This document shows positions 1 through 56,409 of a stretch of DNA of 56,409 nt, piece after piece; within the stretch, counting starts at the first letter, position 1, and every line of letters starts with the position of its first letter. A program made the translations under genes and the position numbers. Location of the stretch: the IMG/VR virus record IMGVR_UViG_2617270940_000006, one strand, 5' to 3'. The stretch comes from a virus. Its lineage: Duplodnaviria > Heunggongvirae > Uroviricota > Caudoviricetes. Below the pieces are notes generated by a model. The model did not search any database. It was not told where the DNA came from and was given only the letters and a program-made list of their open reading frames with translations.

Positions 1-906
1 CTATATTTCCAGACACCTGTTATCACTTAACCCATTACTGGCCTGCTGCCGCAGATATTCCCGTGGCGAGCGATAACCCAGTGCACTATGCGGATGCCAT
101 TCGTTATAATGCTCGAACGCCTCTGCAAGGTTCTTTGCTGCCGTTAACCCGTCTGGTTTAGGCATGATACTGATGTAGTCACGCTTTATCGTTTTCACGA
201 AGCTCTCTGCTATGCCGTTACTCTCCGGACTCCGCACCGCCGTGTTCTTCGGTTCAAGCCCCAACATCCGGGCAAACTGCCGTGTTTCATTAGCCCGGTA
301 GCATGAACCATTATCCGTCAGCCACTCTACTGGAGACGCCGGAAGCTCGTTGCCGAAGCGGCGTTCCACCGCTCCCAGCATTACGTCCTGTACTGTTTCA
401 CTGTCGAAGCCGCCCGTAGTGACTGCCCAGTGCAGTGCCTCACGGTCACAGCAGTCCAGCGCGAACGTGACTCGCAGTTTTTCTCCGTTATCACAGCGGA
501 ACTCGAACCCGTCAGAGCACCATCGTTGATTGCTTTCTTTCACGGCCACTTTGCCAGTATGTGCCCGTTTCGATGGCGGTACAGCGGGTTTTCGCTCAAG
601 CAACAGCGCATTCTGGCGCATGATCCGGTAAACACGTTTGGCATTGATCGCAGGCATACCATCAAGTTCGGCCTGTCTGCGAAGCAGCGCCCATACCCGA
701 CGATAACCATACGTGGGCAGCTCTCCGATAACATGGTGTATACGGAGAAGCACATCCGTATCATCTGAGTGACGGCTGCGGCGACCATCTTTCCAGTCAT
801 CGGTTCGTCTGAGAATTACGTGCAACTGCGCACGCGACACCCGGAGACAACGGCTGACTAAGCTTACTCCCCATCCCCGGGCAATAAGGGCGCGTGCGCT
901 ATCCAC
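1..906 (-). CDS. insD: IS2 transposase OrfB (InsD)
   Basis: 301-aa ORF; transposase catalytic core with DDE-type residues; matches recalled IS2 InsD. Confidence 0.9.
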
Positions 907-1229
907 TTTTTTGCACGCCCGTATTCAACGGCTTCTTTAAGGAGTTCATTTTCCATCGTTTTTTTGCCGAGCAGGCGCTGGAGTTCTTTAATCTGCTTCA
1001 TGGCAGCAGCAAGTTCAGAGGCAGGAACGACCTGCTCTCCTGCGGCCACAGCAGTAAGACTTCCCTCCTGGTATTGCTTGCGCCAGAGAAATAACTGGCT
1101 GGCTGCCACACCGTGTTGCCGGGCAACAAGGGAGACCGTCATTCCCGGTTCAAAACTCTGCTGAACAATAGCGATCTTTTCCTGTGTAGTACGCCGTCTG
1201 CGTTTCTCCGGTCCTAAGACATCAATCAT
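864..1229 (-). CDS. insC: IS2 OrfA (InsC)
   Basis: ORF beginning [13 protein letters not shown], overlapping insD as in IS3-family frameshift arrangements; the ORF-track start at 1274 is an upstream extension. Confidence 0.8.
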
Positions 1230-1320
1230 CTGCTCTCCAATGACTAGTCTAAAAACTAGTATTAAGACTATCACTTATTTAAGTGATATTGGTTGTCTGG
1301 AGATTCAGGGGGCCAGTCTA

Positions 1321-1589
1321 GTCTGCGACGTGCCGGCATTGTCAAACCGGTAAAGGCTGTAAAAGCCGTTCCAGTAACAAAAGAAACCACAGGTGCTACA
1401 GTCACTGCAGGTATTGGCCTTGCACAAATTGCTGACGTTATGCCTCAAGTTTCTGCCGCAATGGATAAAGCGCAAGGCAATATCTCCAGTGGAGATACGG
1501 TACGCATCATCTTTGGCGTAGCTACCATTCTTGTGGCAGCATTCATTGCCTGGTCCCAGGTTCGCAAGCACCAGAAAGGATTAGTGTAA
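1321..1589 (+). pseudogene. 3' remnant of a gene interrupted by IS2; C-terminal hydrophobic segment
   Basis: The reading frame runs from inside the IS2 end into flanking DNA and has no plausible own start outside IS2. Predicted C-terminal TM helix (GVATILVAAFIAW). Confidence 0.3.
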
Positions 1590-1591
1590 GT

Positions 1592-1843
1592 ATGTTCGAC
1601 GGCCTGTTGTTCAAAATGAAATCCGCTTTGTTCACTCTGGCCGCCGTCATTCTAGTCCTTGTCGGCGCATACTCCTATGGCGGGTATATGGCCAGACGCA
1701 GTATGGAAGAGAAAGAACGGCGGGAAGATAACAAGCGTCTTCAAAGCACAGTGGAAGTGGTGAATGAGACGAACAGTGAAATACGTCAGAAAGATGCTTC
1801 TGCCATTCATCGTGAGCTGCATGATAAGTGGGTGCGTAATTAA
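1592..1843 (+). CDS. Rz-like i-spanin candidate
   Basis: 83 aa with an N-terminal TM segment followed by a charged coiled-coil-like region; a lipoprotein ORF overlaps its 3' end in another frame. Confidence 0.4.
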   Translation: MFDGLLFKMKSALFTLAAVILVLVGAYSYGGYMARRSMEEKERREDNKRLQSTVEVVNETNSEIRQKDASAIHRELHDKWVRN

Positions 1844-1979
1844 GCCACAGACCACCAGCGTGTTGTTCTGCGATGGCGCTGAACCTATTTATATCAGCAA
1901 TGACGATGTAATGACCGAAGAAACCGAACGCCAAATCCTTTTTCACAATACGATGGGAGAGAGAGTTTGCGGTTGGTGA
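1794..1979 (+). CDS. Rz1-like o-spanin lipoprotein candidate
   Basis: Starts within the preceding gene in a different frame; signal peptide with lipobox (MLLPFIVSCMISGC); short mature peptide. Confidence 0.4.
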   Translation: MLLPFIVSCMISGCVIKPQTTSVLFCDGAEPIYISNDDVMTEETERQILFHNTMGERVCGW

Positions 1980-2011
1980 TGTCGAAGTTCCCCTCAAATG
2001 AGGGGGACACA

Positions 2012-2533
2012 TTATTCTTCGAACAATTTTTCGATAGATTTTGTTGGATAGAACAAAGAACGATCGTTGTTACCAACCAGCTGGATAAAGCCCAAACTTT
2101 TATAAAACGCCCTAGCTTTATCGTTCAACGCCTCAACGAAAAGCCCATGAATGCCTACCGCAAGAGATGCATTGTACACAACACGCATTGCGTGAGTTAC
2201 AAGCATTGAGCCAAGCCCCTGACCTTGAAGAGATTTGTCCAAAGCCAGTCTGCCTAAAGTGATACTTGGGACATTCCGATAAGGCACTTTCTTTTGCTGA
2301 CTCTTTGAAGGTAAGGTTTCTTTCTCAAAGCAGCTGCCTGACAAAGTGTAATAACCTAATACCTTTGGTATTTCTTCTTTAGTGCAAAGCACATAAGCGC
2401 GAAGAATTTTTCCTTCATGCTGTCTTTTTAAGTGGTTGGTCAAAAATGCGTTTAGTGACTCTTCGCCGCAATCAAAACCGTTTAGATCATAATCGTTCTC
2501 TCCAGAGAAAATCTCGATCGTCGTATTGCTCAC
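2012..2533 (-). CDS. GNAT-family acetyltransferase toxin (TacT/AtaT-like)
   Basis: 173 aa with GNAT core motifs (QGQGLGS); directly downstream of a small DUF1778-type partner gene. Confidence 0.8.
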   Translation of the reverse strand: MSNTTIEIFSGENDYDLNGFDCGEESLNAFLTNHLKRQHEGKILRAYVLCTKEEIPKVLGYYTLSGSCFEKETLPSKSQQKKVPYRNVPSITLGRLALDKSLQGQGLGSMLVTHAMRVVYNASLAVGIHGLFVEALNDKARAFYKSLGFIQLVGNNDRSLFYPTKSIEKLFEE

Positions 2534-2540
2534 GAGTAAA

Positions 2541-2810
2541 TTACTCCATGCTTTTCAGACGATTGGCAGCTCGTTTCAGCTTGTCGTTCGGTGCCGGAGG
2601 ATTGCTTATAGCATCCATAACCAGATTCCAGGACTCTTCACTTAGAACCAGTCTACGGTGTTGCTCTATCACCTTCACGGCACGTTCGGATGCACTGCTA
2701 ACCATGAACTGGGTAATGCTCTGGTTAGACATTGCGGCAGCTTCCTCGATGATGCTTTTATCGTCATCGGTTAATCTCAAATCGATGCGCTGCTTTTTCA
2801 GTGCGGACAT
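2541..2810 (-). CDS. DUF1778/RHH-type antitoxin (TacA-like)
   Basis: 89-aa ORF 8 bp upstream of the GNAT toxin gene; typical antitoxin-first operon order. Confidence 0.75.
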   Translation of the reverse strand: MSALKKQRIDLRLTDDDKSIIEEAAAMSNQSITQFMVSSASERAVKVIEQHRRLVLSEESWNLVMDAISNPPAPNDKLKRAANRLKSME

Positions 2811-3129
2811 GTGTACCCCCTGATGGCCGGTGATGTAGGAAGGCCATCATTGCTCTCTATTTAAACTGAGTTTTCGACTCAAAGGTTATTTAACTGGGCT
2901 ATAGCCCATTGCGTATGTGTCATCAAATTGTGTACGGCAATTTACCGTACACGTAATATAGAGATGATTGTCACTTTTTTCAACAGACAAATGATAACAA
3001 TTACTAGCAATAGGCAATAACAACCTACTAAATAACCTTTACACCGCAGCCGTAGGCATTTAGGCTATATCGCATATAAGAAAACAAGTTGTTTCATACG
3101 ACAATAATTCACGCAAAGGAAACTCACCA

Positions 3130-3795
3130 ATGACCAAGATCATTGTGGTTGGCGGCACAAAAGGCGGCCCAGGCAAATCTACCGTTGCCCAGCAAATTGC
3201 GGTATGTCTCAAAGTTAAAAAGAAAAAGAAGGTTCACGTCACCGATATCGATATCCAGCGCACCACGACCAGCTGGTGTGAAGACCGTCGCCAGAACGAA
3301 GATCTTGAACTGATCCCGTTCGCTTATGTGCAGGACGACATCGTCAAACATCTTAAATCGCTTCAGGGGCGAACTGATTATGTAGTGGTAGATGCTGGTG
3401 GCTTTGACTCCGAAATTCAGCGTCTGGCGATGCTTATGGCTGATGTAATCATCATCCCGCTGCGCCCTAAACGTCGTGATTTGAAATCTCTGCGTGATAT
3501 CGACCCGATTATCGACAACGTTCGCAATGTGAACGAGAAAGTTAAGATCCGCGCGGTAATAAACCAGTGTCCGTCATTGCCTTCCCAGGTATCACGTATT
3601 CTAGCCGCGAAGGAAATTGTCGAAACTTTCGGCATCGAGGCTGCGCCGGTCAATCTGTACAACCGTAACGTTTATGACGATGCGGAAGAGGCAGGTCGTT
3701 CTATCTTTGAAATGACTGGCGCTGAACGCGATAAGAAGGCAGAAGCCGAGTTCGAAGAGTTTGTAGATTACATCTTGAGTCTGGAGGAAGAATAA
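3130..3795 (+). CDS. parA: ParA-family partition ATPase (small type)
   Basis: Deviant Walker A (GGTKGGPGKST); 221 aa; followed by a small overlapping partner gene. Confidence 0.85.
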   Translation: MTKIIVVGGTKGGPGKSTVAQQIAVCLKVKKKKKVHVTDIDIQRTTTSWCEDRRQNEDLELIPFAYVQDDIVKHLKSLQGRTDYVVVDAGGFDSEIQRLAMLMADVIIIPLRPKRRDLKSLRDIDPIIDNVRNVNEKVKIRAVINQCPSLPSQVSRILAAKEIVETFGIEAAPVNLYNRNVYDDAEEAGRSIFEMTGAERDKKAEAEFEEFVDYILSLEEE

Positions 3796-4154
3796 TGTCC
3801 ATGAGAATGGGAGACCTTGCAAAGCGCAATGAGCCTAAAGAACCGGCCAAAAGCAGCACTCCACTGCGCCAGCCAGTCAGACCGCAGGGGCGTCCGACTC
3901 GTGGCAAAGAGAAAATTAAAAGTCGCACAATGTCACTGGAGGACGAATACTTCGAACTGCTGGAAATGATGAAGTTCATCCCTCGTTTCGAGAAGTTCAC
4001 CCGTTCTGACGTGATTCGCGCCGCCATTTTCCATCTGGCAGAGAAGTCACCGCAGGAAATCGAGGACATCGTGAAACTTAACGAGGCGATCACAGCTGCC
4101 GATGTCACGATGCGTACCGATGAAATCAAACGAGAGTTGATGAAGAAAGGTTAA
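3795..4154 (+). CDS. Partition DNA-binding partner candidate (ParG/ParB-like)
   Basis: 119 aa; start overlaps the parA stop (TAATG); basic N-terminal tail and a short folded C-terminal domain. Confidence 0.45.
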   Translation: MSMRMGDLAKRNEPKEPAKSSTPLRQPVRPQGRPTRGKEKIKSRTMSLEDEYFELLEMMKFIPRFEKFTRSDVIRAAIFHLAEKSPQEIEDIVKLNEAITAADVTMRTDEIKRELMKKG

Positions 4155-4157
4155 AAA

Positions 4158-4192
4158 TTATGCATTGGCGCAATGTACGCGCCAATGCATAA
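4158..4192. terminator. Bidirectional hairpin between convergent genes
   Basis: 14-bp perfect stem (TTATGCATTGGCGC/GCGCCAATGCATAA) with a 7-nt loop, flanked by an A-run and a T-containing tail. Confidence 0.5.
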
Positions 4193-4206
4193 GTACAGTG
4201 TCAGCT

Positions 4207-4974
4207 TTATGCCGCGCTAACACTATGTTCATTCCTAACCACCCCAACCTTCACAAAAGGGCTGCCGTAGCTTGGTGGCTTCTTGATTAATTTGCCTACA
4301 TACAGTTTTCTAATATGCTCATCGGCTATTCTGCCAACAAATTCATAACGTTTTGTGTCGGGGCCAAGAGCTATATCCCTTGTAAAGTACTGCTGAGAAC
4401 CGGCTTTGACCCAGCATTCAATCTGATAAACTTCCATTATCAGGCCCCCATATGTAGCGTAGGCATATTTGAGATTCTCGTCTCTTGGAACCTTTGCCCA
4501 TACGCCACGCGTAGCTTCATATAATGCCAGAGCGGACATTCCTGACTTGTAGGTGCTGTTTAGCAGGAAGGCAAGACCGGCGTGCTCAGGAGCAATTTCA
4601 GTTTCCTCTTGCAGCACTAAGTGATGGTAGGCGTCCAGTGATATTCTGCCCATCATGGAACCACTTCCTCGTACCTTATTCGTAAGCTCTCCGACACCCA
4701 TAAGGTCGATGCATGTCGCCTCAACAAGTTTGGCTGTGGTTTCATCCATACCATGACGAAGAATATCTATGCCTAATTTTTTATTAGCCAAAAGTTCTTT
4801 GATCCGCATGGATTTGGGAGAGTCATCGGGATACTTGATGTGATCGAGACAACGAGTCGATTTGCCTTTTCCTATGTAAAACGGTCTTTTCATCTTGTCT
4901 TCTGTATCATAGAGACAGTAAACATAGTATTTAGCCTTATCCAATGATCTCGCGTATACCGATAAATCGTCCAT
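4207..4974 (-). CDS. GIY-YIG nuclease-domain protein (free-standing)
   Basis: N-terminal YVYCLYD...PFYIGKGKSTR matches the GIY-YIG motif; about 150-aa C-terminal region of unknown fold. Confidence 0.6.
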   Translation of the reverse strand: MDDLSVYARSLDKAKYYVYCLYDTEDKMKRPFYIGKGKSTRCLDHIKYPDDSPKSMRIKELLANKKLGIDILRHGMDETTAKLVEATCIDLMGVGELTNKVRGSGSMMGRISLDAYHHLVLQEETEIAPEHAGLAFLLNSTYKSGMSALALYEATRGVWAKVPRDENLKYAYATYGGLIMEVYQIECWVKAGSQQYFTRDIALGPDTKRYEFVGRIADEHIRKLYVGKLIKKPPSYGSPFVKVGVVRNEHSVSAA

Positions 4975-5256
4975 TATTGCATCTCTTAGCTACTGACTAA
5001 TGCGTTCTATTTTACACATAAGTTTTTAATCAATTTTACAGGCTCAAAGTGTAGAGCTTCTGGGTGTCTAAGACGACAAGTTATGCCTGTTTCTGTATAT
5101 AAATAATAAGTAACTTATTAAATATATACGGAAGCAGGTCTTTTAAAAGACACCCACCAGAACAACTCCCTTCCGTTTCCACTTCCCAAAAATATCTCCA
5201 GTCGCTATGATTCGCTCACTTAGATAAGTAAGTACATACCTATTAAAGGGAATCAT

Positions 5257-5982
5257 GTGAGCCAGATCTTCTTCAACACTATCGACAATGACCAGTACGA
5301 TTTCATGACAGAGTGGAATACCGCTGTTATGGACAAGTGGGTCGCTGAAAACATTGGTTTGTCGCGCTGTAAAGACGAGGCTGAACTCTTCGAGACGAAG
5401 TGGTTTGATTACCGCGACATGCACCCACTTATGGCCACATGCCTTTTCACTGAGGCATACAAGCGCCAGTACTCATACATCATGCTGTCGCATGGTCGTG
5501 AACACTATGAGACGGCTCCATTCACAACCGGTCTGAAGCGTGTGCCATATCAGGAGTTGTCGACGGTCAACAAAACGTCGCTCTGGAAAGCACGCCAGTT
5601 TGCTGACCGCTATTGCTGCTCATACGACTACTTTATCTCCACCGTTCTTTCCGCAGCTGCACGACGGCTGTGGGACAAATTACCGCGCCCCCAGCATCTC
5701 TGGCAGCCCGAGTTGATCGAGATATTCGAAGAGAAGTTAGCCAAACGCGCTGTAACCCGTCTGGATGACTCTCTGGTGAGTTTTAAGCATCTTGGAGACA
5801 TGCAGCGTGACCCGATTCAGGAACGCTATTTTGAGTGGATTCTGGAGCGTCTGCGTGGCATTACCCGAGATAAACGCATCCGTATCATCTTCTCCGCTGT
5901 CTGGTTGATGGAAATCGTGCCTGAGCGTGTGATTTACGCGCACTTCCCGGAAGAACTGGAAGAAGCACGGCGATTCTGTTGA
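5257..5982 (+). CDS. Hypothetical protein
   Basis: 241-aa ORF preceded by a class A palindromic motif; no recognisable domain. Confidence 0.5.
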   Translation: MSQIFFNTIDNDQYDFMTEWNTAVMDKWVAENIGLSRCKDEAELFETKWFDYRDMHPLMATCLFTEAYKRQYSYIMLSHGREHYETAPFTTGLKRVPYQELSTVNKTSLWKARQFADRYCCSYDYFISTVLSAAARRLWDKLPRPQHLWQPELIEIFEEKLAKRAVTRLDDSLVSFKHLGDMQRDPIQERYFEWILERLRGITRDKRIRIIFSAVWLMEIVPERVIYAHFPEELEEARRFC

Positions 5983-6042
5983 TCCCCTATCTGGCTTTTT
6001 TAGTATTAGAAAACAAATTGTTTAAGCACCAAAGGAAAGCAC

Positions 6043-7383
6043 ATGACCGAACTTTGCCACACAGGACGAGGGTTGTCTGAAGAGTTCGACGACGACTTCC
6101 AGAATCGACTCGCAGCCTACTTCTGTCGCGACCATGAATTTCTGACTCGCGCCGGTGATCTGGTTGCGCCAAACCAGTTCTCCAATGCGGCCAACGCCAT
6201 TCTGGTGAACATGGTGTCGGGCTACTACAGAATGTATAAGAGCGCACCATCATCATCAGCCATCCTCGACATGCTCAAACGCGCCAAACGCGATAAGACG
6301 ATCCGCGAAGAGCTGTTCCCTGACGTTGTTGAGGCGTTTAAGCGCATTCTCGCTGAGAAGCTGTCAGATACGGCGTACATGGTCGACCAGGTCGCGACAT
6401 TTGCTAAAAGCGTAGCGTTCGACGATGCGCTAATTAAAGCGGCTGAGATGAAAGAGAAGGGTGATTTCCAGGGCGCGATGGCAATCATGGCTAAGGTCCA
6501 GCAAATTGGCTCTAACGAAGCGACCGGCATTTACGATTACTTCGCAGAATCAGCGGAGCGTTACAAGGCCCGTGAGTACGAAGCGTCCGACGATTACGTG
6601 CCAAACAGCATCACTACCGGCCTCCCGCTGCTCGACAAGCTGCTTTACCAGAAAGGCTGGGCAAAGCGTGAAATGGTGCTGTTTATGGGCTTCGCTAAGT
6701 CTGGTAAATCGACGGCGATGGGGGAGTTTTCCATCAACGCCACGCTTGCCGGTTACAACGTCCTGTATCTGTCGCTGGAAGTTCACACCTCCATTCTGTC
6801 AGATCGCTTTGACGCCCGTCTGTCTGAGACCGAAATGTCCAGGCTGGTGGAACGTCGCGATGACGTCCATCGCAAACTGGCGGAGCTGGGTGCGACGAAA
6901 GGCGTGGGAAGTTTGTGGATTGTTGAACGACCGTCCGGAAGCATGTCGCCCGCAGATCTGGACCGTATGTTGGGCAGCATGAAAGCCAACGGTATGGTCC
7001 TCGATATGGTTGTGGTCGACTACGCTGACCTGATGCGTGCCAGCTACGACCTCCGCGACGACCGCGCTAACATTCGCAGCATCTACACTGACCTGCGTGC
7101 GCTGTACGACAAACACAACGTTGCCGGCATCACGGCATCGCAGACTAACAGAGAAGGTGGCGCTTCTGAGGTGGCTACAATGATGCACGCAGCGGACAAC
7201 ATCGAGAAGGTGCGTATCGCTGACCTCGTTATCACTATCAACAAAACGGAAGAAGAAGAAGCGAAAGGCGAAGCGCGTCTTTACTTCGCTGGTTCACGTA
7301 ACCAGAAAGGCGGCGTAAGCATCCGCGTTAAGCAGAACCTCGAACAAATGCGATTCATCGAACGCATTATGGACGTCCTCTAA
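6043..7383 (+). CDS. DnaB-like replicative helicase
   Basis: RecA-fold C-terminal domain with Walker A (GFAKSGKST) and Walker B (VVVDYADLM); conserved AAAGGAAAGCACATG start context. Confidence 0.8.
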   Translation: MTELCHTGRGLSEEFDDDFQNRLAAYFCRDHEFLTRAGDLVAPNQFSNAANAILVNMVSGYYRMYKSAPSSSAILDMLKRAKRDKTIREELFPDVVEAFKRILAEKLSDTAYMVDQVATFAKSVAFDDALIKAAEMKEKGDFQGAMAIMAKVQQIGSNEATGIYDYFAESAERYKAREYEASDDYVPNSITTGLPLLDKLLYQKGWAKREMVLFMGFAKSGKSTAMGEFSINATLAGYNVLYLSLEVHTSILSDRFDARLSETEMSRLVERRDDVHRKLAELGATKGVGSLWIVERPSGSMSPADLDRMLGSMKANGMVLDMVVVDYADLMRASYDLRDDRANIRSIYTDLRALYDKHNVAGITASQTNREGGASEVATMMHAADNIEKVRIADLVITINKTEEEEAKGEARLYFAGSRNQKGGVSIRVKQNLEQMRFIERIMDVL

Positions 7384-7470
7384 AAAAGAAGGCGTGGGGA
7401 AACACTCTCCACGCCTGTCTCCAGAAGAGAACAAATTTCTCTTTTGCCAAAACCACAAAAGAAAAAACAC

Positions 7471-8655
7471 ATGAGCCTTTATGGTATTCAAATACCGAGG
7501 CTTATCAAGATATTACCTGCAAAAAACAGGGGTAAGAACGTGAGCGACTTGAAAGAATTACTGACCGAGCTGGATTTTGAGCAATGGCTCGATATGGAAG
7601 GGATCATCTACCGTCATGGTGGAGTCAGTACTCGCGGACGAGAGGTCAACATTAAAGAGTGTCCGGTATGCGGCAGCTCAAACTGGAAGGTTTATTTCAA
7701 CCTGACCAGTGGTGTCGGCAAATGCTTTGCAGGTGATCATCCCGAAGAGATTCAGTTCAATAAGCTGGTCTTCCTAAAGCATTACAGCGGCAAATCCCGT
7801 CGCGATTTTGAAGAGTACGTCCAGAACGCGCTGATCTCACAAGGTTGGGCGCCGAAGAAGGAAGAGATCGTGCTGGCCAGCAAGGTTGAACTGGAAGGAC
7901 CGGTAGCTCTCCCGCGCCATTACGAACTCCCCATTGACGGTCGTCTTCCTGATTATCTGGTGGAGCGCCAGATTTCCCCGGAGCTGGCCAAATACTTTGA
8001 TCTGCGTTACTGCGTCGAAGGCAAGCACGCATACGTCGATCCGTACACAGACCAGGTCAAAGGACAGGTATTCGATATGCGAATACTGATACCGGTTTAC
8101 GATCTGGATGGCGTGATGAAGACCTTCCAGGGTCGTGACATTACCGGTGCAGCAGAACGCCGGTATCTGTTCCCCATGCAGCTGCCAGCATCGGGTAAAT
8201 TTCTCTACAACGGCCACAATGCAGTCGGCAAACAGACTGTAGTTGTCTGTGAGGGGGCGTTCGATGTTATGGGGGTTAAACGAGCTATTTTTGATGAAGA
8301 AACATTACGCGATTACGTGGAACCGATAGGAACGTTCGGGATGCATCTATCTGGTAACACCACTCAGGATGCAGAAGATCAGTTGGGCGCGTTCCTGACG
8401 CTCAAGGCGCGTGGATTACGTAATGTGATTATGATGTGGGATAGTGAAAAGCAAGCTATACGCAACACGATGGCCGCAGCCAGGCGACTGACCAGTATCG
8501 GTCTTAATGTCAAAGTAGCGTGTTTGGGCGAGGAAGGACTCGATCCCGGCGATGCGACACCGGGGCAGATTATCAAAGCCTACTATTGCGCAAAACCTTA
8601 TTCACGACAGCTTGAACTTTTAAGCAAGGTAAAAGGCATAGCTGCATTAGTTTGA
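7471..8655 (+). CDS. DnaG-like primase (zinc finger + TOPRIM)
   Basis: CPVCGSS...C zinc motif and a TOPRIM-like VVVCEGAFD segment; start chosen at the ATG with the conserved context, not the upstream track start. Confidence 0.8.
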   Translation: MSLYGIQIPRLIKILPAKNRGKNVSDLKELLTELDFEQWLDMEGIIYRHGGVSTRGREVNIKECPVCGSSNWKVYFNLTSGVGKCFAGDHPEEIQFNKLVFLKHYSGKSRRDFEEYVQNALISQGWAPKKEEIVLASKVELEGPVALPRHYELPIDGRLPDYLVERQISPELAKYFDLRYCVEGKHAYVDPYTDQVKGQVFDMRILIPVYDLDGVMKTFQGRDITGAAERRYLFPMQLPASGKFLYNGHNAVGKQTVVVCEGAFDVMGVKRAIFDEETLRDYVEPIGTFGMHLSGNTTQDAEDQLGAFLTLKARGLRNVIMMWDSEKQAIRNTMAAARRLTSIGLNVKVACLGEEGLDPGDATPGQIIKAYYCAKPYSRQLELLSKVKGIAALV

Positions 8656-8788
8656 ACCAGTATTATCAACGGCTCGGAAGTGTCTAAATTATCCGTGGCG
8701 ATTCATAACCTTGCGGCTGCTCACCCCATCAAGAAGCATCTTTAACGCGTCACGGGACAATTTGTTGTATTTGCGTACCATTAATTTA

Positions 8789-9166
8789 CTACGCCGTACC
8801 ATACAATCTACGTAACGTGGCAACGACAGTAGATACGGATACCTCTCCGGTCGCAGCCCCCACAGTAAGCTCTGCCAGTTCTGGTGAATCATATACCTGC
8901 ACACCGTTACGGCGCAGAAATAACAACGCACTGTTTAGCGCGGTACGCTTATTGGCATCATTGAATATATGCCCTCTCGCAGTAGCCACCAGGTAAGTTG
9001 CGGAGACTTCGAAAAGGTCGGTAATCTCTTCATATGCAACTCTGGCCTGGACTCTCCCGATAATAGCCTCAGCTCTTCCCGAATCTGACATGCCTGGCAG
9101 GCCGCCGTAGCGGCTTATATTCGCATCATGAATTGCAGTAAGCTCTTCCGGTGATATATGCCTCAT
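8789..9166 (-). CDS. doc: Doc toxin (Fic/Doc family)
   Basis: 125 aa with [12 protein letters not shown]; near-identical to my recollection of P1 Doc. Confidence 0.95.
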
Positions 9167-9387
9167 TATCGGTTAACCAGTTTCTTATTGGTGGTGTCCA
9201 GAGTGTCAAACAGGGATGCGAATTCAGCATCCAGCGCCGCTTTTTTGTAGGCTTCGAAAGTGGCCTTGCTGACAATTACAGCTGGCTCACGGCCTCTACG
9301 GGTGATTTCAACCTCTTCTCCGGCTTCAACATTGTTGAGCACTTCGGTAAGATTGCTGCGTGCGGTACGGAAGTTAATAGATTGCAT
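9166..9387 (-). CDS. phd: Phd antitoxin
   Basis: [10 protein letters not shown]... matches recalled P1 Phd; stop overlaps the doc start. Confidence 0.95.
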
Positions 9388-9571
9388 AAACACCTCGTGT
9401 ACTCAATATGTGTACGCAATTATAGAGCTTAATTGCCCACTACTCCATCATTTTATCCAGTGCGCCTTATACCTCCACTCTGAAGGACGGGGTTTTAGGG
9501 CGCTCTGGATAAAAACACACGTACTTTCTCTCCGAAAGTACGTGAAAAGTAGCGACTAACCACCATGCTCA

Positions 9572-10582
9572 TTAGTCGTAGGATACGGCAAATATCGCCT
9601 GGCCTTGAACTTCCCCAGGCTGTAAAGCTTCCTCTTTCACGCGAACGTATTTTGCGGTAATCGGGAAGATGTACTGTTCCTGAATAGCCGCCATTTTAGG
9701 TAATCTGTTCATCAGGGTATCGCCCAGCTTTAACGGTGTCGTTGCATTACCATTGTAAATCTGGAACCCTACACCCTTAGCACCATCGGACAATGTATTT
9801 TTCAATATTGTTCCACTATCATCCCACACACCACGCTCAACTTTAAAAGTCACTGGATTAGTCGTGACGTTATAGACACTATCGCAATTTAGGACCAGAT
9901 CTACAGAACCTGATTTTGAGTTATTGGCAGATAGCATCTCACTTATCGTTGTTTCTGGTATTCTTATTTCGTAAGTCGGTTGCGAGAAACGACAGGTTGT
10001 GGGTTTGTGTTTAACAGTAATGGTTAGTTTTTGTTCGTAAGCATCGCCTTTATTTAACAACCCCAATAAATTGCACAATATCCATGAAAAAATATTTGAA
10101 CTGCATTGATTATCAGATAAAAAGTTACCCGCTGGCTTTTTTAATTCGAATGAATCCCCCTCTACCGCTTCACCATGATCACTTCTATATGTAGTTGGTG
10201 GTATATATGAGGCCGTTAACTTCAGTTGTTTATTATTAATGGTATCAGCAACAGAATAGGTTTTAGGCGACAGAAGCGAACCACTCGTTTCTACAGGAAA
10301 TCCATCAGCCTCAAGCTTTAATTTAATAAAAATAGACTTATTGCTGGAGCCATCTTTCATTTCAACAATATAGTCATCTAACGTTGTTGCAAAATACATC
10401 TTATCCCCCCTCGAGTTACATTCATAAGATCCTTGCAGGTTGGGATTAAAACTTACTATTGTTGAATCCCTTGTTAAGTCCAGTGTAATTGGTTGAGTTG
10501 CTGTCCAAGTTCCCTTAGGGGTACATTTCGCCTGCCCAAAAAATGGAATAATCAACAAAAACAAAAACCAATATTTCTTCAT
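9572..10582 (-). CDS. Fimbrial minor subunit / tip adhesin candidate
   Basis: Signal peptide (MKKYWFLFLLIIPFFGQA); distal gene of the chaperone-usher operon; start set 11 bp after the usher stop. Confidence 0.55.
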   Translation of the reverse strand: MKKYWFLFLLIIPFFGQAKCTPKGTWTATQPITLDLTRDSTIVSFNPNLQGSYECNSRGDKMYFATTLDDYIVEMKDGSSNKSIFIKLKLEADGFPVETSGSLLSPKTYSVADTINNKQLKLTASYIPPTTYRSDHGEAVEGDSFELKKPAGNFLSDNQCSSNIFSWILCNLLGLLNKGDAYEQKLTITVKHKPTTCRFSQPTYEIRIPETTISEMLSANNSKSGSVDLVLNCDSVYNVTTNPVTFKVERGVWDDSGTILKNTLSDGAKGVGFQIYNGNATTPLKLGDTLMNRLPKMAAIQEQYIFPITAKYVRVKEEALQPGEVQGQAIFAVSYD

Positions 10583-10592
10583 AAAAAATCCT

Positions 10593-13085
10593 TTAACGAC
10601 AAATATAAACTTTATTCTCTTCGATAACTTTATCAAAGGTAATAGTACAGAATTGTTCCTGCTGTTTATTAACCGAGACGCGAATCGATGCGGGAACATC
10701 ATCAGTGCGAATAAATATCCGACTTCCCTGTCCTACCAAGCCCACATTCTTACCGCTTTCATCTTCAACTTCATAACCGAACGATAATGGAGAACCATCC
10801 GGGCGCTGAGCAAGGAAATACCAGGGTTTACGTTTGTCAGTATCAAACTGCGTCATCACAACGGCCCCACGATAAGGAGCGGTGCTTTTACGGTTGCCCA
10901 GTAGTGCCACATCGCTTTGACTGTCAGAAGTATCCAGCATCAACGTGTTTTTACGATACGGCGTCAGGCTGTCATAAATAGCGTAACCTCGGCTATCCGT
11001 GCTCAGGTAACGATACCCCTGTACCGCAGCCCCATCCAGCCCCGGAGCATGGACGATGGTAAATGTATCTGAAAGTCTGGGAGCCAGTGCTATCCCGTCT
11101 GACCACGCGACTAAACCACCTTGAATATTACCACTTATCTGTTGATATTTTTTCGACTGGCTATAGCTGCCACCAATGGTAGCCACTGGCGCACGCCAAA
11201 TCAGATTTCCACCTGCTGTTGCTTCGCTGTCCTGTTGTTGATGGCTAAAGTTAGCCCCGTAGCTGAACTGATCACGGTTCCCAGCTACACCACTGAGGCT
11301 GGTAGTATTTGACTGGTAGCCGTCTTTATCAAATGTGGTCGAGTTAGAGATAAATAAATCTCGTCGTTTTTCGGTGATATTATCACGCCACGAGAAGGGG
11401 ATTGAGAAAAATAAGTTAATGCGTCTGTCTTCGCTGTTATCCTCATCGTATGTCTGGCTAACCGACAAGGTATAACTTAGACGTTCCCATGAGTTCGTAT
11501 AGCTTAGTTGGTAATTTTTCCCTGTCCCGCTACGTTCCCAGTAATCTCGCCATTGACCGCTGATCGCCAGATACCCCCAATTTTCCGGTAATGACTGGTT
11601 GATATTTAAAGAAAAGCTATTCTTGCGACCAAAATCATACTGGTAGTAGTTGGCAATGTCATAGCCTGAGTTGTCTTCTCGATTGTATCTATTTTTGTTA
11701 TTTGCCCATACATGATCGTTAAAAGTACGATAACCCCGAGAGGAATAACGCCAGGCCGCCAGAGAAAATTGTGTTCCGCTCTGAGAGAGATATTTATTCC
11801 AGGCAATCTGATAACTTTGACCGTTAAACACATCACCGTTGTCTTGCTTGCTGTATGAATGGGTAAAATCAACCGATATAGCACCAATCGGTGTATTCCA
11901 TCCTGTTCCAAGAACAAACGATGAGTAATTATCAGATAACAGCGTGCCGCCATAACCTGTCAGCAAATTGTTGAAACCATGCTTATAGCTTCCCTGGATA
12001 AAATCAGATTGATTGCTGGCTCCTTCAATATGACTACGTCCGGCTGAAAATTCATATTTAGAAACGCCAGGTTGCAACATATTTGGCACCGATGAATAAG
12101 GCACCCGATAGTACGACGTTGAACCATCAGCTTCTTTGACGATAACTTCCAAATCTGCCCCACCATTAGAAAGTTGCAAATCATCAATGGCGAATGGGCC
12201 TGGCGGTACTTCTTTCTGGTAAACCACAAAACCATTTTGTTCTATGGTGACGAGTGCGTTACTCTGGGCAACGCCGCGTACCACAGGAGTAAAATTCTGT
12301 TTAGAGTTCGGTAACATCTGCATATCGCGCCAAAGGCGCACGCCGCGAAAACGCACGGAGTCAAAAACATCAGAACCAGTATACATTTCACCTGCGCGAA
12401 ACGTGCCGAGAATTTGTGGAATTCCACGTTCCAGATATAGCGTGTTACTCTTCCATTTACCGCTGTTTTCGTCGCTTTTCGTATAATTGGCATTTGAATG
12501 CAGCTGCCAGCCCAGGAGATTTAACCCACTGTTCAGATTTAGATAGCTACTTTTATCATCTCCGCCGTTTTTATAATCACTGTAATACTGACTGGCATAA
12601 TAAGATGTATATAATGCGTTAATCCCGCGATCCCATGCTTCAGGCGGAACATAGCCATGTTCATATTCCAGAACATAGGCTTGGGGCACGCTTAATTTTA
12701 GGTTAAAATGCCCAATATCATAGTCGACGCTGCCTCCCTGGACAGCATCCCGAAGTGGTACACATTCTACGCCTTTATCGATACTAATTCCTTCAGTGAG
12801 GATCCCAATTTGCTTTAATTGCTCCATGGATAAACATGTTGCATTAGGGTCATCTTTAATATCAATATCATAGTGGCCACGCCATTGATTATTCAGATAA
12901 ACATCCATAGCGTAGATACCCGGCATCGGCTTATCACTATCAATATGGTAGTTAGAAATTTTCTCCCCATTTAAACCACCAATCATAAAATTGGTATTAA
13001 ACGTTTCACCCTTAGCCCATGTATGCGAAGTCGCTAATACTGACAGAATAGCCAGTGTAATAGAATTAAACTTTGACATAACCAA
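10593..13085 (-). CDS. Fimbrial outer-membrane usher
   Basis: 830 aa with signal peptide; size and position between chaperone and adhesin are typical of usher proteins. Confidence 0.9.
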   Translation of the reverse strand: MVMSKFNSITLAILSVLATSHTWAKGETFNTNFMIGGLNGEKISNYHIDSDKPMPGIYAMDVYLNNQWRGHYDIDIKDDPNATCLSMEQLKQIGILTEGISIDKGVECVPLRDAVQGGSVDYDIGHFNLKLSVPQAYVLEYEHGYVPPEAWDRGINALYTSYYASQYYSDYKNGGDDKSSYLNLNSGLNLLGWQLHSNANYTKSDENSGKWKSNTLYLERGIPQILGTFRAGEMYTGSDVFDSVRFRGVRLWRDMQMLPNSKQNFTPVVRGVAQSNALVTIEQNGFVVYQKEVPPGPFAIDDLQLSNGGADLEVIVKEADGSTSYYRVPYSSVPNMLQPGVSKYEFSAGRSHIEGASNQSDFIQGSYKHGFNNLLTGYGGTLLSDNYSSFVLGTGWNTPIGAISVDFTHSYSKQDNGDVFNGQSYQIAWNKYLSQSGTQFSLAAWRYSSRGYRTFNDHVWANNKNRYNREDNSGYDIANYYQYDFGRKNSFSLNINQSLPENWGYLAISGQWRDYWERSGTGKNYQLSYTNSWERLSYTLSVSQTYDEDNSEDRRINLFFSIPFSWRDNITEKRRDLFISNSTTFDKDGYQSNTTSLSGVAGNRDQFSYGANFSHQQQDSEATAGGNLIWRAPVATIGGSYSQSKKYQQISGNIQGGLVAWSDGIALAPRLSDTFTIVHAPGLDGAAVQGYRYLSTDSRGYAIYDSLTPYRKNTLMLDTSDSQSDVALLGNRKSTAPYRGAVVMTQFDTDKRKPWYFLAQRPDGSPLSFGYEVEDESGKNVGLVGQGSRIFIRTDDVPASIRVSVNKQQEQFCTITFDKVIEENKVYICR

Positions 13086-13096
13086 TCCCTGATAAT

Positions 13097-13777
13097 CTAT
13101 TTGGCAGTTTTTATTTTTTCACTCAAATAGTTTCCATGATCATCAATCAGAGTAACATTGTAATAGTTAACAACGGATGTCGTTTTGACAGTCTGATCTG
13201 ACCAGGGTGCCAGCAGTAGTGTCTCCTTATTAATTTTCGCATTCCCGGTTAATTCAGGAATGGTTATCCAGTTCGCTGAATTATTTTTTATGTTAATGCC
13301 TCTATCAACGGGTCTGATATTAATCCGGGAAAAACTCTCTTTATCGACTCTTGTTATACCCTTTGGGCGATAAATAAATTTGATACGATTTTGCATCGCG
13401 AATTTAATCAGATTCTTGCCTTCGTATTTCTCACTATTAGGTGGAATATCCAGTACATTAAGGAAGAACAGACTTTCGCGATCTTTAGGTAGAGTGTTCG
13501 CCAGTTGTTTAATTTTCAGTTGCTGTCCTTCACCCTTACTAACATGAACTACCGGTGGAGTCAGCACAAAAGGTACACTAATCTTTTCCGGAGGAAGGCT
13601 GGCATCGCCATCATCAATCCACGACTGAACAAGAGCACTACGCTCACCTTCATTCATTAACTGAACTGCAATCTCTTTTTTCTGTTCCGGATAAATAACG
13701 CGAGTGCCGTAAATATAGACACCGCCCCACGCAGATGGGACCGTTACGGTTAGTAAGAAGGCTATTAATTTTTTCAT
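13097..13777 (-). CDS. Fimbrial periplasmic chaperone (PapD-like)
   Basis: Signal peptide plus characteristic chaperone length and operon position; start placed at MKKLIAFLL. Confidence 0.85.
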   Translation of the reverse strand: MKKLIAFLLTVTVPSAWGGVYIYGTRVIYPEQKKEIAVQLMNEGERSALVQSWIDDGDASLPPEKISVPFVLTPPVVHVSKGEGQQLKIKQLANTLPKDRESLFFLNVLDIPPNSEKYEGKNLIKFAMQNRIKFIYRPKGITRVDKESFSRINIRPVDRGINIKNNSANWITIPELTGNAKINKETLLLAPWSDQTVKTTSVVNYYNVTLIDDHGNYLSEKIKTAK

Positions 13778-13832
13778 GATAACAATCCTTGCGATTGAAA
13801 ATCGGCGACCGAAGCCGCCGATAAACATCATG

Positions 13833-14381
13833 TTAATCTGTTACAACGGTCATTGTTATCGCAGAACTAACTTCGCCAGTACCCACATCATCAGCTGCTT
13901 TTGCGTATTGCGCCGTAAAATGCAACTCATATTCACCATTAGTAGCTGGTGGTAACTTAATAGGACTATTACCAGAAATCCGGTTGCTAGAATCAGTACC
14001 TTTCCCCAAAAAAACAGCGAAACCGACACCGCTAGCATCACCAGTATTGCGAGTAACATTTGAACCCGTTCCTTCAAATTGGGTGCTGGAGAAGGTAATT
14101 CTTGGTTCTTTTTCTCCGGGACATTTAACTTTTAGTGGTAAAGATGTTGTATTTGAATAAGTGGTAACGGGGGAGCCAACTTCTACATTTTCAAATTGAT
14201 CACGACCAATTTCGCTCATCGAAATTGTTGTATTCTCACTACCGCTCAGGAACTGACATGTAGTCTCTGTGACTTTACCGTTAATAGTTAACTGACCCTC
14301 TGTACTCCCTTCTGCTGCAAATGATCCTGCGCTCATAAAAAGAGATGCTAATACAGTAGCCGCAATAACTGAACGTTTCAT
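13833..14381 (-). CDS. Major fimbrial subunit
   Basis: 182 aa, signal peptide, Cys pair, first gene of the operon. Confidence 0.8.
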   Translation of the reverse strand: MKRSVIAATVLASLFMSAGSFAAEGSTEGQLTINGKVTETTCQFLSGSENTTISMSEIGRDQFENVEVGSPVTTYSNTTSLPLKVKCPGEKEPRITFSSTQFEGTGSNVTRNTGDASGVGFAVFLGKGTDSSNRISGNSPIKLPPATNGEYELHFTAQYAKAADDVGTGEVSSAITMTVVTD

Positions 14382-14511
14382 AGACTAATCCTTAACTAAT
14401 TTGCTTTAACTAAAAAAGAGATCGCAATCTCTTGCTAATAAATTACTAAAAATAAAAATGATAGAGCAATATAAAAGAATATTTTTTATTTTAATCAAAA
14501 ACATTTCCATG

Positions 14512-15537
14512 TGGATTGGCCCCTATATTTCCAGACACTTTTTATCGCTTAACCCATTACTGGTTCGCCGCCGCAGATATTCCCGTGGAGAACGATATCC
14601 CAGTGCACTGTGCGGATGCCATTCGTTGTAATGTTCGAAGGCCTCCGCAAGGTTCTTTGCCGCTGTTAACCCGTCAGGTTTTGGCATGATACTGATGTAG
14701 TCGCGCTTCATCGTTTTCACGAAGCTCTCCGCCATTCCGTTGCTTTCTGGACTACGTACCGCCGTATGTTTTGGCTCCAGTCCTATCATTCTGGCGAACT
14801 GACGCGTCTGATGAGAACGGTAGGCTGAACCGTTGTCTGTCAGCCACTCAACGGGGGATGTCGGCAGCCTGTTACCGAAGCGACGCTCTACTGCACCCAG
14901 CATGACGTCCTGCACGGTTTCACTGTCATATCCACCGGTACTTGCTGCCCAGTGAAGTGCCTCGCGCTCGCAACAGTCCAGCGCGAACGTGATCCGCAGT
15001 TTTTCACCGTTATCACAGCTGAACCCGAAGCCGTCGGAGCACCACCGCTGGTTACTTTCTCCAACGGCCACTTTCCCTCTATGCGCCCGCTTCGAGGGCG
15101 GTATTGCCGGTTTACGCTCAAGCAGCAGCGCATTCTGACGCATGATGCGGTATACGCGTTTGGCATTGATCACCGCCATGTCGTCAGTTTCTGATTGTCT
15201 GCGCAGCAGTACCCATACACGACGATAACCATAGGTGGGCAGATCGTCGATAACGGTATGGATACGAGCCAGCGCTTCAGTATCATCAGGCTTGCGCTTG
15301 CACCGACGATCCTGCCAGCCCTTCGACCGACGGGCCATGGCATGCAGTTGCGCACGTGAGACCCGGAGGCAACGACTGACAAGGCTTATTCACCATCCTC
15401 CGGCAACAAGGGCACGTGCGCTATCCACTTTTTTTGTCGGCCATATTCAACGGCTTCTTTCAGCAGCTCGTTTTCCATGGTTTTTTTGCCCAGCAGGCGC
15501 TGTAACCAACTGTCTGGAGATTCATGGGGCTAGTCTA
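14512..15537 (-). mobile_element. IS2-like element with internal deletion of the OrfA region
   Basis: Ends TGGATTGGCCCCTATATTTCC and GTCTGGAGATTCATGGGGCTAGTCTA resemble IS2 ends. About 1026 bp versus about 1.3 kb for IS2. Flanked by a 5-bp direct repeat, CCATG, at 14507-14511 and 15538-15542. Confidence 0.85.
14523..15338 (-). CDS. IS2-group transposase OrfB (InsD-like, diverged)
   Basis: 271 aa, collinear with the IS2 InsD at 1-906 but clearly diverged; upstream OrfA is largely deleted. Confidence 0.85.
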
Positions 15538-15608
15538 CCATGTTTATGGAAACATAACATTAAAATTATTTCGTAGTTTATTTTTTAGTTTAAATTGTCA
15601 AATTCATC

Positions 15609-15640
15609 GGTAATGCTACCAACTTATTGATTTAGTGTAT
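15609..15640 (+). mobile_element. IS1 terminal inverted-repeat remnant
   Basis: GGTAATGCTACCAACTTATTGATTTAGTGTAT resembles the recalled IS1 end (GGTGATGCTGCCAACTTACTGATTTAGTGTATG) and abuts the IS3-family end. Confidence 0.55.
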
Positions 15641-16058
15641 TGAATCGCCACAGGTTTAATAGACACCTCAGAGTCATTTAAGATGACTTAAAGAGAGGTG
15701 CCCATGAGCGGTAAGCGTTATCCCGAAGAGTTTAAAATTGAAGCAGTCAAACAGGTTGTTGATCGCGGTTATTCTGTTGCCAGCGTTGCAACACGTCTCG
15801 ATATCACCACCCACAGCCTTTACTCCTGGATAAAGAAGTACGGTCCGGATTCTTCCACTAATAAAGAACAGTCAGATGCTCAGCGTCTCCAGAAAGAGCT
15901 GAAGCGGGTTACCGACGAACGGGACATATTAAAAAAAGCGCGGCGTACTTCGCAAAGCTGTCCGACTGAGGTACGCCTTTATCCGTGACAACACCCATTG
16001 CTGGCCTGTCCGACTGCTTTGTCGGGTGCTGGATGTGCATCCGAGTGGTTTTTACGCC
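15641..16058 (+). mobile_element. IS3-family element, left-end fragment
   Basis: Terminal repeat TGAATCGCCACAGGTTTAATAGACACC, OrfA, an A6G slippery site near 15930 and about 30 codons of OrfB in the -1 frame, then backbone sequence. Confidence 0.75.
15698..15988 (+). CDS. IS3-family transposase OrfA
   Basis: HTH-containing OrfA (YPEEFKIEAVKQV...LKKA) ending at a frameshift window. Confidence 0.8.
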   Translation: MPMSGKRYPEEFKIEAVKQVVDRGYSVASVATRLDITTHSLYSWIKKYGPDSSTNKEQSDAQRLQKELKRVTDERDILKKARRTSQSCPTEVRLYP

Positions 16059-16156
16059 TGGCTTCTTCGTATAGCAGACTATTGCGCTCGATATAATAAG
16101 TAGATACTTACTTATTTTTCTGAAAGAATACTTTCATCTGTTAGTCAGGAGTTGCT

Positions 16157-16969
16157 ATGAAAGAAGAATTTCAGAAGTTAGTCTGCGACATCATCGACAA
16201 ATCCGGCGTAGAAATTGATACAGAAGAGCGCCAGAAGATTATCGACGAGGCGATCCAAACTGCGCTGGAGCATATCGCCACGTCCGTGAGCGCCGCACCT
16301 CTTTCGGAAGGCTCGAAATACATGCAGGTCTGGGTTCGTTTTGGAGAGTCCCCGGAGTTGCCAGGTGTTAAGCAGAAACGCGCGGCACTTGTGGCGTTCT
16401 CTCGCGAGATGAAAGACGCAACGGTCGAAGTGAGTACCGGTGCATGGTACGACGGTCGCATTGTCTACACTAATCAGACTGTCTACACCAATCAGACTGT
16501 GTGCGATGAAGGTGAACGGTTTGAGGATATTGTCGACGCAACTCTTCGCACGCTCAAAGTCAGAGCTGGTGTGGCGGATGACCCGTCCATCGCGGCGTTC
16601 CTGAGTATTGTCGAACAGTCTGAAGTTACCGAGCGCGTAACAGATCTGACAACTCCACCTGGTTTGCTGGAATTGGTGGTCAGTGGCGATATCAAAAAAG
16701 CCGTTGAGCGCATTCGTGAGGTGGAATACGGCATTATCTGCGATATGTGCCGCAGCGACTTAGACCTGGTGCGCATCATTGTCGACGCGGGTCAGGCATG
16801 TGACGGAGTACTCGCCAGTTTTGCAGGGCAAGTGGCTCGTCTGGCCAACGAATTACCCATGATTAAACAAGAAGCCAAATCCTACGCCGTCCACCATGCC
16901 AACGATTTACTGGACCCATACCGGTTCGAAGCTGCTCAGGACAAAATGACTGGCTGGGCGACCTGGTAA
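16157..16969 (+). CDS. Hypothetical protein
   Basis: 270-aa ORF preceded by a class A motif and followed by a GC hairpin plus T-run at 16988-17008; contains an 18-bp tandem duplication. Confidence 0.5.
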   Translation: MKEEFQKLVCDIIDKSGVEIDTEERQKIIDEAIQTALEHIATSVSAAPLSEGSKYMQVWVRFGESPELPGVKQKRAALVAFSREMKDATVEVSTGAWYDGRIVYTNQTVYTNQTVCDEGERFEDIVDATLRTLKVRAGVADDPSIAAFLSIVEQSEVTERVTDLTTPPGLLELVVSGDIKKAVERIREVEYGIICDMCRSDLDLVRIIVDAGQACDGVLASFAGQVARLANELPMIKQEAKSYAVHHANDLLDPYRFEAAQDKMTGWATW

Positions 16970-17049
16970 GCCTCGATAAAACATTTAGCCCCTCGTGGGG
17001 CTTCTTTAAACTGCGATTAATAAGTAAGTACAAGATTACGGTTAGAAGC

Positions 17050-17526
17050 ATGTCCACAAGACCAGATTTGTCGAAAATCCCGTCTATCTCCGGAAACAAC
17101 GGTTATTCGCTGCGCTGCCCGGAAGTGAAGCTCAACGGCCATGAGGCTCATTGCAGCTATACAGTCTGCCAACACACGATCCTCGCCTATAAAGAAAAAC
17201 GTCTCCCGGCTACATCGTTCCAGTCCTGTGCTGCGGCTATTGCTGCTGGTAAATGTCAGGCACTGAAAATGATGGTCGAAGAGATCCGCAAAGGCGAACA
17301 GCTCTACTTCATCGATATGTCTTCACTTATCAAAGAAGTGGAAGAGCAAAACGACCATGCCAGAACGCCCCCCCGGAAGCGAAACTCCGCGACAATTGAC
17401 AGTCTTATTCATCGCACGAAGAAAACAGAACCTGCTAAATCCGAAACCAAGCCCACCGATTCACTGGCGCCGATCACTGACGTGTACGCGGCACTCATTG
17501 AAGAAGCAACCAAAGAAAACACATGA
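17050..17526 (+). CDS. Hypothetical Cys/His-containing protein
   Basis: 158-aa ORF with a CPEV...HEAHCSYTVCQH cluster; preceded by a class A motif. Confidence 0.45.
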   Translation: MSTRPDLSKIPSISGNNGYSLRCPEVKLNGHEAHCSYTVCQHTILAYKEKRLPATSFQSCAAAIAAGKCQALKMMVEEIRKGEQLYFIDMSSLIKEVEEQNDHARTPPRKRNSATIDSLIHRTKKTEPAKSETKPTDSLAPITDVYAALIEEATKENT

Positions 17527-17560
17527 AAACTCCCGAGCGACCGATGGAGGTTAAACACTA

Positions 17561-18883
17561 ATGGAAAAACTGATCGCCCTAAAGCACAAGCTGGATGCTA
17601 TTAAAACGATGGGAACCAACGCCAAGAAAGAGGCGCTGGCCAATCTGGATGAATTTGAACAGAGCATGGTCTCGCTAATGCTCAATCCATTCATTCGATT
17701 CGGTGTGAAGAAGTACAAAGTGGCCGAGCCACTCGATACTTCCGTACCCAGCGACCAGAAGGTAGTAGATCTGCTGGAGAAGCTGGCAGCGCGCGAACTG
17801 ACCGGGAACATCGCTATTGCTGCTGTCGAATCACTCGTTGCCTCGATGTGCGCTGACGGGCAGGACGTGTTTCGTCGCTTCCTGCTGAAAGATCCGAAAG
17901 CCGGTGTCGGCATCAGCCTGTGCAACAAGGTGTTCAAAAACCCAATTCCGAAGTTTGAGGTACAGCTGGCGTCTCCGTACAAGGAGAAAGGCGACAAATA
18001 CCCATTTAAACCAAATCCAAAGGCCAAGTGGCCAATGATCGGCAGTCTCAAACTCGATGGTCTCCGGGTTATCTGCGAAGTCATCGTGGACGAGGGTGAG
18101 GTCAATTTCCTGACGCGCACCGGCAATCCGATTACGTCACTCGATCACCTTAAACCAGCCATGCTGGAGCGGGGCAGAGTCTCCGGCTTCAATCACATCT
18201 TCTTCGATGGAGAGGGCACTGCAGGTACATTCAACCAGTCAGTGTCGGCGCTTCGTAAGAAGAACGTGAAAGCCATTGGTGCCGTTTACCACATTTTCGA
18301 TTTCTTCTTACCGGAGTGGCGTGCTCAAGCAAAAAGCAAAGAGTACCTGAAGACCGGTATGAAGCTGAAAGAGCGCCTGGCTATGCTGGTGGCGTTGTTC
18401 CGCAACACTTGCGTGGAAGATTATGCGCAAGATATCCACCTTCATCCGTTCTACATCATCCATAGCCACGAAGATTTCATCGAACGTTTCATGAAGCGAC
18501 TGGACGAGAATGAAGAGGGAGAGATGGGCAAAGATCCGGATTCAGTTTACGAGTTCAAACGTACCCGCAGCTGGTGGAAGCTGAAAGACGAGGATTCAGA
18601 AGACGGTGAAATCATCGACTTCGAGCCTGGCGATCCGGATTCTGGATTTGCGCATACGCTAGGCAAGATAGTGATTCGTCTGGAGAACGGCGTCATCGTT
18701 CGTGCCAGCGGTATCAAGCATAAATACCTGGATGAAATCTGGAACAATCAGGAGAAGTATCGTGGGCGCATCGTTGAGGTTCACTGCCATGAGAAAACGC
18801 CAGACGGTAGCTTACGCCACCCACGTCTGAAGTGGCCGAAATGTCTGCGAGATACCGAAGACCGTATTGGAGATAAAGACTGA
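17561..18883 (+). CDS. ATP-dependent DNA ligase
   Basis: Adenylation motif with the KxDG lysine (IGSLKLDGLRV); 440 aa. Confidence 0.85.
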   Translation: MEKLIALKHKLDAIKTMGTNAKKEALANLDEFEQSMVSLMLNPFIRFGVKKYKVAEPLDTSVPSDQKVVDLLEKLAARELTGNIAIAAVESLVASMCADGQDVFRRFLLKDPKAGVGISLCNKVFKNPIPKFEVQLASPYKEKGDKYPFKPNPKAKWPMIGSLKLDGLRVICEVIVDEGEVNFLTRTGNPITSLDHLKPAMLERGRVSGFNHIFFDGEGTAGTFNQSVSALRKKNVKAIGAVYHIFDFFLPEWRAQAKSKEYLKTGMKLKERLAMLVALFRNTCVEDYAQDIHLHPFYIIHSHEDFIERFMKRLDENEEGEMGKDPDSVYEFKRTRSWWKLKDEDSEDGEIIDFEPGDPDSGFAHTLGKIVIRLENGVIVRASGIKHKYLDEIWNNQEKYRGRIVEVHCHEKTPDGSLRHPRLKWPKCLRDTEDRIGDKD

Positions 18884-19042
18884 TGCTTGGCTGGATGTTT
18901 GTATTTTTAGTCGTCGGCATTGTTATCGGAAGTCTGGTTATGTCCAGCTGTATCCACGATTACGTAAAAGCCGGTGTCATGCAAAGGCGAGGTCGTATTT
19001 ATCGCATAGTAGATATCACGGACACACTGAAGGAGATTAAGG

Positions 19043-19255
19043 ATGATCATGTTAAGTAAACGAGAGAAGGAAACCCTGCGTGAAATCAGCAAGTGGAAGG
19101 AATTCTACGCCAACTGGAAGCCGAAGACCAGAGCCAAACTGGAGCGCATGAATCTTGTCGCTAACGTTTCGCCAAAGGGATGTGTGGAGAACTATCAACT
19201 CACTGAAAAAGGTTATTTGTTGTTGCAGCAATTGACTGAGGCGGGGGCATACTGA
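19043..19255 (+). CDS. Small hypothetical protein
   Basis: 70-aa ORF within a run of short coupled ORFs (18884-19709). Confidence 0.35.
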   Translation: MIMLSKREKETLREISKWKEFYANWKPKTRAKLERMNLVANVSPKGCVENYQLTEKGYLLLQQLTEAGAY

Positions 19256-19403
19256 TGATTCCATACATCATTTTATCATTCACTGGTGGCGTGGGCCTCG
19301 GCCTCGCAATCTGCCGCGCCCTGGTCCAGCAGGAACTGAAAACCAAAACACTTCGTGTTGGTAAGCGTGTGTATCGGGTTGTTCACGAGACGGGAGTGCG
19401 AAA

Positions 19404-19709
19404 ATGAGCAATTTGACTTCCTTCGACTGGTGGCTGGCAACCTACCTTGTTGCGGCCGGCTTCGGATTTGCCTTTTACGTTGGTCAGTTAATCGTAAAGC
19501 TACTGCTGATAAGATTCGCCAGCCATAAACGCATAGACGACGGTCTGTGGCGTCTGGGGTCCCTGTTAGAGACGCATTACGGCGAACTCAAGGAAAACGA
19601 AACTATCACTATTCAAGCGAAGCGTTTTACCGCCATCATCACGAGAACTCCGGAACAAAAGGGGAGCCTGATCAAAAAGATAGCAACTAAACGCATTACA
19701 GATAGATAA
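19404..19709 (+). CDS. Small membrane protein
   Basis: 101-aa ORF with an N-terminal TM helix; overlaps the preceding small ORF by ATGA. Confidence 0.4.
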   Translation: MSNLTSFDWWLATYLVAAGFGFAFYVGQLIVKLLLIRFASHKRIDDGLWRLGSLLETHYGELKENETITIQAKRFTAIITRTPEQKGSLIKKIATKRITDR

Positions 19710-20452
19710 GTATTTACTTACTTATCTAATATGTATAAGATCACTTTGTTTTCGTTGAGATGCGACTGTTTGAACGTTAAATATAACTGCAAACGAAGAT
19801 GCATACCTGGCAGTAGCCTAAGAAGCCAAACACCAGCGAGGTCAGTTTCCAGCCTCGTCACCAAAATGGGACACACTGAGCGAGTGTGATTGCAGAACGC
19901 AGAATAGGGCATATTGCACCATCCATGCCCTATTCAATGAAGTAACAGAATGGGCGGTTGGTTTCATCATTCCATTCACCCATCCCGGTTTCAGCTGACC
20001 GTCCATTCTGTTACGTCATTTCCATTACTTATGTCGTTTATACTTGGGTTAAAAGCGGCGACGTAACCCGGCTGACTTGGTTAGTCAGCACATAACGTTG
20101 AGATCACTGATTTTTCTTAAAATCATACAGGCGATTCCACATAGCTGTAGCGACTGATCAATATGTTGGGTTGAACATTAATCGGTTCAGTGATCTCAAC
20201 GTTGTGAAAGCAGGATTAATTAACCCTCTAGTGAAAACATTGTTGCCTTTATTGCCCCTGGCTTCACAACATGTATGATTCCATACATCCAATAAGATTG
20301 AAGAATCTAACGGCAATCAACCACCGAGAAAGATTCCAGATCTTCGCTCATATGAGCGAGCCACATACCTCGTCTGGCACTAACGTAAAGTGCAAGTTGC
20401 GGGAAAGTTTCTGGCTGCCTGGTTGTCCATAAGCTAGTACCGCCGCGAAAAT

Positions 20453-20524
20453 GATGGTGTAGCTCAGTGGTAGAGCGGTTGACTGTTAATCAACTGGTCG
20501 GTGGTTCGAGTCCACCCACCATCG
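20453..20524 (+). tRNA. tRNA-Asn (anticodon GTT)
   Basis: Hand-folded cloverleaf: 7-bp acceptor stem (GATGGTG/CACCATC), D-stem GCTC/GAGC, anticodon stem GTTGA/TCAAC with loop CTGTTAA, T-arm GGTGG-TTCGAGT-CCACC. Confidence 0.85.
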
Positions 20525-20681
20525 CCGACATAGCGCTGAACGGTTTGGATTCGCCACCACCGTCCGAACGAAAGACTCCGCAAATGTCGCCAGACCGTTC
20601 AGCGCTGTGATAGACACGGCAGACGTTTTTTTAACCATTGCTTCTAAGCATCGTAGCAACACTTTTTTCAGCGCAAAATCC

Positions 20682-20704
20682 AAAGGGGCTTCGGCCCCTT
20701 TTTG
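20682..20704 (+). terminator. Rho-independent terminator
   Basis: AAGGGGC-TTCG-GCCCCTT stem-loop followed by a T-run. Confidence 0.7.
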
Positions 20705-20781
20705 CTATCAAGTCGCATATGCAACCAACTTTTTTAGCTTATAGTTAAGTTCAGTAGTAGAATGCTACGCTTCGTCGAGAA

Positions 20782-21297
20782 ATGACGATTATGGAGTCTA
20801 TCGTGAAATTTAAAATCCAGCATTTGCAGGCAGCAGTGGCACTGGTTCTTGCCAGTATCCAGCCGCAACCCAAAGCGGTTGCGTGTCAGCCTACGATTGT
20901 AGAACGGGTTTATGAGATGGGCGCTAGAGTCAACAAAACCGACATCAGTGATCTTACAGCTGCTCTCAATGAATTGGCTAAAGAACTGCGTTCAAGCCGC
21001 GCTGAACTTGCTCGTTATGCTGACACTGACTTCTTTGCTGCTATCAAAGTAGCGGAAGAAATTAAGAATCAAACTATTCATGTAGCCGGTATCGCAGAAT
21101 CTTTTGTTTTGATGTTACCTGAAAAAGACGTCATCATGTCTTACGACAAAAACACTGTTGAGTTTGCGTTTTTTAAGGCTATTAAAATGGTCAGTATTGC
21201 GACCAAAAACTATCTCAATCTGATTGATCAGATTACACACACTTCTGTAGTGCGTGACTCTGGCGTCAACCTTTTAGCCATGAACCATTCTAGCTGA
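20782..21297 (+). CDS. Hypothetical protein
   Basis: 171-aa ORF; no recognisable motif. Confidence 0.45.
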   Translation: MTIMESIVKFKIQHLQAAVALVLASIQPQPKAVACQPTIVERVYEMGARVNKTDISDLTAALNELAKELRSSRAELARYADTDFFAAIKVAEEIKNQTIHVAGIAESFVLMLPEKDVIMSYDKNTVEFAFFKAIKMVSIATKNYLNLIDQITHTSVVRDSGVNLLAMNHSS

Positions 21298-21464
21298 ACT
21301 TTAGCGATCGTCATCTTCTTCATCATTCTTTTTCTTCTAACAAATCATTCTCATCAATCTGGCTCAGATGGCATTCCAAAGTTGGCGTTATTAGGCGCTT
21401 TTTACTATTTAGCGTTTAAGATGGTTTGTCTACATAATTTATTCAGAATTTACGTAAGCTATAT

Positions 21465-21499
21465 AAATGATTCCATACTTGTAAGGTATGGAATCATTT
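21465..21499. promoter_or_regulatory. Perfect 35-bp palindrome (14-7-14), candidate recombinase core site or operator
   Basis: AAATGATTCCATAC-TTGTAAG-GTATGGAATCATTT, about 100 bp upstream of the tyrosine recombinase gene. Confidence 0.45.
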
Positions 21500-21597
21500 T
21501 CAAAAACAGTCTATTTTACTGTTGATCATACAAAAACTGAGGCCTAACACACTGTTTATAAATACAGTAAAAACAGGCTTCACTCAGTGAGTGGACT

Positions 21598-22701
21598 ATG
21601 AAAAACACTTTTGATAAAGCACGCGCAGCAGAAAACACCTCTAGAGAAGCCATCGAGTATCTCGAACGCGCTTCCGGTTTGTCAGCAGTGTCGACCACCA
21701 ATTTCGACGGTGACATGTCGTTTTCTTCCGCATTCATGTTATTCACTCGCTTATCTTTGCTGATAACGAGACGTCGACCTGAAATAGCTGTTCATTGTAT
21801 TTTGATACATGTAATGCCGCATATCTGTGAAGTAAAAGTAAGTGACATTAGTAGGGTTTTAGTCAACCAGCTGGTGAACCCATTAATACTTGAGGGCAAG
21901 ATCGTCCAGGGCAGACGTGTGTTCTCGCTGATGAAGCAGTTTCTCAGTTGGTGTGCATTTCAGGGCTTAATTGATACATCCCCATTGAACGATATGTCGC
22001 TTAACAGAGTAGCCGGTGGCGCGAAGCCCACGCCGCGCGAGCGCAAACTGACCGACGCAGAGGTCTGGGTCTTTTGGAATGTATGGGACTACTTCAACGT
22101 ATGTGAGGGTACAAAGTGGGCGGCCAGATTATGCCTTGTAGCGGCCAGACGACCAGATGAAGTGCTCCGAGCTAAAAGATCAGAATTCAACCTCGAATAT
22201 AATTTATGGAATCAAGGAACGAGGAATAAATCGGCTCGCCAGCACTCGTTACCATTAAGCCCGCTAATGCGCAAATGTGTTGAGGAGCTGATCAAATACG
22301 GAAAAGGCAGCCAGTGGCTTGTTCCTTCAAACAAGAAACAGGGTGAGGATGTGCCAATGTCTAAGGTGGCCATATCACAGGCGTTGAGAAGGATTTTAGA
22401 ACGTCCAGAGTTGATGGAGCTTGAGCCATTTACCCCCCGAGATTTGCGTCGTACTGCGCGTAGTTACTTCCCCGCGTTAGGCATAAGTCAGGAGGTATCC
22501 CGCAAAATTATGAACCACAGTCTTGAGGGGATAGATCGAGTATACGATCGACACGATTATATAGACGAGATGCGAGACGCCTTAAACAGTTTTTCGGCGT
22601 ACATCGCATCAATCGTAGAGAAACAGGATTTAGAGGAGATAGATCATAAGTTCAAGGGAGATCGACTCGCTACTGAGCTAATCCGTGTAAATTTCTCATA
22701 G
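21598..22701 (+). CDS. Tyrosine site-specific recombinase
   Basis: C-terminal catalytic region with RD...LRRTARSYF and HSLEGIDRVYDRHDY, consistent with the R-H-R-Y signature. Confidence 0.8.
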   Translation: MKNTFDKARAAENTSREAIEYLERASGLSAVSTTNFDGDMSFSSAFMLFTRLSLLITRRRPEIAVHCILIHVMPHICEVKVSDISRVLVNQLVNPLILEGKIVQGRRVFSLMKQFLSWCAFQGLIDTSPLNDMSLNRVAGGAKPTPRERKLTDAEVWVFWNVWDYFNVCEGTKWAARLCLVAARRPDEVLRAKRSEFNLEYNLWNQGTRNKSARQHSLPLSPLMRKCVEELIKYGKGSQWLVPSNKKQGEDVPMSKVAISQALRRILERPELMELEPFTPRDLRRTARSYFPALGISQEVSRKIMNHSLEGIDRVYDRHDYIDEMRDALNSFSAYIASIVEKQDLEEIDHKFKGDRLATELIRVNFS

Positions 22702-23094
22702 CGACTTGATTGCCTCAACAACCCGCTCCGACGCACCACGTTGGTCACCGAAACGTCGACGGAAGGCTTCCAGAACTAGTTTTTCATCTTTAGTCAGAGG
22801 GGCTGTGCCTTCGTCGCGAAAAAACGCTAACAGCTCTGGATGACGCTCTTCCAGCACCATTAGCATCAATCGGACCGAATCGGCATCCAATGCTTTAGCC
22901 AACGCTCTGACCTTGTCGATCGGAAGCGGGATTTTGCCGCTCTTGATAAGTGAAAGATTGTTAGGGTTTTTATAGCCTGCTTCTTTCGCGATGGTCGCCT
23001 GGCTTTTCGGAGAAATCGCGATTAAAGCGTCAATGTAAGCAGCGTAGCGACCTACTTTAGCTTCTGTTGTTTCGTTGGTAGCCATAATTATCAA
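22696..23094 (-). CDS. HTH (XRE/Cro-CI-like) transcriptional regulator
   Basis: 132 aa; helix-turn-helix segment TIAKEAGYKNPNNLSLIKSG; convergent with the recombinase gene. Confidence 0.6.
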   Translation of the reverse strand: MIIMATNETTEAKVGRYAAYIDALIAISPKSQATIAKEAGYKNPNNLSLIKSGKIPLPIDKVRALAKALDADSVRLMLMVLEERHPELLAFFRDEGTAPLTKDEKLVLEAFRRRFGDQRGASERVVEAIKSL

Positions 23095-23665
23095 CCTGCG
23101 TGTTTTGATTTTATTTGGTAAGTGCTTACTGATATTACATCAAAGGTTAGTGTTGTAAAGACTTATCTATTTTTTTACGTAGGTTTACTGACCGCAAAAG
23201 GCTTCATTAATAGACAACTATCTAAAAAATAACTCATTTAAGAACTTAAAACTAAGTTGTGTTTGATATATAAGTATTCCGTATTGATACAATAGGTAGT
23301 AGTATTGCAAGGCATTTACGTGTTCAGTTGGATGATATGAAATGAAAAAAATAACTTCTAATTTGATCGCCCTTGAGGTCGGACATACGGTTTCAATTGA
23401 CGATGATGGGGCAGCAGCCATACTCACTGAACTGCCAACAAAGTCTTTGTTACTTGACATGAAAGACGCAACCGCATACATCTTTGAGCTAAAGGGCAAG
23501 TGCTTCACTCTCATCAATACCGGCTGCGGTTCAGTAGCCGTCCGCACAATTTAACCCCCCCTCCCATCCTCTCTAGCGCCTGTACGAACAGATTAGATGC
23601 CTGTTCGTACAGTGATAAATTACGCACATCAGAAAACAAATTGTTTTAACAACAAGGGAATTCTA

Positions 23666-25897
23666 ATGTCCAAAAAAACCACCAAAGCTGTACTGAAAGA
23701 GGTGCAGGATTTTCGCGACTGTGTAAAACGAGTTGTAGCGATGCTTTCAGGTAAACAGATACCTGTTGCAGAACGAGGCAATGAAGCATATGTCCGCTAT
23801 AACCGGCGCGGCGAACCAGTGCTGGTAAACATCCCATCTATACCGGACGACGCGTCGCCAACCCTCATGAACGCAGTGCGTGGTTTTCTCGACCATGAGG
23901 TGGCCCATATTCTCTTTACTGAACCGAAAGTCGCAATGCAGATGCACGAAAGAGGAAAGGCTCCGTCTACGGGGCTTTGGAATGCGCTGGAAGACGTTTT
24001 TATTGAACGCAGAATGGGGCAGGTCTTTAACGGAACCCGGCGTAATTTACTTGCAACACAGAGTCTGGTTATCGACAAATACTTCAGGAATAAAGTACCA
24101 GAAGCGGTTTTAGCCTGTCACGGAGACCAGCGTGAATTGTTTTTGAAATTCTTCCTTTGCCCGGTCGTCCGCGCCTGGGATGGACAAAGCCCCTTCATCG
24201 ATTTTATGGAAGAACACTGGCGCCTTATCGAGAGGCCGGTAGCCTTACTAAAGGAGCATGGTATAGACGTGGCCGTTCGCAATATGTCGAACACTGAGGA
24301 TTGCGTGAAGGTCGCTGCTGCTATAGCCCAAATCATGCAGGATATGAAAGACAAGCCAGAGGGCAAATTACCAGAACTTAAATCATCTGCCAGAAAGCCG
24401 TCGGAGAGCAAAGACGAGTCCGAGGAAACGCCAGAATCAGGTGACGAGCCGTCTCATGGTGACTCTGCATCTAAGCCTGCCAAAGGCGAAGGCGATGACA
24501 AGGAAGAACGAGAAGATGATGCATCAGAAGAGGAAGATTCTGGGGATTCCGATTTGCCTGATTCATTAGATAAGGACTTACCTACACACGTTAAAGATAT
24601 TAGTGATACAGAAAGTAAATATACAGAAGCAGGCCACGAAGAGTCAGGAGACACCCCAGAATCCGATGCTATCGGCATGAAATCAAGTGACTCTGACACC
24701 GATGATGATGGCGGTGAGGACTCCGATACTGATCGTGGGGAAACTGAAGAAGAAGACGTCGAAGGCAAAAAAAATAAAGATGGTGCGGAAGTGCCCAAAG
24801 ACAGTGAGTCTGGCTTTGTTCCTGCGCCGGATGAAATGACTCTGGAGGAGGCGCTAAAGGCGCTCGACGAGATGGAAGACGGAATCGGTGAAATGACCGA
24901 AGACGCACTGTCGGCCACCATCAGCAAAGAGCTTATGAGCGTCTCACCTTCTGATTATCGGCCATACGATCGATCATACGACTTTATCGGGTTGATTGAT
25001 GGAGCCGAAGAGCATGTGAAGCGCACCAGAAAGACGTTCGGTGCAATACCAATGCACTCACCAGTCGACCGCTACCGTATGGTGCCAGAAGGCAGAAAAC
25101 TCTTTGAACTGAAAATCGAAAAACATCTGTCTGCAGGCGTTTCTTCGACGCTGGCCAAAGACCTGGAGCGGGCCATCGCCAGCCGCAACCGAGTTCAGTT
25201 TATACCTGGTCAGAGGCGTGGGCGGATACATGGCGCAAGCCTGTATCGTCTGGCAATGAACGACGACCGAGTGTTCCGCAAGAAGGAAGACCATAGAGCG
25301 GTGAACGCGTGTGTCCAGCAGGTCATCGACTTGTCCGGCTCAATGGATGGCGTGAAGATTCAACTGGCCCTAGCCAGTGCCTATACCATTGCGGATGCTT
25401 TAGATCGTATCAATGTCCCCAACATCATCACCGGCTTTACCACGTTCGGTAGCCCAGATTATGAAACCAGGTCGAAGCGCGGGTTTACACGCTTCGAGGC
25501 GCTCATGCTGCCCATTATCAAAAACTGGAATGAGAAAGCAAACTCTCCAGAGATCCGTGCTCGCATGGGATGCGTATGTGAGACGTTCCCCCTGCTCAAT
25601 AACGTCGATGGTGAGAGTGTCGCGCAACTGGCTACCCTGTTTGCAGGGCGAATGGAGGACAAAAAGATCATGCTGGTTATGAGTGATGGGGAGCCATGTG
25701 CTACAGGTAGTGGATTCCATCAGCATTTACGAACCGTCACCAAAGAAATTGAGACCTTGAGCGACATCGAACTGATGGCTATCGGCATTCTGACCGACGA
25801 ACCACGGCGTTACTACAAAAATTACGCACTGGTTAACAGTGTTGAAGAGTTAGGGCCGTCAGTCGTCACTGAGTTATCTCGTATCATTCTTGGGTAA
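23666..25897 (+). CDS. VWA-domain protein (CobT-like) with long acidic linker
   Basis: MIDAS-type DxSxS motif (DLSGSMDG) in the C-terminal domain; about 180-aa D/E/S-rich low-complexity stretch; start placed at the ATG with the conserved context. Confidence 0.65.
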   Translation: MSKKTTKAVLKEVQDFRDCVKRVVAMLSGKQIPVAERGNEAYVRYNRRGEPVLVNIPSIPDDASPTLMNAVRGFLDHEVAHILFTEPKVAMQMHERGKAPSTGLWNALEDVFIERRMGQVFNGTRRNLLATQSLVIDKYFRNKVPEAVLACHGDQRELFLKFFLCPVVRAWDGQSPFIDFMEEHWRLIERPVALLKEHGIDVAVRNMSNTEDCVKVAAAIAQIMQDMKDKPEGKLPELKSSARKPSESKDESEETPESGDEPSHGDSASKPAKGEGDDKEEREDDASEEEDSGDSDLPDSLDKDLPTHVKDISDTESKYTEAGHEESGDTPESDAIGMKSSDSDTDDDGGEDSDTDRGETEEEDVEGKKNKDGAEVPKDSESGFVPAPDEMTLEEALKALDEMEDGIGEMTEDALSATISKELMSVSPSDYRPYDRSYDFIGLIDGAEEHVKRTRKTFGAIPMHSPVDRYRMVPEGRKLFELKIEKHLSAGVSSTLAKDLERAIASRNRVQFIPGQRRGRIHGASLYRLAMNDDRVFRKKEDHRAVNACVQQVIDLSGSMDGVKIQLALASAYTIADALDRINVPNIITGFTTFGSPDYETRSKRGFTRFEALMLPIIKNWNEKANSPEIRARMGCVCETFPLLNNVDGESVAQLATLFAGRMEDKKIMLVMSDGEPCATGSGFHQHLRTVTKEIETLSDIELMAIGILTDEPRRYYKNYALVNSVEELGPSVVTELSRIILG

Positions 25898-25992
25898 TAG
25901 TTTTACCCTTAAAAATAAGTAACTACTTACTATACAGCCTAATATATTTCTATAAGATATACCCCACAAACGACAAACAGTAAGGAAAAAAC

Positions 25993-27228
25993 ATGACCGC
26001 TACTGCACTACAGCAAGAAGAACATTTGCCGGAAGCCATCGTCTGCAAGTGGTGTGGCAAATCCTTTCATTACCTGAAATCCCATATCTCTATGGGCCGT
26101 TGCGAGAATATTCCTGAGTCTGCGAAGGGTCTGGACGTGGACGAAGTGGTGAAGATGTACACCTCTGCGTTTCCAGATGAACCAACGATCTCTCGCACGG
26201 CACTGGCCAAACTCAATGAGAAGCGTGCCGAAAAGCATTCAGGCGAAGGAAAAGTAGCGGAGATTAGCGCACATCCGGGCTACGCAGGAACGGTCGAATA
26301 CAAGACCGAACTGGTGGCCGCGCACGAGCTGCTTGGCGTAACGATCAAAGAGCTGGGAACGCCACGCGGAAAGCCACTACAGGTGACAGTCAACGTCAAC
26401 ACGCCATATCCGGAGTTCGTACCGGAAGCGAAGAAGAACTATGTGTATGGCGACTTCGACCTGATTAAAGACATCTTCATGATGCTGGAAATCGGAATCC
26501 CGGGTTATCTCTGGGGCCATGCAGGAACCGGTAAATCTTCTCTTCCTACGCAGCTATGTGCCCTGCTAAATCGACCACTGATCCGCGCCCAGCATACGGC
26601 GTCTATGGAGGAAGCGCACGTTACAGGCCAGATCCTCGCTCGCGATGGTTCCACCTATTTCGAACCGGGTTTACTAGCGCTGGCGATGAAAAATGGTTGG
26701 GTTTACCTCGCTGATGAATATGACTTCGCGTTCCCGCAGATTCTGGGTGTGTATCAGCCAGTTCTTGAAGGAGAGCCGCTGATCATCAAAGAGGCAACTG
26801 CGGACTGGCGCCGCATCACCCCGCATAAACGCTTTGCCTTCATTGGCACTGGCAACACTAACGGCTCTGGCGACGAAACAGGTCTCTATCAAGGCACAAA
26901 CATCCAGAACGCAGCGAACTTCTCGCGTTTTGGCATTGTTTCAAACGTGAAGTACATGAGTACGAAGGCAGAAGTCAACATGCTGGCTGAAGCAGGCGTC
27001 ATCCGCGAATACGCCGAGAAGATGGTGAAGTTCGCGAATCTTATCCGTGAAGGTTATGAAAAGCATCAGATTAGCCAGCCAATCGGGCCTCGTGAGCTGC
27101 TGCTGTCCGCCAAAATCGGAATGATGCGCGGTGATTTCTCTGCCGGCATCGAAAAGTCGTTTATCAATAAACTTCCATCCACGTCTGCACAGGCAGCGCG
27201 TGAAGTGGTTCAGAAGATCTTTGGTTAA
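25993..27228 (+). CDS. AAA+ ATPase (CobS/MoxR-like)
   Basis: Walker A GHAGTGKSS, Walker B VYLADEYDF; N-terminal Cys/His cluster. Confidence 0.7.
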   Translation: MTATALQQEEHLPEAIVCKWCGKSFHYLKSHISMGRCENIPESAKGLDVDEVVKMYTSAFPDEPTISRTALAKLNEKRAEKHSGEGKVAEISAHPGYAGTVEYKTELVAAHELLGVTIKELGTPRGKPLQVTVNVNTPYPEFVPEAKKNYVYGDFDLIKDIFMMLEIGIPGYLWGHAGTGKSSLPTQLCALLNRPLIRAQHTASMEEAHVTGQILARDGSTYFEPGLLALAMKNGWVYLADEYDFAFPQILGVYQPVLEGEPLIIKEATADWRRITPHKRFAFIGTGNTNGSGDETGLYQGTNIQNAANFSRFGIVSNVKYMSTKAEVNMLAEAGVIREYAEKMVKFANLIREGYEKHQISQPIGPRELLLSAKIGMMRGDFSAGIEKSFINKLPSTSAQAAREVVQKIFG

Positions 27229-27408
27229 TCGTGCGTAAAGGATGTTTCGGCTCTCTTATCGCAGCGTCTGAAACTGGCAGTGCTTGTTTGGCATGTCCGG
27301 ATAGACCCGAGTGCCACCAGTCAGCCAAAGAGGTTGCGATTTCGATGTATGGGAAGTTCGTTGGCTTCCCCAATGACAAAATCAAGAAAACCAGAAAGGT
27401 AAAAGCAC

Positions 27409-30400
27409 ATGAAGGCTCTGATGGTCAGAACTGACTTCTCCCTGGGAGAGTCAGCTCTAAAAGCAGAAAACGCGGTAAAAATCGCAAGAGACGCTGGCTA
27501 CACGGCTGTCATTTCCGCCGACAGCATGAATATTGCCAGTGTAATCCCTCTGCAACGTGCCGCTGGCGACGACATGTCGGTAATTTGTGGCGTTAAGCTG
27601 AATGTTGTCGACGATCCGACATACGAGCACCGCGCTCGCTTGGCGAAAGAGTCAGGAAGATGTATGGAATCATTAGTTCGTGATCGCAGCTACTGCTTCA
27701 CGGCACTGATAAAGAATGAACAAGGTTATCGCGACGTGTGCGAACTGATGACCTTAGCGAACAAGCGCGAGCAATTCTACTTTGTCCCGCGTCTGGCGCT
27801 TGAGCAGCTGACAGCCGCATATGCCAAAGGCAACATCATCCTGCTGACGTCCGACATTGGCAGTGTATTCCAGCGCCGGGACTTCGCAAAAATTATCGGG
27901 ACGCTGGTCACAGCTGGCGGTCGCGATAACTTCTACAGCGTGGTTTATCCGCACCCTACCCCATTCTACGACCAGATTAACGTCCGGGCGATGAAAGTGG
28001 CGAGCGCACTGAAAATAGAGCCAGTGGCGTTCTATCCCGCTTATTACGAAGCGATCGACGACGCTGACATTAAAGACATTGCGCACATGGTTACGAACAA
28101 CATCAAAATCGACCAGCCGCATCGTCTGCGCATCCCCCACCAGCGAGATAACGCTGTTAATGGTCGTCGCCATCTCCTTGAAGCGCTGAAAGCCTTCTCC
28201 GTTCGCATGGGCGTACCGGTAACAGCTGCAATGGCCTCAACAACGCAGGACACCATTATTGAAGCCTGCACATGGCGCTGGCATGAACTGCCACCAGCAC
28301 TGCCCAAGATGGCAGACGACGAGCCTGCAACGCTGATGAAGCTGGCTGTCGCGGGGCTACGCAAGCGTCTAACTACTAAAGAGTTTGGCTACACACCACC
28401 GGCTTCTGAGCACCGAGTGTATGTTGAGCGACTGAAGTACGAAATGGACACGCTGACCCGCCTGGGCTTCTGTGGCTACTTCCTGATGGTGCGCGACCTG
28501 ATGAATCACAGCCGTGAAACTGGCATTCCTGTCGGGCCAGGTCGTGGTTCCTCTGCCGGTTCTCTGGTGGCGTGGTGCATAGGCATAACCAACGTCGATC
28601 CTATCCGTCACGGTCTTCTGTTTGAGCGTTTCATCAACCCTGAACGTCTTGACTTACCGGATGCGGATCTGGACTTCAGCCAGGCACGTCGTCATGAGGT
28701 GATCGAGTATCTGAATGAACGCTATGGCGAAGATTACGTTGCCGGTATTCCAAACTTCACCTATCTGGGCGCCGCTTCTGCGCTGCGAGACACTGCGCGT
28801 ATTTACGGTGTCGACGCTGCGGATATGGCGGTATCCAAAGAGTTCAAGAATCTGGAAGACGATAGCCTATCTCTGGAAGAGCTGCGCGAACAACTGGCCA
28901 GCCTGGACAAATACACCACGAAAAACCCGGAAGCGTTCAAAGCGGCGTGTAAGCTACAAAGCCTGATGCGTGGTTTTGGCCGTCATGCAGCGGGGATGAT
29001 CGTCGCTGGCGTTCCACTGGTAGAGCGCACGCCCGTCGAGCTGCGTGGCAACGCTCGCTGTATTGCATTCGATAAACGTTACTGCGAGGCAATGGGGCTG
29101 ATTAAGCTGGACGTTCTCGGTCTGGCAACGCTCGATCTGCTGGATAGCGCGAAACGCTACATCAAAGAGAGTACCGGGGAAGACATCAATCTCGATGCTA
29201 TCCCACTGGACGATCGCAAAGTTCTGGATGGGTTCGCTGCAGGGTACACTCAGGGCGTATTCCAGCTGGAGTCCGGCCCCATGCGCAAGCTGCTTAAAGA
29301 TCTGGGCGGTGGCATTGAGCCAATGAGCTTCAAAACCGTTGTCGCCACGACCGCACTCTTCCGACCTGGCCCGATTCAATCAGGCATGTTGGACGACTAT
29401 GTCTCCGTGGCCAAAGGCTTCATGGCTCCACATTCAATTCATCCGCGTCTTGAGGAAGTCACCCGGGAGACTAATGGTGTTTTGCTCTATCAGGAACAAA
29501 TCATGCAAAGTTCCCGAGTACTTGCCGGGTTCTCTATGGCCGAAGCAGACGCTCTGCGTTCCGCTATCGGTAAAAAGAACATGGATAAGATGAAAGCGAT
29601 CGGCAGCGATTTTGTAGAACGAGCACAAGCAGGCTGGGTGACACTGTCACTCAAAAATGGAGGTACTGTAGAGGTTCACAAACACGCAAAACTGGATTGC
29701 TCAGACGGTAAGCGTAGAAGCTACAGCGAGGCTATTAGTGACGGCATAGACTACGTGGAGATCGTCTCTGAACAAGAAGGTCTCAGTAAGGAAAAAGCCC
29801 AAGAAATATGGGACGCCTTTGAGAAGTTCGGTGGATATGCCTTCAACAAATCACACAGCGTTGCTTATTCTTTAATCAGCTATCAGTCTATGTGGTTAAA
29901 GACACATTACCCTGCTGAGTTCTTCGCTGCTGCGCTCACCATTCTGGGCGAGGATAAGCACCAGGGCTTAGTTAAAGATGCGCTGACCTATGGCATTCGC
30001 GTATTGCCACCAGACGTTAACGTGTCATCTAACCGAATTGAGATCCGCACGCTGGAAGACGGCAGTCAGGTTCTGTATGCACCATTCTCTGCTGTGAAGG
30101 GCTGCTCTGAGAATGGTTGCCAGGCCATCATGAGAGCGCGTGAGAAAGTTGGCGGCAAATTCGAGTCACTTGAGCAATTTGAGGAAGCGGTCGAGAAGCG
30201 TGCATGTAACAGCCGGGTACGCGAATCACTGCAAAAAGTCGGTGCGTTCGCATCGATTGAGTCTGGCAGTCTGCCAGCGACAGATCCGGAACGGCTGCGC
30301 GACCAGGCAGAGTTGATGGGTAATCTGGTGATCGACGCTGTAAAAGCCTCTCGACCGTTCGAGATGACCCCTAAGCGCTCTGCTGAAGTAAATGTACTGA

Positions 30401-30915
30401 TGACGCGCATGGCGGCCGAAATGGGGCTGGGAGACGATCTAATCCGTCCAAGCATTGGTATTAAGCCAAAAATCATGGTTATTCTGGACAACGCGAACGG
30501 CAATGATGGGCGTACCGGCTACTTCATGGAGAACGGTTACGACGACTTTAAGGCGAAGTTGCTTACTGCCGGCGATCTGCGTATGGGCGATCTCTACGTC
30601 ACCGGCGTGTGTAAAAAGGTGAAGGACAAAGAGAAGGACTACACCAAAGACGAGATCGGTCAGTTCACCGACTTTATGCGTGAAGAGATCAATCTGGTGC
30701 GTCCGACCTATGTACTGACGTGTGGCAGCCGGGCGACGTCGCTCTTCAACAACAAGAGCAAACCATCCGACCTGGTTGGACGCAAAGAGTATCTGCCGGA
30801 GCTGGATGCGACCGTTTTCTACGGATTTAACCCGAATATCCTTTACTTCCGACCGGAAGAAGGAGAGCGACTGGAGGCCATTCTGACTGATATTGCGGAG
30901 ACGATAAATAAGTAA
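27409..30915 (+). CDS. DNA polymerase III alpha-like replicative polymerase
   Basis: 1168 aa; N-terminal PHP-like region and polymerase core (GPGRGSSAGSLVAW) typical of DnaE-family enzymes. Confidence 0.9.
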   Translation: MKALMVRTDFSLGESALKAENAVKIARDAGYTAVISADSMNIASVIPLQRAAGDDMSVICGVKLNVVDDPTYEHRARLAKESGRCMESLVRDRSYCFTALIKNEQGYRDVCELMTLANKREQFYFVPRLALEQLTAAYAKGNIILLTSDIGSVFQRRDFAKIIGTLVTAGGRDNFYSVVYPHPTPFYDQINVRAMKVASALKIEPVAFYPAYYEAIDDADIKDIAHMVTNNIKIDQPHRLRIPHQRDNAVNGRRHLLEALKAFSVRMGVPVTAAMASTTQDTIIEACTWRWHELPPALPKMADDEPATLMKLAVAGLRKRLTTKEFGYTPPASEHRVYVERLKYEMDTLTRLGFCGYFLMVRDLMNHSRETGIPVGPGRGSSAGSLVAWCIGITNVDPIRHGLLFERFINPERLDLPDADLDFSQARRHEVIEYLNERYGEDYVAGIPNFTYLGAASALRDTARIYGVDAADMAVSKEFKNLEDDSLSLEELREQLASLDKYTTKNPEAFKAACKLQSLMRGFGRHAAGMIVAGVPLVERTPVELRGNARCIAFDKRYCEAMGLIKLDVLGLATLDLLDSAKRYIKESTGEDINLDAIPLDDRKVLDGFAAGYTQGVFQLESGPMRKLLKDLGGGIEPMSFKTVVATTALFRPGPIQSGMLDDYVSVAKGFMAPHSIHPRLEEVTRETNGVLLYQEQIMQSSRVLAGFSMAEADALRSAIGKKNMDKMKAIGSDFVERAQAGWVTLSLKNGGTVEVHKHAKLDCSDGKRRSYSEAISDGIDYVEIVSEQEGLSKEKAQEIWDAFEKFGGYAFNKSHSVAYSLISYQSMWLKTHYPAEFFAAALTILGEDKHQGLVKDALTYGIRVLPPDVNVSSNRIEIRTLEDGSQVLYAPFSAVKGCSENGCQAIMRAREKVGGKFESLEQFEEAVEKRACNSRVRESLQKVGAFASIESGSLPATDPERLRDQAELMGNLVIDAVKASRPFEMTPKRSAEVNVLMTRMAAEMGLGDDLIRPSIGIKPKIMVILDNANGNDGRTGYFMENGYDDFKAKLLTAGDLRMGDLYVTGVCKKVKDKEKDYTKDEIGQFTDFMREEINLVRPTYVLTCGSRATSLFNNKSKPSDLVGRKEYLPELDATVFYGFNPNILYFRPEEGERLEAILTDIAETINK

Positions 30916-30920
30916 TAAAG

Positions 30921-30947
30921 AAAAACCCGCCATTTGGCGGGTTTTAT
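30921..30947. terminator. Bidirectional rho-independent terminator
   Basis: AAAAACCCGCC-ATTT-GGCGGGTTTT between convergent genes. Confidence 0.7.
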
Positions 30948-31504
30948 GCGCAAATTTTTTCGCAGTCTTGCGAGTGACTGAGTGAGCGAGTAACTCTCTC
31001 CACCTCATGGATGTCGCCCAACGATCTTATACGCAGGGCAAGATTCCACGTACTCAATGTGCGCGCGTTACGCACCAGTTCTTCCCGTGCTTTTTCGTCT
31101 TTGCTGTCAAGACGACCGCAGTCGTTCAACCATTTAGCGACTTCCGCCCAGTCCCAGAGTGGAGACTGACCGCTGATACGCTGAACAGGGCAAGGAAAAT
31201 CACCTTTGCCACGTAATCCGTCTTTAAGCAGAGTAATAGCCTGGCGCGTTAAGCCAGAGAGTTGAGCAATATCGCTCAAGCCTACCAGTGCTGAATCTAC
31301 CGATTCCACCACTGCGCCAATGCCTGCTGTTTCAATATCAAGGATTGCCGATTCGATTGCTTCATCTAAAGATTTAGCTTCTCGGTCAAATTCTACATAC
31401 ACTGAGTTTCCGTAGTAGCAAATGAGCGCATCATCGCAACCGTGGCTATACAGAGCATCTGCGACTACGCAGTACTGACTACAGGTTATCAGAATTATCC
31501 CCAT
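30944..31504 (-). CDS. Hypothetical DNA-binding protein (possible antitoxin-like fold)
   Basis: 186-aa minus-strand ORF inside a plus-strand module; N-terminal segment loosely HicB-like, central HTH-like segment. Weak assignment. Confidence 0.4.
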   Translation of the reverse strand: MGIILITCSQYCVVADALYSHGCDDALICYYGNSVYVEFDREAKSLDEAIESAILDIETAGIGAVVESVDSALVGLSDIAQLSGLTRQAITLLKDGLRGKGDFPCPVQRISGQSPLWDWAEVAKWLNDCGRLDSKDEKAREELVRNARTLSTWNLALRIRSLGDIHEVERVTRSLSHSQDCEKICA

Positions 31505-31613
31505 TTACATCAGCTTATCTACGTCAGCCCTCAAGTTCTTCAGCAAGCCAGCTCCACCGCCTGATTCCAACATGATAAAATTGATATACGAAAATAAGTA
31601 TATAGATAACATT

Positions 31614-32066
31614 ATGAGCACCGATATCTACGAAAAAATCATGTCCGATCTGGAGTTCGACCGCGACAATCTGGAGGAAGTCTGGCGTCAGCAACCGCGT
31701 CTGTTGATGGAGTATGGCTCTAAGCTGGCACGGGCAGAACGTGAGGTTGCAGATGCAAAACTCTCTCTCGACGCGATCGAGGCAAAAATCTATAACAACG
31801 AGCGTAAGAGCTTGAGTATGAATGGAATTAAGTTTAATGAATCCGTACTGGAAGCGAAGGTTAGAACCAACCCGCAATACCTCGCAAAGCGCCAGAAACT
31901 CGACGATGCTCGACACATTGCAGACCTGTACAAGCACGCTGTAGCCGCCTTCTCCCACCGCCGCGATATGATTGTCCAGGCGTCGAAGATGGCTATCGTA
32001 GAGATAGAGCGTCTGGGGGCCGAACGATTCCATTTACCCCGTCAATTTATGCTAGATAGTAAGTAA
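31614..32066 (+). CDS. Hypothetical coiled-coil protein
   Basis: About 150 aa, charged and helical; immediately upstream of the SSB gene. Confidence 0.4.
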   Translation: MSTDIYEKIMSDLEFDRDNLEEVWRQQPRLLMEYGSKLARAEREVADAKLSLDAIEAKIYNNERKSLSMNGIKFNESVLEAKVRTNPQYLAKRQKLDDARHIADLYKHAVAAFSHRRDMIVQASKMAIVEIERLGAERFHLPRQFMLDSK

Positions 32067-32164
32067 GTACTGATCTATCATTCTTCTCGCTCGAAAGAGC
32101 CACGAACAAACGAACGCCCAATGCGCATAGCGCCAATGGCCACAATCACAACAAGGAGAAATAC

Positions 32165-33181
32165 ATGTCTAAGTCATTACTTGATCTGCTTAACAAGACC
32201 CGTGGCGATATTGCTTCCAAACGTGGCAATAACATTGATTTGACCCGTCTGAAAGATGGCAATAACTATCTGCGCATTTTTCCGAACAAGGACGATCCGA
32301 ATGGCGTGTTCTTCCAGACTTTCGGTATGCACTACGTTAAGCATCAGAATGAGGAAGGCAAAGATGTAACCACCGCCTATATCTGCGAACAACACACCCA
32401 CGGCCACGCTTGCCAGCTGTGTGAGATGGTTATGGAAGGTCGCGCTCGCTTTAAGGGCAACAAAGCGATGGAAGAGCGCATTAATAGTATGCGTGCTACG
32501 CCGCGTTATCTGGTCAACGGTGTTCTGTCTGCGCGTGAAGACTTTGCGGACGCAGAGAAATGCCAGCTGATTGAGCTGCCGTCTACGGTCTTCGACGATA
32601 TCTGCAAAGTGATGTCCGAAGATATTGCGGACGATATTGGCAACCCACTGAGCAAAGAAGAAGGCTATGCGTTCCTGATTAAACGCACCGGTTCCGGTCG
32701 TGACACCAAGTACGACGTATCCCCGAAACGTAAAGTCTACAAAGGCGACATTCCTGAGAAGCTCTGGACTACCCAACACGATCTGATCGCATATGCGAAC
32801 CAGGCTGACGAAACTCGTTTGCTGTCCACGGCTCGCACTATGGGTCGTCTGATTGGTATTGCGGCTCCGGCAGCAACTATGTCCTCACCAGCCATTTCTT
32901 CCGCTGCAAAATCAGCCGCAGCTGGACTGCCAGGCTTTGGCTCTATCACTGGACATACGGAAGGCGCAGCAGCTGTCGCTACAGCACATACTCCGGCGCC
33001 AGAGTCCACCAGCCTGGTTGATGAAGAGATCCTGCGTGCAGCTGAAGCTGAGTTCAAACCGGAAGAAGCGAAAGCTCCGGAAGCCACCGAAGCCGCAAGT
33101 GCTTCAGCATCTGCTGCCGCTGCATCTGTACCAGCTGATGAAGGTCTCGATAACCTGCTGGCTGAACTGGACGCTCTGTAA
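32165..33181 (+). CDS. gp32-like single-stranded DNA-binding protein
   Basis: N-terminal basic region, His/Cys zinc cluster (HTHGHACQLC), acidic Ala-rich C-terminal tail; resembles T4 gp32 organisation from memory. Confidence 0.65.
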   Translation: MSKSLLDLLNKTRGDIASKRGNNIDLTRLKDGNNYLRIFPNKDDPNGVFFQTFGMHYVKHQNEEGKDVTTAYICEQHTHGHACQLCEMVMEGRARFKGNKAMEERINSMRATPRYLVNGVLSAREDFADAEKCQLIELPSTVFDDICKVMSEDIADDIGNPLSKEEGYAFLIKRTGSGRDTKYDVSPKRKVYKGDIPEKLWTTQHDLIAYANQADETRLLSTARTMGRLIGIAAPAATMSSPAISSAAKSAAAGLPGFGSITGHTEGAAAVATAHTPAPESTSLVDEEILRAAEAEFKPEEAKAPEATEAASASASAAAASVPADEGLDNLLAELDAL

Positions 33182-33198
33182 TCCCATAACGTGACCAG

Positions 33199-33227
33199 TA
33201 AGGCGTCTGCGGACGCCTTACTTTTTG
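33199..33227 (+). terminator. Rho-independent terminator
   Basis: TAAGGCGTC-TGCG-GACGCCTTA followed by CTTTTT. Confidence 0.65.
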
Positions 33228-33241
33228 GAAGGAGTGTACCG

Positions 33242-34186
33242 GTGAATTATCTCTTTGTGGACGGTAACAGCCTGGGCTATTACCACCAGCAATCCGACAA
33301 ATTACACAACGGCGAGATGGAAGTTCAGGCGGCTTTTGGCTTCGTGAAGAACGTTCGTCGTTACGCCTCAATTCTCCATGCCCGGCCAATGATCTTGTGG
33401 GATGGATTCAGCGACAAACGTCGCGACTTCTACCCGGAGTACAAAGCGAACCGCGACGACGACCCGGACATGAAGAAGATGAAAGAAGGCTTTGCCATCC
33501 AGAAGCCGTACATCTTGAAAATGATGACCGCGCTGGGCGTTAACCAACTCATTGCAAAGGACGCAGAAGCGGATGACCTGGCTGGAATGCTGGTCTCTCG
33601 TCTGGCTCCGCAGCCGACTGTTGACCATATCTATCTGCTAACGGGCGATGGCGACTGGCTCCAGCTTGTTCGTGAGAACGTGAGCTGGATAAGCCTGCGT
33701 GAAGACGCCAAGCACAAGCAGGTGAACTTCGAACAGTTCGCAGAGCTGACCGGTCTGCCGACCCCACGCGCGTTTCTGGAAGCGAAAGCGTTGCAGGGCG
33801 ATAACTCGGACAACATCAAAGGCGTAGGTGGCATTGGTGATGGTGGCGCGAAAGAGCTGCTTCATGAATGGGGAAGCGTGGCCGCAATGGTACGCGGCAT
33901 TAACGACGGTTCCATTGTCATCAACAAAGGTCGCTATAAGACGGCATTCAACAAGCTGGCAAAGAACGCCTTCAACGAGAAGACGGGCTGCCGGATGCTC
34001 GAAGCCTTTAAGCGCAACATGATGCTGATGAACCTTATCGACACAAAATTCCCACCCAGCGAAATCGAGTCGATTAAAGGCGCACGCGATATGAGCGCCT
34101 TTGAACAGATGTGTTACGAGCTGAATTTCCGTTCGTTTCTGGAAGATCTGGAAGTGTTTGTTCTGCCGTTTGAGAGGTATTGCTGA
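33242..34186 (+). CDS. 5'-3' exonuclease / flap endonuclease (RNase H-like)
   Basis: N-terminal VDGNSLGYY and acidic clusters typical of the 5' nuclease family; GTG start after an RBS downstream of the terminator. Confidence 0.8.
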   Translation: MNYLFVDGNSLGYYHQQSDKLHNGEMEVQAAFGFVKNVRRYASILHARPMILWDGFSDKRRDFYPEYKANRDDDPDMKKMKEGFAIQKPYILKMMTALGVNQLIAKDAEADDLAGMLVSRLAPQPTVDHIYLLTGDGDWLQLVRENVSWISLREDAKHKQVNFEQFAELTGLPTPRAFLEAKALQGDNSDNIKGVGGIGDGGAKELLHEWGSVAAMVRGINDGSIVINKGRYKTAFNKLAKNAFNEKTGCRMLEAFKRNMMLMNLIDTKFPPSEIESIKGARDMSAFEQMCYELNFRSFLEDLEVFVLPFERYC

Positions 34187-34452
34187 TGCTGAAATCCATC
34201 ATTAATGGCGGGGCAACTACGCCAACCATGCTGGCAAAGGAGATTGTTTTCTGCCACGGCGAGCACGCTGTGGTAGCGCTGCCGAACATTCTGGGCGCTG
34301 CTGGCATCTCTGCTACTGAGCGTGAGTTCGCGCTGGTCAGTGAGCAGGTCGTGAAGATCATCGCTCGCGTCGCCAAACACCTGAACCACGACGCAATCAA
34401 GTTTGACGAAGCCGCTGCTTCGAAGCGAATCAACGAATCAAAAGGAGCCTAA
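34180..34452 (+). CDS. Hypothetical small protein
   Basis: 90-aa ORF between the exonuclease and recombinase genes. Confidence 0.4.
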   Translation: MLMLKSIINGGATTPTMLAKEIVFCHGEHAVVALPNILGAAGISATEREFALVSEQVVKIIARVAKHLNHDAIKFDEAAASKRINESKGA

Positions 34453-34454
34453 TC

Positions 34455-36797
34455 ATGGCAAAAGGCAAATCCGCACTGGCACTGGCGCTGAAAAAGAAAA
34501 TCGGCAGCAATGACGAGATTCAGAAGGTCTCCCACTGGATTGACTCCGGTTTCCCTCCACTGAACAAAGCCATTTCCGGACGTTACGACGGTGGTTTTCC
34601 GTGTGGGCGTATCGTTGAAGTCTTCGGGCCACCAAGCGCGGGGAAATGTGTTACCGCAGACACCATGCTGCTGACGGAGCGTGGAATGGTAACAGTGAAA
34701 GAACTGTTTGAGATTGAGGGGCACAAAGCAACATGCACTACTCGCGATGTAGAGCATAACGTTGGACTCATCAATGAAAATGGCGTGATAGAGAAGACCT
34801 CACACCTGACATGGAACAACCGTCGCAAATTCAAGCGCATTAAGCTGGCATCAGGGGGTTACATCGAGGCTACGTTCCGTCACCCAATTCGTGTGGTTGA
34901 CGACTTAGGCAATATCGTCTGGCGGCATGCTGAAAAAATCAGTGTAGGCGACACGATTCCTTCAATGGTTGGCACACATCAATTCGGCGATCAGCACTTG
35001 GATGCCAATATCGCAAAACTGATGGGCTATTTAATTGCTGACGGATACGTGGCCTCTGAAAATTCTGTGCATTTTTCTAACACAGATCCATTCATCAAGG
35101 ATGAGTACTACCGCCTCATTTCGCTGGTATCAGACAAGATGCCAGTTACGAGAAAACATAACGGCTCGGAAGACCATGTGCTGTTTAGCAAAGAGGTGCG
35201 TTCGCTGCTTTTTAAAGAATATGGTCTGGAGTATGAGAAAGCTGCTGGCAAGCAGGTTCCGTTGAGTGTGCGTCGCGCCAATAGCGAGGCTCAAATTGCA
35301 TTCCTTCGCGGCTACTTTGAGCTGGAATGCCACGTCAATGATGGTCGCTGCATTGAGGTTGTGAGCGCGAGTGGGCTGCTGCTACAGCAAATTCGCCTCA
35401 TGCTCCTGAATCTGGGGATTGCGTCAACTATCTCTGAAAAACACGTCGCAGGTTATAAAAACATATATTACCGGCTGTCATTCAGTGGCTCTAACTACGA
35501 CCTTTTCCTGTCAACGATTGGGTTCGAGTCTCCGGCTCGTTTAGCAGTGGCAACCAAACGGGACATTAGTTTTGACCGCACTTATTTAGGCTACGTTCCG
35601 CACATCAGCGGCTTAGTGAAATCACTCTACGAGTCACTCACCAAGACCTCTCGTAAAGACTACGTTCTGGTAGATCACGTTATTGGCCGCGGCGATCGTG
35701 TCGGAATAGACAAACTGCGAGAAATCTATGTCTCCTTCATTGGCAGAAAGAATCGTTTTAACGAGCATCTGTTTGCACAACTGGCAGCGGTAATTGACTC
35801 TAACTTGTTCTACGACGAAGTCGTGGCTATTGAGGAAGGTGAAGCACCAACGTTCGACGTAGCGATGCCGGAAACACACTCTTTCTGGTCTAACGGGATT
35901 ATCAGCCACAACACATTCCTCGCGACGGCTGCGATGGTGTCAGCACAAAAACAGGATGGTCTGGCCGTATTCCTTGACCACGAAAACAGTTTCGACGTTG
36001 GTCTGGCGGTAGCGAACGGACTGAACGCCGACGAAGACGACGGTCAGTGGGTCTACAAACAGCCGGATACCTTCGAAGACTCCGTAGAGCTGATCGGCAC
36101 AATCCTCAAGCTGGTGCGCGACGAAGAGCTTATTCCGGAAACAGCCCCTATCTGCATCGTAGCCGACTCTCTGGCGTCGATGGTTCCAAACTCGAAGGCT
36201 GAGAAGTTCGACAAGATGGCAGAAGGCACTGCGAAGGACAAAGATCAGCTGAACATGAACGACAACACGGCGCTGGCGCGCGCGACAAGTGCGAACTTCC
36301 CTACTCTGGCGCTTTGGGCGCGTAAGTACAACGCGTGCATCATCTTCTTGAACCAGGTGCGTACCAAAATTGGTGTGATGTTTGGCGATCCGACTACGTC
36401 TCCGGGTGGCGACTCTCCGAAGTTCTACGCGTCGGTGCGCATCCGTCTGGGTGCATCCGTCATGAAGGATGGCAAAGAGAAGATCGGACAGGACGTTGGC
36501 GCCGAGTGCATTAAAAACAAAGTCGCGCCTCCGTTTGGCAAATGCTCATGGAAATTCTACTTCGACCCGACTCGCGGGCTGGACGTCGTCGAGTCTCTGG
36601 TTGAATACATGCTGGAGGAAGGATACCTGCCCAAGAGCGCCAGCGGGCGTGTGGAAATTGGCGAGAAGAAATACACCAAATCGCAGATCGTCGAGATGTA
36701 CCGCGAGAAGCCACTCCCGGAAATCATCGCAGCACTCCAGGCGATAGACGAACGGCGAGCGAAAGAGTCGTCACCAGCAGAGACAGAAGAAGCGTAA
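34455..36797 (+). CDS. RecA/UvsX-like recombinase interrupted by an intein
   Basis: The Walker A motif is split: GPPSAGK then Cys at codon 65, and it resumes as TFLATAAMV after ...SHN at codon 486. Removing codons 65-486 leaves a 358-aa RecA-size protein with a contiguous GPPSAGKT. Confidence 0.85.
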   Translation: MAKGKSALALALKKKIGSNDEIQKVSHWIDSGFPPLNKAISGRYDGGFPCGRIVEVFGPPSAGKCVTADTMLLTERGMVTVKELFEIEGHKATCTTRDVEHNVGLINENGVIEKTSHLTWNNRRKFKRIKLASGGYIEATFRHPIRVVDDLGNIVWRHAEKISVGDTIPSMVGTHQFGDQHLDANIAKLMGYLIADGYVASENSVHFSNTDPFIKDEYYRLISLVSDKMPVTRKHNGSEDHVLFSKEVRSLLFKEYGLEYEKAAGKQVPLSVRRANSEAQIAFLRGYFELECHVNDGRCIEVVSASGLLLQQIRLMLLNLGIASTISEKHVAGYKNIYYRLSFSGSNYDLFLSTIGFESPARLAVATKRDISFDRTYLGYVPHISGLVKSLYESLTKTSRKDYVLVDHVIGRGDRVGIDKLREIYVSFIGRKNRFNEHLFAQLAAVIDSNLFYDEVVAIEEGEAPTFDVAMPETHSFWSNGIISHNTFLATAAMVSAQKQDGLAVFLDHENSFDVGLAVANGLNADEDDGQWVYKQPDTFEDSVELIGTILKLVRDEELIPETAPICIVADSLASMVPNSKAEKFDKMAEGTAKDKDQLNMNDNTALARATSANFPTLALWARKYNACIIFLNQVRTKIGVMFGDPTTSPGGDSPKFYASVRIRLGASVMKDGKEKIGQDVGAECIKNKVAPPFGKCSWKFYFDPTRGLDVVESLVEYMLEEGYLPKSASGRVEIGEKKYTKSQIVEMYREKPLPEIIAALQAIDERRAKESSPAETEEA
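34647..35912 (+). other. Intein (422 aa) with LAGLIDADG homing-endonuclease domain
   Basis: Begins with Cys, ends with His-Asn, and is followed by Thr. Two LAGLIDADG-like blocks (LMGYLIADGYV, LRGYFELECHV). Confidence 0.8.
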
Positions 36798-36801
36798 TCA
36801 C

Positions 36802-36826
36802 AAGGCGTCCATTGGACGCCTTTTTA
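36802..36826 (+). terminator. Rho-independent terminator
   Basis: AAGGCGTCC-ATTG-GACGCC followed by TTTTT. Confidence 0.65.
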
Positions 36827-36887
36827 TACTTGAAAGTATATAAGTACTTACTTATCATTTCTACACCCAAACGACAAAAGGAAACAC

Positions 36888-37088
36888 ATGATTAAGGGTT
36901 ATCTCATGGCTGTTTCAGCAGTGGTATCAGTCTGCTTTATTTACGGTTTACTGGTTCCATCGCTTATATCAGCTAAAAGCGATCTGGCCTTCTTTATCGG
37001 ACTTGCCATCGCTTTAATCTTCCCGGTTGCCTTGTTAAAAGCTGGCCGCAGGTATATCAACTCACTCAATAAAACTAAGGAGAAGTAA
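36888..37088 (+). CDS. Small membrane protein
   Basis: 66 aa with two hydrophobic helices; conserved AAAGGAAACACATG start context. Confidence 0.4.
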   Translation: MIKGYLMAVSAVVSVCFIYGLLVPSLISAKSDLAFFIGLAIALIFPVALLKAGRRYINSLNKTKEK

Positions 37089-37091
37089 GTA

Positions 37092-37283
37092 ATGAAGAAA
37101 GGTTTACTGGCGGTGGCTTTGGCTGCTATTTGCACAATGGGTCTGACCGGCTGCGATCGCGTGGAACCGGGATACGTTGGCATTAAGGTAAACAAATTGG
37201 GTGAAGACAAAGGTATCGGTGAAGTTGTCGGCGTTGGCCGTCAGTGGACTGGTCTGAATACCGAGCTGTACACCTCTCTTTAA
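37092..37283 (+). pseudogene. Lipoprotein gene truncated at an IS remnant
   Basis: Lipobox LTGC; the sequence after it resembles the start of an SPFH/band-7 domain (EPGYVGIKV). The last codons and stop are supplied by IS-derived sequence. Confidence 0.4.
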
Positions 37284-37357
37284 GTCATCTTAAATGACTC
37301 TGAGGTGTCTGTTAAACCTGTGGCGATTCAGTCTATTAAACCTGTAGCGATTCACTT
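37262..37357 (-). mobile_element. IS3-family left-end remnant (inverted), with an extra 25-bp terminal-repeat copy
   Basis: The reverse complement of 37262-37331 matches 15641-15699; 37332-37357 repeats the terminal 25 bp. Confidence 0.7.
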
Positions 37358-37515
37358 TATGGTGTCATAAACTTAAATCTAGCGCCGGGTAGAACAAGTT
37401 AATCGAACGATGTAGCGGCCATTTAGGCGTTACAGAAAGAACAGAATTTTAAATTTATAGTGAAGCCGTTGCAGCAACTTTGTGGGGTGCAACCAACACT
37501 GAACAGGAAAAGAAA

Positions 37516-39945
37516 ATGGATCATAGTGTACATAACAAGCTCATCTCATTTATTTGGAACATTGCCGACGACTGTTTACGTGATGTGTACGTTCGCGGTA
37601 AGTACCGCGATGTGATTTTACCTATGGTGGTATTACGACGTTTAGATACGTTACTTGAACCCACCAAAGAAGCCGTGCTTGAAGAGGTCAAGTTCCAAAA
37701 AGAAGAGATGCAAGCCACGGAGCTTGATGATGAACCATTGAAGGCGGCTAGTGGTTATGTTTTTTACAATACATCTAAATGGACCCTGAAATCCCTGTTC
37801 AACACCGCAACGAATAACCAACAGATATTACTCGCCAACTTTGAAGAGTACCTGCTTGGCTTTAGCGATAATGTTAAAGAAATCATTGAATGCTTTAACC
37901 TCAAGTTGCAAATTCGTCACATGGCCTCAAAGCAAGTCCTTCTTGATGTCGTCGAAAAGTTTGTTTCCCCTTACATCAACTTAACTCATGAAACGGTCGA
38001 AGACCCAGATGGCAACAAGATGCCAGCCCTTACTAACCTGGGTATGGGGTACGTGTTCGAAGAGTTGATCCGTAAGTTCAACGAGGAGAATAACGAAGAA
38101 GCCGGTGAGCACTTTACACCTAGGGAAGTGATTGAGCTGATGACACACTTGGTTTTTGACCCAGTGAAAGAGCAGCTACCATTGACCATGACCGTTTACG
38201 ACCCTGCGTGTGGTAGCGGTGGTATGCTCACTGAATCTCAAAACTTCATTGAAGAGAAATACCCGAACGACAGCCGAGATATTTACCTTTACGGCAAAGA
38301 GATCAATGACGAGACCTACGCGATTTGTAAATCGGACATGATGATCAAAGGTAACAACCCTGAGAACATCAAGGTAGGCTCAACCTTGTCTACCGACGAG
38401 TTTGCGGCTTCTCGCTTTGACTTTATGTTGTCTAACCCGCCATACGGTAAGAGTTGGGCGTCTGAACAGAAGTACATTAAAGACGGCAGTGATGTGATTG
38501 ACCCGCGTTTTAAGGTTAGCCTGAAAGACTATTGGGGAAATCTCGAAGTGGTGGATGCCACGCCACGTTCGAGTGATGGCCAGCTGCTTTTCTTAATGGA
38601 GATGGTCAACAAGATGAAAGATCCGAGCGTAAGTCCATTAGGCAGCCGGATTGCCTCTGTTCATAACGGCTCATCGCTCTTTACCGGTGATGCGGGCAGT
38701 GGCGAAAGTAATATTCGTCGCTTCATCATTGAAAACGACATGCTAGATGCCATCGTTCAGTTACCTAATAACCTGTTCTATAACACTGGCATTACCACTT
38801 ACATTTGGGTGTTGAACAACAATAAACCTGAGGCGCGTAAAGGTAAGGTGCAATTAATTGATGCCAGCTTGCTCTACCGTAAGTTGCGCAAGAACTTAGG
38901 TAACAAAAACTGCGAATTTGCGCCTGAGCACATCACGGAAATTACCGATACTTACCTCGCGTGTAAGGATGTTGAAAGAGCACTGGATGCAAACAATGAT
39001 CCTGTTGGCATCGCCAGTAAGGTATTCAGCAATGACGATTTTGGCTACTACAAAGTCACTATAGAGCGCCCAGATCGCCGCAAAGCCAAGTTTACTCAAG
39101 ACGCAATAGCCCCACTGCGTTTTGATAAGCAACTTAGTGAAGTGATGGAGTACGTGTACGCAGAGCACGGCGAACGTGTTTACGAAAAAACTGGCTACGG
39201 GTCAGCTCAGAAAAAGAGCTTCTTAAAATCCATCGAGAAAGACATTCTTTCTTGGTGTGAAGATAACGACATCAGTCTCAATGCTAAGGCTAAGGCCAAA
39301 CTGCTTGATGTGAAACACTGGCTGGCGCTAAAAGCATTGCTTGAAACTGCACAAACGCTGATGGCTGACATCGGTAGCATTGAATTTGATGACTTCAATA
39401 GCTTTAAAACCCAAGTTGATAAATCGCTAAAAGCCCATGCTATTAAGCTTTCAGCACCTGAGAAAAATGCCATTCTTCACGCGGTGAGCTGGTATGACGA
39501 AACCGCCAAGAAAGTGGTTAAAAAGGTAGTTAAATTAACGGGTGATAAATTAAACGACCTGCTGGAGCGCTATGAGTGTGAAGTCGCTGACTTGCCAGAT
39601 TTTGGTTATTACCCCGTTCCTTCAGCAGAAGGCGGTAAAAAAGGCGAGTATATCACTTACGAGACCAATTCAGACCTGCGAGATACAGAATCTGTTCCAT
39701 TAAAGCAAAGCATTTACCAGTACTTCCTAGATGAAGTGAAGCCTCATGTCGATGAAGCATGGATAAACCTAGATACGGTAAAAATTGGCTATGAAATCAG
39801 CTTCAATAAGTATTTCTACCGTCATAAACCGCTGCGTAGTTTAGAAGAGGTCGCAACCGACATCATCAACCTAGAACAAAAAGCCGAAGGTCTCATTGCG
39901 CAGATATTGGGTGTTAAAGTGGCGGAAGCTCAGGGAGAAGCGTAA
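37516..39945 (+). CDS. hsdM: Type I restriction-modification methyltransferase subunit (HsdM), unusually long
   Basis: Motif I DPACGSGGML and motif IV NPPYG; about 810 aa from the ATG at 37516. Confidence 0.9.
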   Translation: MDHSVHNKLISFIWNIADDCLRDVYVRGKYRDVILPMVVLRRLDTLLEPTKEAVLEEVKFQKEEMQATELDDEPLKAASGYVFYNTSKWTLKSLFNTATNNQQILLANFEEYLLGFSDNVKEIIECFNLKLQIRHMASKQVLLDVVEKFVSPYINLTHETVEDPDGNKMPALTNLGMGYVFEELIRKFNEENNEEAGEHFTPREVIELMTHLVFDPVKEQLPLTMTVYDPACGSGGMLTESQNFIEEKYPNDSRDIYLYGKEINDETYAICKSDMMIKGNNPENIKVGSTLSTDEFAASRFDFMLSNPPYGKSWASEQKYIKDGSDVIDPRFKVSLKDYWGNLEVVDATPRSSDGQLLFLMEMVNKMKDPSVSPLGSRIASVHNGSSLFTGDAGSGESNIRRFIIENDMLDAIVQLPNNLFYNTGITTYIWVLNNNKPEARKGKVQLIDASLLYRKLRKNLGNKNCEFAPEHITEITDTYLACKDVERALDANNDPVGIASKVFSNDDFGYYKVTIERPDRRKAKFTQDAIAPLRFDKQLSEVMEYVYAEHGERVYEKTGYGSAQKKSFLKSIEKDILSWCEDNDISLNAKAKAKLLDVKHWLALKALLETAQTLMADIGSIEFDDFNSFKTQVDKSLKAHAIKLSAPEKNAILHAVSWYDETAKKVVKKVVKLTGDKLNDLLERYECEVADLPDFGYYPVPSAEGGKKGEYITYETNSDLRDTESVPLKQSIYQYFLDEVKPHVDEAWINLDTVKIGYEISFNKYFYRHKPLRSLEEVATDIINLEQKAEGLIAQILGVKVAEAQGEA

Positions 39946-41267
39946 TGGAGCGTTTAGCATTGATGCCGAAATATGAGGATTATGTAGATTCTGGAGTTGA
40001 ATGGTTAGGGGATTTACCGAGCCATTGGGACGCAGTAAAAATGAAGTTTCTTTTCAAAGATACGTCGATGAAAAACAAGCCTAACGAAACTTTATTATCT
40101 GTTACACAAAGTCAAGGTGTTGTTCCCAGAGAGTGGGTAGAAAACAGAATGGTTATGCCATCTGGCAATCTAGAAAGCTTCAAGTTCATTGCAAAAGGTG
40201 ACTTTGCTATAAGCCTTCGTTCCTTTGAAGGTGGTTTGGAGTATTGTCATCATGATGGAATCATAAGCCCTGCTTATACGGTGTTAAAAACTAAGAAAGA
40301 TTATCTACTTGCAGGATATTACAAATATTTGTTTAAAAGTCAGACTTTTATTTCAGAGTTACAAACATCGATTGTAGGGATTCGTGAAGGAAAAAACATC
40401 AGTTATGAGGAGTTGCAATATTCACTTCTTCCTATTCCGGCTGAAGAAGAACAAACCCGTATCGCCAACTTCCTCGACAAGAAAACCGCTCTAATCGACG
40501 AAGCGATTTCGATCAAAGAGCAGCAAATTAGCCTGCTGAAAGAGCGTAAGCAGATCATCATCCAACAGGCGGTGACCCAAGGGCTTGATCCCAATGTGCC
40601 AATGAAAGACTCCGGTGTGGATTGGATTGGAGATATTCCAGAGCATTGGGAAGTTGTGCCTCTAAAAAGGTTGGCGGTCTTGAGCCCTTCTGTGAAAGTT
40701 TCAAATAGAAAGTCCAAAGAATTAGTTACTTTCTTAGCGATGGAAAAGGTTTCAACAGATGGATTTATTGATCAAGATACATTAATGCCTATATGTGATG
40801 TGAGCCAAGGTTTTACGGTTTTTAACCGGGGGGATGTGATTGTTGCAAAAATTACACCTTGCTTTGAAAATGGGAAATCTGCTTGGCTTAACAATCTTCA
40901 AACTGAGTTTGGATACGGCTCAACCGAGTTTCACGTTTTAAGATGTGGTCAGAGAATTATAGGAAGTTTTCTCTACTTAATCGTTAGTTCGCCCCTTTTT
41001 CTTAATGCCGGTGAGGCTATGATGACTGGTTCAGCTGGTCAGAAGCGCGTGCCTAGTTCATTTATCCAAAACTTTCCTACCGCAATTCCCGGAGTTGCAG
41101 AGCAAGAAAAAATAGTATCAAAGGTAAAAGAGCTGTTTTCACAGATTGATGTTGTTGTGGCTTCTACGGTAAATCAAATCGAAAAGCTCAAAGAATACAA
41201 AACCACCCTGATCAACAGCGCCGTGACAGGAAAAATAAAAATCACCCCGGAAATGGTTGAGCAATAG
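39945..41267 (+). CDS. hsdS: Type I restriction-modification specificity subunit (HsdS)
   Basis: 440 aa with two repeated target-recognition-like halves and conserved central/C-terminal helices; start overlaps the hsdM stop. Confidence 0.8.
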   Translation: MERLALMPKYEDYVDSGVEWLGDLPSHWDAVKMKFLFKDTSMKNKPNETLLSVTQSQGVVPREWVENRMVMPSGNLESFKFIAKGDFAISLRSFEGGLEYCHHDGIISPAYTVLKTKKDYLLAGYYKYLFKSQTFISELQTSIVGIREGKNISYEELQYSLLPIPAEEEQTRIANFLDKKTALIDEAISIKEQQISLLKERKQIIIQQAVTQGLDPNVPMKDSGVDWIGDIPEHWEVVPLKRLAVLSPSVKVSNRKSKELVTFLAMEKVSTDGFIDQDTLMPICDVSQGFTVFNRGDVIVAKITPCFENGKSAWLNNLQTEFGYGSTEFHVLRCGQRIIGSFLYLIVSSPLFLNAGEAMMTGSAGQKRVPSSFIQNFPTAIPGVAEQEKIVSKVKELFSQIDVVVASTVNQIEKLKEYKTTLINSAVTGKIKITPEMVEQ

Positions 41268-41276
41268 GACGCGAAT

Positions 41277-42440
41277 ATGTTCACGGTAAATCATCAGGCC
41301 AATAGGATTAGTCCGGTTAAGACTAAGAGATTCAGTGAGTTGGGCTTTACTGAGCGCAAAAATCTTCAGGAATGGTTGGCACACGAGCCTTCCGCACTGG
41401 GTGAAGAGCTGCTGATTATTCAAAAAGAGTTCGATGGCTTTGATGACACCCGTGAACGCTTAGATTTACTGGCACTGGATAAAGATGGCAACTTGGTCAT
41501 TATTGAAAACAAGCTGGACGACAGTGGCCGCGATGTGGTGTGGCAGGCGCTTAAATATGCCTCTTACTGTGCCAGTTTAACCAAAGCGCAAATCGTTGAA
41601 ATTTACCAGCAGTACTTAGACCGCTATGAGCATGTAACAGGAGAGGTTGACTTGTTTAATACCCCTGCAAGTGCCTCTGCTAGAATATGTGAGTTTTTGG
41701 ATGCGCCCGATCTCGATGAGTTAAAGCTCAACCTGGGTAACAGCCAGCGCATTATGTTAGTTGCGGCAAACTTTCGCAAAGAAGTGACCTGCACCGCGCT
41801 GTGGTTATTGGGTCAAGGCATTAGCATTGCCTGCTTCAAAATCACGCCTTATTCACTGGGTGAACAGCTACTGATTAATATTGACCAGATCATTCCAACG
41901 CCAGAAGCGAAAGAGTTGATGATCGGCATTAATGCCAAGGAAGCGGAAGAAAAAACCACCGAAGTGGTACTAAAAAACCGCCATACCGTGCGTCGCAAGT
42001 ACTGGGAGCGTGCCTTAGAGGCGTTTCAGAAAAGCGCTTGCCAACTCTATAACAACATTAGCCCAAGCAAAGATCATTGGTTATCAGCAGGCTCAGGGCT
42101 AAGTGGATGTCCGTATAACCTGATATTTCTGCAAAAAGAGCTTCGAGTAGAGCTTTGGATCAGCCGTGGGGTTACCGAAGAGAATAAATACCTTTTTGAT
42201 TTGTTGAGTCAGTCCAAACAAGACATTGAGCATACTTTTGGTGCAGAACTTGAGTGGATGAGGCTGGATGAGAAGAAATCTTGCCGTATCCAGTTTTCGA
42301 CCAAAGCTGACGGGTTTAACAAAGAGACTTGGCCCCAAGCGGTTGCGTGGCACTTAGAGCAGATGACAAAGTTAGAAAAAGCCTTGAAAGGACCGCTGCA
42401 AAAAGCGGCTGAAGCAATGAAACAGAAGAATTTTGATTAA
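41277..42440 (+). CDS. PD-(D/E)xK-like protein embedded between hsdS and hsdR
   Basis: 387 aa; N-terminal D...ENK arrangement (DLLALDKDGNLVIIENK) suggests a restriction-endonuclease-like fold; function unknown. Confidence 0.5.
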   Translation: MFTVNHQANRISPVKTKRFSELGFTERKNLQEWLAHEPSALGEELLIIQKEFDGFDDTRERLDLLALDKDGNLVIIENKLDDSGRDVVWQALKYASYCASLTKAQIVEIYQQYLDRYEHVTGEVDLFNTPASASARICEFLDAPDLDELKLNLGNSQRIMLVAANFRKEVTCTALWLLGQGISIACFKITPYSLGEQLLINIDQIIPTPEAKELMIGINAKEAEEKTTEVVLKNRHTVRRKYWERALEAFQKSACQLYNNISPSKDHWLSAGSGLSGCPYNLIFLQKELRVELWISRGVTEENKYLFDLLSQSKQDIEHTFGAELEWMRLDEKKSCRIQFSTKADGFNKETWPQAVAWHLEQMTKLEKALKGPLQKAAEAMKQKNFD

Positions 42441-42454
42441 GGGAATTTACAATT

Positions 42455-46173
<3,719 letters not shown>

Positions 46174-46353
46174 CCACTTCATCTACACTCGCGGCATTGG
46201 AAGCAAAGATATGGTCGTCTGGCACCTGATGCACATTGATAAGGCTATCAACCACACGCTGGAGAAGTTCTTTCCACCAGCCTGAACACAATGATTGTGC
46301 GCCTTATAGCGCCCATTAAGATAGATAAGTACTTACCAACAAGGAGAAAACAC

Positions 46354-46629
46354 ATGAAGACTTTGGTTCGCATTTCATCTAGTACCGACTATGACGTTTA
46401 CCCGTTGTTCATGATCAAGTGCGACGGGCTGAACGATGAAGAAATTCAATCGGCAATTGAACGCAATCTAGTTGAATACACAGGAATGGATGCGGATTCT
46501 ATTTATATCGATGATGACGGTGTTTGTTGGCACAACGGTAGCTGCTGGTACGTCGACGACACAATGCTGGTAAGCGATGAAGACGCGGCCCATCTTGAGC
46601 GCATTTTGGGTATCAGCACTTTTGAGTGA
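46354..46629 (+). CDS. Hypothetical protein
   Basis: 92 aa from the ATG with the conserved start context; first gene of a short coupled operon. Confidence 0.4.
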   Translation: MKTLVRISSSTDYDVYPLFMIKCDGLNDEEIQSAIERNLVEYTGMDADSIYIDDDGVCWHNGSCWYVDDTMLVSDEDAAHLERILGISTFE

Positions 46630-46844
46630 TATTTACAGCAAAAATATATAAGTTAGCATTTACCTATCATGAAAATTTTATTAGATATCACGTTACTTAT
46701 TATCTCGATAGCCTTTGTGCTCGACTGCATCTTCACAGGGGCAATCCGTAAAGCGCTGGCGCCTGTTAATGATGTGATGATCAATGCGCTGGCCGTAGTA
46801 CTGGTCTTCGACTCAGCATTAGGCGTTTTCAAAGGAGTCGTGGC

Positions 46845-47180
46845 ATGAAGAAAACAGCCCTGGTACTGGCGCTGCTCACTCTCCCCGTCTTTGCGGACAC
46901 ACATGTCTATGAGTGCGAAATGTTTGTGGTCGAAGCGAAAAACGGCCTGATCCGCAACGTCGTTAAAGCTAATTACGGCGCGATGGTTGTGGACCGTGGC
47001 GAACAGTTTTATGTGGTACGCGATGATCGCGTCCTGTCTTCCCCGTTTCTCACTAAACGTAACGGCGAACTATCTGGCGTAGGTAAAGATAGGTTCGTTT
47101 ACAACAAATCGGGTGATGTATACGGCGTTCACGCGAAGAACGACAGCTACCTTTTCGATGACTGCAAGGAGATTAGTTGA
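46845..47180 (+). CDS. Secreted hypothetical protein
   Basis: Signal peptide (MKKTALVLALLTLPVFA); coupled by ATGA to an upstream 59-codon membrane ORF at 46669-46848. Confidence 0.45.
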   Translation: MKKTALVLALLTLPVFADTHVYECEMFVVEAKNGLIRNVVKANYGAMVVDRGEQFYVVRDDRVLSSPFLTKRNGELSGVGKDRFVYNKSGDVYGVHAKNDSYLFDDCKEIS

Positions 47181-47392
47181 TGGCGGTTACACTGACAGGT
47201 CTGGAAATCGAAAAAACAAGCGGCTACTGGCGTGCCAAAGGGTTCAAGCAGTCCGGCGTACTGGAACGACTGGAACGTGAAGATGGGTATATTGTCCACC
47301 AGCGACGTGAATGGCACATGTACGATCCGGAAACAGGTAAGCTCGCAACGAAGGCCGGGACACTCTGGGGTCTGCTGAAGAAAATCCACTGA
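47177..47392 (+). CDS. Hypothetical small protein
   Basis: 71-aa ORF coupled to the preceding gene. Confidence 0.35.
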   Translation: MMAVTLTGLEIEKTSGYWRAKGFKQSGVLERLEREDGYIVHQRREWHMYDPETGKLATKAGTLWGLLKKIH

Positions 47393-47398
47393 TAACAC

Positions 47399-47998
47399 TA
47401 TCCACTGCGGTGAGTAGCCAGTTCACCGCGTGTGAATCCGGCTCATAACCACTGTAGCGAGTAGAACACCCTTCAGGTATGCCCCCCAACCACTGTAGTG
47501 AGCAAACCCTCTGCCACGATATCAACTATCCACTGTAGTGAGTAAATTGGTGATTATCGGGGTCGCTATACACTGTAGTGAGTAAACAGGCGTTCACTGA
47601 CTACAAACAACCACTATAGAGAGTGATGGAATGCCCCCTCCAGCGGATATCCACTATGGAGAGTAAATCTTCGCTGTTTTAAACGGATATCCACTCACTA
47701 CAGTGGATAGAGGTCAAGTCAGCCAATTCTGCTCTTCACAGTGGATAGTCAACAATGAGGAGAGCGACGATAACCGCTGTAGAGAGTAGACTTAACAGAG
47801 ATACCCAGTGACCGCTAACCTCTCAGCCCTTGTTTTATCTATGTTTGCAACCACTAACATTTACTTCGCGATTTGTGCGCACTGCCTACAGTGGTTATTC
47901 TTCGGTTTCTTTTACTCACTACAGTGGATATTGCATTTCCGATAAACAAAAAGGCTCACTACAGTGGATAGTGAGCCTTTTTACTCTCTACAGTGGTT
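47399..47998. repeat. Iteron array downstream of repA (incA-like copy-control locus)
   Basis: About 14 copies of a 19-bp-class repeat with core CCACTGTAGTGAGTA, in both orientations. Confidence 0.8.
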
Positions 47999-48001
47999 GG
48001 G

Positions 48002-49057
48002 CTATTTGCGAGCCTTTGCCTTGCGCAGCTCTTCGAGAATCGCCAGTTCTTCCTTGCTCAACATGACCATTTCCCCGTCTTTTTCTTCAGGGGCAACATC
48101 GATAATGTCCTCCGGATCATCACCTGGCAAGATATCTTCTGGCTCTTCAGGCGTGGCCATAGATGGCGGCAGTGCCGAACGTAACTTCGGCCGTCTATAG
48201 TGGATGACGAAGTAGACCGAGCTGCCGCGTTTCACTTCAGTGTAATCGAGATAGCCGATCTCTCGCAGCTGCTCCATCGCCTTCCTGACTGTCGCATTCT
48301 GGGTAATGGTGCGGCTGGTTAAGTTAAGTCTGGCGCGTAAGCGAGCCAATGAGATTGGCGCCGGGTCTGGTGGCAAACTTTCAATGAAGGTGTAGAGCGC
48401 CTGCGCGGATTCTTTTCTGGAGAGTTCGTTGATGGCCCGAAGTTGCAAAAGCACCTTTTTGTCGAACTGGTAAAGTTCGAAAATCTTAGGATCGGCCTTC
48501 AGTTCGACCGTGTCATTCTTGGTACTGTACTTTGCCGTCTGCACAAGGTGCGTAACGTAATACTCTTCAGAGCCTTTGCTGCGGAATGAGATGGTGTTTG
48601 TGGCGATACGACTTAGAGAGCTGTCCAGGCGCTTACGTAACTTCGCGGACGATCTGGCTGTTGGTATGCCACAAAGTCTGACGAACTCGACGAACGGCAA
48701 CGTGACGGTGTCACCAACAACCTTGTGCTTGGCGAACGCGTGGATGATGCCCACCCATGTTTTGAAATCGTTATCCATATCAAGACGAAGACCAGCAATC
48801 CTTATATCCTCGTACCCTTCGGCTTTGGCCAGAGACAGCTGTTTGAGTTCAGCGGAGGCGTCCATAGAGACCATTTGCCCCTTTCTACCCCTGGATGTCG
48901 ATTTCAGCGTCGGAACGAAGAGACCAAGACGCATCAGAGCAACAGGCTGAACTGTGTTGTTGGTGTTAGGAACTAACGTAACAACTTCGCCGGTCTTTTT
49001 GTCTGTTTCGGAAAATGCTTCGCTTATCGCAATGTTTTTATTGTCGTTTACGCTCAT
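48002..49057 (-). CDS. repA: RepA replication initiator (P1 RepA-like)
   Basis: [19 protein letters not shown] and later blocks match recalled P1 RepA; flanked by iterons on both sides; about 65-aa acidic C-terminal extension. Confidence 0.9.
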
Positions 49058-49100
49058 TCCAAATGTCTCTTTTTATTCGACGGCTTGGGTGCCTTTACTG

Positions 49101-49339
49101 ATTACAGTGGATAGTAGCACCCATCACAGTGGTTATCCTACCGCCTACAGCGGTTTTTCTACTCTCCATAGTGGTTGATTTACTCTCTATAGTGGTTGTT
49201 CTTCTCACTATAGTGGATATCGATAACCTCTAAAGCCATGTGGCACAACGGTTTGCAGGGGCCGGGGATCTCTTTGGGTCTTTGTGGTTCTCTTTGGTTC
49301 TAACAGGGATCTGAATTACTGGATCGGGCCTGTGTATAA
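49101..49339. promoter_or_regulatory. Origin-like module: 6 iterons, GATC cluster, DnaA-box-like site
   Basis: Iterons (core CTACAGTGGTTAT) at about 21-bp spacing over 49101-49225; GATC at 49267, 49308 and 49322; TTATACACA on the complementary strand at 49331-49339. Confidence 0.75.
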
Positions 49340-49500
49340 AAATCAGATAATTACAAAATCAGGCATCACTCCCCTTCTGGGGATAATGTGTGATCGAAAT
49401 AAACACGCCGCAACGCAAAATTTACAATATTTCCAAGAATATCAGTCATCTGCCGCAGAAAAACAGGCTCGGAGTTATCCAGTTAAAACATTGTCTCCTA

Positions 49501-49714
49501 CTCACTACAGTGGATACCGACTACTCTCCAGAGAGGTTGTTTTGCTCTTCATAGCGGTTATTATGCTCTCTACAGTGGTTATTTTGCTCCCTATAGTGGA
49601 TAGTAACCCCTTCTCAAGCCAGTAACCGCAAGCGCTGGAGACGATCGGGGATCTCTTTTGATCTTCTGTAGGATCTCTCTGGGGATCTAAATATTGGATC
49701 GGGCCTGTGAATAA
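49501..49714. repeat. Second iteron / GATC / DnaA-box module
   Basis: About 5 iterons over 49501-49608; six GATC sites over 49643-49700; TTATTCACA on the complementary strand at 49706-49714. Confidence 0.65.
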
Positions 49715-49799
49715 AGTGAATAAGTAAACAGGCATTTGCAAACTCCGGTGCGCCTTATCCGTTATCGTTGCCCCGGACAAAATTATTTGAACAAGAATT

Positions 49800-50444
49800 A
49801 TGGATCTTAAACGCACGCGCTGGGTTCGCCGTCTTGAAGATGGCTCCTACACCATTGAATCAAACACTAGTCTGAACAAACAGAAGTTGCTCTGCGACCT
49901 TTGCGGCATTGCTTCGAAATGCCCGATTAACGAAACCCGGCTTAAACTCCACGACGCCGGTGCGCATTTCCACCTAAACAGCTGCATACGTTACGTGCCA
50001 CTACTAGCATTTCGTAAACCGATCATCGGATTGGATGCTCCCTACTTCAACACACTGCGCTCTGGTGTCACTTGGCGAGATCGTGTCGAACCTGGCAAAC
50101 TCGTTTGTCTGGTTGAAGCTGATACCGGAAATGTCATCCGGTTCGGGAGAGTTGATAAGGTCTACTCAGGCCCAGTGGATGAAATGCTGCGGAAACACAG
50201 CCGATTTAACCATCTCTGCATGGGCGGAGAGAAGATTGAGAAGGTTGGCGAAGTAATTCGCAAATCTTACGGACACTTTCTGAATGATAACAGCCTTCTG
50301 ACAGCCATTTACATTCGCCATGTCGATCGGGAGTTCGACACGGAGTATCACAGTGCTGAAGAGTTGAATCTTGTAGACCCTCGTCCAAAAGCTGGGGTAA
50401 TAGACATCAGCAGAGCGCGTCAGAAGCCCTCAGAGACGTTTTAA
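49800..50444 (+). CDS. Hypothetical protein
   Basis: 214-aa ORF; no recognisable motif. Confidence 0.45.
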   Translation: MDLKRTRWVRRLEDGSYTIESNTSLNKQKLLCDLCGIASKCPINETRLKLHDAGAHFHLNSCIRYVPLLAFRKPIIGLDAPYFNTLRSGVTWRDRVEPGKLVCLVEADTGNVIRFGRVDKVYSGPVDEMLRKHSRFNHLCMGGEKIEKVGEVIRKSYGHFLNDNSLLTAIYIRHVDREFDTEYHSAEELNLVDPRPKAGVIDISRARQKPSETF

Positions 50445-50840
50445 AGGCAAACTCATGCTTTTTACCGGGCATAAAATATGGTGTCTTAGAAAGACACTGA
50501 GAGCTTTAGGGATTAATGCATGAGTGAATTTTATTCAAGAGCAGAAACTGTGGCCGACGGATGCGTTTGAAGACGACGCACGCAAACGCCGTAGATGTCA
50601 TCTCACAACTTCACCGTCCGTTCTCCTTTTTCATTTCTTGTCATCAGTAAATGACTGCTCTCATAAAATTGCTTGTGACGTTTAGAAATCGTTGCTGCCC
50701 TATCTGATAGGTATTTACTTACTTATTTTTTTGTCATTATCATGTGCCTTTATATTCTTTTGTATGCCGTGTTGTCTGGGTTGTACGCCTCTTATGCACG
50801 CTTAGAATTTGTATCAAAATAACCACAAAGGAAAAGACAC

Positions 50841-51926
50841 ATGACATTGCCATACGGGGTAATATCAGATCCCCATTATCATCGTTGGGATGCTTTTGCG
50901 ACAACAAACGCTGACGGGCTTAACTCTCGGCTGGAGATCCAACTGGACGCTACGAAGGAGGCGGCCAAAGCGATGAAAGCTGCTGGCTGTAAGCACATGC
51001 TGGTAGCTGGTGATACCTTCCATGTTCGCGGTGCTATATCACCTTCCGTTCTGCATTTCGTGACCGAAACTTACGAGTGGATCATCAAAGAGTTGGGTCT
51101 CAAGGTGGTAATGCTGGCTGGCAACCACGACCTCGAAACCAACGATTCCGTATACAGCGCCAATGCAGCAGCCTCTCTGCGCTCAATCGGTGTGGAAATC
51201 GTCTGCGGCAAACGTCCTCATTCCATCAAAATGGGCGACGTAACCGTCCATCTGATTAGCTGGCGTAATAACCACGCAGAACTTATCAGCGATCTCAAAA
51301 CGCTGCGTTCCGGGCTGGATGGTGACAACCATGATGTTGTTGTACATACCTCAATCAACAAAGCGATCCCCACCATGCCCGATGTCGGCATCGACGCACA
51401 GGAACTGAAAGATATCGGCTTCCGTTTATTGTTGTCCGGGCACTACCACAACCACAAAGAAGTGCTGCCTGGAGTGGTAAGTATCGGGGCGCTGACACAC
51501 CAGAATTGGGGGGATGTTGGTTCACTGGCCGGCTTCATGATCGTCAAACCGGACGGCTCATTCACTCACCACGAAACCTCGGCACCTAAATTCGTGAACC
51601 TTGAGGACGATGTAGATGACGATCAGATTCGCGGCAACTACGTGCGCTTCCGTGCCGTTGTTGAGAGCGATGAAGAAGGCATCAAACTTCAGAACGTCCT
51701 GAAAACAATGGGCGCGAAGGGTGTCGTCTGCAACTTCATTCGCAAGGCATCGATGATGGAAGGCGCTGCCAGTACTGCGGAAACCAGCAAAATTGACAGC
51801 CTGGGAGAGTCCGTTGCGGCGTACTGCAAGATCGTTCACGACACTGACGGTGGCTTCGACCTGAGCAAACTGGACATACTGTGTCAGGAGATCTTGACCG
51901 AAGCAGAGAGTGCGGAGGCTGTGTGA
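50841..51926 (+). CDS. SbcD/Mre11-like nuclease
   Basis: Calcineurin-like phosphoesterase motifs DPHYH, GDTFH, GNHD; conserved start context. Confidence 0.8.
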   Translation: MTLPYGVISDPHYHRWDAFATTNADGLNSRLEIQLDATKEAAKAMKAAGCKHMLVAGDTFHVRGAISPSVLHFVTETYEWIIKELGLKVVMLAGNHDLETNDSVYSANAAASLRSIGVEIVCGKRPHSIKMGDVTVHLISWRNNHAELISDLKTLRSGLDGDNHDVVVHTSINKAIPTMPDVGIDAQELKDIGFRLLLSGHYHNHKEVLPGVVSIGALTHQNWGDVGSLAGFMIVKPDGSFTHHETSAPKFVNLEDDVDDDQIRGNYVRFRAVVESDEEGIKLQNVLKTMGAKGVVCNFIRKASMMEGAASTAETSKIDSLGESVAAYCKIVHDTDGGFDLSKLDILCQEILTEAESAEAV

Positions 51927-52155
51927 GGCAACGTTATTATGGGAGCTTTCGAGATTTTGCCATCGTGATGAAAAAACTTCAAAAAGGCCAGACGGTTATG
52001 TTTCACAAGCCATACCCTTCAGGAGGAAATCCCGTAGCGTTTTATCTTGGAAGGCTAACCAGAAAAGGCTTATTGAATCGCAGATCCTTCCCCGCGCATA
52101 CGGAGTTCAGATTGAAAGATGGTCAAAAGTTAACACACGATATCAGAGGTGTTAT

Positions 52156-54072
52156 ATGAAGTTTTTAAAGCTCCAGGTTGAAAATTTTATGGCAATCGCC
52201 AGCGCAGAAGTCGAGTTAGACCAGCGTGGACTGGTGCTGATCCAGGGTGTGAACAGTGGCGATACGTCTGCTGCCAGCAATGGCGCCGGGAAATCCACTC
52301 TGATGAATAGCTTAATGTGGTGTCTGTATGGTGAGACTGCACATGGCGTCAAAGGCGATGACGTGCTGTCGACGGGCCATGAGAAGAACTGCCGTGTGAT
52401 GGTTACAGTTGAAGACGAAGGTAAGAAATACGCGATCATTCGCCATCGTAAACACAAAGAGTTCAAGAACCGACTAATCGTCCGTGGTGAAGACGGTGAT
52501 ATGACCAAAGGCAAGGACACGCTGACACAGACGTTCGTAGAACGTCTGATTGGGGCATCGAAAGAGGTGTTCATGGCGTCCATCTACGCCAGTCAGGAAG
52601 CGATGCCAGATCTGCCCGGTATGTCCGACAAGAGCCTCAAAACCATCGTTGAAGAAGCTGCTGGCGTCGACCGATTGACGCGAGCCTATGCCATTGCCCG
52701 CGAGCGTGCTAATGCAGCTGCCGCACGTATGGACGTTACCAAATCCAAAATGGACGCCTGTCTCACGCTTATCGAGACTGCACAGTCAGAGATTGAGGCG
52801 GCCAAAGCGTCCTCTGAAAGCTGGGAGCGCGATCGCGGCGAGCGTCTGGACAAGGCCCGAGCCGATTTGGCTGGCGCGGAGGTAACACTGTCTGAAGTCG
52901 AGATGGAAATTCGCTCGCTGCCGGAACAGATCCGTGATACGGAAAACGCGATTGCTGGCGAACGCAGCAAGCTGGCCTCCAAAGAAGAGCATGACGCCAA
53001 ACTGCTGAAGGTGCGCAGTGCTATTACTGAGATCCGCTCAAGCATCCGTACTTCAGAAGCGGCACAGAACGAGTCGATAAACCGTGCTCGCTCGTTTAAA
53101 ACCAAAGCTGAAGAGGTCAGCACAAAGATCGGGGCACCCTGCATTACGTGCGGAAAGCCCTACTGCGAAGAAGATTTATCCACGGTGAAGGAGAGCTTCA
53201 TTGAACAAGCGCGCAATGAGATCGGCCTTGCGCAGACATCAGCAGCGGCAGTGGCTCAACACAAGGCTCGTCTTGAGAAAGCGCTCGGTATCGAGTCTGC
53301 ACTGGTCGCAGCCACACCCGACGTCTCAGAAATCATCTCCACAATAGAACGCCTGACCAATGAGCTAAGTGCGCTGCGTCATCGCGAACGTGAAGTTGTG
53401 GCCGTCGAAGCGATGGTTGCGCGGGCGCGTACTGAAGTGAATCGCATCATGGCGGAAGCAAACCCATTTCTGGCCGTTATTAAGCGCCATGAAGACAACC
53501 TGGCTGCCAATAAATCTAATCATGCAGTACTTAAAAATGAGTTAAAGAGCATTCAGGAACAGGCTCTGTTGCTGGAGAAGGCCCGCCAGGTTTACTCCCC
53601 AGCAGGCGTGCGTTCACACATCCTGACCTCCGTTACGCCTTTCCTGAACATCAGGACTGCGGAGTATCTCAACACGCTGTCGGACGGCAATATCGTTGCC
53701 GAATGGTCGACAATGGAGACAACGAAGAAAGGTGAGTATCGCGACAAATTCAATATCAGCGTAATCAAAACAGGCTCCAGCAAATCCTTCCAGACTTTGT
53801 CTGGTGGTGAGAAGCGTAAGGTACGTATTGCGTGCTCTCTGGCTTTGCAGGATCTGGTTGCCAGTCGCGCCAGTAAGAATATCGAGCTATTTATCGGTGA
53901 TGAAATTGACGACGCGCTCGACACAGCCGGTCTGGAGCGTCTCATGGGGATTCTGGAAGCCAAAGCGCGTGAACGTGGCACAGTGATGATCATCTCCCAC
54001 AAAGAGATGAAATCGTGGTTCCGGGAAATTATCACTGTCGAAGTTAAAGAGGGGCGCAGCTATGTCGTTTAA
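52156..54072 (+). CDS. SbcC/Rad50-like ATPase
   Basis: Walker A (GAGKST), central coiled coil with CxxC zinc hook (CITCGKPYC), signature LSGGEKRK, Walker B (LFIGDEIDDALD). Start set at MKFLKLQ with an RBS. Confidence 0.85.
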   Translation: MKFLKLQVENFMAIASAEVELDQRGLVLIQGVNSGDTSAASNGAGKSTLMNSLMWCLYGETAHGVKGDDVLSTGHEKNCRVMVTVEDEGKKYAIIRHRKHKEFKNRLIVRGEDGDMTKGKDTLTQTFVERLIGASKEVFMASIYASQEAMPDLPGMSDKSLKTIVEEAAGVDRLTRAYAIARERANAAAARMDVTKSKMDACLTLIETAQSEIEAAKASSESWERDRGERLDKARADLAGAEVTLSEVEMEIRSLPEQIRDTENAIAGERSKLASKEEHDAKLLKVRSAITEIRSSIRTSEAAQNESINRARSFKTKAEEVSTKIGAPCITCGKPYCEEDLSTVKESFIEQARNEIGLAQTSAAAVAQHKARLEKALGIESALVAATPDVSEIISTIERLTNELSALRHREREVVAVEAMVARARTEVNRIMAEANPFLAVIKRHEDNLAANKSNHAVLKNELKSIQEQALLLEKARQVYSPAGVRSHILTSVTPFLNIRTAEYLNTLSDGNIVAEWSTMETTKKGEYRDKFNISVIKTGSSKSFQTLSGGEKRKVRIACSLALQDLVASRASKNIELFIGDEIDDALDTAGLERLMGILEAKARERGTVMIISHKEMKSWFREIITVEVKEGRSYVV

Positions 54073-54808
54073 CTTGAGCCGCACGCAGTTTTTGCAGATG
54101 TTTGCCGTGATGCAGTCTATAAAGCTGATAAACAACCATACAGCAAAAGTAACTCCGCCTGCACTTTTGTGGAAAAACGTAAACATCAGCGATGACCAGT
54201 TCTCGGTATTAACCAATCTATTGTCATCGACTCCTTTGATGCCGAGCTTGGCTAATCTGCCGTCAGGAAGCACTGCGCCGATCCTTATTAATCCATTTAC
54301 GGAAGGTGGATATCTCCCACATTCTGGGCCGGGGTTCGTTGTGATTCCTGAAACCGGAACGCTGAACATCCAAGAAAATGCACTCTTCAATGCAATGGAG
54401 ACGCACATCAGCACCGCATTCACTAATCTGATTCGACACGCTAACGCACGCGCGGATCACGTTGCAATGCCGGGTGCTGCCTTCGCCAGCTTCTCTGTTG
54501 ACTATGACCGGCACGCGCCAATTTCAAAGCGGGCGAAACTCTGCTTTTACGAGGAGGGATGTGAAGTAGCGATTATTGAAGTTCTTCTCCCCCATGTATT
54601 CAGCGCGAATGAAACGGCTGCACACCATCTGATCGACATCATGCGGCATTTCATCGGCCAGAGCATGATCGATGCAGACATTGCTGCAGGCGTTCTAACC
54701 AACGATAGCATTCACGTTGTTAGCGACATTCCGAAGCCGCCAACTCGAGAGCCGGAAAAGACACTTGAACAGAAACTAATGGAATGCCCAACCTGGGCTA
54801 CGTGGTAA
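54062..54808 (+). CDS. Hypothetical protein
   Basis: 248-aa ORF whose start overlaps the sbcC-like stop. Confidence 0.45.
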   Translation: MSFNLSRTQFLQMFAVMQSIKLINNHTAKVTPPALLWKNVNISDDQFSVLTNLLSSTPLMPSLANLPSGSTAPILINPFTEGGYLPHSGPGFVVIPETGTLNIQENALFNAMETHISTAFTNLIRHANARADHVAMPGAAFASFSVDYDRHAPISKRAKLCFYEEGCEVAIIEVLLPHVFSANETAAHHLIDIMRHFIGQSMIDADIAAGVLTNDSIHVVSDIPKPPTREPEKTLEQKLMECPTWATW

Positions 54809-54819
54809 GGAGACCAAAA

Positions 54820-55560
54820 GTGAGAGGAAGAGCGACAAAATTAAGAAAAGATGCGAAACCTATCAATCCCGACGATTTCGACGGAAATTTCATTAGAGAG
54901 TTGGAGCCAATATTTGATTCAAGGGGGCGTAAGCGCCGAATTGTTGAGCTTGAATGCTTTATCTGCGGTCATCGATTCTCTGCAAACCTTGAGAACGCGA
55001 AGCGAGTCAGACAGAAGACCTGCTCAAACAAATGTGCCGGAATATATCGCCAGAACGCAGAATATAAAGTCATGGAAAACCCTCTGTACTGGACTTGGTC
55101 AAGTATGAAGGCGCGTTGTAACAATCCAAATCGGGCAAGATACGAAAAGTATGGTGGACGGGGAATATCTTACGCCACCGAGTTCGAGGATTTTGATAAT
55201 TTTTACAGGTATGTTTCCGTACTTGAGAGCTATCCGTTTTCCGATACGGAGAGAGTTGTAGAGGGGGTTACGCTTGATCGCATCGACTCCAGCAAGGGAT
55301 ATGAACCAGGGAATCTGAGGTGGGCTGACAAGCACGTCCAGAGTGCAAATAAACAAGGGAAAGTGGATGGTAGTACGTCGAAGTTTACTGGCGTTCATTA
55401 CTGCAAAACGAACAAGGTTTGGGTTGCTAGAGTTGTGTGGAAAGGAGAGTGTGTCTTCTTGTATCAATGTCACGATGAATTGGAGGCTTACTTAGCGCGT
55501 AAGCGATTTATCGAAGAGCACAATCTACCGCATTTTGTTGAAATGGAGGTCACAGAGTGA
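54820..55560 (+). CDS. DNA-binding protein with zinc-ribbon and AP2-like domains
   Basis: CxxC...C segment, WSSMKARCNNPN...YGGRGI block and C-terminal AP2-like segment (GVHYCKTNKVWVARV); GTG start after AAGGAG. An upstream ATG at 54784 is an alternative start. Confidence 0.4.
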   Translation: MRGRATKLRKDAKPINPDDFDGNFIRELEPIFDSRGRKRRIVELECFICGHRFSANLENAKRVRQKTCSNKCAGIYRQNAEYKVMENPLYWTWSSMKARCNNPNRARYEKYGGRGISYATEFEDFDNFYRYVSVLESYPFSDTERVVEGVTLDRIDSSKGYEPGNLRWADKHVQSANKQGKVDGSTSKFTGVHYCKTNKVWVARVVWKGECVFLYQCHDELEAYLARKRFIEEHNLPHFVEMEVTE

Positions 55561-55988
55561 AAAAAGTAATCAAAGTTGCAGGTCTCGATCCATCTCTGTC
55601 AAATTTTGGCGTTGCCATCGGAGAAATAGAACTGGATTCAGGTGCATTGCAGGTCAATAAGTTGCATCTCATTGAGACGAAAGCTGGTGATACGAAAAAG
55701 CAAGTTCGCGTTAACAGTGACGATATGCGGCGGTTGAACGAGATTTGGCGTGGTATTAAGCCACTGATTGACCAAGTTCATTTAGTGTTCTGTGAACTGC
55801 CAGTAGGCAGTCAATCTGCTAGAGCGATGGTTTCTTATGGTGGTTGTCTTGGCGTACTGGCGTGTGTGGATAAGCCACTGATACAGGTCACGCCAAACGA
55901 GATTAAGTACTATGTCGGGAATAAGCTGACTACGTCGAAAGAAGAGATCATTCAGTGGGCTACGCAGGTAATGACTCCAACTTATTGA
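55557..55988 (+). pseudogene. RuvC-like Holliday-junction resolvase, 3' end replaced by IS1
   Basis: N-terminal GLDPSLSNFGVAIGE and internal blocks collinear with the RuvC family; the last 7 codons and stop lie inside the IS1 terminal repeat. Confidence 0.6.
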
Positions 55989-56409
55989 TAGTGTTTTATG
56001 TTCAGATAATGCCCGATGACTTTGTCATGCAGCTCCACCGATTTTGAGAACGACAGCGACTTCCGTCCCAGCCGTGCCAGGTGCTGCCTCAGATTCAGGT
56101 TATGCCGCTCAATTCGCTGCGTATATCGCTTGCTGATTACGTGCAGCTTTCCCTTCAGGCGGGATTCATACAGCGGCCAGCCATCCGTCATCCATATCAC
56201 CACGTCAAAGGGTGACAGCAGGCTCATAAGACGCCCCAGCGTCGCCATCGTGCGTTCACCGAATACGTGCGCAACAACCGTCTTCCGGAGCCTGTCATAC
56301 GCGTAAAACAGCCAGCGCTGGCGCGATTTAGCCCCGACGTATCCCCACTGTTCGTCCATTTCCGCGCAGACGATGACGTCACTGCCCGGCTGTATGCGCG
56401 AGGTTACCG
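55967..56409 (-). mobile_element. IS1, partial (continues beyond the window)
   Basis: GGTAATGACTCCAACTTATTGATAGTGTTTTATG matches the recalled IS1 end; InsB reading frame present. Confidence 0.95.
55982..56359 (-). CDS. insB: IS1 transposase InsB reading frame
   Basis: [88 protein letters not shown] matches recalled IS1 InsB. Confidence 0.9.

Follow-up and report, generated by a model that had tools for sequence, protein, structure and literature searches.

In the passages searched of PMC7969092, pECOH89, pHCM2 and pMT1 are named among the SSU5-related phage-plasmids, and in those passages and the ones searched of bioRxiv 10.1101/2025.09.12.675607 the SSU5/pHCM2 group is described as having a conserved phage and replication backbone, together with variable accessory genes that are brought in via IS elements and transposons. 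The slot next to the primase gene that is considered here, and the IS stubs contained in it, are not mentioned in the passages searched of these two sources. The DNA analysed in this work, a stretch of 56,409 nucleotides that from here on is called the window, resembles the group in both respects, i.e., in the conserved backbone and in the accessory genes bordered by IS sequences. Its closest relatives are non-mobilizable E. coli plasmids of 106-115 kb of the type IncFIB / rep_cluster_488, pECOH89 among them. More distant relatives are Salmonella enterica plasmids of 106.7 kb and Yersinia pestis plasmids of ~100 kb, which, going by host and size, we take for pHCM2 and pMT1. Identities to those relatives are 82-99% in the regions of primase, helicase, ligase, SPFH and repA, and the backbone is syntenic as well as similar; judged by its sequence, the window derives from a phage-plasmid of E. 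coli that belongs to the SSU5/pHCM2 group.

Replication and partition functions are also found in the window, including a parA-like gene, a DnaB-like helicase, a primase, a ligase, dnaE, and repA with its iterons. Beside repA, positions 47398-49602 are densely filled with iteron-like repeats of 21-23 bp, which are present in both orientations and have the core CCACTGTAGTGAGTA; this repeat field is presumably the replication origin of the plasmid. The window begins inside an IS2 copy (1-1320) and ends inside an IS1B copy (55967-56409), the latter of which pYUXYEH3934-1, the closest relative in the databases, lacks at the equivalent location.

Two accessory islands with IS sequences at their borders are located in this backbone (Table 1). 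For the first of them, of roughly 7 kb, we consider it likely that the IS debris at its edges owes its borders to short-homology recombination, probably in the form of two deletions that followed an IS-flanked insertion.

Table 1. Features of the two accessory islands and of their IS borders (positions in the window)
Feature	Position	Strand	Evidence or content
ISEhe3-like right end with its terminal repeat, nt 1179-1229	8655-8705	+	51 bp, 100% to the D1 copy
Cargo bracketed by two IS pieces, roughly 7 kb	8706-15608	.	ORFs; Pfam Fic/DOC, Fimbrial, Usher, PapD_N, rve
phd/doc	~8708-9424		ORFs; Pfam Fic/DOC
Chaperone-usher fimbrial operon	9572-14381	-	ORFs; Pfam Fimbrial, Usher, PapD_N
IS2-like relic	14512-15537	-	~80% to IS2; both terminal repeats
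AT-rich spacer, 71 bp	15538-15608		
32-bp IS1 left-end (IRL) remnant, slightly divergent IS1	15609-15640	+	Cut off by the IS3-family left end
ISEhe3-like left part, nt 1-438	15641-16065	+	Left terminal repeat, degenerate OrfA, damaged A7 slippery site, first ~44 OrfB codons
ISEhe3(-like) nt 1-60	37271-37330	-	60 bp, 1 mismatch to the D1 type (59/60)
Tandem second copy of the left-repeat terminus, 24 bp	37331-37354	-	Directly outside the 60-bp piece
Type I restriction-modification island	37355-45549	+	hsdM 37516-39945, hsdS, DUF4268, hsdR to 45472
IS911 nt 618-1249	45550-46181	+	C-terminal two-thirds of OrfB (rve), intact right terminal repeat

IS stubs and cargo next to the primase gene

The right-hand border of the first island is a nested structure, in which a 32-bp IS1-like repeat directly precedes the left repeat of an IS3-family element at 15641, as the initial annotation of this DNA had proposed. 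The 32 bp (GGTAATGCTACCAACTTATTGATTTAGTGTAT) match the left terminal repeat (IRL) of IS1B at 29/32 positions and its right repeat at 23/32, and they fit the pattern of an IS1 terminal repeat (GGTRATG...CCAACTTA...TGAT). Within the window this stub occurs a single time when up to 3 mismatches are allowed, the chance expectation being 0; apart from it, IS1 homology is confined to the distinct IS1B copy with which the window ends. With a length of 32 bp, the stub does not include insA/insB between two repeats. An exact-match scan of 185,579 representative genomes yielded 0 matches to a full IS1 variant with the exact end of the stub, and therefore it is called IS1-like solely on its 29/32 identity. 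Upstream of the stub the sequence differs between the window and the sister plasmid pYLPI6a, which indicates that the tip of the stub is a real boundary. The stub is directly followed by the very first base of the IS3-family left repeat, an arrangement that is most simply consistent with the insertion of an IS3-family element into IS1.

The IS3-family sequence that follows, hereafter the head, aligns to nt 1-438 of a complete element of 1229 bp in the chromosome of E. coli D1 (L002 2505-3733), which is flanked by TAT on both sides and is labelled by PGAP as 'IS3 family transposase, programmed frameshift'. Compared with this D1 copy, the head shows 8 mismatches, an in-frame deletion of 12 bp, and the loss of 1 nt next to the frameshift site at the A-run. 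The homology extends to 16065, so that the end previously placed at 16058 was 7 bp short; the description of the element as stopping about 30 codons into OrfB was fair, given that the break lies 32 codons past the OrfA stop and ~44 past the frameshift site. In the surviving OrfA ORF (15704-15988) an HTH_Tnp_1 domain is detected with Pfam (E = 5e-17). The slippery region has the 1-nt deletion and an rve domain of OrfB is not present; the head is a remnant of an IS3-family member and is predicted to be non-functional. The in-frame deletion of 12 bp in the OrfA remnant, at 15885/15886 (GCCGAGATCCGC), is not shared by any of the 24-27 sister plasmids with this stub. A scan for promoters and terminators across 15400-16300 gave nothing above the shuffled expectation.

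When the complete reference was aligned to the whole window, a right end of the same element was found that is not included in the initial annotation. This tail (8655-8705) starts at the stop codon of the primase gene, and by its alignment it is the true complementary partner of the head. The tips have the imperfect terminal inverted repeats of the 5'-TG ... CA-3' type, with TGAATCGCCACAGG... at 15641 on the left and ...CCGTGGCGATTCA at 8705 on the right, and both match the complete reference element. The identity to the D1 copy is ~98% for the left piece (indels ignored) and complete for the right one. The D1-type copy is 88.8% identical to the copy annotated as 'ISEhe3 orfA/orfB' in Shigella phage SfIV, and for this reason the element is called ISEhe3-like; in ISfinder terms, the D1-type copy may be a separate isoform or element.

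On the + strand the order is primase, IS tail with the tip of the right repeat, cargo, tip of the left repeat with the IS head, and the next backbone gene. Both stubs thus have their terminal repeats directed inward to the cargo and their broken interiors toward the backbone. A 3-4-bp target-site duplication is not present at the stub tips, where TAT is found to the left of the left repeat and TAA to the right of the right repeat, and none was found at any of the tips where it was sought, those of the ET300 plasmid included; this argues against recent transposase action, including a mobilisation of the backbone in trans. Neither does the arrangement correspond to a composite transposon, i.e., two complete IS copies with a target duplication outside, since the IS pieces are stubs with outward interiors and are joined to the backbone at microhomologies.

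The cargo comprises a phd/doc pair, a chaperone-usher fimbrial operon and, between this operon and the IS1 stub, an IS2-like relic that is ~80% identical to the IS2 copy at window 1-1320 and has an internal deletion of ~305 bp that removes most of orfA. The phd/doc pair is ~92% identical to that of plasmids of ~90-120 kb that also carry a PdcA gene. We take pdcA to be a gene of P1, and the phd/doc plasmids that carry it to be P1-type. This likeness suggests, at the sequence level, that the two groups of phage-plasmids have exchanged DNA. No donor was found that has a complete IS next to phd/doc; similarity to the phd/doc relatives, which are devoid of the IS, sets in 3 nt past its tip.

Joints between the stubs and the backbone

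The slot that holds the first island lies between the primase gene and a backbone ORF of 270 aa at 16157-16969. In the IS-free relatives pJH51-3 and pECOH89, the primase gene is followed by a TPR/Sel1 gene, a hypothetical gene or small ORF, and then by the 270-aa ORF; the two backbone points that carry the IS pieces in the window are 1796 bp apart in the closest relatives without an IS, and the block formed by the IS tail, the cargo and the IS head would have replaced those 1796 bp of backbone. In more distant relatives the primase gene directly adjoins the 270-aa ORF. A scheme derived from these distant relatives, in which the plasmid integrated into an IS or an IS-circle product without loss of backbone, was dropped because the closer IS-free relatives have the 1.8-kb TPR/Sel1 segment and the bases at the junctions are native.

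A three-way alignment revealed that 11 nt at the left joint (8655-8665, AACCAGTATTA) are common to the IS and to the native backbone. Comparison of the backbones of pJH51-3, pECOH89 and pLR-46_1 indicated that the IS-free relatives read TGA followed by ACCAGTATTAGTCAC; the window follows the backbone to ...GTTTGAACCAGTATTA and the IS from AACCAGTATTATCAACGG... onward. Likewise, at the right joint 10 nt (16056-16065, GCCTGGCTTC) are common to both; here agreement with the IS lasts until ...ACGCCTGGCTTC, and from GCCTGGCTTCTTCGTATAG... onward it is the backbone that is matched. The 10-mer of the right joint is part of a terminator hairpin located after the small ORF, and its diverged homologue in pECOH89 identifies it as native backbone. 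Two short matches in pLR-46_1, ACCAGTATTA and GCCTGGCTTC, were considered as eroded IS remnants and rejected, being native backbone too.

These strings of 11 and 10 nt are the only 10-mers that the 1229-bp IS and the 1917-bp backbone region have in common, and the chance of a random overlap of at least 10 nt at a joint is ~1e-5. That the joints are placed in the only identities of at least 10 nt that were available argues for short-homology (illegitimate) recombination and not for the action of a transposase. The joints are common to 23-27 independent complete E. coli plasmids and therefore are not an artefact of assembly. It had been proposed that repeated IS-mediated rearrangements reshaped this plasmid; IS activity has clearly reshaped the replicon, but the decisive joints with the backbone are at identities of 10-11 nt instead of being the work of a transposase.

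Just upstream of several backbone genes, the motif TAAGTA-N2-3-TACTTA was observed, with 4 exact matches (16097-16110, 19707-19720, 25916-25929 and 36841-36854) versus 0 expected, and looser copies near 5223, 46320 and 50706. It is likely a shared promoter or operator of the phage-plasmid, for which it is a candidate. The copy at 16097 was left intact by the joint at 16065/16066.

The restriction-modification island and its borders

The second island carries type I restriction-modification genes. pYUXYEH3934-1 is 100% identical to the window over the two stretches compared (37000-37700 and 45300-46400), and the annotation of the island comes from this plasmid. At this place the SPFH gene of the IS-free relatives is complete, with DUF2591 and a hypothetical gene after it, and ~1.47 kb of this sequence is replaced in the window.

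The inverted copy of the IS3-family left end that had been noticed near 37.3 kb does exist; nevertheless, it occupies 37271-37330 and not 37262-37331 (60 instead of 70 bp), and the tandem copy of 24 bp next to it had been missed. On the backbone side, the 60-bp piece meets an SPFH gene that is truncated, with an overlap of 5 nt, CACCT (37271-37275), which is weakly significant. It is 100% identical to nt 1-60 of the ISEhe3 copy of SfIV, and by this identity it may come from a sister isoform rather than from the type represented by the head at 15641. The same double end is found upstream of a nearly identical hsdM in the E. coli chromosome ECCNB12-2 (L004), where it is cut at nt 46 by an IS911-like element; the other chromosomal matches listed also start at window 37285, with 99.8% identity, L004 being the one inspected in detail. 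Since the double end accompanies hsdM in a chromosome as well, it probably moved together with the type I restriction-modification genes. In turn, a group II intron (ltrA pseudogene) has split the IS911-like element of ECCNB12-2 (L004 505-3995).

The right border is formed by a fragment of a different element. An OrfB core had been assigned to 45487-46173 and described as having no ends; it actually spans 45550-46181 and includes a complete right terminal repeat. This fragment is 98.9% identical over 632 nt to an IS911-family copy (L003), contains the Pfam rve domain, and is named 'IS3-like element IS911 family transposase' by PGAP in sister plasmids. Its nucleotide identity is within the range of at least 95% used for IS911, and it has the terminal repeat; of IS911 the left half is missing. 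The homology to the backbone starts again at 46181, where the IS911 tip abuts the backbone, and so the right joint of the island is as expected from an ordinary IS911 insertion.

In the initial annotation the IS3-family fragments at 15641, 37.3 kb and 45.5 kb were taken as parts of one scattered element, with the left fragment and the OrfB fragment as nearly complementary parts. Their coordinates in the reference elements do look complementary (nt 1-438 and nt 618-1249), and both belong to the IS3 family according to their HTH_Tnp_1 and rve domains; however, alignment to complete references places 15641-16065 and 37271-37330 in the ISEhe3-like element and 45550-46181 only in IS911, in whose right repeat it ends. 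IS911 and the ISEhe3-like reference have ~53% global DNA identity and no significant blastn match, their OrfB proteins are 35% identical, and their terminal repeats differ. In addition, it is the tail at the primase gene that represents the right end of the ISEhe3-like element. The OrfB fragment thus comes from a different IS3-family element, the outcome that the initial annotation had named as refuting its grouping. The derivation of all three fragments from one element is hence rejected, and in the corrected map of scars two distinct accessory islands, bordered by IS sequences of their own, take the place of a single scattered element.

Sister plasmids and the history of the slot

The primase-proximal slot was compared among sister plasmids. 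In the 23-27 complete plasmids mentioned above, the left side, the right side and the cargo are as in the window. The ET300 plasmid has both joints as in the window, and a DprA/RecQ-like cargo with no similarity to that of the window. In p1585m1_B the IS tail is present and the right joint is kept, with the stub eroded to nt ~310-438 (L017 ~16400-16530), and DprA/helicase genes cut by IS1B are found as cargo. The left side of pYLPI6a is unaltered backbone followed by the inverted 13-nt tip of another ISEhe3-like copy (L006 3350-3362), and its right side has the IS1 stub, the IS head and the right joint; sulfatase genes and IS5-family remnants are located between them. Finally, pLR-46_1 has a TPR-type backbone with an internal deletion and a 17-nt remnant of the right repeat (L008 2478-2494), and has neither IS head nor cargo. 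Judging from these scars, the slot is a recurrent IS target and graveyard.

From the observed identities, coordinates, junction sequences and conservation in relatives, we infer the following order and number of events. An ISEhe3-like element would have transposed into an IS1 copy, giving rise to the nested end. An IS-flanked segment would then have been inserted in the primase-proximal slot, a step for which a donor with full-length flanking IS copies was not found. Most likely, this was followed by two deletions by slipped mispairing, each of which would have taken the transposase-coding part of one IS copy and the adjacent backbone; the right-hand joint was probably formed first. Afterwards, the stubs would have been immobile and the DNA between them would have kept changing by lineage. 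A stepwise history is supported by the right joint of pYLPI6a with an unaltered left backbone, by the right joint of p1585m1_B with its eroded stub, and by the ET300 plasmid with both joints and other cargo, although pYLPI6a, instead of being an intermediate, could have arisen by recombination at a later time. The sequence would be the same after two deletions as after one replacement; the two deletions are favoured, and a single replacement seems less likely.

Such a single event could have been the capture of a circular donor, containing one ISEhe3-like copy or the segment between two, that was broken inside the IS and joined to a gapped backbone by microhomology-mediated end joining or by an 'ends-out' short-homology replacement, so that both joints were formed at once. 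The circular permutation of the stubs (tail, cargo, head) is that of a circle opened inside the IS, both joints use the best microhomologies available, and this plasmid family encodes its own ligase, 5'-3' exonuclease and RecA-like recombinase. We nevertheless regard a one-step capture as unlikely, given that pYLPI6a has the right joint without the left one and that independent IS tips are found in the slot, i.e., the inverted tip of 13 nt in pYLPI6a and the remnant of 17 nt in pLR-46_1. Repeated insertions and subsequent separate deletions account better for both of these findings.

The orientation of the repeats, which are intact and face outward relative to the backbone, brings in another explanation, in which the transposase of a resident full-length copy would treat the whole backbone as a giant IS, circularise it and re-integrate it into new DNA, so that the cargo would change exactly at the IS tips. 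The cargo indeed differs right at the repeat tips among the window, the ET300 plasmid and p1585m1_B, and matches to a query with this IS fragment were obtained in 2,088/5,426 complete E. coli genomes, a number that is an upper bound for the IS because the query also held IS2-like and backbone sequence. Against this, target duplications of 3-4 bp were absent from the tips in every lineage inspected, and homologous exchange via the stubs of 425 bp and 51 bp, or via the flanking backbone, is a simpler explanation for the change of cargo. To our knowledge, the copy-out of a segment of roughly 100 kb is unprecedented for the IS3 family. For these reasons mobilisation in trans is considered very unlikely, and the insertion followed by two deletions is retained as the preferred history.

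The cargoes seen in the slot include fimbriae with phd/doc, a DprA/RecQ-like helicase, and sulfatase genes. A tentative idea, which we regard as rather doubtful, is that the dead stubs and the adjoining conserved backbone act as homology anchors, so that the slot would be a cassette-exchange site in which IS-flanked segments are swapped in repeatedly by homologous recombination with resident full-length copies. If this were true, dead IS would have been turned into a device for the acquisition of cargo in a phage-plasmid family. Apart from this idea, the locus is a natural example of IS neutralisation, in which short-homology recombination removes the transposase gene and leaves the terminal repeats, and it marks a recurrent cargo slot in the SSU5-group phage-plasmids of E. 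coli, which attract interest because they carry genes for defence, adhesion and resistance. The locus is ordinary IS debris and its biology is known; the microhomology joints are clear but unsurprising, and the understanding of IS biology is unchanged.

Regarding the known elements, the pieces next to the primase gene resemble ISEhe3 in their terminal repeats (TGAATCGCCAC...), in an OrfA with HTH_Tnp_1, in the A-run frameshift site, and in the element length of 1229 bp. They differ from a complete ISEhe3 in that 476/1229 bp are left, distributed in two separated and circularly permuted stubs, and in that the catalytic domain of the transposase is missing. In contrast with IS1 (IS1A/IS1B), the IS1-like stub keeps the terminal 32 bp only, with 3 substitutions relative to IS1B. 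The fragment at the second island shares with IS911 the right repeat TGAAGTGGTCAACAAAAACTGGCCACCGAGTTAGAG, whereas, unlike the complete element, it has no left repeat, no OrfA and only the last two-thirds of OrfB, and therefore cannot transpose. As for the joints, classical work by Albertini and colleagues in 1982 reportedly dealt with E. coli deletions whose endpoints lie in direct repeats of ~5-15 bp, and alternative end joining is said to have been described by Chayot and colleagues in 2010. The location of both joints of the first island in direct identities of 10-11 nt is similar to that of short-homology deletions; however, in contrast to the classical cases, one partner of each repeat lies here in the IS and the other in the backbone, and the net result is an 'inside-out' IS bracket.

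What the first reader, a model, noticed from the sequence alone, without database searches (positions are those of the whole stretch)
19941..20606. Structured non-coding region around the tRNA-Asn gene with long inverted repeats and GATC sites
Upstream of the tRNA are a 12-bp inverted repeat (19941-19952 / 20002-20013) and a perfect 17-bp inverted repeat with 76-bp spacing (20093-20109 / 20186-20202). The arms and spacer contain GATC/TGATCA elements. Downstream of the tRNA is a 13-bp stem with a 49-nt loop (20532-20606). The region has no convincing ORF and could be a packaging site, an origin or a small-RNA locus.
Basis: seen in the sequence. Interest (0 to 1): 0.45.

Follow-up and report, generated by a model that had tools for sequence, protein, structure and literature searches.

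The report
Phage tmRNA-like RNA beside tRNA-Asn
The inverted repeats are stems of a long, conserved RNA made next to a phage tRNA-Asn gene, and its first 160 bases belong to a widespread, unannotated phage RNA family that carries a tmRNA-style degradation-tag template but no tRNA-like part, plus a 5' stretch antisense to the host's own tmRNA, which suggests that many enterobacterial phages tamper with ribosome rescue.

Summary
The repeats are real; two coordinates are off by 1-2 nt. The best perfect arm is 17 bp against at most 11 bp in shuffles. They are not DNA sites. In relatives of this SSU5-like phage-plasmid all of them keep pairing through compensatory and G.U changes on the + strand only. 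GATC is neither enriched nor conserved.

They form one structured + strand RNA (about 19747-20206), followed by tRNA-Asn and a conserved trailer stem and terminator.

The 5' 160 nt (19747-19907) match a covariance model built only from unrelated phages (81 bits, E 4e-17). That family occurs in 773 phage records and 13% of complete E. coli genomes, and is unannotated.

It has a start-less 10-codon frame (here ANEDAYLAVA*) like the ssrA tag ANDENYALAA. The frame keeps its length and changes mostly synonymously. A stands at -4, and two covarying pseudoknots follow.

No tRNA-like domain is found. The 5' end is antisense to host tmRNA across the resume codon.

Best reading, inferred only: the RNA pairs with host tmRNA and blocks or replaces its tag template. 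The origin and packaging-site readings are not supported.

The parts
19713..19741 (+). Putative promoter of the long RNA: TTTACT (19713-19718), 17 nt, TAAGAT (19736-19741). The start site is inferred at about 19746-19748.
   Evidence: Read from the sequence. It scores 8 of 12, just under the scan threshold. The -10 element is conserved and is TATGAT in the L070 group. The 5 nt after it (19741-19745) are the only variable stretch before the invariant GTTTTCG. Consensus promoters sit at the same 6-7 nt distance from AGTTTTCG in SUSP2 (TTGACA-17-TATAGT) and phiEa21-4 (TTGACA-17-TAATCT). This part is inferred; no transcript ends were mapped.
19747..19907 (+). Core of the tmRNA-like phage RNA family.
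   Evidence: It is the only hit in the window to covariance model R2, which was built from 18 non-SSU5 phages: 19747-19906, 81.4 bits, E 3.9e-17. Model R1, which included this lineage, gives 125 bits. Sub-threshold Rfam hits to tmRNA families are the only family-level signals.
19748..19771 (+). 5' domain antisense to host tmRNA: GUUUUCGU (19748-19755) and GCGACUGUUU (19762-19771).
   Evidence: RNAduplex pairs window RNA nt 1-31 with E. coli tmRNA nt 75-105 at -28.2 kcal/mol, against -12.8 kcal/mol with its own tag region. GUUUUCG is invariant in all lineages. Alignment to the ssrA antisense strand beats 1000 of 1000 shuffles in the lambdoid, Felix O1-like and Vi1-like members. For the window sequence itself 11 of 1000 shuffles do as well. 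Model R1 also found the ssrA minus strand.
19789..19821 (+). Tag-like reading frame GCA AAC GAA GAT GCA TAC CTG GCA GTA GCC TAA, encoding ANEDAYLAVA*. The linker AUAACU lies at 19783-19788, with A at -4.
   Evidence: There is no in-frame start codon and a TGA lies at 19771. Indels occur just upstream but never inside the frame. The frame is always 10 codons plus stop in every lineage. Codons 1 and 2 change only synonymously and the last codon uses all four Ala codons. The E. coli tag is ANDENYALAA.
19808..19828 (+). Helix 5-like stem UGGC (19808-19811) with GCCA (19825-19828), holding the stop codon in its loop.
   Evidence: Paired in 100% of sequences, but only G-C to G-U variation is seen (GC 44, GU 32), so support is weak. 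CUGG with CCAG (19807-19810 with 19833-19836) is an alternative pairing.
19837..19870 (+). Pseudoknot A. Stem 1 is CGAGG (19837-19841) with CCUCG (19853-19857). Stem 2 is UCCA (19848-19851) with UGGG (19867-19870).
   Evidence: Stem 1 pairs read UA 39 / CG 34 and GC 58 / AU 15. Stem 2 was not part of the model and reads CG 55 / UA 21, GC 41 / CG 21 / AU 14, and AU 50 / GC 7.
19872..19900 (+). Pseudoknot B. Stem 1 is CACACU (19872-19877) with AGUGUG (19883-19888). Stem 2 is GCG (19880-19882) with CGC (19898-19900).
   Evidence: Stem 1 shows compensatory changes: CG 71 / UA 5 and CG 68 / UA 6 / GC 2. Stem 2 is seen as different complementary pairs in different lineages: GCCC/GGGC, GCCCAC/GUGGGC, CCCUGA/UCAGGG, GACGGGAG/CUCCCGUC. 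The column-wise count is poor (53.7%) because the lengths differ.
19902..19935 (+). Hairpin, 11 bp perfect.
   Evidence: Five different compensated versions occur in relatives, for example GGAGAGGGCAU/AUGCCCUCUCC and GGAGGGAACAU/AUGUUCCCUCC.
19936..20020 (+). Long hairpin.
   Evidence: columns 44-70 pair with 111-138. G.U pairs lie on the + strand (GU 9 of 11, GU 8 of 11, UG 9 of 11) and the apical pairs are compensated.
20029..20070 (+). Stem UUAUGUCGUU with GGCGACGUAA, overlapping a possible pseudoknot GGGUU with AACCC.
   Evidence: RNAalifold columns 147-156 pair with 179-188. Three U.G pairs are invariant on the + strand. GGGUU with AACCC or AGCCC varies by wobble. The pseudoknot itself is inferred.
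20073..20091 (+). Hairpin GCUGACU-UGGUU-AGUCAGC.
   Evidence: GC 10 / AU 1 compensated, and UG 6 / CG 5.
20091..20206 (+). Stem of 19-20 bp enclosing a poorly conserved 76-nt segment.
   Evidence: compensated pairs read GC 7 / AU 4, CG 8 / UG 2 / UA 1, and GC 6 / GU 2 / AU 2. It is absent in L073 and its spacer is inverted in L026. A role as an RNase III-type processing site is inferred only.
20252..20279 (+). Promoter-like site TTGCCC-16-TATGAT upstream of the tRNA.
   Evidence: 9 of 12. The -10 block is conserved: 0.88 at 20270-20289.
20453..20526 (+). tRNA-Asn (GTT).
   Evidence: ARAGORN and Rfam tRNA at 76.2 bits. It is conserved in nearly all relatives.
20529..20609 (+). Trailer stem-loop after the last tRNA.
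   Evidence: 18 conserved pairs, one compensated (AU 6 / GC 3) and one invariant U.G on the + strand. The loop varies except for GACUCCGC. The stem follows tRNA-Asn or tRNA-Ser in relatives.
20604..20707 (+). Terminator region: a weak terminator-like stem with a T run (20604-20630) and a strong GGGGCUUCGGCCCC-U5 (about 20683-20707).
   Evidence: for the first. The second is read from the sequence and is invariant in relatives.

Best explanation
The region is a transcription unit for stable RNAs of an SSU5-like phage-plasmid, read on the + strand. From a promoter at about 19713-19741 it makes a structured RNA of about 460 nt (19747 to about 20206). Transcription then continues, or restarts at 20252-20279, through tRNA-Asn, a conserved trailer stem and terminators (to about 20707). 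The long perfect stems probably serve as processing sites (RNase III-like; inferred).

The first 160 nt are a member of a widespread, undescribed phage RNA family derived from tmRNA. The family has four features.
- A 5' segment antisense to the host tmRNA, from the 3' part of pseudoknot 1 through the resume codon to codon 6. In this window's SSU5-like lineage the antisense match is shorter, roughly tmRNA nt 75-105: the linker, the resume codon and the first codons.
- An A-rich linker with A at -4.
- A 10-codon ssrA-like tag frame without a start codon.
- Two H-type pseudoknots.
It has no tRNA-like domain.

Proposed mechanism (inferred, not shown): the 5' segment pairs with host tmRNA and masks the host tag template. 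Because the phage RNA is then tethered next to the host's alanyl-tRNA-like domain, its own antisense-resistant tag frame is translated in place of the host's. The hybrid would resemble a two-piece tmRNA.

My sub-probabilities are as follows.
- The repeats are stems of a + strand RNA: about 0.9.
- The 5' part is a tmRNA-derived family member: about 0.85.
- It acts on host trans-translation by pairing with tmRNA: about 0.6.
- The template swap itself: about 0.35.
For: What is shown, for the RNA fold.
- The repeats are non-random.
- RNAalifold on 11 relatives gives 71 pairs, 13 of them compensated, with many G.U pairs that exist only on the + strand. The trailer stem behaves the same way.
- The + strand folds better than the - strand.
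- The region 19710-20110 is 80-97% conserved in relatives that are about 73% identical in the flanking genes.

What is shown, for family membership.
- Model R2, built without this lineage, hits only 19747-19906 (81.4 bits, E 3.9e-17).
- Pseudoknot covariation on 76 distinct sequences gives 90.9% paired against 32-50% when slid, and 0 of 500 shuffles reach the score. This includes stem 2 of pseudoknot A, which was not modelled.
- The family occurs in 773 phage records of unrelated groups, and in 690 of 5426 complete E. coli genomes with nothing annotated under the matches listed.

What is shown, for the tag frame.
- Tags read ANEDAYLAVA, ANDNQYLAVA, ANEEVYLAVA, ANDEQFLAVA, ANDAQFLAVA, ANDSEMRMVA, ANDDLMMVAA and ANDDVVLMAA. 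All are 10 codons plus stop, like ANDENYALAA.
- There is no start codon, indels occur only upstream, and all four Ala codons are used in the last codon.
- GCA/GCT, AAC/AAT and AAT/AAC differences between close Vi1-like phages are all synonymous.
- A at -4 matches the frame-setting A86 of E. coli tmRNA (PMC2481249).
- Tag endings in VA or AA are ClpXP degron-like (PMC10862746).
- The only Rfam signals, in four lineages, are sub-threshold tmRNA hits.

What is shown, for the antisense segment.
- The phage's own tag region is mutated exactly where the host's would pair: -13 to -16 kcal/mol against -26 to -40 kcal/mol.
- The seed GUUUUCG is invariant although the phage's own codons 3-6 vary.

Plausibility.
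- Antisense oligonucleotides that distinguish tmRNAs differing in their tag template abolish more than 95% of trans-translation in vitro (PMC7038980).
- A phage-borne tmRNA fragment is already thought to inhibit tmRNA: the DS6A fragment, which is a tRNA-like domain only (PMC4131195).
Against: - There are no transcript data. Promoter, ends and processing are all inferred.
- For this window alone the antisense match is modest: 11 of 1000 shuffles do as well, and 9 of 300 in a second test. The duplex energy z is only -1.6 against mononucleotide shuffles. The argument rests on homology with family members in which the match is strong.
- The SSU5 lineage lacks the part of the antisense segment that covers pseudoknot 1.
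- No case is known of a ribosome resuming on a template held to tmRNA only by an intermolecular duplex. Such a duplex would also disrupt or crowd pseudoknot 1.
- The phage tags still look like ClpXP degrons. The benefit of swapping one degradation tag for another is therefore unclear.
- Most IMG/VR family members were retrieved with a pattern that fixed codons 7-10. Only the BLAST-derived and ligase-derived sets are unbiased for those codons.
- The function of the lineage-specific 3' 300 nt is unexplained.
- A Y. pestis RNA-seq survey listed no sRNA at the pMT1 homologue.
Confidence: 0.55

Rival explanations
1. Pure antisense inhibitor. The RNA only sequesters host tmRNA, blocking tagging or rescue or triggering its cleavage. 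The tag-like frame and pseudoknots are retained as a structural scaffold or protein-binding mimic of the tmRNA body and are not translated.
For: The antisense segment is the most invariant part. Antisense to the template region is sufficient to block trans-translation in vitro. A phage tmRNA fragment with an inhibitory role has precedent. No tRNA-like domain is found.
Against: The frame keeps exactly 10 codons with no indels across very divergent lineages. Changes in codons 1, 2 and 10 are all synonymous. Positions 3-4 stay acidic or amide and the C-terminus stays hydrophobic-Ala. That is peptide-level selection, which an untranslated scaffold would not show.
Confidence: 0.2
2. Self-sufficient unusual tmRNA. 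A tRNA-like acceptor part exists but is cryptic or encoded separately, for example a neighbouring tRNA-like gene acting as the acceptor piece of a two-piece tmRNA. Host tmRNA would not be needed.
For: The element always sits beside tRNA genes or tRNA-like units. Relaxed ARAGORN calls 'permuted tmRNA' with the correct tag in SUSP2, SJ46 and St11Ph5, using upstream tRNA or terminator hairpins. Natural two-piece tmRNAs exist (established knowledge).
Against: The neighbours differ between lineages: Asn, Arg, Ile, and an 'Ala(cgc)' tRNA with U3-A70. None has the G3.U70 alanine identity pair. No acceptor-strand complement is found in the element. ARAGORN at normal stringency finds nothing in 49 representatives. 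This model does not explain the antisense segment.
Confidence: 0.1
3. Ordinary leader and trailer of a phage tRNA operon. The stems are processing or stability elements, and the tmRNA resemblance is a decaying relic of captured ssrA DNA.
For: The long stems flank a tRNA and end at a terminator. One relative lacks the 17-bp stem. The 3' 300 nt are lineage-specific.
Against: The tmRNA-like core is the most conserved part (91-97% at 19810-19890). It is shared by phages with no other similarity and shows purifying selection on the peptide and covariation in the pseudoknots. A relic would not behave this way.
Confidence: 0.08
4. DNA-level element: a replication origin, a packaging site or a protein-bound operator, with the palindromes acting as binding or cruciform sites.
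For: Long palindromes lie in a non-coding stretch. CGTTGAGAT and AGATCACT words recur at 19738-19761 and in the arms of the 17-bp repeat. The spacer is inverted in L026, which shows DNA-level recombination at the arms.
Against: Arms vary with compensation and with strand-specific G.U pairs. The repeated words vary (GAGGCCAC and others). There is no GATC enrichment, no DnaA box and no iterons. The homologous region is mid-genome in the SSU5 record. L073 lacks the repeat.
Confidence: 0.03

Closest known systems
tmRNA (SsrA), one-piece, Rfam RF00023
   Same: It has a start-less Ala-first tag frame of 10 codons that ends hydrophobic-Ala plus UAA. An A-rich linker has A at -4. The stop codon lies in a hairpin loop, and H-type pseudoknots follow the frame. 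The tag peptide is clearly related to the enterobacterial ANDENYALAA.
   Different: It has no acceptor stem, T arm, G3.U70 pair or CCA. It does not reach any Rfam tmRNA gathering score (12-25 bits against 47-84). It carries a segment antisense to tmRNA itself, and it is encoded by phages next to tRNA genes.
Two-piece (permuted) tmRNA of alpha- and beta-proteobacteria and cyanobacteria, Rfam RF01850 and RF04321
   Same: This is the precedent that the tRNA-like part and the tag template can lie on separate RNAs held together by base pairing. These families gave the best weak Rfam hits.
   Different: In two-piece tmRNAs both pieces come from one gene and pair through the acceptor stem and helix P2. 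Here the partner would be the complete host tmRNA, held through its own template region.
Mycobacteriophage DS6A tmRNA fragment (tRNA-like domain only) and full phage tmRNAs (Bxz1 group, Bacillus phage G), PMC4131195
   Same: These are phage-borne tmRNA-derived genes. The DS6A-type fragment is thought to inhibit host tmRNA.
   Different: DS6A keeps the tRNA-like half and would titrate SmpB. This family keeps the opposite half and adds an antisense arm. That survey of RefSeq viruses and plasmids found no ssrA in enterobacterial phages.
Trans-acting antisense small RNAs with 5'-end seeds
   Same: An invariant 7-8 nt seed lies at or near the inferred 5' end and is complementary to a single-stranded region of an abundant host RNA.
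   Different: The target is a stable non-coding RNA rather than an mRNA. The RNA is 160-460 nt, has pseudoknots and carries a translated-looking frame. No terminator-type Hfq module is seen.
Stable RNAs embedded in phage tRNA clusters (phage T4 species 1 and 2, also called RNA C and D); recalled from memory, not tested here
   Same: They are non-tRNA stable RNAs co-located and probably co-processed with phage tRNAs, and their function has long been unknown.
   Different: No sequence relationship was tested. T4 was not among the hits listed.

Membership tests
tmRNA (SsrA) | tRNA-like domain: acceptor stem with G3.U70, T arm and 3' CCA. | tested here: not met
   ARAGORN finds none in the window, none using the tag at relaxed thresholds and none in 49 family representatives. 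The only T-arm motif in the region is that of tRNA-Asn, which has U3-A70. No GGGGCCG-type 5' strand is found in the Vi1-like loci.
tmRNA (SsrA) | Tag reading frame that resumes on an Ala codon without a start codon and ends in a hydrophobic-Ala-Ala-like degron plus stop. | tested here: met
   19789-19821 encodes ANEDAYLAVA*. The frame is kept with synonymous variation across lineages. Endings in VA or AA are ClpXP degron-like.
tmRNA (SsrA) | Upstream frame-setting sequence (U85 and A86 in E. coli). | tested here: met
   A at -4 stands in all variants: AUAACU|GCA, AUAAAU|GCA and ACAAGU|GCA. Its role in E. coli is taken from PMC2481249.
tmRNA (SsrA) | Pseudoknots around the template. | tested here: met
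   Two pseudoknots 3' of the frame show covariation. A pseudoknot 1 equivalent 5' of the frame is inconclusive: its pairs are invariant and partly absent in this lineage (helices 1 and 3).
tmRNA (SsrA) | Reaches the Rfam gathering score. | tested here: not met
   RF04321 scores 19.7 bits (threshold 47). RF01850 scores 14.7 bits (threshold 84). Values are similar in other lineages.
Two-piece tmRNA | An acceptor piece encoded upstream that pairs with the 5' end of the coding piece. | tested here: not met
   The 200 nt upstream are a protein-coding 3' end and a promoter. ARAGORN's permuted search is negative at normal stringency. Relaxed calls reuse unrelated tRNAs or terminators.
New phage family (tmRNA-like, no tRNA domain) | Match to a covariance model built from other lineages. 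| tested here: met
   R2 hits 19747-19906 at 81.4 bits, E 3.9e-17, as the only hit in 56 kb.
New phage family (tmRNA-like, no tRNA domain) | 5' segment antisense to host tmRNA. | tested here: met
   GUUUUCGU and GCGACUGUUU pair with tmRNA nt 75-105 at -28.2 kcal/mol. The match is weaker than in other lineages: p about 0.01 against less than 0.001.
Antisense small RNA | Demonstrated pairing with, and effect on, the target. | not testable with these tools
   Only in-silico duplexes are available.
Replication origin | DnaA boxes, iterons and an AT-rich unwinding element. | tested here: not met
   No TTWTNCACA lies in 19700-20700. Only two-copy 10-17 nt direct repeats are present. GC content is 0.46-0.47, as in the surroundings.
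Packaging (pac or cos) site | Virion DNA ends map here. | not testable with these tools
   There is only indirect evidence: the region is mid-record in phage SSU5, and the repeats vary with compensation.

The most novel reading that the evidence does not exclude
A phage RNA hijacks the host's ribosome-rescue machine in trans. By pairing with the template region of host tmRNA it converts the host molecule into a natural two-piece chimera. The ribosome enters on the host's alanyl-tRNA-like domain but resumes on the phage-encoded template, so stalled proteins receive a phage-specified tag. This would be a new way of reprogramming translation. It would be shared by P1-like, SSU5-like, lambdoid, Felix O1-like, Vi1-like, N4-like and Chaseviridae phages of Enterobacterales.
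Probability: 0.35. Interest if true: 0.95.

Novelty: new variant of a known kind. Interest (0 to 1): 0.85.

Why it matters
tmRNA-SmpB is the main ribosome-rescue system of bacteria and is required for the growth of some phages. The known phage tmRNA genes are complete tmRNAs or tRNA-like fragments found in mycobacteriophages and Bacillus phage G.

Here a different derivative appears. It keeps the template half, adds an arm antisense to host tmRNA and lacks a tRNA-like domain. Tools that look for the tRNA-like domain therefore miss it.

It is present in about 770 sequenced phages, including close relatives of P1 and lambdoid prophages as well as Felix O1-like phages, Vi01 and SSU5-type phage-plasmids. 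It is also present in about one in eight complete E. coli genomes and in the plague plasmid pMT1.

If the inferred mechanism holds, it is a new mode of host takeover. It would also be a natural experiment on how the ribosome selects the resume codon, and a ready-made design for retargeting trans-translation.

Even if only the antisense part works, it is the first natural antisense regulator of tmRNA that I could find. In practical terms, annotation pipelines should add this family.

Tried and rejected
1. Attachment-site idea. BLAST segments starting at 20502 suggested a duplicated tRNA 3' end flanking an insertion. No second copy exists. The relatives simply have more tRNAs (Asn-Tyr-Thr-Ser).

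2. Closing-helix idea. The right arm of the 17-bp repeat (AGUGAUCU) could pair with 19738-19745. This is rejected because 19741-19745 varies without compensation and lies upstream of the inferred start site.

3. Search for a tRNA-like domain. This used ARAGORN at several thresholds, Rfam in E-value mode and motif searches for T arm and acceptor strands. Only unrelated tRNAs and tRNA-like units turned up.

4. Alternative small ORF in the +1 frame (AUG CAA ACG ...). Rejected because the AUG is not conserved and the informative substitutions are non-synonymous in that frame.

5. Other parts of the 460-nt RNA, the conserved block 20366-20415 and the trailer loop were tested against tmRNA. None shows similarity or complementarity above shuffles.

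6. A naive all-against-all covariation scan on a global alignment was too noisy. It was replaced by model-based alignment.

7. Expression evidence. Y. pestis pMT1 sRNAs sR082 and sR083 lie elsewhere.

8. Ten literature searches found no description of the family. One of them was wasted on a poorly chosen substring.

9. A test of co-variation with host tmRNA could not be run.
Full report
**Context.** The window is an SSU5-like phage-plasmid of Escherichia.
- The interval 19700-20800 is 99.9% identical to E. coli plasmid NZ_CP032074. It is 91.7% identical to Salmonella phage SSU5 over 19700-20566. It matches 808 plasmid records from Klebsiella, Escherichia, Enterobacter, Yersinia (pMT1), Salmonella and others.
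- It lies between an ATP-dependent DNA ligase gene (17561-18883) with small ORFs on one side, and a CobT-like gene (23597-25897) on the other.
- A block of about 2.8 kb carrying a tyrosine integrase is inserted after the tRNA operon. SSU5 lacks this block.

**Observation.** All three repeats are present.
- Two sets of coordinates are shifted by 1-2 nt, and each repeat extends to 20-23 nt.
- The repeats exceed chance. The longest perfect arm is 17 nt, against a mean of 8.1 and a maximum of 11 in dinucleotide shuffles. The + strand of 19747-20206 folds with z = -7.0, against z = -4.9 for the - strand.
- GATC is not enriched: 5 sites in 1.1 kb against 3.85 per kb window-wide.

**The repeats are RNA stems.** I fetched 80 related loci through the neighbouring ligase gene and aligned the non-coding stretch.
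- Positions 19710-20110 are 80-97% conserved in relatives whose flanking coding DNA is only about 73% identical.
- Every hairpin keeps its pairing through changes on both sides. This applies to 19902-19935, 19936-20020, 20029-20070, 20073-20091, 20091-20206 and the trailer stem 20529-20609. All of them contain G.U pairs that exist only on the + strand.
- RNAalifold reports 71 pairs, 13 of them compensated. The + strand gives better consensus energies than the - strand.
- The GATC in the arms of the 17-bp repeat is specific to this lineage.
- One relative (L073) lacks that stem and another (L026) has its spacer inverted.
- No DnaA boxes and no iterons are present.

An origin or a packaging site is therefore not supported. 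An RNA locus is.

**The unexpected part.** An Rfam scan at gathering thresholds finds only the tRNA. In E-value mode, the only notable signals are weak hits to two tmRNA families at 19688-19872. They are driven by GCA AAC GAA GAT GCA TAC CTG GCA GTA GCC TAA (19789-19821), which encodes ANEDAYLAVA*. The E. coli ssrA tag is ANDENYALAA.
- The frame has no start codon, and a TGA lies at 19771.
- Among 56 distinct relatives retrieved without reference to this sequence, the frame reads ANEEVYLAVA, ANEDTYLAVA, ANDNQYLAVA and similar.
- Indels occur just upstream but never inside the frame.
- TAC/TAT, CTG/CTA and GCC/GCT/GCA changes are all synonymous.

**A widespread family.** Sensitive BLAST with 19735-20115 hits 417 phage records. 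With a Vi1-like member as query it hits 773 records. The groups represented are:
- Ounavirinae (Felix O1-like phages, SUSP2, Erwinia phage phiEa21-4);
- Ackermannviridae (Vi01);
- siphoviruses of 45-48 kb, and lambdoid phages in which the element sits just downstream of the Q antiterminator gene;
- N4-like Gamaleyavirus;
- Chaseviridae (Faunus);
- P1-like SJ46.

The element usually lies in or beside tRNA clusters. It is found in 690 of 5426 complete E. coli genomes, mostly on phage-plasmids, with nothing annotated under the matches listed.

A covariance model built only from 18 non-SSU5 members finds a single hit in the window: 19747-19906, 81.4 bits, E 3.9e-17.

**Anatomy of the family**.
- An invariant 5' GUUUUCG, followed by a variable loop and then GCGAC(U).
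- An A-rich linker with A at -4.
- The 10-codon frame.
- A small stem with the stop codon in its loop.
- Two H-type pseudoknots.

Counted on 76 distinct sequences, 90.9% of cells pair, against 32-50% when partners are slid, and 0 of 500 shuffles reach the covariation score. Stem 2 of pseudoknot A was not in the model, yet it shows CG 55 / UA 21, GC 41 / CG 21 / AU 14 and AU 50 / GC 7.

Caveat: most IMG/VR members were retrieved with a pattern that fixes codons 7-10. The members found by BLAST are unbiased. They give ANDAQFLAVA (GTG GCG in place of GTA GCC), ANDSEMRMVA, ANDDLMMVAA and ANDDVVLMAA, always 10 codons. Two Vi1-like groups differ by GCA/GCT, AAC/AAT and AAT/AAC. All three changes are silent in this frame and non-silent in the +1 frame.

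This is selection on a peptide. Endings in VA or AA are ClpXP degron-like, and A at -4 corresponds to the frame-setting A86.

**No tRNA-like domain.**
- ARAGORN finds no tmRNA in the window or in 49 representatives.
- Relaxed runs only borrow neighbouring tRNAs or terminators.
- Neighbouring tRNAs differ between lineages, and none has the G3.U70 pair.
- The exhaustive tmRNA survey of Hudson et al. found no ssrA in enterobacterial phages or plasmids.

**Antisense arm.** I ran the family model against the E. coli ssrA locus. It hit the tag region on the sense strand. Its 5' part also hit the opposite strand.
- The phage sequence 5' AGUUUUCGUC..GCGACU..UUUGCGGGCUUUUU is the complement of tmRNA ...AAAAAGCCGCAAAAAAUAGUC|GCA AAC GAC GAA AAC U.
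- Alignment to the antisense strand beats all 1000 shuffles for lambdoid, Felix O1-like and Vi1-like members. For the window, which keeps GUUUUCGU and GCGACUGUUU, 11 of 1000 shuffles do as well.
- Predicted duplexes with tmRNA nt 54-106 are -26 to -40 kcal/mol (window: -28.2). With the phage's own tag region they are -13 to -16 kcal/mol.
- The phage's own linker and codons 3-6 differ from the host's exactly where pairing would occur.
- The seed is invariant while the phage's own codons vary. This points to an invariant target in trans.

**Mechanism (inferred).** The RNA pairs with host tmRNA across the resume codon.
- At the least this should block the host template, as template-specific antisense oligonucleotides do in vitro.
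- The phage frame looks translated yet has neither a start codon nor a tRNA-like domain. The most economical reading is therefore that the duplex tethers it to the host's tRNA-like domain. The phage linker and resume codon would emerge where the host's would, so the phage template is used instead.
- I put about 0.6 on action through pairing with tmRNA and about 0.35 on the template swap.
- The benefit to the phage is unknown, because the tags remain degron-like.

**The rest of the locus.**
- The 300 nt from 19900 to 20206 are specific to the SSU5 lineage. They show no relation to tmRNA.
- No intrinsic terminator precedes the tRNA. Transcription probably continues through tRNA-Asn, helped by a second promoter-like site at 20252-20279, to the conserved trailer stem and the GGGGCUUCGGCCCC-U5 terminator.
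- Relatives carry up to four tRNAs here.
- The perfect 18-25 bp stems are plausible RNase III sites. This is inference only.

**Novelty.** The element is not in Rfam 15, and nothing is annotated under the E. coli genome matches listed. Ten full-text searches did not find it. The closest precedents are two-piece tmRNAs and the DS6A fragment, which has only the tRNA-like domain. No expression data were found. The two pMT1 sRNAs reported for Y. pestis lie elsewhere.

**Verdict.** The origin and packaging readings are rejected, and 'RNA locus' is upheld. What is really there is a member of a new tmRNA-derived phage RNA family, embedded in a tRNA operon.

Noticed in passing
window 20710-23500: A block of about 2.8 kb that phage SSU5 lacks, lying between the tRNA-operon terminator and the CobT-like gene. 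It holds ORF 20782-21297 (no Pfam hit), a tyrosine integrase at 21598-22701 (PF00589) and ORF 22696-23094 on the - strand. Similar blocks occur in L031 (91%) and in a Buttiauxella contig, L083 (78%). No duplicated tRNA end was found, so its attachment sites are unresolved. It may be a small integrative element that uses the end of the tRNA operon.
   Followed up: partly
L026 about 8542-8653; L073 about 8534-8553 (homologues of window 20091-20206): In L026 the 76-nt segment between the arms of the 17-bp repeat is inverted. In L073 the whole stem is deleted, leaving one AACGTTG copy. The repeat therefore also recombines at the DNA level and is dispensable in at least one lineage.
   Followed up: partly
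Y. pestis pMT1 (NC_004838.1 76594-77107; NZ_CP009714.1 69857-70382): The plague plasmid keeps the homologue of window 19700-20228 at about 91% identity, covering the whole tmRNA-like RNA. Similarity ends next to caf1R of the F1 capsule operon, and the tRNA is lost. The element is not among the two pMT1 sRNAs (sR082, sR083) reported from RNA-seq.
   Followed up: partly
L170, L127, L157 and L194 (Vi1-like phages), 60-450 nt downstream of the element: A row of tRNA-like units with good T arms and long closing stems, for example GCCGUUAUAUCUGACU...GGGUUCGACUCCCUAAAACGGCUCCA. Neither ARAGORN nor Rfam calls them as tRNAs.
   Followed up: no
L209 406-477 (Escherichia phage St11Ph5): The only annotated tRNA of this N4-like phage, 'tRNA-Ala(cgc)', lies 125 nt upstream of the tmRNA-like element. 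It has U3-A70 and G5.U68 in place of the G3.U70 alanine identity pair.
   Followed up: no
L086 and other lambdoid loci; L209 (St11Ph5): In lambdoid and N4-like members a terminal helix closes the RNA like helix P2 of tmRNA, with nothing beyond it. The 5' strand is (A)GUGCUCUUUCC and the 3' strand is GGUAAGAGCAUU. Some lambdoid members have lost the 3' strand. In lambdoid phages the element sits directly after the Q antiterminator gene, where the short late-promoter transcript would be made.
   Followed up: partly
window 20371-20409: A conserved block (0.84-0.91 identity across relatives) lies 45-80 nt upstream of tRNA-Asn: CTCGTCTGGCACTAACGTAAAGTGCAAGTTGCGGGAAAG. It has no assigned role and no complementarity to tmRNA or to the long RNA above shuffles.
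   Followed up: partly
window 19404-19709: The ORF is labelled 'C-type natriuretic protein' in many public records but has no Pfam match, so the label looks like a propagated annotation error. Its stop is followed by a perfect 10-bp AT-rich hairpin (19703-19728) that overlaps the putative -35 element of the RNA promoter.
   Followed up: partly
L007, L034 and L054 (relatives), downstream of tRNA-Asn: Related phage-plasmids carry arrays of up to four tRNAs (Asn, Tyr, Thr, Ser) before the same trailer stem. This window and SSU5 have only Asn.
   Followed up: yes
window 3118-3198 (- strand): A second tRNA gene, tRNA-Lys(ttt), lies far from this locus and overlaps the start of a + strand ORF at 3130-3795.
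   Followed up: no

Follow-up and report, generated by a model that had tools for sequence, protein, structure and literature searches.

A palindrome with crossover-site geometry and oriented half-sites around the tyrosine recombinase gene of SSU5-type phage-plasmids

Several described tyrosine recombinase systems bear on the locus examined here. Single-recombinase Xer systems are chromosomal and, in bacteria, depend on FtsK. The overlap of lambda is 7 bp long, and lambda-type core sites are not known to have long, perfectly symmetric arms. In the TnpI/IRS system of Tn4430 and in IntI1/attI1, extra single copies of the motif (DR1/DR2) lie beside the inverted-repeat core; the recombinase promoter can be regulated by TnpI or IntI1 bound close to it, and integron integrase promoters are LexA-controlled. 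Dispersed half-sites that bind XerD, the XDS, serve a non-recombination role in the Bacillus subtilis terminus. Another recombinase-family protein, MrpR of SPbeta, also acts in a non-recombination role at dispersed sites, the SPBRE (PMC10516654). Palindromes lying less than 1 kb from Cre-type recombinase genes were the true target in about 50% of the cases tested (PMC10250229). In the SSU5 supergroup, tyrosine recombinases count as persistent genes, and recombinases carried by phage-plasmids may serve in dimer resolution (PMC7969092).

The DNA analysed here, referred to as the window, is a viral stretch of 56,409 nucleotides. It contains a palindrome which we take, with moderate confidence, to be the cognate crossover site of the adjacent recombinase, Int, used for plasmid multimer resolution and doubling as an operator.

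Palindrome and host element

The original prediction placed a perfect 35-bp palindrome about 100 bp upstream of the recombinase gene. The palindrome is present at 21465-21499 (Table 1) and, since the int reading frame occupies 21598-22701, the gap is 98 bp. Its sequence, AAATGATTCCATAC-TTGTAAG-GTATGGAATCATTT, is a perfect 14-7-14 inverted repeat. Three repeats of this form occur in the window, against about 2e-4 expected per 56 kb by our own arithmetic; the other two are unrelated to the palindrome in sequence. Across relatives, 12-13 bp of the arm are kept, (A)ATGATTCCATAC, and the A at the outer end of the 14-bp arm is found in this lineage only. With an asymmetric spacer of 7 bp, the palindrome has the layout of a simple tyrosine-recombinase core site (arms of 11-14 bp, spacer of 6-8 bp), as had been proposed, whereas the lox-type 13-8-13 arrangement is not matched, the core being 12/13-7-12/13. 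A literature search with the 12-mer ATGATTCCATAC matched only unrelated primers, and the motif is absent from the Cre-type discovery paper (PMC10250229).

The element is a phage-plasmid of the SSU5/pHCM2/pMT1 type rather than the P1-like element first suggested: it carries cobT, cobS, ligase and dnaE genes and matches phage Cyrano. The int gene was found in 251 of 5,426 complete E. coli genomes (about 5%), in 253 places, all of them on plasmids. The palindrome is present in 252 of the 5,426, once per record and never on a chromosome. This exhaustive check for chromosomal copies covered E. coli; some contigs of 0.5-0.9 Mb from Pantoea, Rahnella and Biostraticola could be chromosomal. The whole-replicon census was made on Cyrano, whose complete genome holds one palindrome (NZ_CP100965.1, a decayed derivative without dnaE, was of no use). 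In PLSDB, 929 plasmid records hold a relative, 896 of them non-mobilizable. The arrangement is that of a multimer-resolution module, namely plasmid-borne, with one site per replicon and adjoining the recombinase gene.

The region to the left of the palindrome is variable. The single indel examined there (yafO) is an ordinary deletion that lies apart from the site. Integron-like cassette capture in this region was considered and rejected, given the ordinary nature of the yafO indel and the lack of further motif copies.

Table 1. Features of the palindrome, int and the half-sites (positions in the window)
Feature	Position	Strand	Remarks
Half-site S1, ATGATTCCATACATC	19255-19269	+	Spans codons 1-5 (MIPYI) of a 50-aa ORF, start codon included
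Half-site S2, ATGATTCCATACATC	20275-20289	+	Intergenic; 164 bp upstream of tRNA-Asn (tRNA 20453-20526)
Core site (palindrome)	21465-21499	.	Left arm 21465-21478, spacer 21479-21485, right arm 21486-21499
Putative ancestral int promoter P1	21489-21517	+	-35 TGGAAT 21489-21494, in right arm; 17-bp spacer; -10 TATTTT 21512-21517
Putative second int promoter P2, with overlapping LexA-box-like sequence	21522-21569	+	-35 TTGATC 21522-21527; -10 TAACAC 21545-21550
LexA-box-like CACTGTTTATAAATACAGTA	21550-21569		CTGT-N8-ACAG at 21552-21567; overlaps P2 -10
int, tyrosine recombinase gene	21598-22701	+	367 aa; Pfam Phage_integrase and Phage_int_M matches
Possible degenerate half-site remnant	22201-22215	-	Three mismatches; in int, where other lineages carry a fourth isolated site (TTGATTCCATACATC, over DVWNQG)
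Half-site S4, ATGATTCCATACATC	27659-27673	-	Inside dnaE, codons 84-89 (..CMESL..)

Int and its site in related elements

Int has the tyrosine-recombinase fold with the catalytic Arg-Lys-His/Arg-Arg-His/Trp-Tyr set. Residues R185, K211, R281, R284 and Y316 are invariant in homologues spanning 42-100% identity, and at position 307, 23 of 26 homologues have H and the other three Q. The folds closest to an AF2 model (pLDDT 83) were those of lambda Int and Tn1549 Int, matching it across the core-binding and catalytic domains, with XerH and XerA also among the matches; a sequence-profile search of the PDB gave no match. Cre-type enzymes are not the nearest relatives of Int in sequence or fold, and Int does not belong to the Cre family by descent. 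Its closest structural relatives are integrases and not Cre/Xer-type resolvases, which counts against a role in multimer resolution. No Arm-DNA-bind Pfam domain was detected in Int, and residues 1-60 are predicted to be helical (AF2, pLDDT 67-93). A simple site lacking arm-type sites would fit these two features. No arm-type repeats were detected beside the palindrome, and the isolated half-sites described below copy the core arm, not a separate arm motif.

The site was compared across ~200 related loci. The original prediction would have been refuted by relatives with the recombinase but no palindrome; no such case was encountered, a site being present in 63 of 63 full-length relatives (genome scan) and at all untruncated viral loci. 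All full-length relatives, at 42-100% identity, have a site of this geometry 45-245 bp upstream of int; in nearly all of them the arms are 11-17 bp long and the spacer is 7 bp. In IMG/VR, int adjoins the palindrome in 106 of 112 stretches, the remaining 6 ending close to the site. The arms do not vary among the ~90 SSU5-type loci, while left flanks from different lineages are unrelated and 8 spacer forms occur; TTnnnAG or its complement fits 13 of 17 spacer variants. This is less freedom than spacers have in lox families and could reflect sequence-specific contacts typical of an operator. Relatives at 45-50% identity, from Pantoea, Rahnella, Erwinia, Ewingella, Xenorhabdus and Morganella, have the site 90-245 bp upstream of int. 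Arms in this clade read GACTCCAGAC versus GATTCCATAC, two positions having changed identically in both arms, and intermediate and asymmetric variants of the site occur in Biostraticola and in second copies from Chimaeribacter. On megaplasmids of Pantoea and Rahnella the int-site pair stands alone, among siderophore, T6SS and chemotaxis genes; these loci lack the XRE repressor, cobT and dnaE but retain the site. Strict co-occurrence, covariation of the arms, independence from other neighbours and the plasmid-only location, all drawn from sequence comparison, indicate that the palindrome is very probably cognate to the adjacent Int.

The same comparisons bear on whether the palindrome is attP-like and Int a true integrase inserting the plasmid into the chromosome, or into another replicon, at a matching attB. 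Int is annotated as an integrase, its nearest folds are those of the lambda and Tn1549 integrases, the spacer equals the lambda overlap in length and the nearest outgroup proteins (28-33% identity to Int) carry the P4-type Arm-DNA-bind_3 domain (PF13356). Against integration, none of the 253 int copies and no palindrome was chromosomal in the 5,426 E. coli genomes; the site was intact and never split at the loci examined, and no attL/attR integrated forms were found. These findings, the lack of a detected arm-binding domain or flanking arm-type repeats, and long, perfectly symmetric arms unlike those of lambda-type cores make integration quite unlikely. Neither inversion nor deletion isomers between sites were seen at the ~200 loci.

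The palindrome also folds as a hairpin with a 15-bp stem (-12.7 kcal/mol, z = -6.3), followed in the window by TTTT, and the changes seen between clades are compensatory. A structural role (as terminator or as stem-loop in RNA or DNA) or service as an operator for an XRE-type repressor, both unrelated to Int, is nonetheless highly improbable. The terminator was rejected, as the scan made no call and the T-run is confined to this lineage. Despite deep divergence, the sequence is unchanged at ten of 12 arm positions, and conservation extends to single arms, which cannot form a hairpin. As for an XRE operator, the megaplasmid loci with the site have no XRE gene.

Two putative promoters precede int (Table 1). 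Among the distinct flanks of Pantoea-type loci, 36 of 51 have a -10-like hexamer on the int side at offset 14 or 16 from the right-arm core; none has one at those offsets on the far side. At SSU5-type loci, offset 16 is occupied in 12 of 23 on the int side versus 3 of 45 on the far side, where 9 more occur at offset 17. A conserved -10 at a fixed offset, on the int side only, would place the -35 of promoter P1 within the right arm. This hexamer (TGGAAT/TGGAGT) is weak, with 3 of 6 matches, hence the absence of P1 from the promoter scan. Since the right arm overlaps the -35, occupancy of the palindrome by Int would probably repress int, and the palindrome probably serves in autoregulation too. 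Promoter P2 overlaps a sequence, CACTGTTTATAAATACAGTA, that matches 17 of 20 positions of the LexA consensus. TTGATC, TAATAT and CTGT-N8-ACAG are kept in 84 of 91 SSU5-type loci, and CTGT-N8-ACAG occurs once in the window. Boxes of this type belong to the enterobacterial SSU5 clade and are missing from the other clades inspected; within that clade, int would be under LexA control. Repression outside the SOS response is unusual for housekeeping dimer resolution and was counted against that role.

The original prediction had held an operator role to be equally possible. The -35 that the conserved -10 puts in the right arm speaks for such a role in addition to recombination. That the palindrome is purely an operator, with Int (or a repurposed Int) binding it and the half-sites for transcription control and never recombining, is unlikely: the catalytic Arg, Lys, Arg and Tyr are invariant at 42-100% identity, whereas MrpR has lost recombinase function (PMC10516654); arms and spacer have the geometry of a crossover site; and a gene that did nothing except regulate itself would be purposeless on megaplasmids carrying the int-site module alone.

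A different emphasis would have Int, after SOS-induced expression, act mainly in the phage cycle, circularising infecting terminally redundant DNA or processing concatemers as Cre can for P1. The LexA-box promoter kept at most SSU5-type loci suits this, as do the induction of Cyrano by genotoxic stress (PMC9928086) and the confinement of the isolated sites to phage-plasmid contexts. However, the module is found without a LexA box on non-phage megaplasmids of 250-570 kb, so the ancestral role should be independent of phage functions, and we consider a main role in the phage cycle rather improbable.

Isolated half-sites

The 12-mer ATGATTCCATAC was said to recur at 19255-19266 and 20275-20286, and both copies are exact. 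A third isolated copy had been overlooked, the exact matches in the window being at 19255(+), 20275(+), 21467(+), 21486(-) and 27662(-). These five compare with 0.32 expected, and at least five were obtained in 0 of 100 shuffles. The three isolated copies have in common the 15-mer ATGATTCCATACATC, of the form TGATTCCATAC+ATC.

Each copy is conserved in a different setting. The 50-aa reading frame that begins in S1 is a member of phrog_6302; S1 is exact in 54 of 56 loci found independently of the motif, the other 2 having one C>T change. In most loci S2 is also kept, within diverged flanks, and follows S1 at a distance of about 1.0 kb on the downstream side. The S4 12-mer is exact in 75 of 75 loci found by DnaE homology, representing 27 distinct contexts. 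It sits in a DnaE loop that is otherwise variable and is retained in Nissabacter and Serratia, at ~78-80% DnaE identity. Whether the int-internal stretch at 22201-22215 is a half-site remnant is uncertain, its resemblance being partly forced by the conserved WNQG codons. All 226 of the 226 half-sites examined for orientation face the palindrome. The isolated half-sites are under purifying selection, even inside genes, and with strict polarity; they occur in phage-plasmid contexts only.

These half-sites are most likely additional, non-recombining binding sites for Int. A lox-like model does not account for them; nor are they predicted by plain multimer resolution, and they were counted against it. 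Inspection revealed no conserved degenerate second arm beside the isolated sites at 6-8-bp spacing and no promoters at an equivalent offset from them, and a search for Rfam families in 18800-21700 returned the tRNA only. RNA-RNA pairing of S1 or S2 (sense) with S4 (antisense) was rejected, as rare variants at one are unmatched at the other. Strict coupling of the isolated sites to the LexA box was likewise discarded, since Nissabacter has the former and no obvious example of the latter.

It is conceivable, and we put it forward tentatively, that Int is bifunctional in SSU5-type phage-plasmids. Besides acting as an enzyme at the crossover site, it might bind, without catalysis, a small set of mirror-oriented half-sites at kilobase distances: where a small membrane-protein gene begins, upstream of the tRNA cluster, in int and in dnaE. 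With int under LexA control, the SOS response might thereby be coupled to the expression of early or replication genes, or to how the immunity region is organised.

Proposed role and comparison with known systems

On the multimer-resolution reading favoured here, each 12-13-bp arm would be bound by one Int monomer, and two sites on a plasmid dimer, or any two direct-repeat copies, would be brought together in a tetramer synapse. Strand exchange over the asymmetric 7-bp spacer would then convert the dimer to monomers, whereby the low-copy phage-plasmid is proposed to segregate faithfully. Int on the palindrome would keep its own gene repressed, and in the enterobacterial SSU5 clade the LexA-box promoter would raise Int in the SOS response, when prophages are induced and RecA drives multimerisation. 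We infer each of these steps: binding and cleavage by Int, recombination, resolution of dimers, autoregulation, and control by LexA.

SSU5-like phage-plasmids are among the commonest large plasmids of Enterobacteriaceae; S. Typhi pHCM2, Y. pestis pMT1 and plasmids that carry resistance genes belong to the family, and the recombinase-site pair offers a handle on the stability of these elements. Two natural specificity variants, with ATTCCATAC and ACTCCAGAC arms in a compact 31-bp target, are possible orthogonal tools for genome engineering. If dimer resolution is all that the module does, a known class gains one more routine member. The crossover-site part is ordinary; the conserved, oriented half-sites are the unusual part, and why a recombinase keeps oriented single half-sites despite codon constraint in a DNA polymerase gene is a testable question.

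Among described systems, Cre/loxP of P1, Dre/rox, VCre and Vika resemble the present one in having one tyrosine recombinase gene, a nearby palindrome with long perfect arms, a short asymmetric spacer and a low-copy phage-plasmid as host, and a presumed multimer-resolution role is common to both (PMC7969092; PMC10250229). Lambda Int and Tn1549 Int are alike in the fold of the core-binding and catalytic domains, and the spacer has the lambda overlap length; in contrast, Int here has no detected arm-binding domain and a predicted helical N-terminus, the arms are perfect and long instead of short and degenerate, and no integrated forms were found. XerH/difH, XerS/difSL and archaeal XerA/dif share the single recombinase, a roughly symmetric site and dimer resolution (presumed in our case), but the present system is plasmid-borne and its site lies directly upstream of the gene. 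The accessory copies of TnpI/IRS and IntI1/attI1 lie less than ~100 bp from the core, whereas the half-sites described here are 1.2-6.2 kb away, on both sides, some in coding sequence, and with mirror polarity. To the class of recombinase-fold phage repressors that have lost catalysis (MrpR/YopR, SroF), Int does not belong: MrpR is without catalysis, while Int retains all catalytic residues, and the resemblance lies in the dispersed-site layout only. Were Int bifunctional as outlined above, XerD/XDS or MrpR/SPBRE would have in it a counterpart that is an active enzyme.

The core site and its recombinase

As originally noted, a perfect palindrome lies about 100 bp 5' of the tyrosine recombinase gene, int, the actual gap being 98 bp. 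The recurrence of the 12-mer ATGATTCCATAC at 19255 and 20275 was likewise exact (plus strand in both cases); each palindrome arm carries it too, and a copy at 27662 on the minus strand had been overlooked. These five matches compare with 0.32 expected in the window, and none of 100 shuffles gave five. A longer sequence, ATGATTCCATACATC, is common to the three isolated copies.

Features of the window, with strand where assigned
Feature	Position	Description
Core site, AAATGATTCCATAC-TTGTAAG-GTATGGAATCATTT	21465-21499	perfect 14-7-14 inverted repeat in the window sequence
int ORF	21598-22701 (+)	367 aa; Pfam Phage_integrase and Phage_int_M matches
LexA-box-like CTGT-N8-ACAG, CACTGTTTATAAATACAGTA	21550-21569	overlaps putative second int promoter
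XRE-type putative repressor gene	22696-23094 (-)	convergent with int, 6-nt overlap (joint span 21598-23094)
Half-site S1	19255-19269 (+)	
Half-site S2	20275-20289 (+)	
Half-site S4	27659-27673 (-)	in dnaE
Palindrome TTATGCATTGGCGC-N7-GCGCCAATGCATAA	4158-4192	perfect 14-7-14; 4 bp past the stop of a parA-like operon (3130-4154), convergent genes on either side; could be a bidirectional terminator or partition site
Palindrome AAAAAGGCTCACTA / TAGTGAGCCTTTTT	47948-47982	perfect 14-7-14; looks like a terminator
Inverted repeat CTGTACGAACAG / CTGTTCGTACAG	23580-23612	perfect 12-9-12 across the first ATG of the cobT-like ORF, just 3' of a small ORF after the repressor-cobT intergenic region; candidate XRE repressor operator
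Noncoding region	19710-20270	between a 101-aa ORF and S2; dense long inverted repeats (17-bp arms AACGTTGAGATCACTGA / TCAGTGATCTCAACGTT ~75 bp apart; 12-bp arms GTAACAGAATGG / CCATTCTGTTAC); no Rfam match over the region; possible origin or structured RNAs
171-aa ORF	20782-21297	fusion from deletion of a yafO-family toxin gene kept in close relatives

It is very probable that Int binds the palindrome. In all 80 IMG/VR loci with an Int of 80-100% identity, both arms are found, 19 bp apart, ~130 bp 5' of int. The arms are invariant among these loci; the adjoining 25 bp on the left show no relationship from lineage to lineage, conservation on the right is only partial, and several spacer forms exist. 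Between the E. coli lineages of 99% and 79%, BLAST homology begins at the palindrome's left boundary. A profile of distant homologues, scanned over one genome per species, gave 65 loci. The GATTCCATAC arms are kept in clades of 58-63% identity (Klebsiella michiganensis type, Nissabacter, Serratia, Chimaeribacter). Relatives of 45-50% identity (Pantoea, Rahnella, Erwinia, Ewingella, Hafnia, Xenorhabdus, Photorhabdus, Morganella) have the identical geometry, with 11-17-bp arms and a 7-bp spacer 90-245 bp upstream, and an arm core that reads GACTCCAGAC rather than GATTCCATAC, the same two positions being altered in both arms. Biostraticola and the second copies in Chimaeribacter show arms that are mixed or asymmetric. 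No case of a retained recombinase without palindrome was found among full-length relatives, every one of which has the site; it is lacking only from a truncated gene fragment and a 26%-identity outlier.

Searching 2.9 million viral contigs recovered the palindrome in 112 retrievable stretches; int adjoins it in 106 and the other six end near the site. An insertion of ~1.9 kb separates palindrome (5962) from int (8001) in IMGVR_UViG_3300045988_154041 (L073/L218). The pair sits amid siderophore, T6SS and chemotaxis genes on Pantoea vagans pPV989-508 (508 kb) and Rahnella PRA1 (571 kb); cobT, dnaE and the XRE repressor gene known from the phage-plasmids are absent there, so the site is not an operator belonging to one of the other neighbours. 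The module has spread, among unrelated neighbours, on 250-570-kb megaplasmids of Erwiniaceae and Yersiniaceae (L148, L149). The original view of the palindrome as the recombinase's own site is supported; the function proposed for it finds partial support, and the attribution to P1 and Cre was wrong in detail.

R185, K211, R281, R284 and Y316 are invariant across 26 homologues (42-100% identity), three of which have Q in place of H307. By motif and spacing, we assign these residues to the canonical Arg-Lys-His-Arg-His/Trp-Tyr set, the first His position being occupied by Arg. No match for Int came from a profile search against PDB sequences. No arm-binding domain was detected in Int, whose residues 1-60 are predicted to be helical, and more distant homologues (28-33% identity) carry a P4-type arm domain; Int therefore looks like an integrase-lineage enzyme turned simple two-domain recombinase, Cre-like in its working and not a relative of Cre. 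Residues 15, 49, 66, 67, 163, 176 and 257 are fixed differently in the 42-50% homologues and the 57-86% group (S/G, F/W, H/S, C/S, W/L, A/L and V/G), and at all loci checked these groups match the ACTCCAGAC and ATTCCATAC arm types. Because three of the seven positions fall in predicted core-binding-domain helices, they are candidate specificity determinants.

Spacer ends are constrained: 13 of 17 distinct spacers match TTnnnAG or its complement CTnnnAA. The TTAATAG/CTATTAA spacer ranks first in frequency in the ACTCCAGAC clade and second in the ATTCCATAC clade, and is found facing either way with respect to int. The direction of the spacer relative to the gene is thus free, as expected if all that counts is how two copies are oriented to each other.

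Plasmid location and proposed control of int

The element is not P1-like and belongs to the SSU5/pHCM2/pMT1 supergroup: an ATP-dependent ligase, cobT- and cobS-like genes and a dnaE lie nearby, and its DNA matches E. coli IncFIB phage-plasmids (99%) and phage Cyrano (pLF82; 76%). A 92%-identity int is present on a 108-kb Yersinia pestis contig, and the module with its site also occurs in the plague plasmid pMT1 lineage (L083).

Of 5,426 complete E. coli genomes, 251 carry int, at 253 places, every one on a plasmid; 252 carry the palindrome, a single time in each record and in no case on a chromosome. PLSDB has a relative in 929 plasmids, 896 of them typed non-mobilizable. The complete 108-kb Cyrano genome contains a single palindrome. 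No split (attL/attR-like) site was seen at any locus examined, which, with the plasmid-only location, argues against an integrase role; this location fits a cis function on the plasmid itself. We lean towards recombination at the palindrome for multimer resolution, combined with autoregulation.

Of 51 distinct flanks of Pantoea type, 36 have a -10-like hexamer (TAnAAT, TATATT or TATTTT) on the int side, starting at offset 14 or 16 relative to the arm core; the far side has none at these offsets. Among SSU5-type flanks, offset 16 is so occupied in 12/23 on the int side versus 3/45 on the far side, which also has nine such hexamers at offset 17. A 17-bp spacer would put a weak -35 (TGGAGT or TGGAAT) within the right arm, and Int on its own site would occlude the int promoter. 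The operator role first offered as an alternative gains substance to this extent, the -35 being placed from conserved -10 positions.

The enterobacterial SSU5 clade has a putative second int promoter, TTGATC-17-TAATAT (TAACAC in the window), conserved together with the CTGT-N8-ACAG box in 84 of 91 SSU5-type loci. This box is the only one in the window and was absent from the other clades inspected. Genotoxic stress induces Cyrano (PMC9928086). SOS-induced transcription from the putative LexA-box promoter would enter the convergent repressor gene antisense, a possible induction route independent of repressor cleavage.

Isolated half-sites

Selection acts on the isolated half-sites, which are real. 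Counted in loci located by homology, without use of the motif, the dnaE site (S4) retains the exact 12-mer in 75/75 loci (27 distinct local contexts), and S1 is exact in 54/56, with a single transition in the other two. S4 occupies an otherwise variable DnaE loop, in which lineages without it (K. michiganensis type, Xenorhabdus) have unrelated residues; GATGTATGGAATCAT is exact in E. coli, Nissabacter and Serratia despite a DnaE identity of only 78-80%. Many lineages have a fourth class inside int, of which the window shows a degenerate version.

Exact isolated 14-mers number 226 in 94 loci and all face the palindrome, 127/127 upstream of it being on the plus strand and 99/99 downstream on the minus strand. 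Cyrano carries five exact copies within 9.2 kb of its genome. Isolated half-sites were found only in phage-plasmids bearing GATTCCATAC arms; none lay within 8 kb of int in the SSU5-like elements of Xenorhabdus and Morganella, in Chimaeribacter or on the megaplasmids. They lack a second arm, have no spacer in common with the palindrome and carry A at the +1 base, a position at which T or C stands in the palindrome. The loci compared showed no inversion or deletion isomers, nor did S1/S2 variants co-vary with S4 variants. We conclude that the isolated half-sites have an auxiliary, non-recombination role; Int probably binds them.

Relation to known systems

Pfeifer et al. include tyrosine recombinases in the persistent gene set of the SSU5 supergroup, without defining a target (PMC7969092). 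A literature search found no published description of this site. The closest analogue in mechanism is Cre/loxP; by descent, Int is closest to the lambda-type integrases. In its layout, a core with additional lone copies of its motif, the system is reminiscent of TnpI/IRS and IntI1/attI1, and the LexA-box-like promoter of int recalls the integron integrases, which are LexA-controlled. Dispersed non-recombining sites, as the isolated half-sites appear to be, are known from XerD/XDS. Such sites also occur in MrpR/SPBRE (PMC10516654). The core module is an ordinary new addition to a known class; what sets it apart, and is worth an experiment, is the set of oriented half-sites, constrained within codons.

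Follow-up and report, generated by a model that had tools for sequence, protein, structure and literature searches.

The window, by which we mean the whole stretch of 56,409 nucleotides that was analysed, comes from the E. coli plasmid pYUXYEH3934-1, an SSU5-like phage-plasmid, and carries a gene for a CobT-like VWA protein followed by one for a CobS-like AAA+ ATPase (Table 1). Both open reading frames are present on the + strand in the ORF list of the window; the CobT-like frame stays open upstream to 23597, and the annotated start is shared with SSU5. The pair is not a new sighting: this plasmid, SSU5 and about 780 plasmid records already carry its annotation, and the literature describes a viral cobST cluster. 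The label it routinely receives is 'porphyrin/cobalamin biosynthesis'.

Table 1. Features of the locus, with their positions in the window.
Feature	Position	Strand	Basis
HTH (CI-like) repressor candidate, divergent, beside early operon	22696..23085	-	similarity to prophage genes
Small 70-aa ORF, first of rightward operon	23342..23554	+	ORF list, annotation
Perfect 12-bp inverted repeat CTGTACGAACAG, 9-nt spacer	23580..23612	.	sequence reading
CobT-like adaptor protein, 743 aa	23666..25897	+	Pfam, PHROG, PDB matches
Putative zincin-fold N-domain, aa 1-230	23666..24355	+	HExxH, invariant E109/E114
Acidic low-complexity disordered linker, aa 232-428	24359..24949	+	composition
Predicted 'shaft' segment, about aa 505-547	25178..25306	+	homology only
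VWA domain with MIDAS	25307..25897	+	CobT_C match
CobS-like AAA+ ATPase, 411 aa	25993..27228	+	AAA_5, phrog_249, PDB CobS
Putative Ros/MucR-type zinc-finger domain, aa 13-70	26029..26202	+	homologue consensus, Pfam, hhalign
CobS-type AAA+ module, aa 142-411	26416..27228	+	alignment to solved CobS
Small Cys-rich ORF, 67 aa, between CobS-like and DnaE	27231..27434	+	ORF list
DnaE-type polymerase fused to family-4 uracil-DNA glycosylase	27409..30915	+	Pfam, TIGR00758

The divergent HTH gene is 27-38% identical to divergent HTH genes lying directly upstream of the CobT-like gene in four prophages (L005, L010, L011 and L012); the prophage genes match Pfam HTH_3/HTH_19, and the gene of the window has a weak PADLOC match to capH (E 0.003). 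The same four prophages have a small ORF at the position equivalent to that of the 70-aa ORF, for which a family search gave no match. The inverted repeat lies 54 nt upstream of the CobT-like start. The word CTGTACGAACAG occurs twice in the window (0.22 expected) and is conserved at the same position in SSU5, and the repeat could be an operator or an RNA hairpin.

Downstream of the pair, the 67-aa Cys-rich ORF (SSU5_051 in the SSU5 annotation) overlaps the DnaE start and has no match in a family search; other lineages have at this position a sigma70_r2-like or uncharacterised gene of 167-225 aa. The polymerase matches Pfam PHP, DNA_pol3_alpha, finger and HHH_6, with the glycosylase (TIGR00758, UDG_fam4) at aa 1048-1164, and is followed by a gp32-type SSB, a 5'-3' exonuclease and RecA, which bears out the replication-module setting that had been proposed from the sequence alone. 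On the + strand, a scan for terminator-like sites gave none in the gaps that separate the CobT-like gene from the CobS-like gene and the latter from DnaE; a single weak match falls inside the CobT-like gene.

Domain organization of the two proteins

The CobT-like protein matches Pfam CobT (PF06213; E 4e-35, 122 bits against a gathering threshold of 26.1), CobT_C/VWA (PF11775; E 1e-108, 362 bits against 21, aa 536-743) and phrog_1576 (1084 bits), and its VWA half alone matches CobT in the PDB (9uka_G, 5e-19). The ATPase matches AAA_5 (E 4.5e-15), phrog_249 (2e-108) and, in one continuous alignment, solved CobS (9ujv, E 1.5e-25). The size of the E-values excludes chance for both family assignments. 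A MoxR-class AAA+ gene thus adjoins a VWA gene with an intact MIDAS, as the sequence-only reading had it. Phrog_1576 followed by phrog_249 is the T-then-S pair of the viral CobST, or metallopeptidase-vWA plus MoxR, class, and the window has the features of that class: adjacent T then S, an HExxH zincin-type N-domain and a CobS-type ATPase. Phages S-PM2 and JSF27 share this arrangement.

The N-domain of the CobT-like protein carries an HExxH motif at aa 77-81 (nt 23894-23908), kept in 125 of 126 viral representatives and absent from the three cellular CobTs compared. The domain appears to be a zincin fold retaining the HExxH...E metalloprotease signature that cellular CobT, as judged by the three examined, has lost. 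The CobT-like protein of Pseudomonas phage nickie lacks the motif, so that proteolysis cannot be required universally. The linker that follows is 35% D+E and 14% S with a net charge of about -48, whereas the remaining protein is 13% D+E. The long D/E/S-rich segment picked out by the sequence-only reading is therefore real, but the term 'unusual' does not hold. Across the 126 viral relatives the linker has a median length of 179 aa (range 27-310) and a median D+E content of 39%, the length differences between SSU5 and near-identical plasmids fall within it, and the counterpart in Brucella CobT is a disordered linker of about 90 aa, unobserved in the structure. Cellular and viral CobT-type adaptors alike have such a linker, which makes it a family trait and not an oddity. 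The segment just before the VWA domain aligns with the cellular CobT stretch immediately ahead of the MIDAS aspartate; in Brucella CobT, residues Q373-R413 are the shaft seen within the CobS ring (CobSTN cryo-EM preprint), and aa 505-547 are predicted to be the shaft that would enter the ATPase ring here. The MIDAS residues are D555-L-S557-G-S559 (nt 25328-25342) and D674; these columns are invariant in our alignment (A2), and DxSGSM is found in 123 of 126 representatives.

In the ATPase, Walker A (GHAGTGKS) lies at aa 175-182 (nt 26515-26538) and Walker B at D241-E242, and R312 and R367 align to the arginine finger R210 and the sensor-2 R271 of CobS. Across 16 diverse homologues, K181, D241, E242, R312 and R367 do not vary. 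With residue roles taken from the Brucella CobS structure paper, the module retains all nucleotide-binding and hydrolysis residues of CobS. It also matches the AAA modules of NorQ, CbbQ and Midasin, and relatives give CbbQ_C matches.

The N-terminal Cys/His cluster noted in the ATPase by the first reading is real (C18-x2-C21-x9-H31-x5-C37, plus H26; nt 26044-26103), with C18, C21, H31 and C37 as candidate ligands. That reading missed both its type and the zincin-type N-domain of the partner. In the homologues the consensus reads CxxCGxxxHxIQxHLKxxH, with ligands spaced as in Ros (0, +3, +13, +18). Of 51 homologous N-termini, 24 match Pfam ROS_MUCR (PF05443) at E<=0.01, the strongest at 4e-8; two relatives, P0095 with 28.9 bits and P0106 with 28.8 bits, exceed the gathering threshold of 25.4, and hhalign of the N-terminus against Ros gives 92.6% probability. 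The finger of the window protein itself is a divergent CCHC variant that reaches 12 bits (E 0.22) on ROS_MUCR; a structural search with an AF2 model of the finger, of moderate confidence, returned no significant neighbour, and one subclade has lost a finger Cys and a finger His. Cellular CobS, which aligns only from residue 142, has no finger, and neither has the CobS of cyanophages or ICP2. The cluster is best read as a zinc finger of the Ros/MucR type, a DNA-binding kind of domain that the ATPase has apparently gained.

Relation to cobaltochelatase

A firm placement of both proteins in the cobalt chelatase families, with cobalamin genes as neighbours, was the outcome named in advance as contradicting the sequence-only reading, and it is not what the searches return. 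On the CobS equivalog model TIGR01650 the ATPase scores 85.4 bits against a cut-off of 558.55, and on the CobT equivalog TIGR01651 the adaptor scores 76.9 bits, through its C-terminal half only, against 759.05; in hhalign to S. meliloti CobT, shaft and VWA alone align. Both proteins are homologues of cobaltochelatase subunits, and by these scores they are not equivalogs. Neither the window nor SSU5 has a cobN or other cobalamin gene, and none was found in eight other related loci from phage, prophage and plasmid contexts.

The phage proteins could nevertheless act as an auxiliary metabolic pair, joining host CobN (or a ChlH-type protein) to form a cobaltochelatase and so raising the cobalamin supply, for example for a B12-dependent ribonucleotide reductase. 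Some hosts of related phages, namely rhizobia and cyanobacteria, have CobN/ChlH. Homology to CobS and CobT is clear, shaft, MIDAS and ATPase sites are kept, and such a role has been proposed for viral cobST clusters (Liu et al. 2021) and in a cyanophage review. We nevertheless consider it highly improbable here. Besides the low equivalog scores and the missing cobalamin genes, the gene order is the reverse of the cellular one, and the HExxH motif and the DNA-binding-type finger, both absent from cellular CobT/CobS, would have no role in a chelatase. To our knowledge, E. coli, Salmonella, Klebsiella and Yersinia have neither CobN nor the aerobic late-insertion pathway.

Gene neighbourhood and proposed role

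The order helicase-primase-ligase-CobT-CobS-DnaE(UDG)-gp32-exonuclease-RecA persists to about 35% identity; SSU5, nickie, Rhizobium phage RHph_N2_6, metagenomic contigs and four prophages share it at 35-46% identity. The 31 phage records with a finger-bearing CobS coincide one for one with the 31 top phage matches to DnaE (31/31). These phages may be one old clade, and the synteny may then reflect in part shared descent rather than functional coupling. In the T4-like cyanophage S-PM2 the pair lies between gp46/47 and gp45/44/62, and in the ICP2-like JSF27 it precedes helicase and Pol I, from which a few small genes separate it; these cyanophage and ICP2-like relatives are independent lineages that keep the pair without DnaE and use other replicases.

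For the MoxR-vWA pair of T4-like jumbo phages, which includes an N-terminal metallopeptidase, Iyer et al. (2021) proposed an assembly role. The analogy drawn was with the archaeal virus ATV, in which tail development depends on MoxR/VWA proteins. The metallopeptidase-VWA architecture of the S-PM2 protein is identical to that of the window protein, so that the pair could be a virion-assembly chaperone with a processing protease. However, in all lineages examined the pair lies in early or replication clusters and never among structural genes, and in the prophages the two are the first large genes beside the repressor. This placement is suggestive, and a DNA-binding-type finger would be unexpected in a capsid or tail chaperone; we judge an assembly role quite unlikely.

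The pair might be a conflict or switch module, either a defence or anti-defence vWA-MoxR system or an ImmA/CapP-like zincin that cleaves the neighbouring HTH repressor and leads to induction. This we hold to be very unlikely: neither protein has a PADLOC match, the pair belongs to a conserved core operon and not to a variable island, and nickie, S-PM2 and the ICP2-like phages are virulent and have the pair with no repressor. Many other zincins resemble the domain as closely as CapP does, and no accessory or effector gene is annotated beside the pair in the loci examined, the neighbours being replication genes. The conflict-system frame offered by the sequence-only reading thus finds no support.

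As a MoxR-VWA pair the two proteins might also be a metal-insertion or maturation chaperone for a phage metalloenzyme, in the manner of NorQ/NorD (nitric oxide reductase) or CbbQ/CbbO (Rubisco), whose client might be a ribonucleotide reductase or the neighbouring DnaE, through its metal-binding PHP domain. The family offers precedent for metalation and remodelling by a motor, adaptor and effector, the MIDAS is intact and linkage to a DnaE with an N-terminal PHP domain is tight. Persistence of the pair without DnaE in the cyanophage and ICP2-like relatives speaks against it, and the conserved protease motif and the zinc finger would be left unexplained, which makes a metal chaperone an unlikely, though not outlandish, answer.

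We tentatively favour, as a possibility short of probable, the reading that the pair is a viral form of the CobST-type AAA+ motor-adaptor (MoxR-VWA class), built in this lineage into the early DNA-replication operon. The zinc finger, the protease-type motif and the position in a replication operon together suggest that it probably acts on DNA-bound proteins and not in vitamin B12 synthesis. That it is DNA-tethered, possibly proteolytic and serves early replication is put forward with the same reserve. With the CobSTN cryo-EM preprint as template, six CobS-like subunits would form a ring gripping the CobT-like shaft, with the zinc fingers tethering the ring to DNA. The flexible acidic linker would let the VWA/MIDAS and zincin domains catch a protein client via an acidic residue, the client occupying the place that CobN has in the chelatase; ATP hydrolysis would remodel the client, and the zincin site might cleave it. 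The most likely client would be a protein bound to DNA that must be removed or matured for the phage to replicate; it might belong to the replisome or be a DNA-binding protein of host or phage. The pair would not insert cobalt into corrin in E. coli. Linker and MIDAS are equally compatible with a metal-delivery role.

A stronger version, to our mind unlikely, would make viral CobST an AAA+ unfoldase that is tethered to DNA and has a zincin protease as its adaptor, a bacterial-virus analogue of p97-SPRTN/Wss1, from which cellular CobST derived by loss of the protease site and recruitment to cobalt insertion. DNA-bound proteins would be stripped or cleaved to let the phage replisome start or get past them; targets might be host nucleoid proteins, stalled complexes, a repressor, or protein-DNA adducts arising at UDG-generated abasic sites.

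Phage 'cobS' is among the auxiliary metabolic genes most frequently counted in viral metagenomics and is read as a viral boost to B12. If the pair is a replication-associated remodelling or proteolytic machine, ecological inferences about B12 would be wrong for a large share of these matches. The phage-plasmid family is common in clinical Enterobacteriaceae, hosts that by established knowledge are without CobN. If the reading is true, a conserved part of a DnaE-based phage replisome that lacks an explanation would become open to direct test, since SSU5-like elements lend themselves to genetics in E. coli and Salmonella. The HExxH motif, intact in viral CobT and lost in the cellular protein, bears on the evolution of ATP-dependent chelatases.

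Comparison with known systems

The whole AAA+ module aligns with CobS (Brucella melitensis, 9ujv-9ukh; Pseudomonas denitrificans-type CobNST), with Walker A/B, arginine finger and sensor-2 in common, and the adaptor follows the four-part plan of CobT: a putative zincin-fold N-domain, a disordered acidic linker, a shaft and a VWA domain with MIDAS. Unlike cellular CobS, the phage ATPase has about 100 extra N-terminal residues with the putative Ros/MucR-type finger. The genes run T then S in phages and S then T in cellular loci, where BolA and J-domain genes flank cobS in place of replication genes, and CobN, part of the CobNST chelatase, has no counterpart in the phage element.

NorQ/NorD, CbbQ/CbbO, RavA/ViaA and Midasin likewise combine a MoxR-class AAA+ motor, hexameric in those systems, with a VWA adaptor that engages its client via the MIDAS. 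The adaptors of these systems have no zincin domain with a catalytic motif, their motors have no DNA-binding-type finger, and they act on known metalloenzymes or ribosome assembly factors. Wss1/SPRTN with Cdc48/p97, and ArdC, offer an analogy only: the structural likeness is one that zincins have in general, and beyond HExxH neither specific homology nor a common motif was found. With Ros/MucR proteins the ligand spacing agrees, and the similarity continues through the helix and a 'Y...FP.AP' segment. The Ros/MucR finger is joined to an oligomerisation domain and here is fused to an ATPase, and among the candidate ligands of the window finger the fourth is a Cys after a 5-residue spacer.

The window's pair is a member of the viral CobST family, which is widespread in tailed viruses. 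The viral cobST of T4-like cyanophages, annotated 'CobS' and 'peptidase' (PHROG 249 and 1576), is likewise a two-gene unit, T before S, in which an HExxH-VWA protein accompanies a CobS-type ATPase. The published interpretations of viral cobST, B12 supply and virion assembly, do not match the host or the gene position found here. The SSU5, nickie and Rhizobium-phage branch differs from the cyanophage pairs in the apparent addition of a zinc finger and in being tied to a DnaE-UDG replicase.

Element, prior annotation and replication operon

The pair region is 100% identical to E. coli plasmid pYUXYEH3934-1 (NZ_CP110979.1), an SSU5-like phage-plasmid fused to an IS26-rich resistance region. The genes for the CobT-like adaptor and the CobS-like AAA+ ATPase share 92% DNA identity with SSU5_049/050 of Salmonella phage SSU5 (label ‘putative porphyrin biosynthetic protein’) and match ~780 plasmid records (Klebsiella, Escherichia, Enterobacter, Yersinia, Salmonella and others), where the usual labels are ‘porphyrin biosynthesis protein’ and ‘AAA family ATPase’; the gene pair is thus an already catalogued object. 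The labels in Escherichia phage Cyrano (OV696614.1, match H10), ‘cobalamin synthetase’ and ‘dimethylbenzimidazole phosphoribosyltransferase’, are a name-collision error, borrowed from the unrelated CobS and CobT of Salmonella nomenclature; a roseophage paper of 2024 has the same collision in its text. The pair belongs to a known, widespread, uncharacterised viral family within the MoxR-VWA class; this branch is a variant, set apart by a predicted Ros/MucR-type finger and by DnaE-UDG as its obligatory partner. The accessible literature holds annotations and hypotheses; no functional experiment on phage or SSU5 CobS/CobT was found in it, nor any description of the finger.

Features of the phage-plasmid backbone and the joined resistance region
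Feature	Position	Strand	Remarks
IS26-bounded multidrug-resistance region	1-~19000		fosA3, blaCTX-M-14, dfrA14/intI1, qnrS1, tet(A); joined to the phage-plasmid backbone
phoH	19541-20314		backbone edge beside the resistance region
Tyrosine integrase gene	21598-22701	+	Phage_integrase, E 6.5e-9; directly upstream of the repressor-like gene, in a plasmid-replicating element; absent at the matching position of SSU5
HTH repressor-like gene	22696-23085	-	homology to divergent genes in four prophages; weak capH-like PADLOC score
Small rightward ORF	23342-23554	+	beside the divergent HTH gene
Perfect 12-bp inverted repeat, CTGTACGAACAG ... CTGTTCGTACAG	23580-23612		9-nt spacer; 54 nt before the CobT-like start codon
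CobT-like protein	23666-25897	+	743 aa
CobS-like ATPase	25993-27228	+	411 aa
DnaE-type polymerase with C-terminal family-4 uracil-DNA glycosylase (UDG) domain	27409-30915	+	UDG domain at aa ~1048-1164
RecA gene interrupted by intein with LAGLIDADG homing endonuclease	34455-36797	+	780 aa; Pfam RecA, Intein_splicing, LAGLIDADG_3
Type I restriction-modification system	37516-45472	+	methylase, S subunit, DUF4268 protein, R subunit; SSU5 counterpart: SPFH/band-7 gene and NinX-like genes

The gene order is helicase, primase, ligase, CobT-like, CobS-like, one or two small genes, DnaE, gp32-type SSB, 5'-3' exonuclease and RecA. It is common to SSU5, Pseudomonas phage nickie, Rhizobium phage-plasmid RHph_N2_6, metagenomic contigs and prophages in four other elements, and persists at 35-46% protein identity. 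Across these loci the family-4 UDG is fused to or split from DnaE; distant relatives have the fusion too, or a split form interrupted by HNH/GIY-YIG endonuclease genes. The two proteins might serve DnaE-PHP or RNR as a chaperone for metal insertion, a role that we regard as unlikely. Homing-endonuclease genes (GIY-YIG and HNH; 11225-12046, 15957-16685 and 863-1372) are scattered through the replication module of a metagenomic relative (L003), where one separates DnaE from the HHH-UDG C-terminal part. RefSeq names the whole RecA-intein ORF of the window ‘LAGLIDADG family homing endonuclease’; the intein is absent from SSU5 RecA (358 aa).

No terminator-like site separating CobT, CobS and DnaE was found on the + strand, and one weak terminator-like match lies inside the CobT-like gene. 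The divergent HTH gene, homologous in the window and four prophages, is located just upstream of the CobT-like gene, so that CobT and CobS are the first large operon genes beside a CI-like repressor. The HTH gene and the small rightward ORF together resemble a CI/Cro-type switch for the replication operon; at this position SSU5 carries tRNA-Asn and small ORFs instead. The 12-bp inverted repeat is conserved in SSU5 and may act as an operator or form an RNA hairpin. A role of the pair itself in conflict or as an induction switch is very doubtful: the PADLOC scan returned no defence-system match for either protein, and the ‘predicted conflict systems’ framing of the sequence-only reading is set aside on this ground. 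ImmA/CapP-like cleavage of a repressor also ranks low, since virulent phages that have no repressor still keep the pair.

The 31 best matches of the window DnaE in the phage collection coincide exactly with the 31 records whose CobS bears a finger. DnaE proteins of actinophages and others (~30% identity or less) lack such a partner. All 31 phages probably belong to a single ancient group, and the synteny is therefore partly shared descent. Cyanophage S-PM2 and the ICP2-like phage JSF27 represent two unrelated lineages with different replicases, and in both the pair is still found among replication genes: flanked in S-PM2 by gp46/47 on one side and by the clamp and clamp-loader genes (gp45/44/62) on the other, and in JSF27 upstream of helicase and Pol I, from which a few small genes separate it.

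The CobT-like protein

As the sequence-only reading had it, a VWA protein is encoded beside an AAA+ ATPase; both ORFs are present. The CobT-like protein matches Pfam CobT (E 4e-35) and CobT_C (E 1e-108), its MIDAS (the metal site of the VWA domain) is formed by D555-x-S-x-S and D674, and hhalign aligns its shaft and VWA half to S. meliloti CobT with 99.9% probability. Residues 232-428 are of low complexity (35% D+E, 14% S, net charge ~-48). This D/E/S-rich segment, described earlier as unusually long, is real but not unusual; canonical CobT shares it, as do 126 full-length viral representatives, in which the linker has a median of 179 residues and 39% D+E. The four parts of CobT recur in the phage protein, so the long acidic linker is a family trait; it is also the site of length differences between SSU5 and near-identical plasmids.

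The N-domain is predicted with a pLDDT of 92.7 and has the topology reported for Brucella CobT_N (a1, a three-stranded sheet, then helices). The zincin motif, H77-E78-x-x-H81, sits on the active-site helix, and the downstream E109 and E114 are invariant. An exhaustive homologue search gave 943 cluster representatives; the best 150 include 126 full-length viral proteins, of which 125 carry HExxH and one, nickie-like, has SEISK instead. The motif is kept in the S-PM2 ‘peptidase’ (HEVGH) and JSF27 CobT (HECYH). Unlike these viral proteins, the three cellular CobT proteins compared have no HExxH at the aligned position [S. meliloti (D-SMALR), Cereibacter (D-AFALR) and Pandoraea (D-AAALQ); an unannotated Burkholderia locus was left out], although all three retain the downstream E...E. 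The similarity of viral and cellular N-domain sequences is seen only via the Pfam CobT model and manual alignment; phmmer of the N-domain against PDB sequences did not recover CobT_N. A metallopeptidase-vWA and MoxR pair was noted in T4-like jumbo phages and a virion-assembly role proposed for it (Iyer et al., 2021); this proposal favours a virion-assembly chaperone-protease, which we consider quite unlikely here.

The CobS-like ATPase and its putative N-terminal finger

The ATPase matches AAA_5 and, less strongly, Midasin, CbbQ and NorQ; residues 142-411 align to the solved Brucella CobS (E 1.5e-25) without large gaps. Walker A (175-182), Walker B (D241-E242), R312 and R367 do not vary among 16 diverse homologues; the counterparts in Brucella CobS are the Walker motifs, the arginine finger R210 and sensor-2 R271 (2026 CobSTN preprint). 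The curated equivalog models for CobS and CobT score far below their cut-offs (TIGR01650, 85 bits against 558; TIGR01651, 77 bits against 759), and neither cobN nor any other cobalamin gene is present in any locus examined. Firm placement in the cobalt chelatase families, which the sequence-only reading had named as the outcome that would refute it, is thus not what is found; on these scores neither phage protein is an equivalog of a chelatase subunit.

The N-terminal Cys/His cluster is real (CKWCGKSFHYLKSHISMGRC, residues 18-37). Cellular CobS (328-331 aa) begins at about residue 100-140 of the phage protein, and the extra N-terminus is conserved in >100 homologues (consensus ‘KIxCxxCGAxVHxIQxHLKxxHPDxTLExYxxxFPDAPLLSExAK’). 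Its ligands are spaced (0, +3, +13, +18) as in the Ros/MucR prokaryotic C2H2 finger. Pfam ROS_MUCR matches 24 of 51 N-terminal segments at E<=0.01 (best 4e-8), two relatives exceed its gathering score of 25.4 (28.9 and 28.8), and the profile of the 51 segments matches a manually entered Agrobacterium Ros sequence with 92.6% probability. By itself the window protein reaches no more than 12 bits. A short insertion precedes the fourth ligand in the SSU5 branch, and that ligand is a Cys; a Cys and a His are lost in one subclade. The AF2 model, of moderate confidence (mean pLDDT 64.7), is a β-hairpin with helices. Foldseek against the PDB gave only weak C2H2-like matches (best E 3.7) and did not confirm a Ros fold, so the assignment is profile-based: the finger is predicted to be of the Ros/MucR type and may bind DNA. 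The idea that another DNA-binding domain replaces it in cyanophage and ICP2 CobS is unsupported; a Pfam scan (E<=1) of their N-termini found none.

E. coli and its relatives are not known to have CobN or the aerobic B12 pathway. Both the finger and HExxH are virus-specific and have no role in the chelatase. The published explanation, in which viral CobST borrows host CobN and raises B12 (Liu et al., 2021), is on these two grounds a poor fit to this element and highly improbable.

A proposed motor and adaptor compared with CobSTN

We tentatively favour, at somewhat short of an even chance, a machine that keeps CobST-type motor-adaptor mechanics, has a different client in place of CobN and acts in early replication. 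An ATP-competent ring would be coupled to the adaptor through the shaft, while the MIDAS and zincin domains, on their long flexible acidic tether, would hold the client and perhaps cut it. The finger would place the machine on DNA, and the operon position points to early replication. The least secure parts of this reading are what the client is and whether proteolysis takes place. Neither HExxH nor the finger is universally required, since nickie has lost the former and cyanophage CobS has no finger. On this reading, what is widely cited as a ‘B12 auxiliary metabolic gene’ would probably be a machine tied to replication, and the system is tractable enough to test this.

In the CobSTN structures (2026 preprint) the CobS hexamer is the motor and CobT the adaptor. 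CobT consists of an M48C-like N-domain, which binds the small subdomain of CobS; a disordered linker of ~90 residues; a ‘shaft’ (Q373-R413) entering the ring; and a MIDAS-bearing VWA domain. CobN is gripped between the two CobT domains. The phage CobT-like protein shares this four-part plan; the phage ATPase differs from cellular CobS in its extra finger-bearing N-terminus. Cellular cobS-cobT stand in the opposite order to the phage CobT-CobS. At the two alphaproteobacterial loci (S. meliloti, 1192-4843 of L009; Cereibacter, 2152-6837 of L015) they adjoin conserved BolA-family and J-domain genes, not cobalamin genes.

Follow-up and report, generated by a model that had tools for sequence, protein, structure and literature searches.

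What is the 422-codon insert that interrupts the recombinase gene of the window, as we call the whole 56,409-nt stretch of DNA analyzed here; to what kind of element does the interrupted gene belong; and does the insert still move?

Anatomy of the interrupted recombinase gene

A sequence-only reading had placed a LAGLIDADG intein at codons 65 to 486 (nt 34647 to 35912) of a 780-aa recombinase ORF, and both the coordinates and the ORF length proved exact. The gene is spaced 2 nt from the upstream ORF and has an AAAGGAG ribosome-binding site 7 nt upstream. Its parts are as follows.

34455..36797, + strand: precursor gene of the intein-interrupted RecA-family recombinase, 780 aa plus stop (exact protein WP_032187685.1)
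34455..34646, + strand: N-extein, aa 1-64, whose C-terminal end is formed by the Walker A residues GPPSAGK
34647..35912, + strand: intein, 422 aa, Cys65 to Asn486, recognized by Pfam and NCBIfam intein models, by its exact absence in SSU5, and by a predicted fold resembling solved endonuclease-containing inteins
34647..34676, + strand: splicing block A, CVTADTMLLT, with the nucleophile Cys1
34854..34895, + strand: splicing block B, GGYIEATFRHPIRV, with the T-x-x-H motif (intein Thr76 to His79), within the TIGR01445 match
35019..35045, + strand: first LAGLIDADG motif, LMGYLIADG, acidic Asp at intein residue 132, aligned to LLGYYVSEG of PI-PkoII
35304..35330, + strand: second LAGLIDADG motif, LRGYFELEC, acidic Glu at intein residue 227, aligned to LEGYFIGDG of PI-PkoII
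35847..35912, + strand: splicing blocks F and G, PTFDVAMPETHSFW...NGIISHN, with the block F Asp and His, the penultimate His, and the terminal Asn
35913..36797, + strand: C-extein, aa 487-780, including ICIVADS, a Walker B-like segment, along with the RecA core

In the precursor, GPPSAGK spans aa 58 to 64, with Cys next at aa 65; the insert ends with His-Asn at aa 485 and 486, ahead of Thr487. Thus, the split Walker A motif, the initial Cys, and the His-Asn before Thr were all present as claimed, and removal of codons 65 to 486 restores GPPSAGKT in a 358-aa protein. Thr487, the first C-extein residue (Thr+1), serves as Walker A threonine and splice nucleophile alike. The T-x-x-H motif of block B reads T-F-R-H (intein residues 76 to 79), and blocks F and G read FDVAMPETHSF...NGIISHN; the hallmarks of a class-1 intein (Cys1, T-x-x-H, block F Asp/His, His-Asn, and Thr+1) and all splice-junction blocks are in place.

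Profile searches agreed with this layout. Three Pfam families matched the precursor, all above their gathering scores: RecA (1.3e-36), LAGLIDADG_3 (9.5e-18, in two stretches), and Intein_splicing (7.9e-12). TIGR01445 (intein_Nterm) covered aa 65 to 147, starting at model position 1, and TIGR01443 (intein_Cterm) covered aa 466 to 487 with 17.8 bits against a cutoff of 15.6. The two LAGLIDADG-like blocks noticed earlier were recovered as the motifs listed above, both invariant in 25 of 25 intein copies. The Glu of the second falls, by alignment, on the catalytic Asp column of PI-PkoII, and its last residue is Cys, not Gly.

We further compared an AF2 model of the intein (pLDDT 79, pTM 0.85; low-confidence loops include residues 134 to 144 and 168 to 171) with solved structures. 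The top Foldseek match was the TliVMA intein (7qss; E, 2.7e-20; TM, 0.69), and PI-PfuI, PI-PkoII, and PI-SceI were the other best matches. In this predicted, rather than solved, structure, the Hint fold matched solved inteins with a probability of 1.00, and the model appears to adopt the pseudo-dimeric alpha-beta-beta-alpha-beta-beta-alpha fold of PI-PfuI, PI-PkoII, PI-SceI, and I-DmoI.

These data bear on whether the 422-aa segment might instead be an insertion domain native to the recombinase, or else a BIL-type Hint domain that does not splice; we consider either vanishingly improbable. Such a domain would split the indispensable Walker A motif; its class-1 splice residues are complete, its fold matches solved inteins, and it is absent to the nucleotide from the recA of SSU5 and from about 630 other empty alleles. 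The insert aligned to inteins and to no recombinase domain, and a native recombinase domain was ruled out by the exact empty alleles together with the family and fold matches.

The GC content is 48% in the intein, 54 to 55% in the exteins, and 48% on average in the window. Low intein GC is a suggestive but weak sign of foreign origin, given that the window as a whole has the same average, and it was set aside.

Host gene and earlier record of the intein

The joined extein aligned to E. coli RecA with E values of about 1e-32 to 1e-35, placing GPPSAGKT on GPESSGKT, and far more weakly to UvsX (1e-8 versus about 1e-35). The exteins therefore belong to the RecA family; of the earlier label "RecA/UvsX-like," the RecA part stands and the UvsX part was too broad. 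Pfam RecA scored 126.9 bits against a cutoff of 27, whereas the bacterial RecA equivalog TIGR02012 scored 135 bits, under its 325-bit cutoff, and the protein is therefore a phage-type RecA-family member, not a chromosomal RecA orthologue. Intein-less alleles exist in related elements, including phage SSU5, whose 1,077-nt recA equals N-extein plus C-extein in a gap-free alignment and differs from the window exteins by 36 nt and 4 aa (97% identity). The host gene of the intein belongs to SSU5-type phage-plasmids and is not chromosomal recA. With the gene on a phage-plasmid, any regulatory role proposed for an "E. coli RecA intein" reads differently. SSU5-type phage-plasmids also carry resistance genes.

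The novelty implied by the sequence-only reading did not hold. Table 1 of Topilina et al. (2015, NAR 43:6631; PMC4513877) lists a RecA insertion point, c2, at residues 65 to 486, with E. coli, Enterobacter (Enterobacter cloacae), and Salmonella (Salmonella enterica) as hosts. By residue range and host genera, both of which are identical, the window intein is the catalogued, already known RecA c2 intein. That paper treats the c2 gene as bacterial RecA, the words phage and prophage are absent from it, and none of its plasmid passages that were retrieved concerns the c2 recA gene (PMC4513877). A literature search for inteins in connection with SSU5, pHCM2, or phage-plasmids returned nothing relevant, and only Topilina 2015 covers the element. 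Many plasmid records carry the PGAP product name "intein-containing recombinase RecA." Since standard pipelines recognize the intein and it has been in the literature since 2015, the annotation value of the present finding is small. A word-indexed protein search gave only 14 matches, among which the full-length cluster was missing; an exact look-up recovered it.

Altogether, we hold with high confidence that the insert is a class-1 intein with a two-motif LAGLIDADG endonuclease, located at GPPSAGK/T (the slash marks the insertion point) of an SSU5-type phage-plasmid RecA-family recombinase, and that it is RecA c2. In the mechanism that we propose, the split P-loop would leave the 780-aa precursor unable to bind ATP. 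An N-S acyl shift started by Cys1 would come first, Thr+1 (the Walker A threonine) would attack the thioester, and cyclization of Asn422 would free the intein and join the exteins into an active 358-aa recombinase.

Distribution, flanks, and mobility

In PLSDB, the intein was present in 248 of 763 plasmids carrying an SSU5-type recA (~33%), and IMG/VR held 27 occupied and 51 empty recA alleles. Empty recA sites amount to about 630 in total, several hundred of them in PLSDB, and include all pMT1 plasmids of Yersinia pestis and nearly all pHCM2 plasmids of Salmonella Typhi; each of three backbone clades contains both occupied and empty alleles. All 25 full-length intein copies are intact, with no stop codon. 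In two truncated copies, L007 and L008, the N-extein is missing together with the 5' portion of the intein; the L008 fragment adjoins an AAA ATPase gene, and the genes flanking L007 are unrelated. From the missing parts and the adjoining genes, we read both as probable deletion derivatives rather than mini-inteins.

Intein copies were 97 to 100% identical across the three backbone lineages, while the exteins differed by 15 to 18%. Between clades, the 25 occupied alleles showed an extein divergence of 15 to 18% versus 0.6 to 3% for the intein (minimum, 0). Compared with Klebsiella pDD521.1, for example, the window was 99.8% identical in the intein, 84 to 85% in the exteins, and 82.7% in the upstream 1.2 kb. 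The intein of an E. coli "Cyrano-like" clade was 2 to 3% diverged from that of the other two clades, as would fit one invasion of the Cyrano-like clade followed by vertical inheritance. The dN/dS ratio was 0.09 to 0.25 for the whole intein and 0.11 to 0.20 for the endonuclease part; the endonuclease domain is thus under purifying selection.

Two short extein segments next to the insertion point accompany the intein in every occupied allele.

34638..34646, + strand: 5' flank, GCG GGG AAA
35913..35920, + strand: 3' flank, ACA TTC CT

The synonymous form GCG GGG AAA/ACA TTC was found in 28 of 28 occupied alleles with both flanks readable versus 0 of 54 empty alleles (Fisher p = 1.5e-22). With the intein-type flanks around the site defined as GCGGGGAAA and ACATTCCT, none of the about 630 empty sites in IMG/VR and PLSDB had them; the only half-sites found combined GCGGGGAAA upstream with ACG or ACC downstream. 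When the intein-type junction was joined without the intein, using each lineage's own flanking sequence, PLSDB held no perfect contiguous match, the best matches being 88.6%, 91.4%, and 94.3% among 214, 284, and 77 records, respectively. NZ_CP083480.1 matched the intein-type junction just 2 nt past the junction. Accordingly, neither a naive target nor a footprint of precise loss with intein-type flanks was present in IMG/VR or PLSDB. Within one clade, the co-conversion tracts ranged from position -7 only to positions -19 to -7. We read GCG GGG AAA as a putative co-conversion tract, although part of the linkage could be due to hitchhiking out of a single original donor, not to repeated recent events. 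As judged from these alleles, the population pattern is one of horizontal spread with flank co-conversion.

In the second part of the proposed mechanism, the freed intein or the precursor would cut the intein-less recA of co-resident or co-infecting phage-plasmids at GK/T, and repair from the occupied allele would copy the intein with about 3 to 20 nt of flanking extein. Splicing, DNA cleavage, and the homing event are all steps that we infer; for site-specific cleavage of the intein-less allele, the horizontal spread, the flank co-conversion, and the purifying selection give indirect support. That the intein is a currently active homing element, a natural gene drive, among the SSU5-type phage-plasmids of clinical Escherichia, Klebsiella, and Enterobacter is a tentative proposal that may well prove wrong. 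Under it, synonymous changes at -7, -4, and +3 would make the remaining empty alleles poor substrates and so let them persist. The element has not swept, since only about one third of the related plasmids are occupied, and the absent sweep would also fit a weak or inactive endonuclease or resistant target sites.

We accordingly considered that the intein splices with a now inactive endonuclease, moves by ordinary homologous recombination between co-resident elements, and persists because its loss must be precise. The occupancy of only about 33% fits this account, as does the lack, in IMG/VR and PLSDB, of a matching-flank empty allele that would demonstrate a susceptible target; SSU5-type elements are, moreover, mosaic and have their own recombinase. 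However, in three independent backbones, both ends of the exchanged segment lie within about 3 to 20 nt of the intein boundaries, as expected for break repair at the site and not for recombination with random endpoints. The low dN/dS of the endonuclease part, the invariance of both catalytic acidic residues in 25 of 25 copies, and the occurrence of identical 1,266-nt inteins in backbones 16% diverged also speak against it. On balance, we regard loss of endonuclease activity as rather doubtful.

A third account holds that the intein has been co-opted as a conditional protein splicing switch that would keep the recombinase inactive until signaled, for instance by redox state, single-stranded DNA (ssDNA), or DNA damage. 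A switch has reportedly been shown at the homologous site of Pyrococcus horikoshii RadA, where ssDNA is said to be among the controls of splicing. The window intein shares its insertion point with the P. horikoshii RadA intein, the splicing of which is also controlled by its exteins (PMC4513877), and a catalytic Cys1 in the intein and a Cys50 in the N-extein are present here. Nonetheless, two thirds of the related elements do well without the intein, the distribution resembles that of a selfish element, and a RadA-type intein-extein lock could not be modeled on the E. coli RecA precursor by Topilina et al. (PMC4513877). Co-option is therefore improbable.

If homing is indeed active, what had been called "the first E. 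coli intein" would turn out to be a parasite of phage-plasmids, and its spread would report co-infection networks among them. Three diverged lineages with several hundred sequenced alleles, occupied and empty, make the locus an unusually clean natural record of intein homing, one that shows short, variable co-conversion tracts and no matching-flank empty site. With these data, the specificity of the endonuclease and the immunity of target sites can be tested directly, in E. coli as a tractable system.

Comparison with known inteins

The RecA c2 intein of Topilina et al. (PMC4513877) has the same host protein, GK/T insertion point in the P-loop, residue range (65 to 486), and genera. The element itself does not differ; the gene is assigned there to bacterial RecA and here to SSU5-type phage-plasmids. 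The P. horikoshii RadA intein (c1; PDB 4e2t), of class 1 like the window intein, occupies the homologous position, where the P-loop of a RecA-superfamily ATPase ends; its splicing domain folds like that of the window intein (Foldseek E, 3.7e-5). It is, however, an archaeal, thermophilic mini-intein without an endonuclease, to which the window intein is unrelated in sequence beyond the Hint fold, and Topilina et al. inferred independent invasions for the RadA and RecA P-loop inteins (PMC4513877).

Mycobacterium tuberculosis PI-MtuI (site a) and the Mycobacterium leprae RecA intein (site b) are, like the window intein, LAGLIDADG-type inteins in RecA, but they lie at residues 252 and 206, respectively, at the monomer interface and not in the P-loop (PMC4513877). 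The mycobacterial splicing domain is only distantly similar to that of the window intein (2in0; E, about 2e-3). TliVMA (7qss), PI-PfuI (1dq3), and PI-PkoII (2cw7) combine a Hint domain with a double LAGLIDADG domain, as the window intein does. They gave the best structural matches (TM, 0.62 to 0.69) and the best endonuclease-domain sequence matches (E, 1e-7); nonetheless, they are archaeal, reside in other host proteins, and share only 16 to 21% identity with the window intein.

Inteins in other RecA genes (P0004 to P0014) use the same GK/T site (GPESSGK/C...SHN/TT) and are 27 to 45% identical to the window intein. One of them interrupts a chromosomal recA (GCA_027484465.1, 550-kb contig), and in several (P0007, P0013, and P0014) the endonuclease region is shortened or degenerate, unlike that of the window intein. 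By their shared site and level of identity, these inteins and that of the window form an allelic family.

Anatomy of the recA precursor

The 780-aa recombinase recognized in the sequence-only reading is encoded at 34455-36797 (+), beginning 2 nt past the preceding ORF. The insert assigned there to codons 65-486 occupies nt 34647-35912 exactly, with Cys65 first, His485-Asn486 last, and Thr487 immediately following; its removal indeed leaves a 358-aa protein with an intact GPPSAGKT.

Features of the precursor and its insert
7 nt upstream of the recA precursor ORF, ribosome-binding site AAAGGAG
precursor aa 58-64, GPPSAGK, Walker A, N-extein side
intein residues 76-79, block B, T-F-R-H
block F, F-D-V...T-H-S-F
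block G, S-H-N

Three Pfam families exceeded their gathering scores on the precursor: RecA (1.3e-36; one piece before the insert and one after it), LAGLIDADG_3 (two stretches, 9.5e-18), and Intein_splicing (7.9e-12). The NCBIfam models placed the boundaries, with position 1 of intein_Nterm (TIGR01445) falling on aa 65 and the intein_Cterm (TIGR01443) match ending at aa 487. The class-1 residues are complete (Cys1, blocks B, F, and G, and Thr+1). Moreover, the two expected LAGLIDADG-like blocks are LMGYLIADG and LRGYFELEC, both of which align on the PI-PkoII motifs and carry Asp and Glu, respectively, in the catalytic columns.

The host protein had been described as RecA/UvsX-like. The joined exteins matched bacterial RecA structures (E ~1e-32 to 1e-35), with GPPSAGKT lying on GPESSGKT, while the UvsX half of the description fared far worse (1e-8). 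The extein scored below the NCBIfam RecA equivalog cut-off (135 versus 325 bits), which makes it a phage-type RecA-family protein and not the chromosomal RecA orthologue.

From what is established for class-1 inteins, the precursor, with its P-loop split, would be inactive as an ATPase. Splicing would proceed by an N-S acyl shift at Cys1, transesterification with Thr+1 as the attacker, cyclization of Asn422 to free the intein, and an O-N shift completing the peptide bond and restoring GPPSAGKT. Because Thr+1 is the indispensable Walker A threonine, imprecise loss would be intolerable to host and intein alike, which would explain stable residence at this site between Lys and Thr (GK/T).

Genomic setting and intein-less relatives

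The recA gene matched 763 PLSDB plasmids from Klebsiella, Escherichia, Enterobacter, Yersinia (pMT1), Salmonella (pHCM2), and Citrobacter, the majority typed IncFIB and non-mobilizable, as well as SSU5-type phages. The sequence-only reading had proposed a search for intein-less relatives and had named alignment of the segment to a native recombinase domain as one refutation. The 1077-nt recA of phage SSU5 aligned without gaps to the N- plus C-extein (36 nt and 4 aa differences), and the reading therefore withstood this test. That the insert is a native or non-splicing domain has a negligible chance of being true and is ruled out by such exact empty alleles.

The precursor is identical to WP_032187685.1, whose 90% cluster holds 1,496 member sequences, some on at least 1,000 contigs. 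Escherichia coli plasmid pYUXYEH3934-1 is collinear with the window from 21464 onward (99.98% identity over 21464-50000). The first 21.4 kb (1-21463) has no counterpart in this closest plasmid, which carries at that position an IS26-bounded resistance region with blaCTX-M-14, fosA3, dfrA14, qnrS1, and tet(A). SSU5 homology ends at ~37275; of the SPFH/band-7 gene, the next one after recA in SSU5, the window therefore keeps only a 63-codon stub (37092-37283). Immediately beyond recA, the window carries a type I restriction-modification cluster (37092-45472 region). DnaE is a frequent intein host; the length of the dnaE-like product gives no hint of an insert.

Other features of the window
3118-3198 (-), tRNA-Lys(ttt)
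20453-20526 (+), tRNA-Asn(gtt), the only one of the two tRNAs to reach the Rfam gathering score
27409-30915, plasmid-borne DNA polymerase III alpha, dnaE-like, 1168 aa, in one replication/recombination module with recA
37516-39945, hsdM
39945-41267, hsdS
41277-42440, DUF4268 gene
42455-45472, hsdR

Occupancy, flanks, and proposed homing

Among the 763 PLSDB records with recA, 248 carried the intein. Its frequency was ~59% in Escherichia, 45% in Enterobacter, and 23% in Klebsiella, and it occurred in 1/49 Salmonella and 0/63 Yersinia records. Exact-pattern scans of IMG/VR gave 27 occupied and 51 empty sites. When backbones were clustered by distal extein sequence, both states occurred in every one of the three main clades.

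Occupied and empty alleles by backbone clade
E. coli Cyrano-like clade, 10 occupied, 21 empty
Klebsiella clade, 6 occupied, 15 empty
SSU5-like clade, 9 occupied, 5 empty

Between clades, exteins diverged by 15-18%, whereas inteins diverged by just 0.6-3.0%, and identical 1266-nt copies were found in Klebsiella and SSU5-like backbones. The window intein shares 99.8% identity with that of Klebsiella pDD521.1, against 84-85% for the exteins and 82.7% for the upstream 1.2 kb. A conditional-splicing switch, as for Pho RadA, is improbable, given that the intein is missing from two thirds of relatives and that no point in the present data supports it.

GCG GGG AAA/ACA TTC (slash, insertion point) flanked the intein in all 28 occupied alleles with both flanks readable, while empty alleles of each clade showed synonymous differences at -7 and +3 and, in two clades, also at -4. 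The full intein-type combination occurred at 0/54 empty sites (Fisher p = 1.5e-22 versus occupied alleles). Furthermore, PLSDB queries with the intein-type junction minus the intein, in each lineage's own flanking sequence, returned no perfect contiguous match (best 88.6%, 91.4%, and 94.3% among 214, 284, and 77 records); the sole 100% match ends 2 nt beyond the junction. Five of the 54 empty sites, among IMG/VR loci L015-L065, combine the intein-type upstream flank GCGGGGAAA with ACG or ACC downstream, which is not of the intein type, as does one PLSDB record, NZ_CP083480.1 (37147-37166). Such half-sites may have been left by partial co-conversion, or by recombination with an empty allele that removed the intein.

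The donor-type tract ranges from -7 only to -19..-7 in the Cyrano-like clade and is confined to -7, -4, and +3 in the Klebsiella clade. End points this near to both intein edges, recurring in three backbones, are what site-specific break repair, not general recombination, would predict. This pattern disfavors the unlikely, if still sizeable, alternative that the endonuclease is now inactive and that the intein spread by general recombination; purifying selection disfavors it as well. The reading frame is open in each of the 25 full-length copies, the splice residues and LAGLIDADG motifs do not vary among them, and dN/dS was 0.09-0.25 for the whole intein (0.02-0.06 in the N-terminal splicing region, 0.11-0.20 in the endonuclease region); thus, the endonuclease has been kept under constraint. 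One occupied copy (IMGVR_UViG_3300028993_000030, L071) has an in-frame 6-nt deletion in the endonuclease domain that removes Phe-Glu (intein residues 293-294), with unaltered splice junctions. We infer that the intein would splice and cleave empty sites, and that homing would take place in a cell holding both an occupied and an empty phage-plasmid.

Variant copies and relation to known inteins

The most diverged copy (92.3% nt), in E. albertii p3RM15112 (CP043255.1, 1309-3153; L006), retains an open intein ORF and has no annotated CDS. Its C-extein is frameshifted, so the reading frame stops ~500 nt early, and it is an intact intein within a dead host gene. Remnants in NZ_CP075717.1 (L007, 2501-3084; query positions 683-1266) and CP057895.1 (L008, 2501-2743; query positions 1024-1266) are joined to intact C-exteins but have lost the N-extein together with the 5' portion of the intein; their ORFs retain blocks F and G and Thr+1. 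The L008 fragment directly adjoins the AAA ATPase gene, and everything from dnaE to the recA 5' end is therefore missing. We read both as probable deletion derivatives.

Table 1 of Topilina et al. 2015 (NAR 43:6631, PMC4513877) enters the intein as 'c2 (65-486)' in eight E. coli strains, Enterobacter cloacae BWH 29, Enterobacter sp. MGH 26, and Salmonella enterica 557928, and places c2 precisely at the archaeal RadA intein point in the P-loop, a known hot spot. The words phage and prophage are absent from that paper, and its retrieved passages on plasmids do not concern intein-bearing recA. In PGAP annotation, many copies already appear as 'intein-containing recombinase RecA' or as 'LAGLIDADG family homing endonuclease'. 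With this listing and these names, the finding is correct and already known: the initial observation is confirmed, its interpretation supported, and the element previously known. No paper linking inteins with SSU5-type elements was found in the searchable literature library. Our analysis adds the assignment of the intein to phage-plasmids and, from comparison of alleles, a clean homing signature.

An AlphaFold2 model of the intein, built on ten homologues (pLDDT 79, pTM 0.85), matched the solved endonuclease-containing intein TliVMA (7qss; E 2.7e-20, TM 0.69) and likewise PI-PfuI, PI-PkoII, and PI-SceI, whereas mini-inteins, including Pho RadA and Mtu RecA, matched the splicing domain only. 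The best intein-containing NCBIfam models for the precursor were the archaeal replication factor C small subunit and IF-2, whose alignments start shortly before the intein, in the host P-loop (protein aa 57 and 53); this hints that inteins inserted in the P-loops of different proteins are related. Inteins with 27-45% identity occupy the same GK/T site in other RecA genes (P0007/L093, GCA_027484465.1, 3001-5166; P0010; P0013; P0014). In an uncultured bacterium, the host gene of one GK/T intein is a chromosomal recA, located on a 550-kb contig, and in several of the 27-45% identical inteins the endonuclease region is shortened or degenerate. Thus, the c2 allelic family is wider than the 2015 Enterobacteriaceae list.
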